Source of the DNA: Isurus oxyrinchus
Lineage: Eukaryota
Length of the DNA: 64,000 nucleotides
Direction of reading: 5' to 3'
Assembly: GCA_026770705.1 (NCBI GenBank)
Contig: JANJGN010000071.1
Span: 248,001 to 312,000 of the forward strand
The translations under genes and the position numbers were made by a program. Shown piece by piece: positions 1 to 64,000 of the stretch; positions within the stretch are counted from its first letter, which is position 1, and each line of letters starts with the position of its first letter. The notes under the pieces were generated by a model. That model did not search any database and was not told the origin of the DNA. It saw only the letters and a list, made by a program, of their open reading frames with translations.

Positions 1-24904: not shown

Positions 24905-25293
24905 CAGAAACGTGAAGCTGGGTTACAGGGTAATAGTTATGGCTCGGACCATTGTCAAATTCTATTCTGAAATAATAAGGTCCTGCATCTTCCCGTCTGA
25001 TGTTGTTTATAATCAGGGAACAGGAGAAACTTCTTTACCCAGAGAGCCATCTTTCAGGTCTCCAGACAGCCGGGTCCGATTGTGGAACCGTGGTAACTCG
25101 TGACTGTGATCCTTGGAGTGAAAGGCAATGGGAGGCCAGAATTTGTATTTCTCATTATTTAACCAGATTCCGACTTGTCGTTTGTTTTCAAAATGTGCTG
25201 GATAACTGTAGTGACACCGAATCTGTACACACGAACCTTCCTGCGCTGTCACCTCTCGTGGAGTGTCACCTTTCCACTCTTGTGACAGTCCAA
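24905..25293 (-). pseudogene. V-set exon, unit B, frameshifted by a 22-nt insertion that replaces 2 nt
   Basis: 389 nt; reads …GDLKDGSLGKEVSPVP*; the downstream half still encodes YYFRIEFDNGPSHNYYPVTQLHVS in the original frame. Confidence 0.9.
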
Positions 25294-26185
25294 CTGGGGA
25301 GAGAAATATCAATATTTAACCCTGGATCCTCATTGTCTAAGGAATCTCTTTGGATCCTCATTGTCTAGGGGATTATTTCTGATCCAAACCCCATATTGTT
25401 GTATTGTTGATTCCGATGCAGCATTGTAGACTGACTTGTCCCCAAGCTCAGCACTGACCCTACTCCAGCAGACACTGTGAAACACACTAACAAAGCGCCT
25501 CTAGCCTGAGCTCTGCATGTGTCGAGAGAAAGACAAATATACAAACTGAATATTGACACCTTTACACACGGACAGCTTTACCTTCCTTCTCTCTTTCAGT
25601 TATCTTGCTCCCTTATTGAAGTATCTAGCAAGGTGAGAATGGACAGGAAGTGTGACACTGAACAGCCTGTCTATTCTAGGAGCTGCTGTGTTGTCTACAT
25701 GGGAAATTCTGACTAAAATCAGCAAAAGACACTAATTTCAGGCCATTGCTGTCAGAGTCCTAGCCACAAGATAGACTTCATCCCCTGAATTTTGTGTCCA
25801 ATTTTCTACTCAAACTTTCACCTCCGCACACACCCACCCCGACCCCACAAGTCACTCGCTGACCTACACTGGCTCCCAGTCCAACAACAACTCGATGTGA
25901 TTATTTTCACACTTGATTTCCAATCCCTCCATCACTCCGCTCCACTCCCTGTCTCTGTAACCTACTCAAACCTACAACCCTCTGTGATCTCTGCACTCCC
26001 CCAATTCTGCTGTCAGACAGGGAGTCAGTGTATATCAGGGAGCACAGGGGTGATGGGTGAATGGGACTTGGTATGAGTTTGTACACTGGCTCACTGCTGA
26101 ATCAGTTCCCAATCAGAGCTCAATAAGAATGATCTTTTACGAAGACTATTAACCATAAATCTATCTGAGCTGACGATGATATTAC

Positions 26186-26225
26186 CTTGGAGAAGTGACA
26201 GGAGGCAGTAATATTTCCCGATCAT
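26186..26225 (-). CDS. Leader exon CDS, unit B: MIGKYYCLLSLLQ
   Basis: ATG…CAAG|gtaat, 40 nt. Confidence 0.85.
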
Positions 26226-26674
26226 TGTCCACTCCCAGATATTTCAACAGCTTCTCACTCTCAAACTCTGAAAGAGAAAGGAGTTAATGAGACCTCACCT
26301 CTTGTCCGACAGCTCTCGAGGGATCAGAACTGCTTTTAGACAATGTCTTCACGGATTAATTTGATTCTCTGTGGGATGATAGGTGCTCTGGCGAGAGTTA
26401 CAAGGCTTGAAAAAGAAAAACAATGAAGGACTTGCATTTCTATATCGCCTTTCACCTGCTCAGGACACCCCAAAGCTCATGTCCCTGCTCTTCCCTCATC
26501 CCTTGAGCTAGAAAGATGTTCTGTACAACAGACTTGAGCCTCACACCCAGATCTCAATAATCAGTAGAAATCTTTCAAAGGCATCAATCATTGGAATCTG
26601 TCTTTATAAAGTCACAACATCAACAAAGGACAGTGTTGGTCGTGGAAGTGAATTCCAATCGTTCCGTTACTTAC

Positions 26675-26815
26675 CCAGGACCTGTCCGACTGCTCGCCTG
26701 GGGAGGAACTGCCCACACGCTCTGCTTGGGCTGAATGACCTCTTCCTGTGCTGCTCCCTCTGTGTGTTTAATTAGAAAGGGTTGATGTGTCTCTGTGAGA
26801 CAAAATGAGGAAGTA
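26675..26815 (-). promoter_or_regulatory. Exon 1 and PU.1/ETS motif, unit B
   Basis: Copy of 4266-4406; donor at 26675, GAGGAAGT at 26807-26814. Confidence 0.7.
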
Positions 26816-26989
26816 GCAAAGGAGTGAGTAAACAGGCAGTAGGAATGAGTGCTTCATACCACAAAGCGTTACAACATAATCACACTTTTGACCTATTTAT
26901 TGTGATTCTGTGATGCTTCTCTTCTGTTGTTTGCTATTTGGTAACGTCAGTTTTCTACCATGGCTCCGAGGGTTAATATTTAATTGTGC

Positions 26990-28942
26990 TGTTGCAGGGT
27001 AAATACTGAGCAAGTGCGGAACCATCAGGGGGTCAGTACTGATGGGGTGCTGCTCTGTCGCAGGATCAGGTCTGAAGAAGTGCTGCTCTGTTGGAGGGTC
27101 AGCAGCAAAGGAGTTCTGCACTGTCAGAGTATTGTTGTATTGTTCCTGAGGGCGTGCTGCACTGTCAGAGGGTCAGTACTGAGGGAGTGCTGCACTGTCA
27201 GAGGGTCAGTACTGAGGGAGTGCTGCACTGTCAGAGGGTCAGTACTGAGGGAGTGCTGCACTGTCAGAGGGTCAGTACTGAGGGAGTGCTGCACTGTCGG
27301 AGGGTCAGTACTGAGGGAGTGCTGCACTGTCAGAGGGTCAGTACTGAGGGAGTGCTGCACTGTCAGAGGGTCAGTACTGAGGGAGTGCTGCACTGTCAGA
27401 GGGTCAGTACTGAGGGAGTGCTGCACTGTCAGAAGGTCAGTACTGAGGGAGTGCTGCACTGTCAGAAGGTCAGTACTGAGGGAGTGCTGCACATTCAGAG
27501 GGTCAGTACTGAGGGAGTGCTGCACTGTCGGAGGGTTAGCACTGAGGTAGTGCTGCACTGTCAGAGGGTCAGTACAGAGGGAATGCTGCACTGTCGGAGG
27601 CTCAGTACTGAGGTAGTGCTGCACTCTTGGAGGGACAGTTCTGAGGAGTGCTGCCCTGTCGGAGGGTCAGTACTGAGGGAATGCTGCACTGTCAGAGTCT
27701 TGTTCCTGAGGGAGTGCTGCACTGTCAGAGGGACAGTACTGAGGGAGTGCTGCACTGTCAGAGGGTCAGTACTGAGGGAGTGCTGCACATTCAGAGGGTC
27801 AGTACTGAGGGAGTGCTGCACTGTCGGAGGGTACGTACTGAGGTAGTGCTGCACTGTCAGAGGGTCAGTACAGAGGGAATGCTGCACTGTCGGAGGCTCA
27901 GTACTGAGGTAGTGCTGCACTCTTGGAGGGACAGTTCTGAGGAGTGCTGCACTCTTGGAGGGACAGTTCTGAGGAGTGCTGCCCTGTCGGAGGGTCAGTA
28001 CTGAGGGAGTGCTGCACTGTCAGAGTCTTGTTCCTGAGGGAGTGCTGCACTGTCAGAGGGACAGTACTGAGGGAGTGCTGCACTGTCAGAGGGTCAGTAC
28101 TGAGGGAGTGCTGCGCTGTCAGAGGGTCAGTACTGAGGGAGTGCTGCACTGTTGGAGGGTCAGAACTGAGGTAGTGCTGCACTGTCGGAGGGTTAGTACT
28201 GAGGTAGTGCTGCACTGTCATAGGGTCAGTACTGAGGGAGTGCTGCACTGTCGGAGGGTCAGTACTGAGGGAGTGCTGCACTCTTGGTGTGTCAGTACTG
28301 AGGGAGTGCTGCACTGTCAGAGGGTCAGTATTGAGGAAGTGCTGGACACTTGGTGTGTCAATACTGAGGTAGTGTCGCACTCTTGTATGGTCAGTACTGA
28401 GGGAGTGCTGCACTGTTGGAGGGTCAGTACTGAGGGAGTGCTGCACTGTCGGAGGGTCAGTACTGAGGGAGTGCTGCACTGTCGGAGGGTCAGTACTGAG
28501 GGAGTGCTGCACTGTCAGAGTCTTGTTCCTGAGGGAGTGCTGCACTGTCAGAGGGACAGTACTGAGGGAGTGCTGCACTGTCAGAGGGTCAGTACTGAGG
28601 GAGTGCTGCACATTCAGAGGGTCAGTACTGAGGGAGTGCTGTGCTGTCAGAGGGTCAGTACTGAGGGAGTGCTGCACTGTTGGAGGGTCAGAACTGAGGG
28701 AGTGCTGCACTGTCGGAGGGTCAGTACTGAGGTAGTGCTGCACTGTCGGAGGGTCAGTACTGAGGTAGTGCTGCACTGTCGGAGGGTCAGTACTGAGGTA
28801 GTGCTGCACTGTCAGAGGGTCAGTATTGAGGAAGTGCTGGACACTTGGTGTGTCAATACTGAGGTAGTGTCGCGGTCTTGTATGGTCAGTACTGAGGGAG
28901 TGCTGCACTGTTGGAGGGTCAGTAGTGAAGGAGTGCTGCACT
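26990..28942 (+). repeat. 33-bp minisatellite (gtcagtactgagggagtgctgcactgtcagagg), ~55+ units, Deu-SINE-derived
   Basis: 11-aa periodicity in overlapping ORFs. Unit matches the recalled Deu-domain text CAGTACTGAGGGAGTGCTGCACTGTCGGAGG. Shorter arrays at ~10190, 13047, 16170, 19170, 33748, 45110 and 62062. Confidence 0.9.
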
Positions 28943-29619
28943 ATCTAAAGAACATTGTACAAGTTTCACAAAATTGCATCGAATGCCTTTGTCTCACTAA
29001 CTTCAAATTTAGAACAGGAATATTTCTCGCTGTTTCTGAGCAGCAAGGCAGCTTTGATATCACACCACCCAATGGCAGGAGTGCCTAACTACAATGTGAC
29101 ATGTTTACATGGGAAGTTTCCATTATAAAGATGGGCACAATAATTCACATGATTGGAAAATCGTCACAACATGAAGTAATGTCTTTGAGCCAAGATTTTG
29201 CAGTAAAATGAGAAATTTTATGTGTAAATATCTACAGAACAGGCTGAGCATTTTAATCACTTGTGTTAATCAATGTAATTTTATTCATAACACAAATGCT
29301 TCTTACAATCTATCGCAGCATGAAAAAGGTGCAGCATTCAGAAAGCACATTCCAATCAGAGAACAGAGTTTAGCAACGTCACATTTCTGTTCATTCCTAT
29401 TCGACCATGTTGGCTGCACACAGCCAGACAATGCCGTGGTTATGATGTGTCCACACAGCAGGACTGGGGAGCACCAGGTATAAGGAAAAGTTTCAGCTTG
29501 CTGAGGAGAAGAAGGAGAATCTCTCGTTCCAGGTTTCTCTCCGTACATTAAGAAGCAGGCATGCCGATGTTTCATTGCACTCTGTCTGCTGATGGGAGTC
29601 CGCTTGGAAATTGTTGTTT

Positions 29620-30225
29620 GTGCTGATGGAAAGAATAAGCTTTTCATAAATCGAGGGATTGAGTTCAAACACAGGGAGGTTATGCTGAACATTTATAAAG
29701 CTCTGGTTAGGTCACAACTAGAGTATTGTGTCCAGTTCTGGTCTCCTCACTTTGGGAAGGAAGTGAGTGTCCTTGAGAGGGTGGGGAGGAGATTGAGCAG
29801 AATGGGTCCTGGGATGAGGGATTTTAGCTACAAGGTTGGGTTGGAGAAGCTGGGGTTGTTCTCCTTGGAGCAAAGGAGATTGAGGGGGGATCTGATCGAG
29901 GTGTACAAGATGATGATGGGTTTAGATACGGTAGACAAAGAGAAGCTGTTGCCATTAGCTGATGGGACAAGGACTGGGGGACACAGATTGAAGGTTTTGG
30001 GCAGAGGGGGATGTGAGGAGGAACTTTTTTACACAGCGAGTGGTAATGAGCTGGAACTCGCTGCCTACGAGGATGGTGGAAGTGGAGACGAACGATTTCA
30101 AAAGGAAATTGGATGGATACTTGGAAATAAACTTGCAGAGATACGGGGATAGAGAGGGGGAATGGGACTGACTGGATTGCTCGACAGAGAGACAGCATGG
30201 ACTCAATGGGCTGAATGGTCTCCCA
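29620..30225 (+). mobile_element. CR1 LINE 3' end
   Basis: YKALVRSQLEYCVQFWSPH…LGLFSLEQRRLRGDLIEVYK. Confidence 0.9.
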
Positions 30226-30354
30226 CTGTGCTGGAATGCCTCTCTGATACGAAGGTGATTCTAACCAGGACACTGACCAGTTTCAGTACAACTTAACACA
30301 ACATCACACGTTATTTGTCTGCACTGACTGACCAGATTGTTGCTGTACAAAGCT

Positions 30355-30494
30355 TCAAACAGTCTGTCGACTTCCTTTCACTGTTTGTCTCTCCCAGACA
30401 CAGACTCCAGCGATAGTGATAACCACAGCCACAAGGAATATCACAGCTCGTATTCCCAGGATCAGGATCACGTGCAGAATCTCTCCTCCACTGT
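30355..30494 (-). CDS. Activating-type TM and short-tail terminal exon: SGGEILHVILILGIRAVIFLVAVVITIAGVCVWERQTVKGSRQTV*
   Basis: Manual translation in phase 1; ~25-aa hydrophobic span with Arg (30448-30450); polypyrimidine tract upstream. The in-phase acceptor reads CG instead of AG, so it may be a pseudo-exon. Confidence 0.78.
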
Positions 30495-31824
30495 CGAGAG
30501 AACACACAGAAAGAAATCATCACTGACTCTCCGCTTTCAATCTCTCACTCTGGCTGAACAATCAAGCTTCATATCACTGCAACATTTGCTGTAATATTGA
30601 CCCATCCACTGGGATTCAATGTGGAATGAATGTTTTCATTGTAAACACTCTAAGAGTGGACAATCGGAACTTTCCCCTTAGCGTGGAACATTGGTGAGAA
30701 TGGATCATTGTGCTGTTGGACTCCCTGTCCAATGTTTCTCTCTATTGCTGTGTACAGGATTGTGCCGTAGAAAATTCTGGAAACGTTTAGTGCCGGGTGG
30801 AAATCCATCTCGGACATGTGTGCGTATCAGGCAGGATCGAGATGGACTCCCCCACGGACTTACACCCCCCGCTTAATAAACAGTTCCAATCTTTACCCAG
30901 AGAGAGGGGAGAATGTGGAACTCACTCCCATAGGGATTGGTTGAGGTGAACAGGATCGATGTATTTAAGGGGCAGGAGGGTCGGTAACCAGAGGGACACA
31001 GATTGACGAACCGGAGGGGGAGATGAGGAGAATTTGTTTTGACAGAGCGAGTTGTTGTGATCTGGAAGGTGCTGCCTGAAAGGGCGGTGGAAGCAGATTC
31101 AATAGGAACTTTCAAAAGTGGAATTGTATAAACACTTGAAGGAGGAAGATGGGGGCAAAGTGGAGTGGTGGTTAGTGGATCTGATGGGATAGAACATTGA
31201 AAAACCTGGCACAGGCACCATGGGCTGAATGGCCTCCTCCTGTGCTGTACCATTCTCCGCTTCCATGATCTCTCCCCCAGTCAGTAACCACTCCAGATCC
31301 CTCTTGAAGTTGACAGAGAAACAGCAACCACCACACCCACTGACAGCACATTCCTGAGGATCACTACTCTCTGGGAAAAGATGAACTCCCCAACATCCAG
31401 CCTATTCCTGCTTCCCAGAGAGTGTAAACCCTTCAGGGAGGCGCTGAGGAAGTTTTCAATAAAATGACATCAAATCCACCGTTTGAGAAATAATTGAATT
31501 CCGATGAACTCACAGCTTGTGGAGCAAACTGGGAAGTAGAGTTGCTTGGAAAGCTGGGAAACACAAGGATTAAGGGCTACAATGCCACCACTGATGGGAG
31601 GCTGTAACTGCAGCGTGACGTTTACATAGGCAGTCATCATTATAAACAGGGGCATTGGACATAATGGGAATTATGTGCACGGAAATAGTGAGAACATTAT
31701 TTAAGCTTTTCACCAGCAGGAATTCTCTTCCTAAACCTCTCCAACTCTCTCTTACTCTCAGATACACAAAGAAAATCACACAGAATCAGATAAGGAAGAG
31801 TTGGGTTGGTGATTCGTCAAAGAG

Positions 31825-33510
31825 TTAGGTTTCAGGAAGCTTCTTAAAAGGAGAGAGAGAGTTGGAGACGCAGAGAGTATCTGTGAGTGCCTCTATGCAT
31901 CTGAGTGTCTGTAATAGTAATTTCCATATTCTTCCATAAATATGAATGGGAACACAAATCCCAGAATTCAGGCCAACTCTCCAGTGCAGTACTGAGGGAG
32001 TACTGACATTCCAACTGGGGAGAGAAATATCAATATTTAACTCTGGATGGTTTGTAGATCCAATAGACTCGATATCCACCCCCTCCATCACTGGGGCACA
32101 GTGGCTGCAGTGTGGACCATCTACAGGACACACAAGGATCTCCCCAAGGTTTCACAATGGATGGAAGAGAATCCTGGTCACAGGAATGGACAAGTTCATT
32201 CTACATTGGCTCATGGTCCTCAGGACCCTGTTTAGTGAAGCCAGTCTTCCACCCAACACAGTGTCTACAAGATACACAGGGAAACTGTGTAAATATCTCA
32301 TCTCTCTACACCGACTGGTTTGTCTTCGGTTTAACTTTCAGTTATTTTACTTCCTTATTGTGGTTGCTATGGTGAAACTGTGCAGGAAGTGCGAGGGCTG
32401 GACTCTCTGTCTATTCTGACTGCAGCTGTGATGTGGTCGTGGTGATTCTCAGTAAAATGAAACCCTCTGAGCTCCCCCATCCCCGAGGTTTAGGGAGTGA
32501 ATTCCAGAGCTCAGGCCCCAGGCAGCTGAAGGTCCGGCCGCCAGTATTGGAGTGATGGGAATCGGGGGATGGTCAAGAGGCCGGAATTGGAGTAACACAG
32601 AGATCTGGGACTTTGGTTGGGAGAGTTGCAGGAGCTTACAGAGATAAGGAGGCAGTGTGAGGCAATGGATGCATTTGAACAAAGAGATGTGACTTTTAAG
32701 TTTGAGATGTTGTAGGACCAGGAGACAGATAGTTTAGGGGTGATGGGTGAATGGGACTTGGTGTGAGCTTGTACACTGGCTCACTGCTGAATCGGTTCCC
32801 AATAACAGCTCAATAAGAATGATCTTTTACAAAGGCTATTAACCATAAATCTGTCCGAGCTGACGATGATATTACCTTGGAGAAGTGACAGGAGGAAGTA
32901 AGATTTTCCAATCATTATCCACTCCCAGATATTTCATCAGCTTCTCACTCTGAAACTCTGAAAGGGAAAGGAGTTAATGAGACCTCACCTCTTGTCCAAC
33001 AGCTCTCGAGAGATCAGAACTGCTTTTAGACAATGTCTTCACAGAATAATTCACAGAATAATCATCCCTGGGGGATGATAGGTGTTCTGCAGAGAGTTAC
33101 AAGGCTTTAAGAATGAAAAACAACAAAGGACTTGCATTTCTATAGCACTTTTCACCACATCAGGACACCCCAAAGTATCTACAGTTCCCTCATCCCTTGA
33201 GCTAGAAAGATGTTCTGTACAACAGACTTGAGTCTCACACCCAGATCTCAATAATCAGTGGAAATCTTTCAAAGGCATCAATCATTGGAATCTGTCTTCA
33301 TAAAGTCACAACATCAACAAAGGACGGTGTTGGTGGTGGAAGTGAATTCCAATCGTTCCGTTACTTACCCAGGACCTGTCCGACTGCTCGCCTGGGGAGG
33401 AACTGCCCACACGCTCTGCTTGGGCTGAATGACCTCTTCCTGTGCTGCTCCCTCTGTGTGTTTAATGAGAAAGGGTGGATGTGTCACTTTGAGACAAAAT
33501 GAGGAAGTTG
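31825..33510 (-). pseudogene. Unit C remnant: promoter/exon 1 (donor 33369), intact leader (32876-32915), V acceptor retained, V-D2-D3 deleted
   Basis: Only ~4 nt of V remain (32011-32014), fused to sequence homologous to the post-D3 intron at ~61830-62010. Confidence 0.82.
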
Positions 33511-34462
33511 GTTCAAAGTGACAGAGCAGCTCATGTTTTGAGATGTTGGTGAACTGTTAATCCTTTGTGTCCTGACCCTGTGTTGATATTTCTGCTCACA
33601 GGTGCACAGTCATTGACCAGGAGTTTCTCCTGTGGGTCAGTGGGTTTCACACCCGAACTCAGGGAGTCAGTATGTTTTAGAATTTTGTGGGGTTCAAGAC
33701 CCCATTCAGCAGATGCCTGCCCCACAGAGTAGACTGAAATTCCCCAGTGTCAGTACTGAGGGAGTGCTGCACTGTCAGTGGGTCAGTACTGAGGGAGTGC
33801 TACACTGTCAGAGGAACAGTACTGAGGGAGTGCAGCACTGTCGGAGGGTCAGTACTGAGGGAGTGCTACACTGTCAGAGGGACAGTACTGAGGGAGTGCT
33901 GCACTGTCAGAGGGACAGTATCGAGGGAGTGCTAATCTGTCGGAGAGACAGTTTTGAGGGAGTGTTGCACTGTCAGAGGGACAGTACTGAGGAATTGTTG
34001 CGCTGTTGGAGGGTCAGTACTGATGGAGTGCTGCACTGTCGGTGGGACAGTCCTCAGGGAGTGCCGCACTGTCGGAGGGTCAGTACTGAGGGAGTGTTGT
34101 ACTGTTGGAGGTTCAGTACTGAAAGTGCGCTGCACTGTCGGAGGGTCAGTACTGAGGGAGTGTTGTACTGTCAGAGGTTCAGTATTGAGTGAGTGCTGCA
34201 CTTTCAGAGGGTCAGTACTGAGGGAGTGCTGCACTGTCAGGGGGTGAGTACATTGAGATTCCTGCTCTGCTCTATCAGCCCCTTGGCTGGACATAAAAGC
34301 CGCTGTGTTAATGTTCAGAAACGGTTATTAATTGTATTCTGGTCACCATTTTCCCTCAAAGACAGATTATCTGATTGTCATCAGAATACCTTTCTATGGG
34401 ATCCTGCTGAGCGTAATCTTGACTGTTCCAGCGAATGTATAATGAAGGGTGTCCGTTCTTAC

Positions 34463-34759
34463 CTTGCACAGTTAGTACGAGGGTCCGCTCCGATGAAACA
34501 GATGGATATCTCACTCTGCAGCTGAGTGTGTGTCCATGGTGTTTGAGTGATGGGATCAGGGTCAGAACAGAAGTATAGGTCAGAGTGACACCATGCTGAG
34601 TTACAGTGTTTGAGACTGATCCACGTACGTCAGTGGGAGTGTCCCAGGTTAAGACAGGTGCTGCTGTTCCATTGCACGTTGTGTCGAAGGTGCAGCTTAC
34701 ATCCACAGGCTTTCCTGCAATAATTTCAGCAGGGAATATCGTGGGTTTATCTGTGAAAT
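34463..34759 (-). CDS. C2 domain-2 exon, unit D (frame intact; gene otherwise disabled)
   Basis: 297 nt, ag/gt intact, near-identical to 23293-23589; no D3 exon follows it. Confidence 0.85.
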
Positions 34760-34999
34760 CTAACAGACAGAGAATGGATCCTTTTAGAGAAATATAACGT
34801 GAAGCATCAGTTCAAATAGAAATCACAGCCCTAAGATTAGAGATAGATGGGAGTGGATGACCTGATAACATTGATGGACACATTGAATACATTTAATCAT
34901 TGATATTAAAGTGAGTATTAGAGGTTGCTTTAGGACTGAACGGATGCTATCACCCGGTTATTGAGAATCAGACTCTGCGTTATACTAAACTGTGTTTTA

Positions 35000-36046
35000 T
35001 GTTGTGATGAAACTATGATATTTTTCAGAATAATATTGTCGGCTTATGGGAATGAATGTAGATGGTTCCGTCTGCGGGTCTGATTTAATTGAATTCGAGT
35101 CAGATCAACTGTGAGGTTAAAACTATCAATAGAGTTTGGTGCAAAGCAGACTTCTGAAATGGGGATGGACAAGCTAGGATGAGGGTTCCACAGAAAAGCT
35201 GTAAATGAAATTTTAGATCAGTAAAGAGAATGTTTGATTGTCAAAGGGTAGTTGGGTGTTTATAATTAACAAGATAACCAGGGCAAGGTTATTATGTGTA
35301 TTCTTCCCAAAAGGAATGGGCCATATTGACAACATGAAAGATTTTTATACTATGGGAAAAGTGTATTTCCCAAGACAGGTGCAACAATGGGATTTTATAC
35401 ATTGGAGAGAGAGAAACCAACATAAAGAAGGATGGAATGTTATGTGGGAGGGGGACATGAATTTCTTGAAAGGTACAGTAGGTGAAGACAGGTGCTGCTG
35501 TTCCATTGCACGTTGTGTTGAAGGTGCAGCTTACATCTACACGCTTGCCTGCAATAATTTCAGCAGGGAATATCGTGGGTTGATCTGTGAAATCTAACAG
35601 ACAGGGAATGGATCCTTTTAGGTAAAACGTTTCTGTTCACTTTTGCTGCTCCAGTGCTTATAGGTGTGTTAAAAGACTTTGGAATTACACTGTCAAGTGG
35701 GTGCTGCAGTAACCTTGCCGGATTCCCATTTCCATTTAAGATTTATTGGGATTGTTGCCTTCAAGGGGGTGTGTAGTTGGAAATTAGGTTAATGAGAAAT
35801 TTTGGAATTTGTTCTAATATCAAGTAACTGTAATCTTCTGTATGTGTTTGAATGTTTCTTCTTTTGTTAATACATTTCTTAATATAATTTTAAAATATCT
35901 AAAGGTGTTAGTGGACTCAATTCTTATGCATTCACATCATAAGCCTTCTCTCAACAAATGTAAATGGCAAAACCTTTGTGGTAGCTTGGCCAAGTTCCCT
36001 TTGTGGATTCTCTCCACCTGGCACACATCACCTGCCATGTCATAAC
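35000..36046 (+). mobile_element. Solo-LTR-like element (tgttgtga…tcataaca) containing a captured D2 exon fragment
   Basis: Absent from the homologous intron of unit B (~24815); related copy inverted at ~52666-53590. Confidence 0.7.
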
Positions 36047-36132
36047 AGTGTTATTATGTAAACGTCAGAGTTTGTGTTCATTCCCATTGAGTGTTGAATG
36101 TGAATGTTGAGTAATTATAACACCGCACATAC

Positions 36133-36498
36133 CAGAAACTTGAAGCTGGGTTACAGGGTAATAGTTATGGCTTGGACCATTGTCAAATTTTATTCTGAAA
36201 AAATAAGGTCCTGCATCTTCCCATCTGATGTTGTTTATAATCAGTGAACAGTCACCATCTTTCAGGTCTCCAGACAGCCGGGTCCGATGCCGGAACAGTG
36301 GTAACTCGTGACTGTGATCCTTGGAGTGAAAGGCTATAAAGAATCTTATCAGGACTTTGTCATTAAACCAGATTCCAATTTGTGGTTGGTTTTCCAGACA
36401 CGATGGATAACTGTAATGACATGGAATCTGTACACACGAATATTCCTGCGCTGTCACCTCTCATGGAGTGTCACCTTTCCACTCTTGTGACAGTCCAA
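36133..36498 (-). pseudogene. V-set exon, unit D, premature stop (CGA>TGA at 36461-36463)
   Basis: 366 nt; remainder open, with YFFRIKF. Confidence 0.9.
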
Positions 36499-37594
36499 CT
36501 GGGGAGAGAAATATCAATATTTAACTCTGGATGGTTTGTAGATCCACTAGACTCGATATCCACCCCCTCCATCACTGGGGCACAGTGGCTGCAGTGTGGA
36601 CCATCTACAGGACACACAGGGATCTCCCCAATGTATCACAATGGATAGAAGAGAATCCTGGACACAGGAGTGGACAAGTTCATTCTACATTGGCTCATAG
36701 TCCTCAGGACCCTGTTTAGTGAAGCCAGTCTTCCACCCAACACAGTGTCTACAAGATACACAGGGAAACTGTGTAAATATCTCATCTCTCTACACTGACG
36801 GTTTACCTTTCAGTTAATTCATTTCGTTATGGTGAAACTGTGCAAGAAGTGTGAGGGCTGGACCCTCTGTCTATTCTGAATGCTGCTGTGATGTAATCAT
36901 GGCCTCTCAGGGAATGGACTATTGGAGTTAATTCATCCCTGAATTTTGATTTTGAATTCCAGAGCTCGGGGCCCAGGCAGCTGAAGGCACGGCCGCCAAT
37001 AATGGAATGATGGGAATCGGGGGATGGTCAAGATGCTGGAATTGGAGGAGTGCAGAGATCTCGGAGGGTTGTAGGTACTGGAGGAGATTACAGAAATAGG
37101 GAGGGTTGTAATGGTGGACGAGGTTACAGAGAAAGGGAGGTTTGTAGGGGCTGGAGAAATTAACAGAGATAGCGAAGGATATAGGGGCTGGAGTTGGTTA
37201 AAGAGTTAGGGAGAGTGGTAGGGGCTGGAGGAGGTTACTGAGATAGGGAGGATTGTAGGAGCAGGGCAAGGTTACAGAGGTAGGGAGTAATATATGTGCT
37301 GGAAGATGTTACAGAGATAGGGAGGTTGGTATGGGCTGGAGGAGGTAACATGGATAGGGAGAGTTGCAAAATTTTGGAGGGATTTCTACAGGATGACCTG
37401 GATTTTAATTTTCTGTTGCTGTCAGACAGGGAGTCAGTGAATATCAGTGATCACAGGGGTGATGGGTGAATGGGACTTGGTGTGAGTTTGTACACTGGCT
37501 CACTGCTGAATCGGTTCCCAATCACAGCTCAATAAGAATGATCTTTTACAAAGACTATTAACCATAAATCTGTCCGAGCTGACGATGATATTAG

Positions 37595-37626
37595 CTTGGA
37601 GAACTGACAGGAGGAAGTAAGATCAT
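37595..37626 (-). pseudogene. Leader exon, unit D, disabled (8-nt deletion; donor GT>CT)
   Basis: aagat^catt versus aagatttcccgatcatt in paralogues; ttagcttgg versus ttaccttgg. Confidence 0.85.
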
Positions 37627-37745
37627 TGTCCATTCCCAGATATTTCATCAGCTTCTCACTCTCAAGCTGTGAAAGAGAAAGGAGTTAATGAGACCTCACC
37701 TCTTGTCCGACAGCTCTCCAGAGATCAGAACTGCTTTTAGACAAT

Positions 37746-38383
37746 GGGCAGAGTTTCGCTGTCGGTGAGCAGGGGGCAGGGGTGCAGTGAATTCAGCTGA
37801 GGGCCCGCCGACCTGTCAATGGCCAATTGAAGCCATTGACAGGAACATTTAAACAATGAACCGACCTGCCGGTCCAACCTTAAGGCTGGTGGGCAGGGCA
37901 GGAGCTCCAGCGACAACTAGAGAAAACATGAAACCTCATCTACCGGCGGGACGAGGATTCATGTCGGTTTTAAAAGAGTTTATTAAAGTTTTGGTGCAGT
38001 TTATTAACATGTCCCATCTTGAGTGACACTGTCACGTGAGGGGGACATGTTGAGGATTTTTTTATTTTTCTATTTTGATTGTTTGAAAACCTTTCAGCGA
38101 TCTCCCTGAGGCAGCACTTAGCCTCAGGGTGATGTGGGCTTTATCATGCGCATGTGTGACAGAGCGCACTCTCGCATTTGGGGAATGTCCCCACCACCCA
38201 GCCCCCACCCCCGGCCCACACAGGAAGGGCATAGCGCTTCCCGCTGGACATCACGCTGGGTGGGCCTTAATTGGCACGCCCACTTAAAATGGCGGCGGGG
38301 CCCGCTTCTCCGGTGGGGATTGGCTCCCCGCCCGCTGGAGATTGGGTCAGGCCCACCCGCTCGACAGGCTGGAAATTCAGCCC
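37746..38383. mobile_element. Non-autonomous DNA transposon (PIF/Harbinger-like) with 3-bp TSD AAT
   Basis: Imperfect TIRs GGGCAGAGTTTC / GAAATTCAGCCC; empty site ttagacaatgtcttcac in paralogous introns. Confidence 0.8.
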
Positions 38384-38717
38384 AATGTCTTCACAGACTA
38401 ATTTGATTCTCTGTGGGATGATAGGTGCTCTGCAGAGAGTTACAAGGCTTGAAAAAGAAAAACAATGAAAGACTTGCATTTCTATAGCACCTTTCACCAC
38501 CTCAGGACGCCCCCAAATCTCATGTCTCTGCACTTCCCTCATCCCTTGAGCTAGAAAGATGTTCTGTACAACAGACTTGAGCCTCACACCCTGATCTCAA
38601 TAATCAGTAGAAATCTTTCAAAGGCATCAATCATTGGAATCTGTCTTTATAAAGTCACAACATCAACAAAGGACGGTGTTGGTGGTGGAAGTGAATTCCA
38701 ATCGTTCCGTTACTTAC

Positions 38718-38858
38718 CCAGGACCTGTCCGACTGCTCGCCTGGGGAGGAACTGCCCATACGCTCTGCTTGGGCTGAATGACCTCTTCCTGTGCTGCTCC
38801 CTATTTGTGTTTAATTAAAAAGGGTGCATGTGTCACTGTGAGTCAAAATGAGGAAGTG
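38718..38858 (-). promoter_or_regulatory. Exon 1 and PU.1/ETS motif, unit D (with adjacent AP-1-like TGAGTCA)
   Basis: Donor at 38718; GAGGAAGTG at 38850. Confidence 0.68.
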
Positions 38859-38959
38859 CTTGGTACCAAGTGAGAAAGCAACTCTTTGCCTCGCACTGTT
38901 AGAAAACTGTTAACCCTTTGCGTGCCAATAATGTGGTTGAAGGGCCATCGACTGTTCAT

Positions 38960-40152
38960 ATGCAACAAGCTCGAGGGTTTGAATGGGCCTCCTCCTGTTC
39001 CTGTGTAACAGGCTCGAGGGGTCTAAATGGGCCTCCTCCTGTTCCAGTGTGACATGATTGTGTGGCTGATTAAGCCTCCCCCTGTTCCTGTGTAACAGTC
39101 TTTGGCAGGGCTGAATGTGCCTCCTCCTATTCCTGTGTAACAGGCTCCAGGTGCTGAATGCCCTCCCCCTGTCCTTGTGTAACAGGCTCGAGTGTCCGAA
39201 TAGGCCTCCTCCTGTTCCTGTGTAACAGGCTCAAGAGGCTGAATGGATCTCCTTGTTTTCCTGTGTTACAGGTTAGATGGTCTGAATGGGCCGCCTCCTG
39301 TTCCTGTGTAACAGGTTCAAGGGGACAGAATGGGCCTCCTCCTGTTTCTGTGTAACAGCATCATGGGGCTGAATGGGCCTCCACCTGTTCCTATCTAACA
39401 GGCTTGAGTGGCTGAATGGGCCTCCTCCTGTTCCTGTGTAACAGGCTTGATGGGGCTAAATGGAGCCCCTAATGTTCCTGTGTAACAAGCTTGTGGAGGC
39501 TGAATGGGTCTCCTGTACCTGTGTAACAGGCTCAAGGGGACAGAATGGGCCTCCTCCTGTTCCTGTGTAACAGGCTCGAGGGAACAGAATGGGCCTCCTC
39601 CTTTTTCTGTGTAACAGGCACGAGGGACTGAATGGGTTTCCTATTCCTGTGTAAGTGGGTTGAGAGACTGAATGTCCTCTTCCTGTTCCTGGGTAACAGG
39701 CTCGAGGAGCTGAGACTCTCTCCTGTTCCTGTGGAAGGGTGTTGAGGGACTAAATGTCCTTTTCCTGTTCCTGTATAATAGGCTCAAGAGGCTGATGGGC
39801 TTTCTCCTGTCCTCATGTAACAGGCTTGAGTGGCTGAATGGTCCTCCTCCTGTTCCTGTGTAACAGGCTTGAGGGAATGAATGGGCCTCCTCCTGTTCCT
39901 GTGTAACAAGCTCGAGGGGGCTGAATGGGCCTCCTCCTGTTCCTGTGTAACAGGATCAAGAGGCTGAATGGGCCTCTTCCTGTTCCTGTGTAACAGGCTC
40001 GAGGGGGCTGAATGGGCCTCCTCCTGTTCCTGTGTAACAGGCTCGAGGGGCTGAATGTGCCTCCTCCTGTTCCTGTGTAACAGGCTCGAGGGGGCTGAAT
40101 GGCCTCCTGCTGTTCCTGTGTAACAGGATCAAGAGGCTGAATGTCCTCCTGT
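38960..40152 (+). repeat. ~40-43-bp minisatellite (taacaggctcgaggggctgaatgggcctcctcctgttcctgtg) built from a LINE 3' tail
   Basis: ~27 tandem units; same motif as dispersed LINE ends (e.g. ~31221, ~43245, and reverse at ~56941). Confidence 0.88.
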
Positions 40153-41486
40153 CATTAAAAATAAATACTGCAGATGCTGTAAATCTGAAATAAAAACAGA
40201 AAATGCTGCATTAACTCAGCAGGTCTGGTAGCAGCTGTGGAGAGAGAAACAGAGTTTTTGCTTATAGACTCTGAAGAAGGGTCATAAGGACACAAAATGC
40301 TAATTCTGTTTATCTCTGCACAGATGCTGCCAGACCTACTCAGTTTCTCCAGCATTTTCTGTTTTTGTATCAGGTGCCCTCTTGTTCCTGTGTAGCAGGT
40401 TCGAGGAGGCTGAATGGCCTCCTCCTGTTCCTATTCAATGGGCAGTCAAAGAATGTCTGATTTTGGACCTCGAACCCAATTCTGTCCTCAGGACATTGAC
40501 AGAAGGAGAGACCAGTTACAGGTTAATGCCGGAGGATTATTTATTTTCCCAATCTTTTATCCAAGTATCTCATCAAACACAGAGCAGAACCAGGATCAAG
40601 GATGTTGGTCTCTGTGATCTGTAACACATCGCACAGTCCACCCATCCACTCAGCCTTCAGGATGGATGCTTATTGTACTCTCCAAGAGTGAAAGACTAAA
40701 ATGATGGTTTATTGCAGCTATATCTCATTCTGTTGTCAAAGCTGTCTCATCCATCCATGACATATTGAAGAAGTTAAACCTGCAACCAATTTTTCACATC
40801 ATAATTTCCTATGTTCATTGGCAACATCAATGTAAACATGTCACGCTGAAATGATGTCCTGCCACCAGTGGTGGCACTGTATCACATCTGTTATCCTCTG
40901 AGCTGCAGAGAATTTCTCAAATCTCCAATCAAATTGTTTCCCTGTTTCCGGGATTGCTGATGGTTTTGCTCTTTAACGATGAAGTGTAAAATCCAAATAT
41001 ATATCTGAAAATACATTTGACTACAAAATGCTGAGTAAATTTTACCAATCTCTTCTGCTCCAATTATCCACCGTTCCTGCATTCCCTGAAATCTACACTG
41101 GCTGGTGAATATTCTGTAAACACTGACAGACAGGAAGGTGAATAACAGAATGAAAATTAACTCATAATCAAGGACACGGGATTGAATTTGTCCGTTCTGT
41201 CCTGGTACATCATCGAACGATATCTAAAGACATTTACAATCAGATTGGAGAGAAGGATGTTTCCAACAGTGAGGGACAATTCTGAAGGAGGATGTTCGAA
41301 TTGAAACCCACAGACAATCATCCTGGATAGATCATTCCAAAGAAATTCCATCAGATTGTAACAAGAGGTTTAAATCTATTTCCTGGGAGTGAGTTCCTGT
41401 GGATATTAGGAAGGTAAATTGGAGTTTTGAATGATTCTCCCGTTCTGTATTCTCCCCACACTGTGTGTGTCTCATTCTTGCTCAGT

Positions 41487-41603
41487 TTATAAATTCCCAT
41501 AAACAGAATCCTCAGCAAATTCACAGTTTGCGTAAAGATCATCATCTGTATCAGGATTGACTCCGCGGTTAGATTTCATTTCCAGATCCTTCTCATCTTT
41601 CTG
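41487..41603 (-). CDS. Orphan terminal cytoplasmic exon: QKDEKDLEMKSNRGVNPDTDDDLYANCEFAEDSVYGNL*
   Basis: tttctgtttctattacag|CAG (NAGNAG) acceptor; 117 nt, phase 0 to TAA; two acidic Y-x-N motifs; below the ORF-track length cutoff. Confidence 0.72.
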   Translation of the reverse strand, partial: QKDEKDLEMKSNRGVNPDTDDDLYANCEFAEDSVYGNL

Positions 41604-41711
41604 CTGTAATAGAAACAGAAATGATCAGAGTGACAATCAGAGTGATCAGTGTTTAGTATTATTGATCCAAATCGAAAATTCCACCCACAATACATACATT
41701 AATTATTGATA

Positions 41712-44700
41712 CTGTTGGATGCTGGTCACGAGTTTGTTGGGACTTATGGATCCAGGCTTGTTTTGGAGAGGCTGAGTAGGTACAATAGACAGAGTAGATC
41801 AGCAGACAGTTCTTAGATGAAACACATTCTGCTTATTTACAAAGGAACTCAGCAGCTACACTTGTGTGCTTTCAACTCAAGCCCTGTCTCTGCATTACAG
41901 GCTCTAACCAAAGGTGACCGACTACTGAGGTACCTGTGCCACTCGGCTGTTGGACACTGATATAAGAGTTAAACAGGGACTTCTATTAGTGAAAACCAAA
42001 GGTCAGCAGAATTCTCCAGGTGAACCTTGTGCACCATGGGGCTGACATCAGCAGAACTCTCCAGAAAGGCCTTGAAGATCACGAGGGATTAACTCGAGAA
42101 GAGACATAAAGAGATGCTGAGGGTAAACAGATAAGGTAAAGGCAAACGGCACCAGGCTAGAACGAGATAAACAGTTCTTGCTTGGGTAAGGAGCAGATAT
42201 GTACCTGGGACTGGGAACATATGCTTATTATGTGATTATGTACTGACAAGATTTGAATTTAAATAACCCAATGTGTACGTGACTAACTCTGTGAACAAAA
42301 AAGATGGTTTCCCTGTAATGGGTAGAGTTCTGTTTTTAGCCAGGCCTGAGGTTGATTCTGAGAACACACCACAACACTGAGCTCATGTTATCTTCCATTG
42401 TAACCTTCTTCTTAAAGGTATATCACACATCAGATTACCACCACCCTCCCCCTTTACTCAGAAATACATTTTACACTTACTTTTACCATTTTCTCAAAGT
42501 ATCAGATGATTTACACAGATCAGTAATTTACAAATTCAGTCTTTCTGGGGGGTTTCCTTATGCGTCTGGAACGTCTCAGATCCACAGCTTCAGATGCTTT
42601 GTCAGGAGTCTCCTTTTCTGATGTTGTCCCAACACCAGCTTCTTCGGTGGACACCTGCAAACCTGTTTCCTCAACTCTTGCAGGTACAACGGACCCTTCA
42701 GACACATCTGTTCTCAGCTGAGTTCTTTCAACAGGAGACATAGACGCAGCCGTGAAGACTGGTGGGGTTGTTTCTTGGTACTTTGTTTCTCTCCTCCTTA
42801 TATGACCCACATGTCTCCATATGACTCGGTCTTCCACTTTCACATGGTGAGAAAGAGTTCCAATCGCTGCATTTATTTCACCCGGTGACCACTTTGGCCG
42901 TTCTCTAAAATCCTTCACATATACCGTCTCTCCTACGGTCAGCTTCCTGTCATGGCTATGCCAGTCATGTCCAGTTTCCTGTCTTCCTGGACTCCTTTCC
43001 ACCTTCCCGCTGACATTTAGCATGACTGATGTTGCAAATGTGACGTGAGAAAAAACTTTTTCACACAACTGAGTTTTGGGCCTGGAATGCACGGCCTGGA
43101 AGTGTTGTGGAGGCAGGTTCAATCGAGGCATTCAGGAGGGCATTAGATGGTTATTTGGATAGAGAAAAGGTGCAGGGGCATGGGGAAAGGCAGGGCAATG
43201 ACACTAGGTCATGATGCTCATTTGGAGAGCTGGGATAGACACGATGGGCTGAATGGCCTCCTGCTGTGCCATTAAGACTCTGTGATCCTGCAGAGGAGAC
43301 TCTGAAAGGCAAACCGGTTTATTGATACAACCCTTTGTGTGTATTAATTGTGACAAACTTCTGGGAGGCCTTCTCGAACTCCAATTGTTGATAAGCATGG
43401 CTCATATCAGCTCCGTGTAGGCCGTTCCAGTCAATTCTTGTCATCTCCACAAATTCAAACACTTTGGCCAGGCTCAGGTCCAGGGACTATTGGTGCTGCC
43501 CATTCTGAGGGCAGCACAGATTGTATCACTCCCAGTTTCTAGAACCTGCCCAATTCAGCATCTGCCTTTTCCCACATTGCATAAGGTACTGGCCGTGCCT
43601 TCATAAATCAGAGGGGTAGAGTCTGGATCCACATGAATTTTTGCTTGCAGCCCCTGGATCTCCCCGAGTTCATCTTGGAAAACTGAGATGTATTTTTGTA
43701 GTAGCTCGTAGCTCAGGTAGCCCACTGGCTCTCAGTTGGAAGATCTCAGACCAATCCAGTTTAATATCTTTCAGCCAGTTTCGTCCAAGGAGGCTTGGTC
43801 CCTCACCAGCTCCCATCATCAAGGGTCATTTTACTGATTGACTTCCATACTGTATAACAACCCTGCTTATGTCTTTGGCTTGAATGTCTTCTCCCGTGTG
43901 AGTTTTCAATTAGTCATCTGTTTCTTCCAAATTTAATTGACTTTCCCCATGATTCCAGTATTTGAAAGTATGCTCCCCAATTAGCGTAATGTTAGCTCCT
44001 GTGTCCACCCCCATTCTGAGAGCTCTATCATTCACCCTCACTGTTACATAGATTGGCTCTGTTCTTCCTACCTTTAAATTATACAATGAATAACTATCTG
44101 AATCTGTTACTTCAGGCTCTTCTATGTTATGGATCTCACAGGGTTTTCTCTCTTGGTTGAAACTCTGCCTGATTCTATCCTTGCAATCTCTCATGGGCTC
44201 TCTGTTTCGATGACAGTAAAAACAATTGATTTTTTTAAAGTTCCATTCACTACGAGGTTGTCTGCTTCACCTCTGTTCACATTATTCCATGTTTTCTCTG
44301 CTAAGTCATTCCTTTTTATTTGCTGCTAGTGGTGGAGGTTTCCCGTTTCTCATCAGAGCTGTACATTTTCCCGCACTTCTTGGCTGAGGCTCCTCACCCA
44401 ACATGAGGACGGTGACATTTTGCACTATCCATATGTTTTTCGAGTCCCTCACTGCTCTTTCCAAAGCCAGCACTATTCCCAGCACCTTCTGAATATCCAA
44501 ATCTGTTTCAGACAGTAATCTCTTCTGAATCGCATCTTCATTTATACTGCACACCAGTTGATCTCTCAGCATATTATTTATAGATTTACCAAACTCACAA
44601 TGTCCTATTAACTCTTTCAGACTTTCCACATAACATGCAGCTGCCTCCCCTGGGACTCTATTTCTTGAGTTAAATTTGGACCGTTGCATCGTTACCGAGG

Positions 44701-45095
44701 GCTGGGGCTGGGAAGGAATCTTCACAAGGTTCACTATATCATCTAAACTTTTTGAATCCATGGCACCGGGTGACATTAAAGTTCGCATCAATCCCTAAAT
44801 CTTACTCCCACACGTGGATAAGAGGGTCGCTCGCCTCTTCTCCTCCCCATCAATGTCATTCACTTGGAAAAAGAACGCGAGGAGTTCACCATAATGAGAC
44901 CAATCGCCCACCGTTGGGTCGAAAGGATCAACTCTTCCAAACTGCAGCATTCTTCGAGGGGACTGCTTCGGTTATTAGGATGGAAATTATATTTATAATC
45001 GTTGCGTGAGGCACAGCCGGATTTCGGTTCCCTTGCTCTCATTCCTTGCTTTTTCTTCCTTGTTATTCACCTCATCGCCAGTTTATTCAACCCTT
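41712..45095 (-). mobile_element. Decayed Gypsy-like LTR retrotransposon
   Basis: gag (HCEFG…MLRDQLVC.I), protease-like (DTGA), integrase C-terminus; PBS-like tggcgatgagg at ~45070-45081; PPT-like tract at ~42440-42455. Confidence 0.82.
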
Positions 45096-45634
45096 GTCAC
45101 TACTTTAGTTTGCATTCCCTCGGTACTGAGCCTGCGACAGTGCAGCATTCCCTGGGTACGGACCCTCCGACTGTGCAGTGGTCCCTTAGTCATGAGCCCC
45201 TGATAGTGCAGCAGCCCCTAAGTACTGATGCTCGAAAAGTGTAGCGCTCCCTCAGCATTGACCATCTGACAGTGCAGCACTCCTTCAGCACTGGCACACC
45301 CAGAGTGCAACACTCGCAGTACAGACCCTCCGACAGTGCAGCACTAAGTCAGTGCTGACTGTCCAACAGTGCAGCACTCCCTCAGCACTGACCCTCCGAC
45401 TGTGCAGGACTCTCAGTCCTGACACCGAGTGCCGGTCTGAATTTTGCCAAATGAATTTCGAACTGACGACCTTCTCACTCAGAGAGAGAGAGGGTTCGAA
45501 ATCCAGTGACACACAGGAGAAATTCCTGGTCAATGACTTTCCACTTTTGAGCAGAAATATCATCACAAGTCCAGAACGCCAAGGGTTAACAGCTTCAAAA
45601 AACTCAAAACACGAGCTGTTCTGTCACTTTGATC

Positions 45635-45776
45635 CAACTTCCTCATTTTGTCTCACAGAGACACATCAACCCTTTCTCATTAAATACACAGAGGGAGCAG
45701 CACAGGAAGAGGTCATTCAGCCCAGGCAGAGCGTGTGGGCAGTTCCTCCCCAGGCGAGCAGTCGGACAGGTCCTGG
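45635..45776 (+). promoter_or_regulatory. PU.1/ETS motif and non-coding exon 1, unit E (opposite orientation to A-D)
   Basis: ACTTCCTC at 45637-45644; CCTGG|gtaagt donor at 45776. Confidence 0.72.
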
Positions 45777-46225
45777 GTAAGTAATGGAACGATTGGAATT
45801 CACTTCCACGACCAACACAGTCCTTTGTTGATGTTGTGACTTTATAAAGACAAATTCCAATGATTGATGCCTTTGAAAGATTTCTACTGATATTGAGATC
45901 TGGGTGTGAGGCTCAAGTCTGTTGTACAGAACATCTTTCTAGCTCAAGGGATGAGGGAAGTGCAGGGACATGAGCTTTGGGACATCCTGAGGTGCTGAAA
46001 TACGATATAGAAATGCAAGTCCTTCATTGATTTATTTTTTTAAAGCTTTTTAACTCTCTGCAGAGCACCTATCATCCCACAGAGAACCAAATTAGTCTGT
46101 GTAGACAATGTGTAAAAGCAGTTCTGATCTCTCGAGAGCTGTCGGACAAGAGGTGAGGTCTCATTAACTCCTTTCTCTTTCACAGTTTGAGAGTCAGAAG
46201 CTAAAGGAATATCTGGGAGTGGACA

Positions 46226-46265
46226 ATGATCGGGAAATCCTACTTCCTCCTGTCACTTCTCCAAG
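46226..46265 (+). CDS. Leader exon CDS, unit E: MIGKSYFLLSLLQ
   Basis: gacaATG…CAAG|gtaat; acceptor at ~46185. Confidence 0.88.
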
Positions 46266-47299
46266 GTAATATCATCGTCAACTTGGACAGACTTATGGCT
46301 AATAGTCTTTGTAAAAGATCATTCTTATTGAGCTGTGATAGGGAACTGATTCAGCAGTGAGCCAGTGTACAAACTCACACCAAGTCCCATTCACCCATCA
46401 CCCCTGTGCTCACTGATATACACTGACTCCCTGTCTGACAGCAGAACTGCAGGACAGCAGAGACCTCAAAGGGTTTCAGGGCTGGAGGAGGTGACAGTGA
46501 TAGGGAGTGGAGAGGGAGGATGGAGGGATAAGGAATCAATGAAGAGATTTTGAAAATTGAGTCATTGCTGGACTGGGAGCCAGTGTAGGTCAGCGAGTGA
46601 CAGGGGAGCGATCGGCTGAATAGAGAAGCAGGGATAAAAACTGGGGGATGAAGTCTATCCTGATGCAAGCACTCCGATATCAATGCCCTGAAATGTTTCT
46701 CTCTTGCTGATTTTCATCAGAATTTCCCATGAAGACAACACAGAAGCTCTTAGATTAGACAGGCAGTTCAGCGTCACACTTCCTGTCCATTCTCACCATG
46801 CTAGAAAATTCGATAAGATAGCAAGATAACTGATAGAGAGAAGGGAGGCAAAGCTGTCTGTATGTAAAACTGTCAAATATTCTGAGTTATCATGATTGTT
46901 TCTGATCTGCTGCAGAGTTTATATTTCATTGAAACTTATTACTTTGCAGCTCAGAGAGAGACCATTGACTCACTGCCTGAAAGGGCGGTGGAAGCAGATT
47001 CAACAGGAACTTTCAGAAGGGGAACTGGATAAATACTTGAAGGGGAAATTTTGCAGGGTTGTGGAGGAAAGAGCAGAGGTGAGAGTGGGAATAATTGGAC
47101 AGATCTTTCAACGGCCCAGCACAGGCTCGATGGGCCAAATGTCTTCCTTCTGTTCCGGATCATTCTACAATCCGATAAATTAAGTCCCTTTTCAATAACT
47201 CTCCAGGCTCCTGCTGCAGGAATGGATCTTTCAGAAGGGCAGGGAGCAAGCGGTTTCTCATATCATGTTCATATTTATTGACAATTACATAAGTGCATG

Positions 47300-50200
47300 G
47301 AACTGTTGAATATTTGAGTCTCTAAAGTGTGGATTTAACCTTCTGGTACACCCAGATCTTGTGCTGGTTACCTTGTCTGGAGGTGTCTTTAACTGCTCAC
47401 AGTGATCTGTGGGATTGTCACCCTTGGATGTTGTTCCTGATTTCATGTGGGATCTTCTCCTCGATGGAATAGGAGCGGGAATGGATCTGATTTATCCTCA
47501 GTTCCGCCTCACCGCTGTGCCCTTGTGTGTTTGACTCCATAGGCCCTTGGTTCTGAACAAATCCTTGTCACCTCGGCTGGTGATCATGAACCTTCTGTGG
47601 GATCCTGGATGTGAACTTGTCCCAACTGTAAACTTGGCAACTGTGCACCTCCATTTTTATCATGAACATTCCTTATCTTCTCTTGTAGTTTTAAAAGTTG
47701 CCCTCTGGTTTCTGAGAGAGTAGAATGGGTAAGAATAGCGAAATTGGTCACTACTGGCCCACCAAACATGATCTCTGTCAGTGATGCAATAAGGTGAGGT
47801 GATGGTGTAGTGGTATTGTTGCTGGACGAGTAATTCAGAGACCCAGGGTAATGTCCTGAAAATATGAGTTCAAATCCTGTCATAATAGATGATGGAATTT
47901 GAATTTAATAAAAAGATGAAATTCAAAGTCTAGTGATGACCACAAAACCATTGTTGGAAATCCCACCTGGTTCACCAGTGCCCTTTAGGGAACAAAATTG
48001 CCTGGCCGACATGTGACTCCAGACTCCACGTCAATGTGGTTGACTCTTACATTAGGGATGGGTAATAAATCCTGGCCTGACCAGTGACTCCCACATCCCA
48101 TGAATGAATTTAACAAAGTTGCAGTTGTAGGTGTTGATCTCAGATGTAACATTGCAATGTGTGGATCTTGCTTGGTCTGTCTACATTTGAGAATTAGGGA
48201 TTTCACTGGTGTGAATCATTCATTCAGCTAGGCCGTTAGATCTGGGGTAATGAGGAGAAGAAGTTGTGTGATTGATATTCCAGATTATATGTACTCATGT
48301 CCCTAGGCTCACCAAATAAACTGAAAATAGTGCTTAGAATGTGTGCACCAGTAGTGCTCGGTGTGTTGTGTTATTTTTGAATAACGGGATATCTGGTAAA
48401 GCTGTCGACGATGACGATGAAGTCAGTGACATGGACATGAAAGGATTCAGATGTGAATTTGGACTAAGAATAGGCAGGAATTTCCTGTGGAATCAATGGT
48501 TCTTTGTGTTGACTTGGCTCATCCTCTTGACAAGCCTCGAACTTCCCTACAACGACTTCAAGGTCATTGTTCATACCCGGCCAGTGACTGTATCTCTTGT
48601 GAGTCTCCCTGTCTGATCTGTGCCCATGTGTGAGGGATGAAGTTGTTGAAGAATATATCATCACAAAGGTTCCGGTATGATGCGATGCCTGCCATTAAAA
48701 ATGACTCCCTGGGAGATGCCTCACTTATCCTGATGACATCAAGTTGAATCAGCCACCCTTTCAATGATATTTCCACAGTTCCTGTAGAATTTTTCACTGT
48801 TCCCTCTTGTAGCTGCTGGCATTTCTGTTGTGCTAAATGTACTGGATCAATTGACAGACTTGCATTCTCCTGCAGGTGTAATGTTGCAGCTCCCTTGAAA
48901 CTACAAATACTGTTGAAACTTTCTGCATATTTCAATGTTATGTCCATGAACTGAGTTGATGGGGTAGTTTCTGAGGTTGACCCATGTCAGGTCTGACAGA
49001 TTCCATGGATAGTCACTAGTGTGAGGTCACTGCATGCCGGTAGACTTGCAATTGCTCAGCCTTTAGTCTCCACAATGTAGAACATCTGTGACACCCAGGA
49101 GGATTGATTGTACTTGCACCCCAGGACTATGTATTCCGCACATGGAGTTGGTGAAGTGTTGTACACAGCAGTAGGTTTCCCCATGGACTTCCATGTCCTT
49201 GGATATATGTCTTTGAAAATTTGCTGGGGTGGGCTGGGGGAGGGGAATGTTGGCACTTGCCCTTGTGTCACTCTTGGCCAATAAAGGGGAGGTAGCCACT
49301 TTCTCAGGGCAGATAATTGGAATCTTGGCCAATAGTGCGGGTGATGTGACAGCATCTGTTCTCCGTGAGATCGATGGTGTAAAAGGTGTGAAATTGTTCA
49401 ACAATTGCACAAAACGTTGAGCACAAATGTTGCACAAACTCTAAGCCGGGGTTTTCCGGCCCGGTCATGGTGGGACCTGCCTTGGGAGATTGGGACAAAT
49501 ATAAATCCATTGGCTTTCGGCCGGACCGGACAATCCTGGCAGTGGGTGGGGCCAGAAAATCCTACCACTATGGGACATTTTCAGTTTATTTGATGTGCCC
49601 AGAGAGATCACTAAGGACAACAATCCACAATTTATTGACAAGCCACGACAGGATATGTGTGAGAGGTGGAATATCGATCACCGCACCTCGTCTCGCCGTG
49701 CACATCATCGCCATTTCCTGGTTTGTCAGTCACCACATGTATATGTTCCTGATGGGATAGCGGATGGTCATTCTTATTGATTGAAGGTTCCCCGTTGTGT
49801 AGGGTCTGTTTGGATCAGCGCACGGCTCTTTGCAGCTGCATCAGCCTTTGCTCTAGTGCTCTGCCGCTGTCACTGGCCCTTTCTGCCACAAGCCTTGCAG
49901 GATTGGTGGAAAGCTGGGCATTTCCTTGGTGCCTGCAGAAGGCCACACCTTCCACACGTCTCACTAGGTTTGGATGTTCTAGTGAGTGTGTCAACAATTG
50001 ATGTTGTACTGAGGACCTGTAAGCTTCGTTGACCTGCGAGGATCACTTCGTATTTATGTCCATCCTTGAGTAGCTCTTCAATGCTATAGGTTTTGGTCTT
50101 ATCTAGCAGATCTTTCTGGAAGGCTTCCATGGGAGTGGATGCGATCACCAACTCAACAACTGTGTCTGCAGGCTCTGTGTTTGAAATCACAGTGCGTACC

Positions 50201-51150
50201 CTTTTCTCTACATCGGCTGATGAAGTGGTCTATGGATTGTGTAGGCTGATGAAATGACATAAACTCTAGTTGATGAATATGGAGTTTCACCTGATTCTGA
50301 ACCTGTCTTCCAATATCGTCCATATCTATTGGGGATCCTTTCGCTCTTCTGCTGTTAATCCTGACGTGTTCAGCCTGTGTAGACCTTCATTCCCAATCAC
50401 GAGGTGAATTTTTATGGCTTGTTCGTCTGGTTCAGTCACACCTGAATCAGGAAACCAGAGCTCTGTACGCTGTTTAAACATTCTGAATTCAGATAGTCGG
50501 TCAGCTACATCCCAGTTCAAACTGGGGAATTTCATGGACATTCTGACAATATTCCTTTGACCTTCCTTCTCCTACAGGACCTGGGATGAGTGTCGCTTTA
50601 GCCCCTTTCGTGCGCTTTTCCGAAGCTCCGCCCACGAAGATGGGTTGTGGCAGGAACACACCACGGAGTAATGGAGTCTTTGTTTTTTATTCAATTTGCT
50701 GTTCAGCAATCTCGAAGCCGCCCGTTATAATCACTAACTTCTCTGGGCTGATTTTTATAATGGTTTTTGTGTGTTTGACTCTCCCTCGCTCACTATCGAT
50801 CCAGCCCACACCCGGGTCCCTCGCCTTCCCTGACTGAGCTAACCCGCTGCTGGTCCTGGCGATACACACTGTCCCACTCACTGACCTACAGGCCGTGTGC
50901 TGTAATCTCACCACGAGGGATCCGTCTGCTCCCCAGCTCATTACTTGAGCTCTTTCCCGTCACTGTGTCTTCAAAGGTTTCCTGAGCAGTCAGTACACTG
51001 CGATTTCAACCCTCTCTGATGCTGTGTCTCTGTTGTGGTCTGACCAAAGCGTCGAGGGTCGTCTCATGTCATGTAGCTCGATCTCAGGCTGTTCACCATG
51101 TCATACCTGTACTGAATCTTGCGGCCAGAATGTTTGGCCACCGCTGATCA
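47300..51150 (-). mobile_element. Decayed Gypsy-like retroelement with a nested SINE (~47795-48115) in the leader-V intron of unit E
   Basis: gag-like FRMFKQRTELWF with a degenerate CCHC knuckle; integrase zinc-finger-like WPGMNNDLE…ACQ…PSQHKEPL. Confidence 0.75.
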
Positions 51151-53994
51151 CCATGTTGTGTTTTTATAATGATATAAAGGCACCAGCCACTGATACGGAA
51201 TTGGGTAAATACATTGTGGGTTCAGTTATTTAGAATGGGGACATGAGAACAGATATACAAGGATAGAAAGCTGGGAGACACCTGCAGCCAAACTGTGTGA
51301 GCTGTGTTCTGCTCACAGGCCAAAGTGAGACTTGGACTGGATGGTGTTATCATCCCAGCTGATGTTACTACTGGGCAAGTCAGATCCCAGGGTGGAACTC
51401 AGCTTGATAGGTCCTAACTTTTATTTTTTATTTAGGAATGTGGAGTGCTGCTACTGAACAGAGTCACAGGAATCATCTGATGACCTTCTAACAAAAGAAT
51501 AAAACATTTATTAAACTAGGAAAGACAAACTATATTACATTACTCCTTCACCCAGACCTATACCTTTACAGATTCATAAGTAGAATACAAGTTACAATAA
51601 CTATCTTATACTCTCATGTTCACACTAAGTACACAGTTCATGCAAACCAATAGACGACCTGGTGTCAGGGACACCACATTCTGTAACCAAGTGATAGACC
51701 CCAATTGGAACAAATGCTATGGGTTTCAGGTCAACTGACTCCAGACACTTGTTTCACCATGAGGCAACTGGTCTTACAAAACTGTATCTTTCACATGAGA
51801 GTTTCCAATCTCTACTCACCAAGTGCTCTCTTTGGAATCTTCTCCAACATGACACTTTCACTCAGAGACCTTCCACAAGGGTCCACTTCCACGATTTCAA
51901 ACTCTCCTTCCCATGTTCCTGCCCCCTGGATCGCCACGTGCATTCAGCCTTCCTTCTACGCGTTGTCTTTCCAATGCTCAGTCATGCCAATGGAACACCA
52001 TGGCTTCACATGGTCATAGTAAGAAGACATCAACATTTGGCTGTCTCCTATGATCTTCTGGCTTCTAATCAGCCTTTTTTGCTTTAGGTCTGTGTCCTTT
52101 TGCTTTTTCTCTTTTAGCTTGGATCCCTCCTCTGCTCCTCAATCTTATCTCGACTTAACAGGACCTTTTTCAGATTCCTGATCTTCTTTGGAGTAGAAGG
52201 TCTTCTTGGCTCTTTCTCCTGTTCCACTCGATAGTTTTGGCTTCTTCTTTACTTTGGGACTGACTATCTGTCCCGCTCCTTTGCTGCTTCTCCTGGCAAC
52301 TCCTTTCAACCAAACTGAAAGCACATTTCTGTTTTTCTCTGTCTCTATGGGTCCGTCCCTCTGGATCACTGTTGCTTAGCAATAGCACAGTTTCTTACAC
52401 CTTGTGTTTGTTTTGACTTTCCTTCAAGAGACATCAAACCCCATTAGATTGCTAAACGAAAATGAAACCAAAACTGAAGTTTCCCCCTTTCTTAACACAC
52501 AAATACAGAAATCAAACTAAACTTGAACATAAACATATACCTTATCCCTAACACACACAAATACACATAGAACTTACTTAAGCTATACCCAATTCCTAAA
52601 ATCACATGACACACTTCCCCTCGAGTGATGTCATGCTGCTGTCCCTGAAAGGCATATTACAACAGTGTTATCACTTGGCAGGTGATGTGTGCCAGGCAGA
52701 CCAAGTCCATGAGAGAAAGATGGTCACATGATCATAATGATTTTGCAATTTGTATTTATTATGAGATGTGTGCACTGAATTCAGAAGCAATAATTACACC
52801 AAGACCTTTAGAGATTTGAAAATTAAATTAAAATACTTGCTCTCAAAATAAATGATTTGAAGCACATACATAACTCTACAATTACCACTATAATAATTCT
52901 TAAAATTCTGAATTAAACTGACTCCCAGTTACACTCCCTTTAAGGCAACGGTCCAAAAATAGACTTTATATTTAAAACAAACCCAGCAAGTTAACACAAT
53001 ATAAAAGCAATACCCTGCACAGAGGAATTCCAAGTGGCTTTTCCCCAACTTCAGTTCTGTTGGATAGCAGGCTTGTGCACAAATGCTAGAGGTTTCATTA
53101 AGACTATATCACACACTCGTGTTAGATCTTACATGGCATTCTGACACATAGCCTTTCATTCTCCCTGATAGATATATATTTCTCTCTTTGTAACATGAAA
53201 ATTCTATTGTTCCATATGTTTTTGAAACTGTATATTCCACATAACAAACTCTTTCGTGGTGCCCATATTGCCAGGAGCCTTTGAGAAAAATAAACACATT
53301 CCTTAGTCTTGCTTATCTGGCTAGTTGTAAACAAGCTAAGATTCCTTTGAAATCCAACAACCCCTTCATTGATAGAAAAATGCAAATTCTCTTCATACCT
53401 TCCATGCTAAGCAGCATCCATGTTTCCTCAATAGCATGTCAAGCACCTAGCTCCTTTTGATCATTTTAAACTTCCAATCTAATTAACTCCAAATGTACTT
53501 AAATCACATGCAGACCCATCATGCGTACCCCCATAAACCTACTTCACAATATACTATAAAATATTATGAAAATTATTATACTTACATCACAATAGGAACC
53601 ACTGCCTTAGACACTGAGGATCTAGGACAGCTAGGCCAATTCATGATTCATGATGGTGATAATGGGGGAATTCTGAAGGCTCCTAATCCATTGTCCTACG
53701 TTGTAAATCAGCAGTGAACTCACTTCAATTAGTGTGTCTTGTAGACACTGTGTTGGGTGGCAGACTGACTTCACTAAATAGGTACCTGAGGGTCATGAGC
53801 CAATTTAGAATGAACTTGTCCACTCCTGTGTCCGGAATTCTCTTCAATCTGTTGTGAAACCTTGGGGCATTCATTGTGTGACCTGTGGATTATCCAGACT
53901 GCAGCCTGTGTGCCCCAGTGATGGAGGGGGTGAATATTGAGTCTAGTGGATTGAGAAAACATTCAGAGTTAAATATTGATATTTCTCTCCCTAG

Positions 53995-54369
53995 TTGGAC
54001 TATCACAAGTGTGGAAAGGTTACACTCCAGGAGAGGTGACAGCGCAGGAAGGTTCGTGTGTACAGATTCCATGTAATTACAGTTATCCATCATATTTAGT
54101 AGCGAGATCACCAGTCGGAATCTGGTATATGAGAAGGAATTGGGAAAAATGGAATGAACGGTCTATAGCCTTTCACTCCAAGGATCATAATCGCGAGTTA
54201 CCACAGTTCCACCATCGGACCCAGCTGTCTGGAGACCTGAAAGATGGCGACTGTTCCCTGATTATAAACAACATCAGACGGGAAGATGCAGGATATTATT
54301 TATTCAGCCTAGAATTTGACAACAGGAATAGATACAACGACCGTCCTGAAACCCAGCTTCACGTTTCTG
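53995..54369 (+). CDS. V-set exon E1 (intact, divergent, essential Arg replaced by Ser)
   Basis: ccctag| and |gtaagt; 375 nt; …GIWYMRRNWEKWNERSIAF…EDAGYYLFSLEFDNRNRYNDRPETQLHVS. Confidence 0.9.
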
Positions 54370-54619
54370 GTAAGTGCTGTGTTATAATTACTCAACAATT
54401 CACATCCAGCACTCAATGGGAAATAATAGTGTTTGATTTGCTTGTTTTTTGGCCGTGTTAACCAGCGCCACTATTTTTAATGATTTGTCTATTTCTGCTC
54501 CCAGATCCATAAGCTTATTGTGTGTGATTGAATCCACATCATAGCTGTAACATAAACCGAGCTGAGGGGTGATGACACCTCCCCCCTGAGTGAAGTATCT
54601 CCTCCCCACTACACCTTCC

Positions 54620-56330
54620 ACCCCTCACACTGTCCGTGTAAACCCCCGTCCCATCTCCAGCCTCTCTTTCCCCTCCAAAGTCCTGCAACCTGTTTCCATC
54701 TCCCGAATCTGTTCCCATCTTTCCCGGAACTCCATGTTTGAATCCCTCCAATCAGGTTCCCACCCCAGCCACTGTGCTGAAACAGCTCTTATCAAGGTCA
54801 CAAATGGCATCCTGTGTGACTGTGACAAAGGTCAACTTTCCCTCCTCGTCCTTCTCGATCTGTCTGCAGCCTTTGACACGCTCGACCACACCATCCTCCT
54901 CCAACACCTGTCCACTGTGGTCCAGCTGGGTGGGACTGCTCTCCCCTGGCTCCATTCTTATCCATCTCATCGTAGCCAGAGAATCACTTGCAATGGCTTT
55001 GCAGCATCATCTGAACAGTGTTAGTTTTCACCTGTCCACTGAGGATCCCCAGCTCTACCTCACCACCACCTCTCTCGACTCCTCCACTGCTGCTAAATTA
55101 TCAGGCTGCTTATCCGACATCCAGTACTGGATGGGCAGAAATTCCCTCCAATTAAATATTGGAAAGACTGAAGCCATTGTCTTCATTCCCCGCTCCAAAC
55201 TCTGTTCCCTCGCTACCAACTCCATTCCTCTCCCTGGCAGCTCTCTGAGATTGAAGCCAATCTGTTCACAGCTTTGTTGTCCCATTTGATCCTGAGATGA
55301 GCTTCCGGCCTCCTATCTGCGCCCTCACTAACACCGTCTATTTCCACCTCCGTAACATCGCACGACGTCACCCTGTCTCAGCTCATCTGCTGCTGAAACC
55401 CTCATCCACGCCTTCATTACCTCCAGTCTCGACTGTTCCAACACACGCTCTACACTCCATAAACTTGAGGCCATCCAAAACTGCTGACCACGTCCTTACT
55501 CACACCAAGTCCCGTTCCCTTATCACCCGCTCTGCTCGATGACCGAGACTGGCTCCTGGTCAAGCAAAGTCTCAATGTCACAATTTTCATCTTTGTTTCC
55601 TCACTATCTCTGTAATCTCCTCGTCCTCCTCCAGTACCTACAACCATCCCATTCTCTGTAACCTCTTCAAGCCTCTACCGCTTCCCTATATCTGTAAATT
55701 CATCCTGCCCAACAAACCTACCAATCTCTGCAACCTCCTCCAGCCACTACAACCCTCCCTATTTCTGTAACTTCCTCCTGCCCCTAAAAGCTTCCGTATC
55801 TCTGTAGCCTGCTCCAGTCCCGACAACTTTCCCTGCCCCTGTAACCTGCCCCAGTCACTACAACCCTCCCTACCTCTGCAAACTCCTCCAGACCCTACAC
55901 TCTCCCAATCTCTCTTAACTTTTCCAGCCCCTACAAACCTCCCTATCGCTATAACTCCTCCAATCACTGCAAACCTCGCTATCTCTGTAACCTCCTCCAG
56001 CCCCTACAACCCTCCCTATCTCTGTAACCTCCTCCAGACCCACCAACCTTCAGAGGTCTCTGCGCTCCTCCAATTCCAGCCTCTTGACCATCCCCCGATC
56101 TCAACACTCTAACATTGGTGGCCATGCCTTCAGCTGCCTGGGGACCGAGCTCCGTAATACCCTGCCTTAAGCCCTCTCCATCCCTCACACTCACTCTCTC
56201 TCTCTCACTAACCATTTCATCCCTCTTTTAAGTTTCTCCATAACACCGATCCCTTCTGGTCAGCTGTCGCTAATATCTCCACATGTGTCTGGGTGACATA
56301 CTTTGTTTTATGACACTCCTGTGTAGCACC
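54620..56330 (+). mobile_element. L2-type LINE fragment with pyrimidine-rich tandem expansion
   Basis: ETALIKVTN.IL…LLVLLDLSAAFDTLDHTILL, LQLNIGKTEAI. Confidence 0.85.
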
Positions 56331-57773
56331 TTGGGGTGATTTGTCATGTTAAAGTTGTTGTGAAAATATAAGTTGTTGCCCTTTGACCCTCGACCCCAGA
56401 TTGAGTCTTATTTTTGAGGGAATGTACAACCTGCTTAGATTTCTGACCAAAGTGTCATTTGATTATTTTTATTGAGCGAATGCCAAGCCCCGATACCGAG
56501 CGAGAGCCTCCTCATTTGCTGAGTTTAAGGTGATGAGTCAGCCCCTTAGTCCGTACAGGGGATTCTCCTCGGTAATGTACAGCCTTGTTTGTGTCTCTCC
56601 ACAAGCGCATGAGGGATTTGTACAGAGGCTGCAGCGCTGGAGGGGGTCTGCACAGGGGTCCTGGCCTGTCCTGAGCCGGTTTTAGCAAGGACCACTCTGG
56701 CCTTGGCAGCTGAAAGCCAGCCATTGGACAGACAGGGCCTGTCACAAGGAGCCTGTTAGTCACTCCCCCCCGTGTCTCCTGTGCTCGGATCCAGACCATG
56801 TTGGCTGGTGGATCTGGCTCAGGAAGGGTCCTCCCCATGGGACCCCCAGATGGAAGGTGGGTCGAGCGGGTCAGTCACTTGCATGTTTATTCTGCAGCTT
56901 TAATATTTTAAGAAGGTAAGAATGTAGGAACATAAGAAATAGGGACAGGAGCAGGCCATTCGGCCCCTCGAGCCTGCCCTCGCTGATCTGGTTGTGGCCT
57001 TAACTCCATTTTCCTGCCTGTCCCCCAAACCCTTGACTCCCTTGTCGATCAAAAACCTGCCTCACTCAGCCTTGAGTCTATTCAATGGCCCAGCATCCAC
57101 TGCTCTCTGGGGAAGGGAATTCCACAGGCTAGCGCCCCTCTGAGAGAGGAAATTCCTCCTCATCTCAGTCTTAAATGGGAGAGTCCTCATTCCGAAACTG
57201 TGCTCCCTGGTTCTAGATTCCCCCACGAGGGGGAAACATCCTCCCAGCATCCACCCTGTCAAGCCCCCTCGGAATTGGATATGTTTCAATAAGGTCACCC
57301 CTCATTCTTCTAAACTCCAATGGATACAGGCCCAACCTGCTCAACATTTCCTCACAGGACAAACCCTTTAATCCCAGGAATCAGCCCAGTGAAGCTTCTC
57401 TGAACTGCCTGTACACAATGATCCTGTTACAATCTCACTAACGCCCTGTGCAGCTGTTGCAAGACTTCCCTCCTTTTATACTCCATCCCTTTGCAATAAA
57501 GGCCAACATTCCACTTGCCTTCCTCATTCTGTGGTGTTCCTGAATGCTGACTTTCTGTGATTCATGTACAAGGACACCCAGATCCCTCTGTACTGCATTC
57601 TGCAGCCTGTCTCCAGTTAAATAATATTCTGATTTTCTATTCTTCCTGCCAAAATAATTTGTTGCCATTCTCCTCAGTATTGACCATCCCCCCAATTCAG
57701 CCTCATCTGTAAATTTTGAGTCTAGTGGATCCACAAGCCATCCAGAGATAAATATTGAGATTTCTCTCCCCAG

Positions 57774-58142
57774 TTGGACTGTCACAAGAGTGGAAAGGTG
57801 ACACTCCACGAGAGGTGACAGCTCAGGAAGGTTCCTGTGTACAGATTCCATGTCATTACAGTTATCCATCGTGTCTGGAAAACCAACCGCGAGGTGGACT
57901 CTGGTTTAATAATGAGAAACAGATTCCCTGGGCTCCCATTGCCTTTCACTCCAAGGATCACAGTCACGAGTTACCACGGTTCCGCCATCGGACCCGGCTG
58001 TCTGGAGACCTGAAAGATGGCGACTGTTCCCTGATTATAAACAACATCAGACGGGAAGATGCAGGACCTTATTTTTTCAGAATAGAATTTGACAATGGTC
58101 CGAGACATAACTATTACCCTGTAACCCAGCTTCACGTTTCTG
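57774..58142 (+). CDS. V-set exon E2 (intact, Arg present)
   Basis: 369 nt, phase 1-1, ag/gt intact; YFFRIEFDNGPRHNYYP. Confidence 0.9.
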
Positions 58143-60055
58143 GTAAGTGCTGTGTTATAATTACTCAACAATTCACATCCAACACTCAATGGGAAATAAC
58201 ACAATCTGTGACGTTTACATATTAACACAAAACACAGGTTATTATAACACACTGTCTGATTCTCAATAACCTGGTGATAGCTTCCAGTTCAGTCCTAAAA
58301 CAACCTCTAATACTCACTTTAATATCAATAATTAAATGTGTTGACTGTGTCTATCAATGTTATCAGTTTATCCACTCCCATCAATCTCTCAAATCCTGTC
58401 TCGAAGTCTGACATATCGACAGAAGAAAGATTTACATTTCTACAGCGCCTTTCACCACCCTAGAGTTCCTACCCTAAATCTCTCCCTCTCTCTCTCTCTC
58501 TGTCTCTTTATCTCTGTCTCTCCATAACACCGACCTCTTCTGGTCAGCTGTCGCTAATATCTCCACATGTGTCTGGGTGACATACTTTGTTTTATGACGC
58601 TCCTGTGTAGCACCTTGGGGTGATTTGTCATGTTAAAGTTGTTGTGAAAATATAAGTTGTTGCCCTTTGACTCTCGACCCCAGATCGAGTCTTATTTTAG
58701 AGGGAATGTACAACCTCCTTAGATTTCTGACCAAATGTCATTTGATTATTTTTATTGAGCGAATGCCAAGCCCCGATACCGAGCGAGAGCCTCCTCATTT
58801 GCCGAGTTTAGGGTGATGAGTCAGCACCTTAGTCTGTAGAGGGGATTCTCCTCGGTAATGAGCAGCCTTGTTTGTGTCTCTCCACAAGCGCATGAGGGAT
58901 TTGTACAGAGGCTGCAGCGCTGGAGGGGGTCTGCACAGGGGTCCTGGCCTGTCCTGAGCCGGTTTTAGCAAGGACCACTCTGGCCTTGGCAGCTGAAAGC
59001 CAGCCATTGGACAGACGGGGCCTGTCACAAGGAGCCTGTTAGTCACTCCCCCCAGTGTCTCCTGTGCTCAGATCTAGACCATGTTGGCTGGTGGATCTGG
59101 CTCAGGAAGGGTCCTCCCCATGGGACCCCCAGATGGAAGGTGGGTCGAGCGGGTCATTCACTTGCATGTTTATTCTGCGGCTTTAATATTTTAAGATGGT
59201 AAGAATGTAGGAACATAAGAAACAGGGACAGGAGCAGGCCATTCGGCCCCTCGAGCATGCTCTCACTGATCTGGTTGTTGCCTTAACTCCATTTTCCTGC
59301 CTGTCCCCCAAACCCTTGACTCCCTTGTCGATCAAAAACCTGCCTCACTCAGCCTTGAGTCTATTCAATGGCCCAGCCTCCACTGCTCTCTGGGGAAGAG
59401 AATTCCACAGGCTAGCGCCCCTCTGAGAGAGGAAATTCCTCCTCATCTCAGTCTTAAATGGGAGAGCACTCATTCCAAAACTGTGCTCCCTGGTTCTAGA
59501 TTCCCCCACGAGGGGGAAACATCCTCCCAGCATCCACCCTGTCAAGCCCCCTCGGAATCGGATATGTTTCAGTAAGGTCAGCCCTCATTCTTCTAAACTC
59601 CAATGGATACAGGCCCAACCTGCTCAACATTTCCTCACAGGACAAACCCTTTAATCCCAGGAATCAGCCCAGTGTAGCTTCTCTGAACTGCCTGCACACA
59701 ATGATCCTGTTAAAATCTCACTAACGCCCTGTGCAGCTGTTGCAAGACTTCCCTCCTTTTATACTCCATCCCTTTGCAATAAAGGCCAACATTCCACTTG
59801 CCTTCCTCATTCCATGGTTTTCCTGAATGCTGACTTTCTGTGATTCATGTACAAGGACACCCAGATCCCTCTGTACTGCATTCTGCATCCTGTCTCCATT
59901 TAAATAATATTCTGATTTTCTATTCTTCCTGCCAAAATAATTTGTTGCCATTCTCCTCAGTATTGACCATCCCCCAATTCAGCCTCATCTGTAAATTTTG
60001 AGTCTAGTGGATCCACAAGCCATCCAGAGATAAATATTGAGATTTCTCTCCCCAG

Positions 60056-60424
60056 TTGGACTGTCACAAGAGTGGAAAGGTGACACTCCACGAGAGGTGA
60101 CAGCTCAGGAAGGTTCCTGTGTACAGATTCCATGTCATTACAGTTATCCATCGTGTCTGGAAAACCAACCGCGAGGTGGACTCTGGTTTAATAATGAGAA
60201 ACAGATTCCCTGGGCTCCCATTGCCTTTCACTCCAAGGATCACAGTCACGAGTTACCACGGTTCCACCATCGGATCCGGCTGTCTGGAGACCTGAAAGAT
60301 GGCGACTGTTCCCTGATTATAAACAACATCAGACGGGAAGATGCAGGACCTTATTTTTTCAGAATAGAATTTGACAATGGTCCGAGCTATAACTATTACC
60401 CTGTAACCCAGCTTCACGTTTCTG
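60056..60424 (+). CDS. V-set exon E3 (intact, Arg present)
   Basis: 369 nt, phase 1-1; differs from E2 at RFHHRIR and GPSYNYYP. Confidence 0.9.
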
Positions 60425-60891
60425 GTAAGTGCTGTGTTATAATTACTCAACAATTCACATTCAACACTCAATGGGAAATAACACAAACTGTGACGTTTAC
60501 ATATTAACACAAAACACAGCTTATTATAACACACTGTCTGATTCTCAATAACCTGATGATAGCTTCCAGTTCAGTCCTAAAGCAACCTCTAATACTTACT
60601 TTAATATCAATGATTAAATGTGTTGACTGTGTCTATCAATGTTATCAGTTTATCCACTCCCATCAATCTCTCAAATCCTGTCTTGAAGTCTGACATATCG
60701 ACAGAAGAAAGATTTACATTTCTACAGCGCCTTTCACCACCCTAGAGTTCCCACCCTAAACCTCTCCCTCTCCCTCTTCCTCTCCCTATCTCTCTCTCTC
60801 TCGCTGTGTCTCTCTGTCTCTTTCTCTCTGTCTTTCCATAACACCGACCTCTTCTGGCCAGCTGTCACTAATATCTCCACATGTGTCACAG

Positions 60892-61179
60892 ATAAACCCA
60901 CGATATTCCCTGCTGAAATTATTGCAGGAAAGCGTGTGGATGTAAGCTGCACCTTCAACACAACGTGCAATGGAACAGCAGCACCTGTCTTAACCTGGGA
61001 CACTCCCACTGACGTACCTGGATCAGTCTCAAACACTGTAACTCAGCATGGTGTCACTCTGACCTATACTTCTGTTCTGACCCTGATCCCATCACTCAAA
61101 CACCACGGACACACTCTCAGCTGCAGAGTGAGATATCCAACTGTTTCATCGGAGCGGACCCTCGTACTAACTGTGCAAG
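60892..61179 (+). CDS. C2 domain-2 exon, unit E (uses the internal cacag acceptor)
   Basis: 288 nt, phase 1-1, open frame, CAAG|gtaagt; native polypyrimidine tract replaced. Confidence 0.8.
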
Positions 61180-61502
61180 GTAAGTACATACACCTTTCAT
61201 TCTGCATCAGCACTCCCTCAGCGCTGACCCTCTGACAGTGCAGCCCGTTCTCAGTGTCCACATTCTCATGCCTCTCAAAGTGCTTCACAGTCGATAGAAG
61301 TTAACTGATCTTTATTTGATTGTTGCTGAATGAAGAGACAAGCTGTCTAAACTTTACATCTCACACACATTATTTTCCATGGCAACACCTCCTCCAATCA
61401 GAGACCACTTGCTGATTAACCAGCACTCTCTTCCCTTTAAATATAAATTGTTGTTCACTCTCTGTTGGTAAACATGCGATCTGTCTTGTTGAGTCCTGCC
61501 CT

Positions 61503-61654
61503 GATATCTGAATATCACAATGAACAGAACAAGTTCCAACAATGAGCTGTGGTTGGTGATTCCTCACGTTACATCCAGGGACACTGGAGACTATCAGTGT
61601 GCTCAGAGAATGAACATGGAGCAGTGGAGGGGTTCATAACCATCACTGTGGAAC
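61503..61654 (+). pseudogene. Broken domain-3 exon, unit E (acceptor and 5' half replaced; 1-nt deletion)
   Basis: MNRTSSNNELWLVIPHVTSRDTGDYQC then tgtgctcagag versus tgtgtggcagag in unit B; upstream intron homology stops at ~61318. Confidence 0.85.
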
Positions 61655-62061
61655 GTTAGTTAAGGCAAACTTCAACATCTCTCTCAGATTGAAACACTAC
61701 AAAAACACACATAAATACCCAGCCTTAAATAGACACCTGCAGACAAACAATCCCACATCTATGAGCACACACAAAGACACACTCACAAACAAACACACTA
61801 GCACATACTCCCCTGTGGATTACCTGACCTCCCTCAGTGCTGCACCGGAGAGTTGACCTGGATTCTGGGATTTGTGTTCCCTTTCATATTTATGGAAGAA
61901 TATGGAAATTGCAAAGTCTATTACAGACACTCAGATGCACAGAGATACTCACAGATACTCTCTGCCTCTCCAACTCTCTATCCTACTTTAAGAACCTTCC
62001 TGAAATCTAACACAGGCATCAGATGAAATTTTGTGCAATTTGTACAATGTTCTTTAGACAG

Positions 62062-62541
62062 CACAGCACTCCCTCAGTTCAAACCCTCCAACAGCGCAGC
62101 ACTCCCTCAGATCAGACCCTCCGACAGTGCAGCACTTCCTCAGTTCAAACCCTCCGACAGTGCAGCTCTCCCTCAGTTCATACCCTCCGACAGTGCAGCA
62201 CTCCCTCAGTTCAAACCCTCCGACAGTGCAGCACTCCCTCAGTTCAGAGCCTCCGAAAGTGCAGCATTCCCTCAGTTCAGACCCTCTGACAGTGCAACAC
62301 TCCCTCAGCTCAGACCCTCCGACAGTGCCGCACTACCTCAGCTCAGACCCTCCGACAGTGCAGCACTCCCTCAGTTCAGACCCTCCGACAGTGCAGCACT
62401 CCCTCAGCTCAGACCCTCCGACAGTGCAGCACTCCCTCAGCTCAGACCCTCCGACAGTGCAGCACTCCCTCAGTTCAGACCCTCCGACAGTGCAGCACTC
62501 CCTCAGTACTGAACCTCCGACAGTGCCGCACTACCTCAGTT
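62062..62541 (-). repeat. 33-bp Deu-derived minisatellite variant (ttcaga/ctcaga in place of tactga)
   Basis: 11-aa periodicity SDSAALPQFRP. Confidence 0.88.
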
Positions 62542-64000
62542 CTTCTCTGCCGATGCTGCCAGACCTGCTGAGTTTTTCCAGGTATTTCTGTTTCTGTTTC
62601 TGTTTTGAATTTCCAGCATCTGCAGTTTTTTTGCTTTTAGTGCTGGGCAGTTCCTCAGCAAGGATTCAGGCCACAAAACATTGCGAGTGCTGTGGGTCTG
62701 CGCCACGATTTAGAGAGCTGTGCTTGGCACGCCTATTCTAGTCCCAGTCCAGTGTGGTGGGGAGAGCCTGGCAGTCCTGGGTTGGTCGTGCCCAGCATGG
62801 TTTGCAGGACGTGGTCAGTCCCTCACACACGTCGGTCCTGGGGGTGGGTGGCTTGATACTAGGCCGCAGGTGGCACAATCCCAGTCAGGGGAGGCATCTG
62901 CAGCCGGTCAATGGGGAGCAGGTAATATAGAGAGTAGGGGTGGGGCTGGGAATCGAGGGGGGCCGGTGGTCTCTGTAAGTCACAGTACAATGGGCCTCTA
63001 GTTGGAGAGAGGTCAGGTCTACATGGGGCATTGGGATGTCAACATCAGACAGTCTAGGGAGGAGGACTGGGATGTCAACCCCCAACACAATAAGATCAAG
63101 GATTAGAGAGGAAGGGAGGAGACTGATTGGAAGGAGGGGAATGTGCACATTATGCTCCTCCAGCACGATGGGAGGGACTGTGATGGTTACGGGGGTGGGG
63201 GGGGTGACGTGTGAGGGGATAGACGCTTACCTGGTGGTATTGCCTCAGCCCCACCCTTTTTCAAGCTGATCCAATGTCGCAGTTGAAGAATAAGCTACAA
63301 AACAAATTGGCAGGGGAGGTCTCCCAGGGCCTGTGGGAGACATCACCCACTGCATCTTCGGCCTGTTTGAAGGGGCACCCGAACAATTCCGGCTTTTCCA
63401 AATGATGAGGAAGACACAGCTGCACCCCGAGTCCCCTACTGGGGATCCAGAAGGTTGCAATAGCGCTGCGAGGGACTCATGGGCTCCACAGTGACTCCCT
63501 AATTAGCGACTGGAAGGTTTATGTTCATTTATCTTTATTATCCGTTCATATTGAGCAATGGAGCTCCTGATTTGTCACCTTCCTGTACCTCGTCCAATGC
63601 TTCTGTTATCAGGACTTCCACATCGATGTGAAAGAGCCATGATGATAGCAGACAGTCGCACAATGGGAATGGCACTAGGCCAGTGAAGCAGAGGCCCAGG
63701 TGAATGCTTTGAAGACACGGGTTCAAATCCCACCACGGCAGCTGGAGGAATTTCAATTCGATTAATCAATAAATTTAATTGATTGATACATTTTTTTCTT
63801 ATTCATTTCAGGGATGTTGGTGTCGCTGACTAGGCCAGTATTTGTTGCCCATCCCCATTTGCCTTTGAGAACATCTGGATATCTGAGTTAGGATCAGGAG
63901 TAGGTCACTCAGCCCCTCGAACCTGCTCCGCCATTCAGTAAGATCATGGCTGATCTGATTGTCACCTCAACCTCACATTCCTGCCTACCCCCAATGACCT

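What the first reader, a model, noticed from the sequence alone, without database searches (positions are those of the whole stretch)
30355..30494. Hidden activating-type TM exon (Arg in TM, 12-aa Tyr-free tail): evidence for paired Siglec-like receptors
This frame is not in the ORF track: ILHVILILGIRAVIFLVAVVITIAGVCVW-ERQTVKGSRQTV*. A basic TM residue plus a short tail is the established signature of DAP12/FcRgamma-coupled receptors (Siglec-14 uses Arg). It lies downstream of the unit C leader and post-D3 intron, so the same ectodomain family was coupled to both long Tyr tails and adaptor-type ends. The phase-1 acceptor reads ctctCG, so this copy is probably dead; live paralogues are predicted elsewhere.
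Basis: partly seen in the sequence, partly recalled or inferred. Interest (0 to 1): 0.8.

Follow-up and report, generated by a model that had tools for sequence, protein, structure and literature searches.

The report
Decayed copy of shark activating-receptor membrane exon
This is a real copy of a conserved shark exon that gives Siglec-type immune receptors a membrane anchor with a buried arginine and almost no tail, but the copy here sits in a broken, rearranged gene and has lost its splice signal, so it is an ordinary relic of a family already present in public annotation.

Summary
A minus-strand frame at 30355-30494 encodes the hydrophobic stretch with one Arg and a 12-residue Tyr-free tail.

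It is not chance. It matches the C-terminal ends of predicted shark Siglec/CD33-like, CD22-like and SLAM-like proteins (best E 7e-14, 84% identity). The motif ILGIRA.IF is invariant in 10 of 10 aligned rows.

Contigs of runs guessed to be RNA, from two organisms, join a C2 (D2) exon at 34463 to exactly 30494. They stop at 30333, where a donor lies. So the exon is 30333-30494 and is the last coding exon, not the last exon.

The only contig that spans it reads T at 30496, which gives AG, and it differs in its flanks.

The surrounding gene is wrecked:
- The exon's own unit has lost its V-to-D3 exons by a deletion.
- The unit upstream has a frameshifted leader, a lost donor and a stop in V.

Verdict: a genuine but most likely dead family member, with a live near-identical copy or haplotype elsewhere. 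Adaptor coupling is inferred, not tested. This scan has noted the same exon type before on other DNA of this genome.

The parts
30333..30494 (-). Arg-containing transmembrane plus short-tail exon, the last coding exon. Coding part 30358-30494, stop codon 30355-30357, then 22 nt of 3' UTR.
   Evidence: Frame. Homology: (E 7.2e-14). Both ends fixed by contig pieces 30333-30494 in X2 (0 other letters) and X6 (2 other letters, 1 gap).
30495..30496 (-). Acceptor position of the exon. It reads CG in the window instead of AG.
   Evidence: sequence. table 3: the one contig that spans it (X1 record 3) reads T at 30496 on the + strand, which is AG on the minus strand. The joint 30494->34463 fixes the exon start.
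30491..30492 (-). Next AG, 4 nt inside the exon. Its use would shift the frame and give a stop after 7 codons.
30331..30332 (-). GT of a donor (ctg|gtcagt) 22 nt after the stop codon.
   Evidence: sequence. X2 record 17 and X6 record 24 stop fitting at 30333 while the records run on for 390 and 55 letters.
31824..32000 (-). Relic of the intron that follows the D3 exon.
   Evidence: 87% to 61829-62011 (reverse), which lies just after the plus-strand D3. alignment.
32004..32016 (-). V-exon acceptor plus the first ~11 nt of a V exon, then the deletion breakpoint.
   Evidence: alignment; 32004-32652 = 36488-37104, 84%.
32876..32915 (-). Intact leader (signal peptide) exon of unit C, with a phase-1 donor G|GTAATA.
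32736..33654 (-). 5'-flank repeat that stands upstream of every unit in the window and contains the leader. It marks unit C as a separate gene unit.
   Evidence: 88-93% to 3654-4427, 26046-26814, 37455-38923 and 45492-46405.
33745..34270 (.). 33-nt satellite array between unit B's D2 and unit C's 5' flank.
34463..34760 (-). D2 (C2-set) exon of unit B. It is open, with donor G|GTAAGA in phase 1. In contigs its counterpart is joined to the Arg exon.
   Evidence: C2-set_2, E 2.8e-09; pieces 34463-34760 with 5 (X2) and 8 (X6) other letters.
35436..35621 (-). Partial second copy of the D2 exon; the frame runs out of D2 after about 45 residues.
36133..36498 (-). V exon of unit B, with an in-frame TGA at 36461-36463. 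Unit A has CGA there.
   Evidence: V-set 1.2e-08, Ig_CD22 1.9e-07.
37595..37626 (-). Leader exon of unit B (approximate limits), with an 8-nt deletion that shifts the frame and a donor changed from GT to CT.
   Evidence: alignment. (the frame stops after 11 codons).
29592..30152 (+). Fragment of a retrotransposon ORF on the opposite strand, directly downstream of the exon.
   Evidence: 186-codon ORF. That it is LINE/RT-like is my own reading of the peptide, not a family scan.
29063..29477 (-). 3' flank shared with unit A (8730-9149, 73%). In unit A this lies beyond the last poly(A) signal.

Best explanation
The stretch is a genuine copy of a conserved shark exon. That exon ends Ig-superfamily receptors (Siglec/CD33-like, CD22-like, SLAM-like) with a membrane span holding one arginine about a third of the way in from the outside, followed by a 12-residue tail without tyrosine.

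In live genes the exon is spliced in phase 1 behind the last Ig exon. The receptor made this way cannot signal by itself. By inference, it is held at the surface and made to signal by pairing its arginine with the paired aspartates of a dimeric ITAM adaptor. The position of the arginine fits the zeta/FcR-gamma kind better than the DAP12 kind.

The copy in this window is most likely dead:
- Its acceptor reads CG.
- Its own unit lost the V-to-D3 exons through a deletion that fused the start of V to the post-D3 intron.
- The V-D2 unit upstream, the only one that could supply an ectodomain, has a frameshifted leader, a lost leader donor and a stop codon in V.

A near-identical copy or haplotype with an AG acceptor is expressed as V-D2-TM(Arg).

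Shown: homology, exon limits, the joint, the lesions. Inferred: adaptor pairing, and that the transcripts come from another copy.
For: Homology:
- One search gave 10 hits at E<=1e-3, the best 7.2e-14 at 84% identity.
- In 8 of the 9 examined the match is the C-terminus of an Ig-domain protein.
- ILGIRA.IF is invariant in 10 of 10 rows.

Exon limits and splicing:
- One search shows the joint 30494->34463 in X1, X2 and X6, 1 contig each, and none in X15.
- The exon piece has 0 other letters in X2.
- The split codon is in frame.

Acceptor:
- CG in the window.
- T at 30496 in the only spanning contig. That contig shows no other listed difference over 30442-30723, and every other listed one lies in 30724-31085 (23 in all over its 644 nt; not all are listed). 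The flanks therefore look diverged.
- X1 record 2 has 16 other letters over 30184-30471. All 6 that are listed lie at 30224-30320.

Lesions:
- deletion in unit C.
- unit B leader.
- stop in the unit B V exon.

Arg position: residue 15 of the exon peptide, about the 11th of a ~29-residue hydrophobic run.

Adaptor rule, from PMC13107469 (passages read): DAP12 partners have a central Lys, and Arg in the top half goes with zeta/gamma.
Against: - The coding part of the exon is flawless and identical to the expressed form over 162 nt, so any decay is very recent.
- The G at 30496 is seen only in the assembly. None of the four runs laid shows it, and X15, the likely DNA run, does not cover the place. 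It could be an assembly error or a private allele.
- The D2 in the contigs is 98% identical to unit B's, far closer than unit A's D2 (90%). D2 and the exon also stand in the window in the right order. The transcripts could therefore come from this very locus in other individuals.
- 'RNA' is a guess for X1, X2 and X6.
- No adaptor was examined. Akula et al. 2014 (PMC4016189, passages read) found no FcR-gamma homologue in the shark genomes then available.
Confidence: 0.75

Rival explanations
1. The joined contigs come from this very locus. Units B and C together form one transcribed gene (V, D2, a 3968-nt intron full of relics, then the TM exon). The CG is either an assembly error or one allele of a polymorphism, so in other haplotypes the acceptor, and perhaps the whole gene, works.
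For: -: the exon piece is identical (0 of 162 letters differ in X2), and D2 differs at 5 of 298 letters.
- No run shows G at 30496.
- The spanning contig shows no listed difference other than 30496 over 30442-30723.
- D2 and the exon stand in the window in the order and orientation of the joint.
Against: - The spanning contig has 23 other letters over its 644 nt; apart from 30496, every listed one lies beyond 30724. The read-through contig has 16 other letters in 288 nt, and all 6 listed lie below 30321. That is too many for ordinary alleles.
- The same number of D2 differences (5) appears in two studies of organism A (X1 record 8, X2 record 17), which suggests a fixed difference.
- Unit B's leader frameshift, lost donor and V stop would still make the window's version non-coding.
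- Earlier notes of this scan place many more copies of the exon on this chromosome (leads only).
Confidence: 0.2
2. With the true acceptor lost, the AG 4 nt downstream is used. The locus would then make a frameshifted, anchorless (soluble) V-D2 product ending after 7 new residues.
For:: the pyrimidine tract is intact and the next AG is at 30492-30491; the shifted frame stops after 7 codons.
Against: - No joint to 30490 is among the 15 joints listed (95 more were not shown).
- The upstream leader and V are broken, so no secreted protein could be made from the window's sequence.
Confidence: 0.04
3. A chance open frame in repeat-rich non-coding DNA.
For: - The region is full of transposon fragments and satellites.
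- The frame is only about 50 codons long.
- It has no second copy in the window.
Against: -: E 7.2e-14 against 1.84 billion proteins.
- The match falls at the C-terminus in 8 of 9 hits examined.
- The motif is invariant.
- Contigs end exactly at its splice sites.
Confidence: 0.01

Closest known systems
RefSeq models of other sharks that end in the same exon: XP_072325011.1 (CD33-like, Scyliorhinus torazame), XP_072326180.1 (Siglec-12, S. torazame), XP_072409577.1 (Siglec-13, Chiloscyllium punctatum). Names.
   Same: - Same TM and tail: 80-84% identity, the same ILGIRA.IF core, and in the two S. torazame proteins the same last seven residues.
- Same position behind a D2 or D3 Ig exon with a split codon.
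- The V-D2-TM layout of XP_072325011.1 equals the layout of the joined contigs.
   Different: The copy here has CG at the acceptor and no usable ectodomain exons in its own unit. Those entries are automatic predictions; I saw no experiment on them.
Human paired Siglecs: Siglec-5/Siglec-14 and Siglec-11/Siglec-16. PMC4042635 and PMC5701461, abstracts seen in the listing.
   Same: - Near-identical ectodomains are coupled either to a Tyr-bearing tail or to a charged TM with a short tail.
- Gene conversion occurs between partners, and non-functional versions take part (abstract of PMC5701461).
- Here an identical ~400-nt core between diverged flanks suggests conversion (inference).
   Different: - No orthology is claimed. 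The shark exon also ends CD22-like and SLAM-like proteins, so it behaves as a shared cassette.
- The Arg lies in the upper third of the span.
- The adaptor is unknown.
FcR-gamma/zeta-coupled receptors with an Arg in the top half of the TM: NKp30, NKp46, CD89 (PMC13107469, passages read) and PIR-A (PMC2213385, abstract in the listing).
   Same: A single Arg in the outer part of the span and a short tail without motifs.
   Different: Association is untested. FcR-gamma was reported as not found in sharks in 2014 (PMC4016189). I could not check newer genomes.

Membership tests
Shark Arg-TM/short-tail last-coding-exon family (as in XP_072325011.1) | Significant sequence similarity over the whole exon peptide | tested here: met
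   E 7.2e-14, 84% identity over residues 1-45. 7 proteins score below 1e-5.
Shark Arg-TM/short-tail last-coding-exon family (as in XP_072325011.1) | Invariant core ILGIRA.IF with the single Arg | tested here: met
   invariant in 10 of 10 rows (the window plus 9 proteins).
Shark Arg-TM/short-tail last-coding-exon family (as in XP_072325011.1) | Stop codon 8-12 residues after the span; the match is the protein's C-terminus | tested here: met
   C-terminal in 8 of 9 proteins examined; in P0010 it is internal. The window has a 12-residue tail and then TGA.
Shark Arg-TM/short-tail last-coding-exon family (as in XP_072325011.1) | Canonical AG acceptor in phase 1 before the exon | tested here: not met
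   CG at 30496-30495. A near-identical contig has AG. The sequence belongs to the family, but as a damaged copy.
Shark Arg-TM/short-tail last-coding-exon family (as in XP_072325011.1) | Spliced to an Ig exon in RNA | tested here: inconclusive
   the joint 34463|30494 appears in 3 of 4 runs laid. The runs are only guessed to be RNA, and the contigs may come from another copy.
Siglec (sialic-acid-binding Ig-like lectin) genes, for the gene units around the exon | N-terminal V-set domain of the Siglec/CD22 type followed by C2-set domains | tested here: met
   unit B V exon V-set 1.2e-08 and Ig_CD22 1.9e-07; D2 C2-set_2 2.8e-09. One search gives the same for P0001-P0003.
Siglec (sialic-acid-binding Ig-like lectin) genes, for the gene units around the exon | Conserved ligand-binding Arg on the F strand and actual sialic-acid binding | not testable with these tools
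   An Arg stands in the FFRI stretch of unit B's V exon. That this is the essential Arg is my reading from recall. Binding needs an experiment.
Activating receptors coupled to ITAM adaptors (DAP12, FcR-gamma, zeta) | One basic residue inside the membrane span and a short tail without signalling motifs | tested here: met
   one Arg in a ~29-residue hydrophobic run; 12-residue tail without Tyr.
Activating receptors coupled to ITAM adaptors (DAP12, FcR-gamma, zeta) | DAP12 type: a centrally placed Lys (rule as stated in PMC13107469) | tested here: not met
   The residue is Arg and lies about a third of the way in. The rule was read. By recall, Siglec-14 is an Arg exception.
Activating receptors coupled to ITAM adaptors (DAP12, FcR-gamma, zeta) | Zeta/gamma type: Arg in the top half of the span | tested here: met
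   (position) against the rule read.
Activating receptors coupled to ITAM adaptors (DAP12, FcR-gamma, zeta) | Physical association with the adaptor, and adaptor-dependent surface expression | not testable with these tools
   Needs co-expression and co-precipitation. I did not test whether the adaptor genes exist in this genome, because no query sequence was allowed from memory.
Paired inhibitory/activating receptors | Closely similar ectodomains on a Tyr-tailed and on a charged-TM partner in one species | tested here: met
   D2 of unit A (uncharged TM plus Tyr tails) is 90.6% identical to D2 of unit B; a D2 98% identical to unit B's is joined to the Arg exon.
Paired inhibitory/activating receptors | Both partners expressed in the same cells and binding the same ligand | not testable with these tools
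   No expression or binding data are at hand.

The most novel reading that the evidence does not exclude
The window may hold the rearrangement that makes a new receptor layout. A deletion with its breakpoint at 32000-32014, where both parent sequences share a TGGA, removed V to D3 of an Arg-ended three-domain unit. This brought its Arg exon within splicing reach of the V-D2 unit upstream. Exactly that D2-to-Arg-exon splice, across this 3968-nt interval, is what the contigs of two shark species show.

If the expressed gene has the same relic-filled intron, the two-domain activating receptor was born by this unequal event and then duplicated or kept as divergent haplotypes. The copy here would then be a null version. 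That would parallel the non-functional versions of human activating Siglecs, with an identical ~400-nt core kept alike by gene conversion.
Probability: 0.25. Interest if true: 0.45.

Novelty: new member of a known kind. Interest (0 to 1): 0.25.

Why it matters
As a family, the exon shows that cartilaginous fish build activating partners of Siglec-type inhibitory receptors in the same way as mammals, and that they reuse one membrane cassette on several ectodomain families. That pushes the paired-receptor design back to the base of jawed vertebrates.

It also raises the question of which adaptor sharks use. One 2014 survey found no FcR-gamma in them (PMC4016189).

I found no paper on this in six searches:
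- nothing on shark activating Siglecs;
- nothing on the adaptor in cartilaginous fish beyond that survey.

The proteins do stand in RefSeq.

This particular copy adds little. It is a decayed member, useful mainly as an example of how the cluster turns over through deletion, satellite-flanked units and probable gene conversion.

Tried and rejected
- **Second copy in the window.** I looked with tblastn and blastn and found none.

- **Chance ORF.** Considered and rejected.

- **The AG at 30492-91 as the true acceptor.** Rejected. It gives phase 2 and, behind a phase-1 Ig exon, a stop after 7 codons. The proteins and the joint both place the start at 30494.

- **The exon as the gene's last exon.** Rejected, because contigs leave the window sequence at a donor at 30333.

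- **The downstream 3'-UTR exon.** I looked for it at 29063-29477. That stretch is homologous to DNA beyond unit A's poly(A) signal, so it is shared 3' flank and not shown to be an exon. This stays open.

- **Genomic DNA of the paralogues.** The comparison therefore rests on one contig of one run.

- **Literature.** Six searches gave no paper on shark activating Siglecs or on DAP12 or FcR-gamma in sharks beyond PMC4016189. PMC4536121 holds none of my four shark terms.

- **Supplements.** Closed, and I did not ask for them. I know of none that bears on the claims.

- **Earlier notes.** Three look-ups found nothing.

Full report
**What is there.**
The mean hydropathy of the best 19-residue window is 2.95. 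Only 4 of 662 stop-free stretches of 45 or more codons in the window reach 2.5. The frame has no second copy in the window.

**It is a known kind of exon.**
I searched the exon's 45-residue peptide alone, with no joined model, by phmmer against 1.84 billion representative proteins. This gave 10 proteins at E<=1e-3, 2 of them at E<=1e-10, the best at 7.2e-14 and 84% identity. I examined 9 of the 10. P0008 was left out because it is repetitive and matches only residues 22-39.

- In 8 of the 9 the match is the C-terminal end of the protein. In P0010 it is internal, in a model that runs on into a D2 exon.
- All 9 carry Ig-type Pfam domains. 4 of the 9 have V-set plus Ig_CD22 matches.
- The sources call them CD33-like and Siglec-12 (Scyliorhinus torazame), Siglec-13 and CD22-like (Chiloscyllium punctatum), CD22-like (Hemiscyllium ocellatum), sialoadhesin-like (Rhincodon typus), Siglec-11 (C. 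plagiosum) and SLAM family member 9-like (Mustelus asterias). One is a hypothetical protein.
- Aligned with the window, the core ILGIRA.IF is invariant in 10 of 10 rows. The two S. torazame proteins share the window's last seven residues.

So the exon type ends several ectodomain families in at least two shark orders (the ordinal placement is from my own knowledge). It is already in public automatic annotation.

**Exon limits and the acceptor.**
In the proteins, the residue before the conserved Ser-Gly/Arg-Gly start varies (D, L, Y, N). That is what a phase-1 split codon gives. In the window this puts the exon start at 30494, where the two preceding bases read CG, not AG. The pyrimidine tract is intact. 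The next AG (30492-91) would shift the frame and give a stop after 7 codons.

**Reads.**
I laid Logan contigs of four runs on 30000-35999 at 85% likeness or more. X1 and X2 are organism A from two studies, X6 is organism B and X15 is organism C. 'RNA' is a guess for the first three.

- A joint from 30494 to 34463, skipping 3968 nt, stands in one contig each of X1, X2 and X6, and in none of X15.
- 34463 is the last base of unit B's D2 exon, before G|GTAAGA. The split codon is in frame.
- In X2 the 850-nt contig fits 30333-30494 with 0 other letters and 34463-34760 with 5. In X6 the figures are 2 (plus 1 gap) and 8.
- Both contigs stop fitting at 30333 while they run on for 390 and 55 letters. 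The minus strand there reads ctg|gtcagt. So the exon is 30333-30494, and a further untranslated exon follows which I could not place.
- X1 also holds a read-through contig (30184-30471, 16 other letters; all 6 listed ones lie at 30224-30320).
- X1 also holds an unspliced contig (30442-31085, 23 other letters). It reads T at 30496, which is AG on the coding strand. No other difference is listed for it over 30442-30723; all the other listed ones lie beyond 30724 (not all 23 are listed).
- No run shows the window's G at 30496. X15 does not cover the place.

My reading is that a copy with the same ~400-nt core but diverged flanks (a paralogue or a very different haplotype) has the AG and is expressed as V-D2-TM(Arg). 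That is the layout of XP_072325011.1. The identical core between diverged flanks suggests gene conversion; this is inference.

**The locus.**
Every unit in the window starts with the same 5'-flank repeat that holds a leader exon.

- *Unit C.* It has that flank (32736-33654) and an intact leader (32876-32915). It also has the leader-V intron, the V acceptor and about 11 nt of V. It then continues as the sequence that follows D3 in the plus-strand unit (31824-32000 = 61829-62011). Its V, D2 and D3 exons were therefore deleted. About 1.3 kb further on stands the Arg exon. After that come a transposon fragment on the other strand and a 3' flank shared with unit A.
- *Unit B.* It lies upstream (V 36133-36498, a partial D2 copy, D2 34463-34760) and ends at a satellite. 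Its leader has an 8-nt deletion and a GT-to-CT donor change. Its V has TGA where unit A has CGA.

From the window's sequence, then, no receptor can be made. The exon's own unit has no ectodomain, the only upstream ectodomain is broken at three places, and the acceptor is gone.

**How the live form most likely works (inferred).**
A single Arg in the span and a tail without motifs are the marks of receptors that need an ITAM adaptor with paired Asp in its span. A 2026 review (PMC13107469, passages read) states two rules:
- Known DAP12 partners have a central Lys.
- An Arg in the top half goes with zeta/gamma.

Here the Arg is about the 11th of ~29 hydrophobic residues, which favours the zeta/gamma kind. 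Against this, a 2014 survey found no FcR-gamma in shark genomes (PMC4016189, passages read). The adaptor stays open.

**Both ends on one ectodomain family.**
Unit A's D2 is 90.6% identical in protein to unit B's. Unit A goes on to an uncharged TM and three Tyr-bearing tail cassettes. A D2 98% identical to unit B's is joined to the Arg exon. P0002's D3 domains are 79-81% identical to unit A's D3.

**Novelty.**
Six literature searches found no paper on shark activating Siglecs or their adaptors. RefSeq holds the proteins, and earlier notes of this scan describe the same exon type at many other places of this genome. I treated those notes as leads and tested their claims. This copy is a new, decayed member of a known kind.

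**Limits.**
- All runs were contigs, so they give no strand, level or ends.
- The AG-versus-CG comparison rests on one contig.

Noticed in passing
window 32876-32937 (minus); the same exon near 26.2 kb, 3.8 kb and 46.2 kb: The leader exon carries two overlapping ATG frames. The downstream one gives the hydrophobic signal peptide. The upstream one (starting MKYLG) equals the predicted N-termini of the CD22-like models P0004 and P0005, which also end in the Arg exon. These families may therefore share a first exon as well as the last coding exon, or the models start at the wrong ATG.
   Followed up: partly
window 33745-34270, 26989-28945, 62057-62577, 13040-13335 and others: 33-nt satellite arrays stand between the gene units and inside the tail cassettes. 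In X6 the summed contig depth on 33600-34399 is 335,000-690,000, against tens to thousands elsewhere. The satellite is therefore hugely represented in that run, either transcribed or as DNA.
   Followed up: no
window 30184-30471: In X1 a contig that reads through the donor at 30333 has depth 547, against 400 for the contig with the D2 joint. Contig depths are poor measures, but a read-through 3' end may be a major form.
   Followed up: no
window 35436-35621 (minus): A partial second copy of the D2 exon lies in the V-D2 intron of unit B. It is 69% identical over 62 residues and then leaves the D2 frame.
   Followed up: no
P0010 (XP_043539248.1, Chiloscyllium plagiosum): This RefSeq model runs from a D3 end through the Arg membrane span straight into a D2 exon and further domains. 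It looks like two neighbouring genes merged, or a mis-spliced prediction.
   Followed up: no
window 29063-29477 and 8730-9149: The DNA after the Arg exon and the DNA after unit A's last Tyr-tail cassette are homologous (73%). Units with either kind of end therefore share the same 3' boundary. Part of the stretch between unit A's last tail and that flank is masked (N 9424-9610) and was left alone.
   Followed up: partly
window 24839-25294 (minus): Unit A's V exon loses its frame about two thirds of the way in.
   Followed up: partly
window 32004, run X15: A contig of X15 continues leftwards from 32004 with the start of an intact V exon, where the window has the deletion (loose ends). An undeleted relative of unit C therefore exists in organism C.
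   Followed up: no

Follow-up and report, generated by a model that had tools for sequence, protein, structure and literature searches.

Human Siglecs have either tails with ITIM or ITIM-like motifs, or a charged transmembrane (TM) residue with DAP12/DAP10 (passages in PMC8710542 and PMC13233462). The CD33-related and paired Siglecs (Siglec-5/14, Siglec-11/16) resemble the shark genes reported here in having a V-set domain with an F-strand Arg, C2 domains, a type I TM arrangement and clustered genes. They are also alike in near-identical ectodomains with different ends and in exchange involving non-functional copies, which is known between SIGLEC16P and SIGLEC11 (passages in PMC5701461). One end of the shark genes, designated X, differs from human Siglecs: it has neither an ITIM-type tail nor a charged TM segment, and possesses two or three YxN motifs instead.

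CD22 (Siglec-2) provides a Siglec tail with a Grb2-binding motif (passages in PMC8710542), similar to that predicted in sharks; however, CD22 has one Grb2 site among several ITIMs, whereas YxN sites are the sole conserved motifs of the shark X tail. In ITT and ITT-like motifs (mIgG tail, CD28, DAP10), a YxN core recruits Grb2-family adaptors and amplifies signals (passages in PMC4263166); the shark YxN differs in being repeated two or three times by exon duplication, in having Cys at +3 and in belonging to a lectin-type receptor. The Grb2-binding core of the catfish LITR site is also YxN (passages in PMC4810170). In SIT, YGNL and YANS were named as potential Grb2 sites in passages of PMC2193021 that do not demonstrate a SIT-Grb2 interaction, and TRIM also has YGNL. 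The likeness to the shark tail lies in YGNL for both proteins and in YANS for SIT, and no homology is claimed. SIT and TRIM have almost no ectodomain, unlike the shark X-type receptors.

The same exon chain and tail occur in RefSeq shark models that go under the names 'Siglec-13', 'CD33-like' or 'MAG-like' (e.g. XP_041037222-225). These names are automatic and derive from the ectodomain, and our search returned nothing that describes the tail or the orphan exons discussed below. A literature search, with subscription papers and the supplements of PMC8455134 (which may list family sizes) outside its scope, returned no paper on shark Siglec tails or family expansion; in the portions available, PMC8455134 has a single mention of Siglecs, and PMC13262535 has one in its text and another in a reference. 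Siglecs are described as ITIM-inhibitory or DAP12-coupled, and a tandem-YxN class conserved across galeomorph sharks would be a third wiring.

A stranded terminal exon in a Siglec-like gene array

The window analyzed here, a 64,000-nt stretch of Isurus oxyrinchus DNA, lies in an array of Siglec-like genes, where both strands carry V-set, C2 and I-set exons and three T exons (ITIM-type ends) are present. An initial annotation had placed an orphan terminal exon with a phase-0 acceptor at 41487-41603 and gave no strand for it. Genome copies, spliced contigs and homologues confirmed a terminal exon with this acceptor, which lies on the minus strand; we refer to it as exon X.

41603-41487, minus strand: exon X, terminal exon of the YxN-tail Siglec-like class, 38 codons plus TAA, orphaned here (genome copies, RNA-type contigs, protein homologues)
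41534-41523, minus strand: proximal Tyr motif YANC (YxN), from the alignment
41501-41490, minus strand: distal C-terminal motif YGNL (YxN), from the alignment
41604..41714, minus strand: remnant of the native A-X intron, last ~110 nt including the acceptor; native homology stops at ~41715
40400..41486, minus strand: 3' UTR of exon X; RNA-type contigs cover 40403-41606
9798..18290, minus strand: T-type end, with TMt at 18290-18194, three Cyt exons and three T exons with YAN.. and TEYAQI

Read from 41603 to 41487, exon X translates as QKDEKDLEMKSNRGVNPDTDDDLYANCEFAEDSVYGNL followed by the stop codon. The acceptor is pyrimidine-rich (...ctattacag), and no frame of this kind is present on the plus strand of 41487-41603. 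A pair of YxN motifs running up to a stop is found at one place in the window, compared to 0.0 in shuffled sequences. Candidate polyadenylation hexamers are located in the 3' UTR near 40713 and 40545. The orphan status proposed earlier was confirmed: TM, Cy and A exons are all absent upstream in the window, and the intron remnant has lost the native 21-bp minisatellite along with exon A. Exon X is the last exon in a very large shark family of Siglec-like receptor genes, and the window copy is one that has become stranded. It is most likely a pseudo-exon and likely untranslated, and it matters mainly as a marker of array growth and tail exchange.

Two explanations were rejected, a chance ORF on account of 139 genome copies, spliced RNA-type contigs and protein homologues, and an unrelated gene with a very long intron on account of the parent genes described below.

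Copies of exon X and their parent genes

In a protein search of the same genome, all 139 candidates for exon X matched, on 17 contigs. Siglec-like receptor genes end with 99 of these copies, and the other 40 are orphans. All 99 follow a TM exon and a linker exon of a phase that places X in frame: 95 come after TM-Cy-A, two lack exon A and two belong to a MAG-like ectodomain. Each of the 91 matches to the exon-A pattern has X 0.3-3.3 kb downstream, and four further A-type cases were recognized on inspection of the sequence. Pattern counts, which include broken genes and would be inflated if the assembly holds both haplotypes, gave at least 112 X-type TM exons, at least 225 T-type TM exons (about twice the X-type) and at least 352 T exons. 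Many members are broken. The family total of at least 337 TM exons represents an immune-receptor expansion for which our literature search found no description.

X-type genes have the order leader, V, C2, none to several I-set exons, TM, Cy, A and X, with a TM exon of 97 nt (phase 1 to 2), a Cy exon of 85 nt (2 to 0) and an exon A of 105 nt (0 to 0). A clean TM-Cy-A-X series was found in 21 of 27 sampled genes; among the other six, the exon-A acceptor was lost in four, Cy contained a stop in the fifth, and the sixth showed no TM match in the stretch examined. Three genes, chosen for clean exons, are open from V to the stop of X. A tandem duplication of X, acceptor region included, accounts for exon A (DNA score 128 vs. 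a shuffle maximum of 68). We also considered splicing of TM directly to A, which would take A and X out of the Tyr frame; the 85-nt Cy exon solved this problem.

The four genes without an exon-A acceptor (L081, L084, L089 and L091) have this loss in common. Skipping A stays in frame and leaves two YxN sites instead of three, the same form as one RefSeq isoform.

The 17 best PDB sequences for the V domain were Siglecs, with Siglec-5, sialoadhesin, CD33 and MAG among the top matches, and both Pfam V-set and Ig_CD22 scored above cut-off in the parent genes. The F-strand Arg aligned with the corresponding Arg of Siglec-5 and sialoadhesin; it is present in 32 of 39 V exons and absent in 5, with 2 not parsed. 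The X-type TM segment has a 20-residue hydrophobic core without a charged residue, and a Lys at its outer edge. The parent genes have the Siglec layout of a Siglec-type V-set domain, C2-type domains, a single TM segment and a cytoplasmic tail.

Two MAG-like (B-type) genes, at G000:C121:1418500-1450550 and C150:1152001-1180730, combine an Arg-less V domain and a MAG-like TM with the X tail; the C121 gene contains 11 tandem copies of one C2-type exon in a 1.7-kb unit. In B-type genes a 133-nt cytoplasmic exon places X in frame, and the possibility that they use X only out of frame was rejected when this exon was found. The same exon is present in a catshark protein with a B-type TM and the same tail.

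A small older Siglec-like cluster was detected at G000:C34:15.13-15.27 Mb, on a 20-Mb contig. The two X copies on C34 are older and follow TM-Cy without A. One of them has a YKSC/YVNV tail that is also present in two other lamniform proteins.

Splicing to exon X

The initial annotation had suggested looking for homologous and spliced sequence, and both were found, as the 139 genome copies and as RNA-type contigs that splice to X at the predicted acceptor. These contigs come from four runs that were guessed to be RNA, possibly from other species, and that have no RNA record. Contigs reach the X acceptor in three of the four runs, and the depth of the adjoining intron bin is 0 for all four. Beyond the acceptor, the RNA-type contigs continue into the end of exon A (runs X1 and X6) or into a B-type TM exon (runs X6 and X9). 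The spliced X joints come from intact genes and not from orphans. The direct TM-X joint of the B-type contigs corresponds to a form that skips the 133-nt exon and has a short tail without tyrosine. A V-C2 joint, observed in three runs, was the only joint of the X-type gene among the 15 joints listed. Evidence for TM-Cy and Cy-A splicing comes from splice signals, from phase and from RefSeq models, and the RefSeq shark models include both TM-Cy-A-X and TM-Cy-X exon chains.

Conservation and motif class of the X tail

A TM-plus-tail query matched 17 proteins among 93 candidates, all of which were from sharks. We aligned ten X-ending proteins from seven shark species. Isoforms that were near-duplicates were excluded, as were five models with a different end (P0010, P0011, P0014, P0017 and P0019). 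In all ten proteins the spacer between the Tyr modules is 7 residues and the +3 position of the first Tyr is Cys. Asn at +2 is found in 8 of 10 proteins at the proximal Tyr and in 10 of 10 at the distal one; a paralogous clade without the proximal Asn includes the remaining two proteins and both C34 copies. The +3 position of the last Tyr is L, V, I, K or T (L/I in four proteins, V in four, K or T in two). The YENC motif of exon A is present in 5 of 6 aligned proteins that have this exon. The two YxN motifs, which the initial annotation had singled out, proved to be the conserved element of the tail.

Outside sharks, nothing was found by a third homologue search (4 of 4 candidates matched) and a HMMER scan, both of which used short queries and are weak; two of the three HMMER matches were unrelated acidic repeat proteins. 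In weak tests of selection, dN/dS was 0.10/0.32 against one C34 copy and 0.25/0.23 against the other, and orphans did not differ from intact copies. A tree of X copies had little resolution.

The YxN core of an ITT-like/Grb2-SH2 site is conserved as a sequence motif. Since it is kept while the ITAM definition fails and the ITIM consensus fits only some of the proteins, we infer Grb2 docking. We consider it rather likely that exon X is the disconnected normal last exon of a shark Siglec-like class whose tail docks Grb2-family adaptors on tandem YxN motifs. The Arg-bearing V domain is predicted to bind sialoglycans, and on clustering a kinase of the Src or Syk family would phosphorylate YENC (exon A), YANC and YGNL. 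Docking of Grb2, Grap or Gads at pYxN could then send a co-stimulatory or modulating signal without a DAP12-type partner, and X-type genes would act as the counterpart to ITIM-type (T) genes with near-identical ectodomains. On these motifs, the odds somewhat favor sharks having a third Siglec signaling mode based on tandem YxN tails. The "third signalling end" of the initial annotation stood as a separate cytoplasmic end, although we rate it as the second kind in this family, beside the T exons. Grb2 binding explains neither why Cys is invariant at +3 nor why the spacer is always 7 residues long. Because Grb2 sites also serve inhibition, as in CD22, the sign of the signal is not fixed by YxN.

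Two further classes of receptor tail do not describe these proteins. A hemITAM is a single DGYxxL after a triacidic stretch in an N-terminal tail, whereas EDSVYGNL is located at the C-terminus of a type I protein and its +3 residue is not conserved. The charged residue within the TM segment of DAP12-coupled receptors is absent.

An ITAM consists of two YxxL/I modules with 6-8 residues between them (passages in PMC3819593), and the initial annotation had assigned the tail to this geometry. A non-canonical ITAM (YxxC-x7-YxxL) that recruits Syk/ZAP-70 directly would make these proteins self-contained activating Siglecs; the invariant spacer lies within the ITAM range (PMC3819593), acidic residues precede both Tyr, and the TM segment has no internal charge. 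However, two YxxL/I modules are not present: the first never has L/I at +3, and the second is not conserved at this position, with K/T or V in six of the ten proteins. Exon A, the duplicate of X, retains only its single YENC. In addition, the loose geometry Yxxx-x6-8-YxxL/I occurs 24 times in six frames of the window compared to 26.5 in 15 shuffles, and at this chance rate the spacing by itself means nothing. The ITAM assignment was not supported, and direct recruitment of Syk/ZAP-70 by such a tail appears unlikely.

The fit of SVYGNL to an ITIM, also noted in the initial annotation, holds for the window but not as a conserved element: the consensus S/I/V/L-x-Y-x-x-L/V/I is kept in only 3 of the 10 shark proteins. 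If X were derived from a Siglec ITIM exon and recruited SHP-1/2 or SHIP, directly at SVYGNL or by way of Grb2, the tail might be inhibitory or modulatory. All 40 translated orphans match S/I/V/L-x-Y-x-x-L at SVYGNL, and a Grb2 site of CD22 is used in inhibition according to the title of a reference in PMC8710542. X and T exons also have NPD..D-L-YAN..F in common (9/17 identical, pairwise E 4e-4), suggesting ITIM-type common descent; at the DNA level, however, their similarity is not significant (53 vs. a shuffle maximum of 68). In the proximal motif, position -2 is D/N and position +3 is C, and the family already holds its T-type TM exons in at least 225 copies. An inhibitory or modulatory tail of this kind is improbable on this evidence, and tandem YxN docking of Grb2-family adaptors remains our preferred reading.

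Origin of the orphan copies

Upstream of exon X, the window contains a retroelement-like block and a divergent partner gene, unit E.

41715..45111, minus strand: broken LTR-retroelement-like block, with PBS-like site 45070-45080, gag-protease fragment 43913-44266 and PPT-like site 42444-42455
45112..45412, no strand: 33-bp minisatellite, flank upstream of Siglec gene starts, with a rearrangement junction at its edge
45692..45776, plus strand: Cy block at the start of unit E; the same 85 nt form the cytoplasmic exon (phase 2 to 0) in X-type genes
46226..46265, plus strand: leader exon of the head-to-head partner (unit E)
53995..61656, plus strand: Ig exons of unit E (three V-set, one C2 without acceptor, one broken I-set)

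The "Gypsy" label given to the block is only partly justified. It has PBS-like and PPT-like sites and a sub-threshold gag-protease match (E 6e-4, in one of five ORF pieces), but neither an RT match nor an LTR pair was found within 41715..45111. The insertion point is the same in all 40 orphans, ~110 nt upstream of the acceptor, and the whole 3.4-kb block is kept in 36 of them at 97.1-99.5% identity to the window. Their 5' junction has two related forms, with 29 and 11 copies. Each orphan is head-to-head with a Cy-leader gene start on the opposite strand, and the partner genes differ. No same-orientation upstream exons were found within ~6.5 kb of any orphan, and the next X-strand family exon beyond the window belongs to another gene. 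In unit E, the first TM exon is located 27 kb past the window end.

An inversion of unit E, by which exon X would have been the original tail of a gene in that block, had been proposed. The identical junction in 40 orphans with different partners argues against it, as does the lack of a reciprocal product: none of the 91 exon-A copies is without a downstream X, the state expected of such a product. Our data point to one old deletion between divergent genes followed by array duplication, which is a better fit than inversion. An LTR-type element would have entered the last intron of one X-type gene, and a deletion reaching to the flank of the divergent neighbor would then have taken out this gene's promoter and all that followed through exon A. 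As the array expanded, the leftover tail may have been duplicated together with the neighbor's 5' end.

A 41st copy of the retro-junction, in which exon X is lost, was detected at G000:C385:141600-143640, with the retro block joined to the middle of the 3' UTR.

Compared to 30 intact copies, the orphans showed no fixed difference and had 23 common polymorphic columns of 487 (5.8 expected), or 10 compared to 1.6 expected after removal of CpG columns and singletons. A single orphan origin together with this excess of common polymorphism indicates later conversion or crossover with working tails, and implies, as judged from sequence comparison, that the orphan still exchanges sequence with them.

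It is also conceivable that the orphan is in use, either as a spare tail joined by inversion to the neighbor or as an exon of an antisense transcript from the neighboring promoter. All 40 orphans have retained the acceptor and frame, but intact frames are expected anyway at 97-99.5% identity, and the orphan exon is no more conserved than its flanks (pi 0.027 vs. 0.015). The minisatellite preceding gene starts has the opposite orientation to the one within the Cyt-T intron. Three of 12 partner regions examined have leader, V, TMt, Cyt and T exons, and in these three the segment from leader to Cyt lies between inverted 33-bp minisatellites that are 79-87% identical over 220-270 nt, so that a flip would place Cyt (phase 0) before X (phase 0). 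However, the other nine regions have no TM exon close after the Ig exons (in the window's case it lies about 30 kb further on), the minisatellite is present at many array positions, the flipped state was found in none of the 40 junction copies, and neither a Cyt-X nor a retro-X junction is present among the 24 loose ends listed. We regard use of the orphan as very unlikely. Since no copy is flipped and no such joint is listed, we give still less credence to the idea that the 40 orphans form a signal-switching reservoir, kept current by exchange with working tails, in which an inversion between the inverted minisatellites around a neighboring T-type gene, in germline cells or even leukocytes, would keep the ectodomain but replace the ITIM end of the receptor with a YxN (Grb2-type) one.

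Cy blocks and T-type ends

An 85-nt Cy block with both splice sites occurs ~520 nt upstream of nearly every leader exon. Copies in the window are as follows.

4350-4266, minus strand: Cy copy
26759-26675, minus strand: Cy copy
33453-33369, minus strand: Cy copy
38802-38718, minus strand: Cy copy
45692-45776, plus strand: Cy copy (unit E, as above)

Among four TM copies without A and X, three run TM-Cy into a leader exon, and the fourth has a partial Cy and a second Cy first. Crossovers through the Cy block, these arrangements suggest, delete tails and seed gene starts.

Many Ig exons of the window are broken by a frameshift, a stop or a lost splice site (25293, 35593, 36498, 60883 and 61374), and units C to E are therefore probably largely pseudogenic. 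The V exon heading unit E and its duplicates (53995-54363, plus strand) have Ser in place of the sialic-acid-binding Arg. T-type genes, represented in the window at 9798-17472 (minus strand), have two or three tandem Cyt+T units. Some T copies carry the ITIM-like LFYANI, and others carry LLYANP, which has no hydrophobic residue at +3.

What the first reader, a model, noticed from the sequence alone, without database searches (positions are those of the whole stretch)
46226..61179. One leader, three intact tandem V exons, one D2: alternative-V or multi-V Siglec
No promoter or leader copy is visible between 46265 and 60892, yet E1, E2 and E3 all have open frames and canonical ag/gtaagt sites. 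The outcomes are mutually exclusive V choice (Arg-less E1 versus Arg-bearing E2/E3) or a V-V-V-C2 ectodomain, and neither is a standard Siglec layout. In a multi-V form the interdomain Cys of E1 and E2 would have no D2 partner. E2 and E3 differ by only a few exon nucleotides, and these change four residues, two in the FG/G region.
Basis: partly seen in the sequence, partly recalled or inferred. Interest (0 to 1): 0.85.

Follow-up and report, generated by a model that had tools for sequence, protein, structure and literature searches.

The report
Shark Siglec gene with three V-exons
A shark immune-receptor gene of the sialic-acid-lectin (Siglec) type really has one signal-peptide exon followed by three intact lectin-domain exons. 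Multi-domain layouts like this are already predicted in many sharks and rays, and this copy has a damaged back end, so it is a fairly ordinary family member and possibly a decaying one.

Summary
There is one leader (46226-46265), three open phase-1/phase-1 V-set exons with ag/gtaagt sites (E1, E2, E3) and one C2 exon. No second leader copy lies between them. E1 has Ser in place of the essential Arg.

E2 and E3 lie in a head-to-tail 2.3-kb duplication that is 96.7% identical with four indels, so two alleles assembled in tandem is unlikely.

The nearest database proteins are white shark and basking shark models reading leader-V1(E1-type)-V2(E2-type)-C2, with the V-V junction that E1>E2 splicing would give. 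Models with two to four adjacent V domains occur across sharks and rays. Serial inclusion (V-V-V-C2) is therefore the favoured reading. Nothing supports mutually exclusive V choice: the introns are long, the phases are symmetric, and there is no selector-type RNA pairing.

- D2's native acceptor is gone. Homology starts 6 nt before a cryptic in-frame AG, exactly at the end of the duplication.
- The next C2 exon is a frameshifted half-remnant.
- No membrane-anchor exon lies on this strand before the window ends.

Contigs from RNA-type runs lie on the locus's unique introns. The only V>C2 junction listed among the 15 of 58 joints shown is the paralog form.

The scan found multi-V Siglec genes elsewhere in this genome before.

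The parts
46226..46265 (+). Leader (signal-peptide) exon, MIGKSYFLLSLLQ, ending in phase 1, donor gtaata
   Evidence: Identical or near-identical leader copies of paralogs lie at 3833, 26225, 32915 and 37622 on the minus strand. The flanks 46006-47265 and 53624-53994 are homologous to the leader-V intron ends of the paralog at 4053-381.
53995..54369 (+). E1: V-set exon of the 'first V' type; essential Arg replaced by Ser (AGA>AGC), no Cys33
   Evidence: It is 76.6% identical to V1 of Carcharodon P0165. It shares LVARS.VGIWYMRR and RNRYNDRPETQLH with V1 of P0171, P0165 and P0006, which keep the Arg.
57774..58142 (+). E2: V-set exon of the 'second V' type, Arg present, extra Cys33
   Evidence: 96.7% identical to V2 of Carcharodon P0172.
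60056..60424 (+). E3: young duplicate of E2 (4 nt differences, 4 residue changes)
56190..58481 (.). Tandem repeat unit A (about 2.29 kb), holding E2; it starts with a CT-rich stretch plus a 92-nt element
   Evidence: Self-blast 56190-58573 against 58482-60887. MAFFT alignment: 2295 matches, 79 mismatches, 4 indels.
58482..60763 (.). Tandem repeat unit B (about 2.28 kb), holding E3
60764..60887 (.). Partial third copy of the unit's first 92-124 nt, abutting D2; it replaces D2's native acceptor
   Evidence: The sequence ...ctccacatgtgtc continues as tgggtgac in units A and B but as acagataaaccc here.
60892..61179 (+). D2: C2-set exon starting at a cryptic in-frame AG 9 nt inside the ancestral exon (paralogs: ttag|ATTTCACAGATAAACC)
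   Evidence: Pfam C2-set_2 E 3e-9. Comparison with the paralog D2 exons at 23589 and 34759. 97.9% identical to D2 of Carcharodon P0171 and P0164.
61505..61654 (+). Remnant of the next C2-set exon (D3): 3' half only, 1-nt deletion near 61601 shifts the frame
   Evidence: tblastn with P0008 residues 400-443. Reading. Contigs of other copies carry one extra base at 61601-61603 (table 4).
55625..56048 (.). 37-nt satellite in the E1-E2 intron, homologous to the leader-V intron satellite of the paralog at 37366-36956; no leader remnant beside it

Best explanation
This is one gene of the multi-V Siglec-like family of sharks and rays, lying at the edge of a birth-and-death cluster. A single leader serves an old 'first V' exon (E1) and a 'second V' exon. 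The second V exon was recently doubled (E2, E3), probably by unequal recombination between the 92-nt repeats that flank the 2.3-kb unit.

All three V exons are phase 1-1 with strong splice sites and long introns. The default outcome is therefore serial inclusion, giving V(Arg-less)-V-V-C2. The extra Cys33 of E2 and E3 may pair with the spare Cys26 of the preceding V.

The 3' end was rearranged. D2 can be joined only through a cryptic in-frame AG, the D3 exon is dead, and no membrane exon follows within the window. Any product would be a shortened, probably secreted, form, or it would need an exon beyond 64000.

Shown here: the exon anatomy, the duplication, the lost acceptor, and the V-V(-V) layout of relatives. 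Inferred: the splicing pattern, the disulfide relay, and the fate of the product.
For: - Exons, phases and splice sites.
- Siglec-type V and C2 domains.
- Only one leader.
- The flanks of the leader and of E1 match the leader-V intron ends of a paralog, so E1 is the native first V.
- The nearest relatives are leader-V1(E1-type)-V2(E2-type)-C2 with junctions LLQ|VGL and HVS|VGLSQEW.
- 2 to 4 adjacent V domains occur in models from Scyliorhinus, Mustelus, Cetorhinus, Carcharodon, Hypanus, Mobula and Hemitrygon.
- Cys33 sits in V domains that follow a V in 22/33 cases, against 2/87 first V domains. A V-V-V-C2 product has 14 Cys (even), whereas E2-C2 or E3-C2 alone would have 7.
- The E2 and E3 exons differ 3.5 times less than their flanks (4/369 against 75/2005, Fisher p 0.0066).
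- Contigs of runs that contain spliced contigs, and so hold RNA, lie with 0-1 mismatches on unique intron sequence of both repeat units: table 8.
Against: - No junction 46265>53995, 54369>57774, 58142>60056 or 60424>60892 was seen. Of 58 joints, 15 were listed. The only V>C2 junction among them reads CTG|ATTTCACAG, the paralog form that this locus cannot make.
- The Gnomon models of relatives are predictions. I could not check their RNA support.
- D2's native acceptor is lost, D3 is a remnant, and no TM exon lies on the + strand.
- E1 shows raised dN/dS against its closest paralog (1.7, not significant) and has lost the Arg.
- Two neighbouring genes are already pseudogenes.
- All 4 E2/E3 exon differences are nonsynonymous and none is synonymous. 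That fits gene conversion as well as it fits selection.
- Cys33 is missing from 11 of 33 downstream V domains although Cys26 is universal, so the disulfide relay is not a general rule.
Confidence: 0.5

Rival explanations
1. Decaying partial gene copy. The locus is a recent rearranged duplicate that can no longer make a membrane receptor. Its V exons are still open only because the damage is young or because gene conversion from working paralogs keeps refreshing them. Any RNA from it is unproductive.
For: - D2's native acceptor is replaced at the end of the tandem array.
- D3 is a half-exon with a frameshift.
- The segment that carries the activating TM exon in the paralog (31824-28992) is absent here, since 62010 continues directly into the satellite.
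- No TM-like ORF was found up to 64000.
- Intron 1 is swollen to 7.7 kb.
- E1 has lost the Arg and has dN/dS 1.7 against its nearest paralog.
- Neighbouring genes have a stop in V, a broken leader, and an insertion in V.
- The only V>C2 junction contig listed belongs to a paralog whose D2 is 99.6% identical.
Against: - About 1.44 kb of coding exons (leader, three V exons, D2) have no stop or frameshift.
- The cryptic AG keeps the frame and follows a long pyrimidine tract.
- The E2 and E3 exons are more alike than their flanks.
- E1's changes cluster in the binding-face loops while the framework is kept.
- Predicted relatives also include short forms ending soon after D2 (P0159, P0166, P0007).
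- A terminal exon could lie in the 4.6 kb beyond the window.
Confidence: 0.3
2. Mutually exclusive or alternative V choice. The leader is spliced to E1, E2 or E3, and each is joined directly to D2, giving receptors with different binding heads (Arg-less or Arg-bearing).
For: All three exons have the same phase and equivalent splice sites, so every single-V product is in frame. The three heads differ mainly on the binding face.
Against: - There is no mechanism for exclusivity. The introns are 3404, 1913 and 467 nt, so there is no steric block.
- Symmetric phases mean double inclusion is not punished.
- No inverted repeats of 16 nt or more lie between 53600 and 60900.
- The closest relatives' models contain V1 and V2 together.
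- E2-D2 or E3-D2 alone would leave an odd Cys.
Confidence: 0.08
3. Only one V exon is used (E3 next to D2, or E1 next to the leader). The others are constitutively skipped relics.
For: E3 keeps the native V-to-D2 intron flank and E1 keeps the native leader-to-V flank. Single-V relatives are the majority of the family (104 of 195 proteins).
Against: Skipped relic exons should decay, yet all three are open with consensus sites. The orthologous-type genes of Carcharodon and Cetorhinus are modelled with both V types.
Confidence: 0.08
4. Assembly artefact: E2 and E3 are two haplotypes of one exon laid in tandem.
For: Immune gene clusters can hold diverged haplotypes. I could not show a read or contig bridging the unit junction at 58482, because the tool skipped the CT-rich stretch.
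Against: - The units differ by 3.3% substitutions plus indels of 1, 1, 8 and 32 nt. By my own estimate that is far more than ordinary within-individual allelic difference.
- The junction is a clean head-to-tail repeat with a third partial copy of the unit's start abutting D2, and there is no N gap.
- Earlier notes of this scan report the same kind of 2.3-kb V-exon repeat at other loci of this genome. That is an unchecked lead.
Confidence: 0.04

Closest known systems
Predicted multi-V Siglec-like proteins of lamniform sharks: Carcharodon carcharias 'Siglec-12' and 'Siglec-10, partial' (P0171, P0172, P0165, P0164); Cetorhinus maximus 'Siglec-12' isoforms XP_078389734 etc. (P0006, P0159)
   Same: - The same leader peptide.
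- A first V of the E1 type (LVARS.VGIWYMRR..., RNRYNDRPETQLH) followed by a second V of the E2 type (YPSCLENQPRGG...), then the same C2 domain.
- The same exon-junction residues.
- E2 is 96.7% identical, D2 97.9% and E1 76.6%.
   Different: - These models have two V domains, not three.
- Their first V keeps the Arg (YYLFRTDF, PYFFRIEF).
- Their C2 starts DFTDKP, the native acceptor, whereas here only DKP is possible.
- They go on to a TM exon (Arg-containing in P0171 and P0172, ITIM-type tail in P0164) that this locus lacks within the window.
Three- and four-V models in other elasmobranchs: Scyliorhinus canicula XP_038670873 (P0004), Mustelus asterias (P0158, P0161), S. torazame (P0162), Hypanus sabinus XP_059815055 (P0005), Mobula hypostoma (P0160)
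   Same: Directly adjacent Siglec-type V domains ahead of one C2 domain. The downstream V domains often carry Cys33.
   Different: Their V domains are old and diverged from one another. Here two of the three are a very young duplicate pair. In rays the inner domains, not the outer one, lack the Arg.
Mammalian Siglec-12 / human Siglec-XII
   Same: More than one N-terminal V-set domain, with loss of the essential Arg in the outer V (PMC7876704).
   Different: Siglec-12 has two V domains, is an ITIM-bearing membrane protein, and is stated to be the only mammalian Siglec with more than one V-set. There is no evidence of orthology. NCBI's name 'Siglec 12' for the shark models reflects layout only.

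Membership tests
Siglec (I-type lectin) family | N-terminal V-set domain of the Siglec type | tested here: met
   Pfam V-set and Ig_CD22, E 1e-9 to 1e-13. Best solved-structure matches are Siglec-5, -7, -8, -10, CD33, MAG and sialoadhesin, E 1e-12 to 1e-15.
Siglec (I-type lectin) family | Essential Arg on strand F (YFFR.E) | tested here: met
   Present in E2 and E3 and aligned to the Siglec-5 Arg. Not met in E1, which has Ser (AGC).
Siglec (I-type lectin) family | Cys pattern: an intrasheet pair plus one spare Cys in V, and three Cys in the following C2-set domain | tested here: met
   E1-E3 have CxxxxC...C, and E2 and E3 have an added Cys33. D2 has SC...TTC...SC. The pairing itself is inferred, not shown.
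Siglec (I-type lectin) family | Membrane anchor with an ITIM/ITSM tail or a charged TM | tested here: not met
   No TM or tail exon on the + strand from 61180 to 64000, by tblastn with P0171, P0164 and P0008 and by hydropathy scan. One could lie beyond the window.
Siglec (I-type lectin) family | Binding of sialylated glycans | not testable with these tools
   Needs recombinant V domains on glycan arrays.
Multi-V Siglec (Siglec-12-like layout) | Two or more V-set exons included in one mRNA | tested here: inconclusive
   Phases and splice sites allow it and relatives are modelled so. No V>V junction of this locus appeared among the 15 of 58 joints listed. E1 lay outside the 6,000 letters that could be laid.
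Mutually exclusive exon cassette | A mechanism that forbids joint inclusion (intron too short, frame clash, or competing RNA pairings) | tested here: not met
   The introns are 3404 and 1913 nt. All exons are phase 1-1. No inverted repeats of 16 nt or more lie in 53600-60900.

The most novel reading that the evidence does not exclude
All three V exons are spliced in series into a TM-less, secreted three-headed Siglec-like protein whose outermost head no longer binds sialic acid. Successive V domains would be tied by a Cys26-to-Cys33 disulfide relay that replaces the usual V-C2 bond. That would be a soluble multi-head lectin or decoy made by a very recent exon duplication.
Probability: 0.12. 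Interest if true: 0.6.

Novelty: new member of a known kind. Interest (0 to 1): 0.35.

Why it matters
Siglecs with more than one lectin domain are treated as a mammalian oddity (Siglec-12). I found no paper in the held library that describes them in cartilaginous fish. Even so, shark and ray annotations hold many two- to four-headed models.

This locus adds three things:
- A case where a head exon was doubled very recently, with the recombination substrate (the flanking 92-nt repeats) still visible.
- An outer head that has just lost the sialic-acid Arg through a single base change.
- A testable idea, the Cys33 relay, for how stacked V domains could be tied together.

Its own value is limited because its 3' end is damaged and no transcript junction of the locus was seen.

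Tried and rejected
- **Second leader.** blastn, tblastn and alignment of the E1-E2 intron against the leader regions show only a shared repeat-like segment and no leader remnant.
- **Short protein fragments spanning junctions.** The search for homologous proteins with E1 and with E3 each returned only the same three NCBI proteins, none from this species.
- **Read laying.**
  - All four runs were short Logan contigs that break at paralog branch points.
  - Depth could not be used.
  - Joints in 57.0-57.6 kb and 59.3-59.9 kb lie in high-copy repeat sequence and say nothing about the duplication.
  - The junction at 58482 was skipped as low complexity, so the independent DNA check of the tandem arrangement is inconclusive.
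- **Selector/docking RNA pairing.** No inverted repeats were found.
- **TM exon after D2.** None was found.
- **dN/dS for the minus-strand V at 36496.** It failed because that exon holds a stop.
- It was redone by reference.
- **Joined spliced model.** It was deliberately not built, translated or searched. All searches were exon by exon, by reference.
Full report
**What is there.** The window is a shark Siglec-like gene cluster. Its best protein matches are Carcharodon carcharias models at 92-98% identity, never 100%, so the source is probably a close relative.

On the + strand lie these exons:

| Exon | Coordinates | Length |
|---|---|---|
| Leader | 46226-46265 | 40 nt |
| E1 (V-set) | 53995-54369 | 375 nt |
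| E2 (V-set) | 57774-58142 | 369 nt |
| E3 (V-set) | 60056-60424 | 369 nt |
| D2 (C2-set) | 60892-61179 | 288 nt |

All are open and in phase 1-1, with pyrimidine-rich ag acceptors. The donors are gtaagtgc for the V exons and gtaagtac for D2.

The V exons are Siglec-type by Pfam and by solved structures. The Arg of YFFRIE in E2 and E3 aligns to the sialic-acid Arg of Siglec-5. E1 has YYLFSLEF there, with AGC where the others have AGA.

E2 and E3 differ at four nucleotides, all nonsynonymous: R70H, T73I, R110S and H111Y.

**One leader only.** The leader and its flanks have copies at 3833, 26225, 32915 and 37622, all on the minus strand and all belonging to paralogs. None lies between 46265 and 60892. 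The E1-E2 intron shares with the leader regions only a repeat-like segment and a 37-nt satellite, and has no leader remnant.

The sequence just after the leader (46266-47265) and just before E1 (53624-53994) is homologous to the two ends of the leader-V intron of the paralog at 3792-381. E1 is therefore the native first V of this leader, and intron 1 has swollen to 7.7 kb.

**The duplication.** 56190-58573 aligns head-to-tail with 58482-60887. The alignment has 2295 matches, 79 mismatches and four indels of 1, 1, 8 and 32 nt. Each unit begins with a CT-rich stretch and a 92-nt element. A third, partial copy of that start (60764-60887) abuts D2.

The layout repeat-body-repeat-body-repeat is what unequal recombination between flanking direct repeats produces. 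That step is an inference.

Divergence of 3.3% plus indels, a clean junction and no N gap make 'two alleles laid in tandem' unlikely. I could not bridge 58482 with independent reads.

The exons differ 3.5 times less than the flanks (4/369 against 75/2005, p 0.0066). With no synonymous difference among the four, gene conversion explains this as well as selection does.

- In the paralogs the C2 exon starts ttag|ATTTCACAGATAAACC. Here homology starts at TCACAG (60886), exactly where the tandem array ends, and the native acceptor is gone.
- The AG of TCACAG is in frame and follows a long pyrimidine tract.
- Downstream, 61505-61654 is only the 3' half of the next C2 exon, and a 1-nt deletion shifts its frame (contigs of other copies carry the extra base).
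- The activating-type TM exon of the closest Carcharodon relatives maps only to the minus strand (30495-30358).
- On the + strand, the segment that holds that exon in the paralog is absent, and no TM-like ORF occurs up to 64000.
- Read-through past D2 would add 18 residues and then stop.

**Relatives.** A full HMMER scan with E1 puts multi-stretch proteins on top. The named members are Gnomon models. They include Carcharodon and Cetorhinus 'Siglec-12/-13/-10' with leader-V1-V2-C2, Scyliorhinus and Mustelus with three V domains, and Hypanus and Mobula with four.

Carcharodon P0165 and P0171 and Cetorhinus P0006 have a first V of the E1 type, with the Arg kept, followed by a second V of the E2 type. 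Their junction residues LLQ|VGL and HVS|VGLSQEW are what leader>E1 and E1>E2 splicing would yield. P0171 ends in an Arg-containing TM.

So V1-V2-C2 is the ancestral layout of this gene in lamniform sharks. E3 is a new extra copy, and E1's Arg-to-Ser change is a recent single-base change.

**Cysteines.** E2 and E3 have an extra Cys33 (YPSC), whereas E1 has Tyr there.

Across 120 family V domains, Cys33 occurs in 22 of 33 domains that follow another V and in 2 of 87 first domains. Those domains are related, so this is not an independent count.

A V-V-V-C2 product has 14 Cys. E2-C2 or E3-C2 alone would have 7. This favours serial inclusion and suggests a Cys26-Cys33 relay. However, 11 downstream domains lack Cys33 while Cys26 is universal, so the relay is a hypothesis only.

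**RNA and DNA runs.** One search and one laying of 56000-61999 were allowed.

Runs X1 and X6, from the window's organism, contain spliced contigs and therefore hold RNA. The spliced contigs are a V end joined to ATTTCACAGATAAACC, and a D3-type exon end at 61654 joined to ATGCACCACAGAAT.

Their contigs lie with 0-1 mismatches on unique intron sequence of both repeat units: 56765-56913, 57365-57585, 57670-57773, 58537-58891 and 60613-60746. They also lie beyond D2 (61820-61939). This is consistent with transcription through the locus but is not proof, because DNA can be present in such runs.

The V>C2 junction seen is the paralog form. This locus cannot produce it, although the D2 in that contig is 277/278 identical to the window's D2. 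Of 58 joints, 15 were listed, and none was 58142>60056, 58142>60892 or 60424>60892. E1 and the leader lay outside the 6,000-letter limit.

**Mutually exclusive splicing.** I found no feature that would enforce it. The introns are long, the phases are symmetric, and no inverted repeats of 16 nt or more lie between 53600 and 60900.

**Verdict.**
- The anatomy is real.
- The best reading (0.5) is a member of the shark multi-V Siglec-like family. Its second V exon was recently doubled, and its V exons would by default be spliced in series.
- A serious rival (0.3) is that the copy is already decaying. This rests on its lost acceptor, dead D3, missing anchor, Arg-less and fast-evolving E1, and pseudogene neighbours (V stop at 36496-36134, broken leader at 37622).
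- Alternative V choice (0.08), single-V use (0.08) and an assembly artefact (0.04) are less likely.

**Known or new.** Mammalian Siglec-12 is described as the only Siglec with two V-sets (PMC7876704). I found no paper on multi-V Siglecs in cartilaginous fish. The layout is nonetheless recorded in automatic annotation of many species, and this scan has already reported two-V and seven-V genes elsewhere in this genome. This locus is therefore a new member of a known kind.

**Limits and compliance.**
- The joined spliced model was not built or searched. Every search was exon by exon, by reference.

Noticed in passing
window 37622-37593 and 36496-36134 (minus strand): This paralog gene is a pseudogene. 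Its leader has an 8-nt deletion and its donor has changed from AAGgtaat to AAGctaat. Its V exon carries an in-frame stop (TP*EV).
   Followed up: partly
window 32915-32874, 32277-32004 and 32000-31824 (minus strand): An intact orphan leader (MIGKSYFLLSLLQG) is followed by the usual V-upstream flank. That flank stops 10 nt into the V exon and then jumps to sequence homologous to 61829-62011. The deletion therefore removed the V exon through D2 of that copy. The relic sits in the intron between a D2 exon (34772-34452) and the Arg-containing TM exon (30495-30358).
   Followed up: partly
window 62057-62542; also 27000-28992, 33746-34245, 10190-10400, 13048-13331, 16171-16355, 45112-45423: A 33-nt satellite (GACAGTGCAGCACTCCCTCAGTTCAGACCCTCC) recurs in at least seven places in the cluster, mostly in introns of the Siglec-like genes.
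   Followed up: no
P0004-P0220, compared with window E1/E2/E3: An extra Cys at V-domain position 33 (YPSC) is almost confined to V domains preceded by another V (22/33 against 2/87). It may pair with the preceding domain's spare Cys26.
   Followed up: partly
window end and beyond (earlier notes s1-869954, s1-870051): The Siglec-like cluster ends next to hepcidin genes about 4.7 kb past the window. From my own knowledge, human HAMP lies beside MAG and CD22 on 19q13, so this may be old conserved synteny.
   Followed up: no
window 60223 (loose end of run X6): An RNA-run contig reads NNEEWRTSSI at this place. That is the CC' loop of the minus-strand V exon at 380-18, so that paralog or a close copy is probably expressed.
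   Followed up: no
window 25291-24906 (minus strand): This V exon aligns to relatives in two pieces with a frame break near 25022-25046.
   Followed up: partly

What the first reader, a model, noticed from the sequence alone, without database searches (positions are those of the whole stretch)
53995..54369. Intact V domain that has lost the essential sialic-acid Arg and remodelled the binding face
YFFRIE becomes YLFSLE (AGC at 54306-54308). The CC' loop is longer and Trp/Arg-rich, and the G strand changes to RYNDRPE, while all structural Cys and Trp are kept. Loss of the F-strand Arg abolishes sialic-acid binding in known Siglecs. Clustered replacements with no disabling lesion suggest a shift to a new ligand rather than decay (inference).
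Basis: partly seen in the sequence, partly recalled or inferred. Interest (0 to 1): 0.7.

Follow-up and report, generated by a model that had tools for sequence, protein, structure and literature searches.

The report
Shark Siglec heads shedding sugar arginine
This exon is the outermost domain of a shark immune receptor in a very large Siglec-like gene cluster, where about half of the outer domains, but almost none of the inner ones, have lost the arginine that grips sialic acid, so the outer domain likely reads a different, still unknown ligand.

Summary
The Arg-to-Ser change is real (AGC, 54306-54308) and aligns with sialoadhesin's essential Arg. The exon is V1 of a leader-V1-V2-V3-C2 gene in a shark cluster of about 700 Siglec-like V exons; V2 and V3 keep the Arg. 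The 'remodelled face' is not linked to the loss: the Trp/Arg loop and RYNDRPE occur with Arg in sister copies and in white shark, and one sister differs by one base at that codon. Intactness says little: the 21 Ser copies are about 0.5% apart (7 replacement, 3 silent variants), and this copy lost its membrane exon. The better signal is family-wide. In the distal Trp-rich class, Arg was lost repeatedly (Ser 21, Gly 8, Thr/Met 53 copies; 41 of 86 on the two largest contigs), while the other class changes it mostly silently or to Lys. Arg-less heads sit on both activating-type and ITIM-type genes, like great-ape Siglec-5/14. A new ligand is likely but untested; neutral relaxation remains open. 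The scan noted V1-only Arg loss earlier on other DNA of this genome (e1-9511875).

The parts
46226..46265 (+). Leader exon (MIGKSYFLLSLLQ), phase-1 GT donor; nearest upstream + strand leader, 7.7 kb from V1
53995..54369 (+). V1 exon: distal Siglec-type V-set domain, Trp/basic CC' class, Ser at the essential-Arg site
54126..54164 (+). C strand end and CC' loop YMRRNWEKWNERS, shared with Arg-bearing V1 paralogs
54306..54308 (+). AGC (Ser104); AGA (Arg) in sister L019 and in most paralogs
54330..54350 (+). G strand RYNDRPE (R112, Y113, R116 align with sialoadhesin R105, W106, V109); also present with Arg in paralogs and in Carcharodon P0021
57774..58142 (+). V2 exon, FNNE class, Arg kept
60056..60424 (+). 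V3 exon, FNNE class, Arg kept
60892..61179 (+). C2-set exon; normal acceptor deleted, an in-frame AG at 60890-60891 remains (same lesion in L005, L007, L012, L014, L016)
61505..61653 (+). Truncated, frameshifted remnant of a second C2 exon, shared with most activating-type sister genes
62005..62015 (+). Breakpoint of a 1.58-kb deletion (against L014) that removed the Arg-containing TM exon; L007 and L012 also lack it

Best explanation
The exon is the outermost V domain of a multi-V shark Siglec-like receptor and belongs to a young 21-copy clade that lost the sialic-acid Arg by one base change; this distal domain class has likely been released from sialic-acid binding and likely recognises another ligand, while the inner V domains keep the Arg and would supply any sialic-acid binding. 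Shown: exon, architecture, copy counts, class-restricted recurrent loss (Ser, Gly twice, Thr/Met), and Arg-less heads on both TM-Arg and ITIM-like genes, with a short conversion-like tract carrying the Ser patch into three inhibitory-type genes. Inferred: loss of canonical sialoside binding (from mammalian Siglec mutants), activating or inhibitory roles (from TM and tail motifs), and a paired-receptor logic in which a microbial or other protein ligand engages inhibitory heads and activating copies act as counter-traps. This particular copy lost its TM exon. It is probably secreted or non-functional unless it splices 27 kb to an inverted ITIM-type tail.
For: Genome-wide F-strand patterns: Arg 603; Ser 22, Gly 8, Thr 46, Met 7, Lys 6. 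On contigs C52 and C71, 41 of 86 distal-class exons lack Arg; the 4 Lys and 1 further Ser hit there fall outside that class. On a tree of 148 unique open exons, the Arg codon changes 8 times in the distal class (all replacement) and 10 times in the FNNE class (7 silent, 3 Lys); Fisher p = 0.004, or 0.02 with one unsampled distal AGG added. Distal-class framework pN/pS is 0.43. In the older Thr clade, replacements hit 2 of 46 conserved columns against 27 of 79 others, p = 6e-5. Ser heads: 14 of 21 on TM-Arg genes, 4 on ITIM-like genes, 3 TM-deleted. Thr/Met heads: 4 of 10 checked on TM-Arg genes, 6 on Tyr-tail genes. L020-022 carry the Ser-clade patch at exon nt 312-326 on another background. 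RNA-like contigs cover the Ser codon with no mismatch (X1) and show leader-V1 and V1-V2 splice ends. The analog is great-ape Siglec-5/14 (PMC6288428 passages); Siglec-5 binds a bacterial protein through its V domain without sialic acid (PMC3190825 passages).
Against: No positive selection was detected: distal-class face pN/pS is 0.71, and the Thr clade has N/S ratios of 1.0-1.3 and 2 stop variants. The Ser clade looks neutral: 7 replacement and 3 silent variants, 3 of 7 in conserved columns. The Thr conserved-column test is confounded by conversion from intact paralogs. The tree is weak (78 of 145 inner branches open), conversion inflates change counts, and non-Arg loci were fetched on purpose. 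The three Arg-less clades share no surface chemistry (mean net charge +0.2 Ser, -2.6 Gly, +6.6 Thr). 2 of 14 TM-Arg Ser genes have a stop in V2 and 3 of 21 lack the TM exon. In the RNA-like runs every contig covering 54021 reads the D9 allele, not this copy's Y9. No shark Siglec-like protein has been shown here to bind sialic acid at all.
Confidence: 0.5

Rival explanations
1. Neutral relaxation in a birth-and-death cluster. With Arg-bearing V2-V7 below it, the distal domain is redundant or only a spacer. Arg losses drift and are carried along by tandem duplication and conversion, with no new ligand.
For: Ser clade variants look neutral (7N:3S). Thr clade N/S is about 1, with stops. Distal-class codon changes (8 replacement, 0-1 silent) fit a neutral ratio. 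Many broken copies exist, including this gene's TM deletion. All 21 Ser genes and 10 of 10 Thr/Met genes checked have an Arg-bearing V downstream, though three of those carry a stop.
Against: Three separate Arg-less clades each expanded (21, 7, 53 copies). The Ser patch moved into inhibitory-type genes on a short tract centred on the Arg codon. The distal domain is the one most exposed to ligands (inference). Its framework is under purifying selection (pN/pS 0.43).
Confidence: 0.35
2. The Ser domain still binds sialylated ligands through another basic residue (G-strand R112 or R116, CC' R46/R47, or the conserved D-strand R74), as Siglec-6 does through a non-canonical pocket.
For: R112, Y113 and R116 align with sialoadhesin R105, W106 and V109 beside the pocket, and W6 is kept. 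Siglec-6 binds gangliosides without its canonical Arg (PMC10122656 passages). The match of R74 to Siglec-6 R92 and Siglec-7 R94 is inferred from alignment and recalled numbering.
Against: These Args are also present in Arg-bearing sisters, so they are not compensatory. The same paper reports loss of ganglioside binding in Siglec-1, -5, -7, -9 and -10 when the canonical Arg is mutated. The Gly clade lacks R112 and R116.
Confidence: 0.12
3. One reading: this single exon underwent a coordinated remodelling of the binding face after losing the Arg.
For: Against the FNNE-class neighbours V2 and V3, the differences cluster on the BC, CC' and FG/G segments.
Against: The same loop and G strand occur with Arg in L019, L023-26, L028-30, L051-70 and Carcharodon P0021 and P0011. 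L019 differs from Ser copy L011 at two codons only.
Confidence: 0.03

Closest known systems
Great-ape Siglec-5/Siglec-14 pair
   Same: Essential Arg lost in V domains shared by an ITIM receptor and an activating receptor with a charged TM residue, and homogenised by gene conversion (PMC6288428 and PMC4042635 passages).
   Different: One pair with a single V domain in primates. Here there are three Arg-less clades with tens of copies each, stacked on 1-6 Arg-bearing V domains. The adaptor and ligand are unknown.
Primate Siglec-12 / human Siglec-XII
   Same: More than one V-set domain, and loss of the essential Arg (PMC6288428, PMC6829431 passages).
   Different: In Siglec-XII both V domains lack the Arg, it is a single gene, and null alleles are common. 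Here only the distal V lacks it and the clades are expanding.
Sialoadhesin (Siglec-1) and MAG V domains
   Same: Best sequence and fold matches: E 3e-14; Foldseek TM-score 0.85, rmsd 1.9; same Cys pattern and same A- and G-strand aromatics.
   Different: About 30% identity, Ser for Arg97, longer CC' loop, tandem V architecture, short or ITIM-like tails.
Annotated elasmobranch 'Siglec-10/12/13-like' proteins (Carcharodon, Cetorhinus, Mustelus, Scyliorhinus, Hypanus)
   Same: Same family, with 1-7 tandem V domains; closest V1 domains 73-77% identical.
   Different: The orthologous V1 domains retrieved from Carcharodon and Cetorhinus keep Arg (one has Lys). Names are automatic annotations, and no functional paper was found.

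Membership tests
Siglec (V domain) | V-set fold with B-E intra-sheet disulfide and an extra Cys for an inter-domain bond | tested here: met
   C21, C26 and C86 align with the three sialoadhesin Cys; AF2 pLDDT 88, top Foldseek hits sialoadhesin and MAG
Siglec (V domain) | Essential Arg on the F strand | tested here: not met
   Ser104, AGC; met in V2 and V3 of the same gene
Siglec (V domain) | Aromatic residues on the A and G strands flanking the pocket | tested here: met
   W6 and Y113 align with sialoadhesin W2 and W106
Siglec (V domain) | Binds sialylated glycans | not testable with these tools
   Needs a glycan array; not shown for any member of this shark family here
Siglec (receptor) | One N-terminal V-set followed by C2-set domains | tested here: not met
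   Leader-V-V-V-C2 here, up to 7 V in sister genes
Siglec (receptor) | Type I membrane protein with ITIM tail or charged TM residue | tested here: inconclusive
   TM exon deleted in this copy; an in-frame C2x3-TM-ITIM-like block lies 27 kb downstream, use unknown. Met in 18 of 21 Ser copies
Paired Siglec receptors (5/14, 11/16 type) | Near-identical ligand-binding V on genes with opposite signalling ends | tested here: met
   Identical V1 nucleotide sequence on ITIM-like L006 and TM-Arg L004, L005, L008, L010
Paired Siglec receptors (5/14, 11/16 type) | Homogenisation by gene conversion | tested here: inconclusive
   Short Ser-type tract in L020-022 on another background; direction not established and no formal recombination test run
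Paired Siglec receptors (5/14, 11/16 type) | Activating member couples to an ITAM adaptor; inhibitory member recruits SHP-1/2 | not testable with these tools
   Only motifs seen: TM Arg in ILGIRAVIF; LxYANI and TEYAQI tails
CD33-related Siglecs (orthology) | Descent from the tetrapod CD33r cluster | not tested
   No cross-vertebrate tree or synteny test run; best PDB matches are sialoadhesin and MAG, ahead of Siglec-5 and CD33

The most novel reading that the evidence does not exclude
Sharks have turned a Siglec cluster of hundreds of genes into a two-tier receptor. Stacked inner V domains keep the sialic-acid (self) site, while the outermost Trp/basic V domain has repeatedly dropped it and now forms a diversifying, paired activating/inhibitory repertoire for non-sialic, probably microbial ligands.
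Probability: 0.3. Interest if true: 0.75.

Novelty: new variant of a known kind. Interest (0 to 1): 0.5.

Why it matters
[quoted passage not shown] This shark has about 700 Siglec-like V exons in multi-V, paired genes. Why apes lost the Siglec-5/14 Arg is unresolved. Here natural one-base Arg/Ser sisters (L019 against L011) and three independent losses give a direct test of whether Arg loss is escape from sialylated pathogens, a ligand switch, or drift.

Tried and rejected
No run on record as RNA was listed among the holders. X1, X4 and X7 are RNA by guess only, although they hold spliced joints. Their contigs also cover introns, so depth was not used as an expression level. Expression of this exact copy was not shown. 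Sequencing error at the codon: rejected (21 loci; no Arg allele listed in the reads). Codon-model omega from IQ-TREE was not recovered from the output, and no branch-site or site-model test was run. Ancestral states were not reconstructed, so the order of L019's Arg (retained or reverted) is open. Pocket geometry could not be measured, because model coordinates are not delivered. An AU test rejected one clade for the Gly copies (p = 0.012) but not for the Ser copies (p = 0.48). Rows dropped before counts: L003 (the window itself), duplicate or off-cluster loci L151-158, L160, L161, partial exons, and for the tree broken and identical exons (227 to 148); also one off-cluster match and two. Two papers recalled on Siglec evolution (DOIs) are not held and were not seen; they may mention chondrichthyan Siglecs. 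Paper searches listed no study of a shark multi-V Siglec cluster; subscription journals are not covered. No complex prediction was run.

Full report
Observation. Window 53995-54369 (+) is an open, phase 1-1 exon with AG/GT ends that encodes a 124-residue V-set domain. Codon 104 is AGC at 54306-54308 and aligns with the essential Arg of sialoadhesin, MAG and Siglec-5. An AF2 model (mean pLDDT 88) matches sialoadhesin and MAG best (TM-score about 0.85). The three Siglec-type Cys, W6, W43 and the G-strand aromatic (Y113) are kept.

Gene and organism. The closest proteins are automatic 'Siglec-like' annotations from Carcharodon and Cetorhinus (65-77% identity), so the source is most likely a lamniform shark (inference). 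The exon is V1 of leader (46226-46265), V1, V2 (57774-58142), V3 (60056-60424) and C2 (60892-61179), open over 480 codons. V2 and V3 keep the Arg. This copy is damaged at its 3' end. The normal C2 acceptor is deleted, although an in-frame AG remains. The second C2 is a frameshifted remnant. A 1.58-kb deletion at about 62011 removed the TM exon found in sister L014. A C2x3-TM-tail block with intact splice sites lies 27 kb downstream on the same strand. In 5 of the 7 sister loci extended that far, the corresponding tail block is on the opposite strand; L005 matches the window and L008 has a different neighbour. It is therefore probably an inverted neighbour's 3' half, and whether it is used is unknown.

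The cluster. The own-genome search gave 1025 first-look candidates, of which 150 were scored. Exact F-strand patterns count 603 Arg codons and 89 others: Ser 22, Gly 8, Thr 46, Met 7, Lys 6. C-strand patterns count about 182 exons of the distal Trp/basic class and at least 369 of the FNNE class. Twenty-one exons carry this exact Ser patch. Raw reads from another sample suggest about 20 copies and list no Arg allele at the codon (rough).

The face was not remodelled with the loss. L019 has the same loop and G strand with AGA, and differs from Ser copy L011 at only two codons. L023-26, L028-30 and most of L051-70 carry YMRRNW and RYNDRPE with Arg. Carcharodon P0021 reads YLFRTDFDSRNRYNDRPE, and P0011 and Cetorhinus P0012 carry the loop with Arg. 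The Ser clade is very young: among 18 copies, diversity is 0.47% in the exon and 0.6-1.2% in the flanks, with 7 replacement and 3 silent variants (neutral expectation 79% replacement), 3 of the 7 in conserved columns. Its intactness is thus no evidence of selection.

What does hold up is a class pattern. All 26 Thr/Met loci examined (of 53) belong to the distal class, and 23 are open with canonical splice sites. On the two largest contigs, 41 of 86 distal-class exons lack Arg, and the 4 Lys hits are all outside the class. On a tree of 148 unique open exons (Arg codon excluded from the tree), the codon changes 8 times in the distal class, all replacement, against 10 times in the FNNE class, 7 silent and 3 to Lys (Fisher p = 0.004-0.02). 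The Arg is therefore under purifying selection in the FNNE class (3 of 10 against about 70% expected, p = 0.01) and released in the distal class. Caveats: weak tree, conversion, and deliberate sampling of non-Arg loci. The Gly copies are not one clade (p-AU 0.012), which gives at least four losses. Distal-class pN/pS is 0.43 in the framework and 0.71 on the face, which indicates fold maintenance without proof of positive selection. In the older Thr clade (3% diversity), N/S is about 1, yet replacements avoid conserved columns (2 of 46 against 27 of 79), a test confounded by conversion. In other elasmobranch proteins, Lys or Ser also occur in inner domains, so the restriction is shown for this genome only.

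Paired signalling ends. Of the 21 Ser genes, 14 end in a TM exon with an Arg and a short tail (2 have a stop in V2), 4 end in an uncharged TM with LxYANI/TEYAQI-type tails, and 3 lack the TM exon. They carry 1-6 Arg-bearing V domains below V1. One V1 nucleotide sequence is shared by ITIM-like L006 and TM-Arg L004, L005, L008 and L010. L020-022 carry the Ser-Leu-Glu..Asn patch (exon nt 312-326) on an otherwise different background, as a short conversion tract would produce. All 5 Gly genes checked (of 8) are ITIM-like. Of 10 Thr/Met genes checked, 4 are TM-Arg and 6 have Tyr tails.

Expression. No run is on record as RNA. In RNA-like runs X1 and X4 (one sample), a contig spans 54264-54369 including the Ser codon with 0 mismatches in X1 and 1 in X4. 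Loose ends show a leader joined at the V1 start and an EPSQ-type V2 joined at the V1 end. The splice ends are on separate contigs and are not unique to Ser copies, and contigs at 54021 read the D9 allele. The clade is probably transcribed; this copy is not shown to be.

Mechanism. Mutating the canonical Arg abolishes ganglioside binding in Siglec-1, -5, -7, -9 and -10, though not in Siglec-6 (PMC10122656 passages). V1 therefore probably lacks canonical sialoside binding, while V2 and further domains retain the site. I put 0.5 on a shift of the distal domain to another ligand within a paired-receptor system, 0.35 on neutral relaxation through redundancy, 0.12 on non-canonical sialic-acid binding, and 0.03 on exon-specific coordinated remodelling.

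Known parallels. Great-ape Siglec-5 and -14 lack the Arg and evolve in concert by conversion, and human Siglec-XII carries R122C (PMC6288428 passages; PMC4042635 passages; PMC6829431 passages). Siglec-5 binds streptococcal beta protein through its V domain without sialic acid (PMC3190825 passages). Arg loss as such is therefore known. The scale, the stacked V domains and the distal-only restriction were not found in seven searches of the held library. The whale-shark genome paper mentions Siglecs once (PMC8455134 passages). No supplements were read. Earlier scan notes on this genome report V1-only Arg loss, the TM-Arg exon and head shuffling. I had reached these points before the look-up and checked them here on my own loci.

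Verdict. This is a new variant of a known kind; interest 0.5.

Noticed in passing
window 45696-45776 (+), 4266-4352 (-), 26675-26755 (-), 33369-33449 (-), 38718-38798 (-): A copy of the cytoplasmic exon of one receptor type (SSTGRGHSAQ...) lies 0.5-1.1 kb upstream of every leader exon in the window, so it may serve as the family's 5' exon, derived from a neighbour's tail exon.
   Followed up: no
window 36134-36498 (-), 24906-25293 (-), 17-382 (-), 30358-30495 (-): Other family members in the window: a V exon with a stop, a V exon with an insertion and frameshift, an intact FNNE-class V, and a TM-Arg exon.
   Followed up: partly
L034:9108 (+); similar in the extended L001, L002, L005, L007, L012, L014, L016 regions: A second, divergent V-like fragment (32% identity) recurs between tail-to-tail gene pairs and seems to be carried in the duplicated unit.
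   Followed up: no
G000:C52:2280502-2294470 (-): Eight FNNE-class V exons in tandem at about 2-kb spacing, suggesting a gene with at least eight stacked V domains.
   Followed up: no
L131-L133 (G000:C150:787600-798100): Inhibitory-type neighbour gene with eleven tandem copies of one C2 exon.
   Followed up: no
L163-L191 (Thr/Met clade): The larger Arg-less clade also changes F-strand Glu to Lys and Asp to Gly, and is strongly basic (mean net charge +6.6 to +9.5), which would suit a polyanionic ligand. It is a better target than the Ser clade.
   Followed up: partly
window V2 57774-58142 and V3 60056-60424: Inner V domains carry an extra Cys at position 33 (39 of 42 unique FNNE-class exons), absent from all 47 V1 exons examined.
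   Followed up: no
just downstream of the window, G000:C71 about 336300-342050 (+), and L005 region: An ITIM-type 3' half lies in the same orientation as the gene, unlike in most sister loci; this is an inversion or a misassembly that could convert an activating gene to an inhibitory one.
   Followed up: partly
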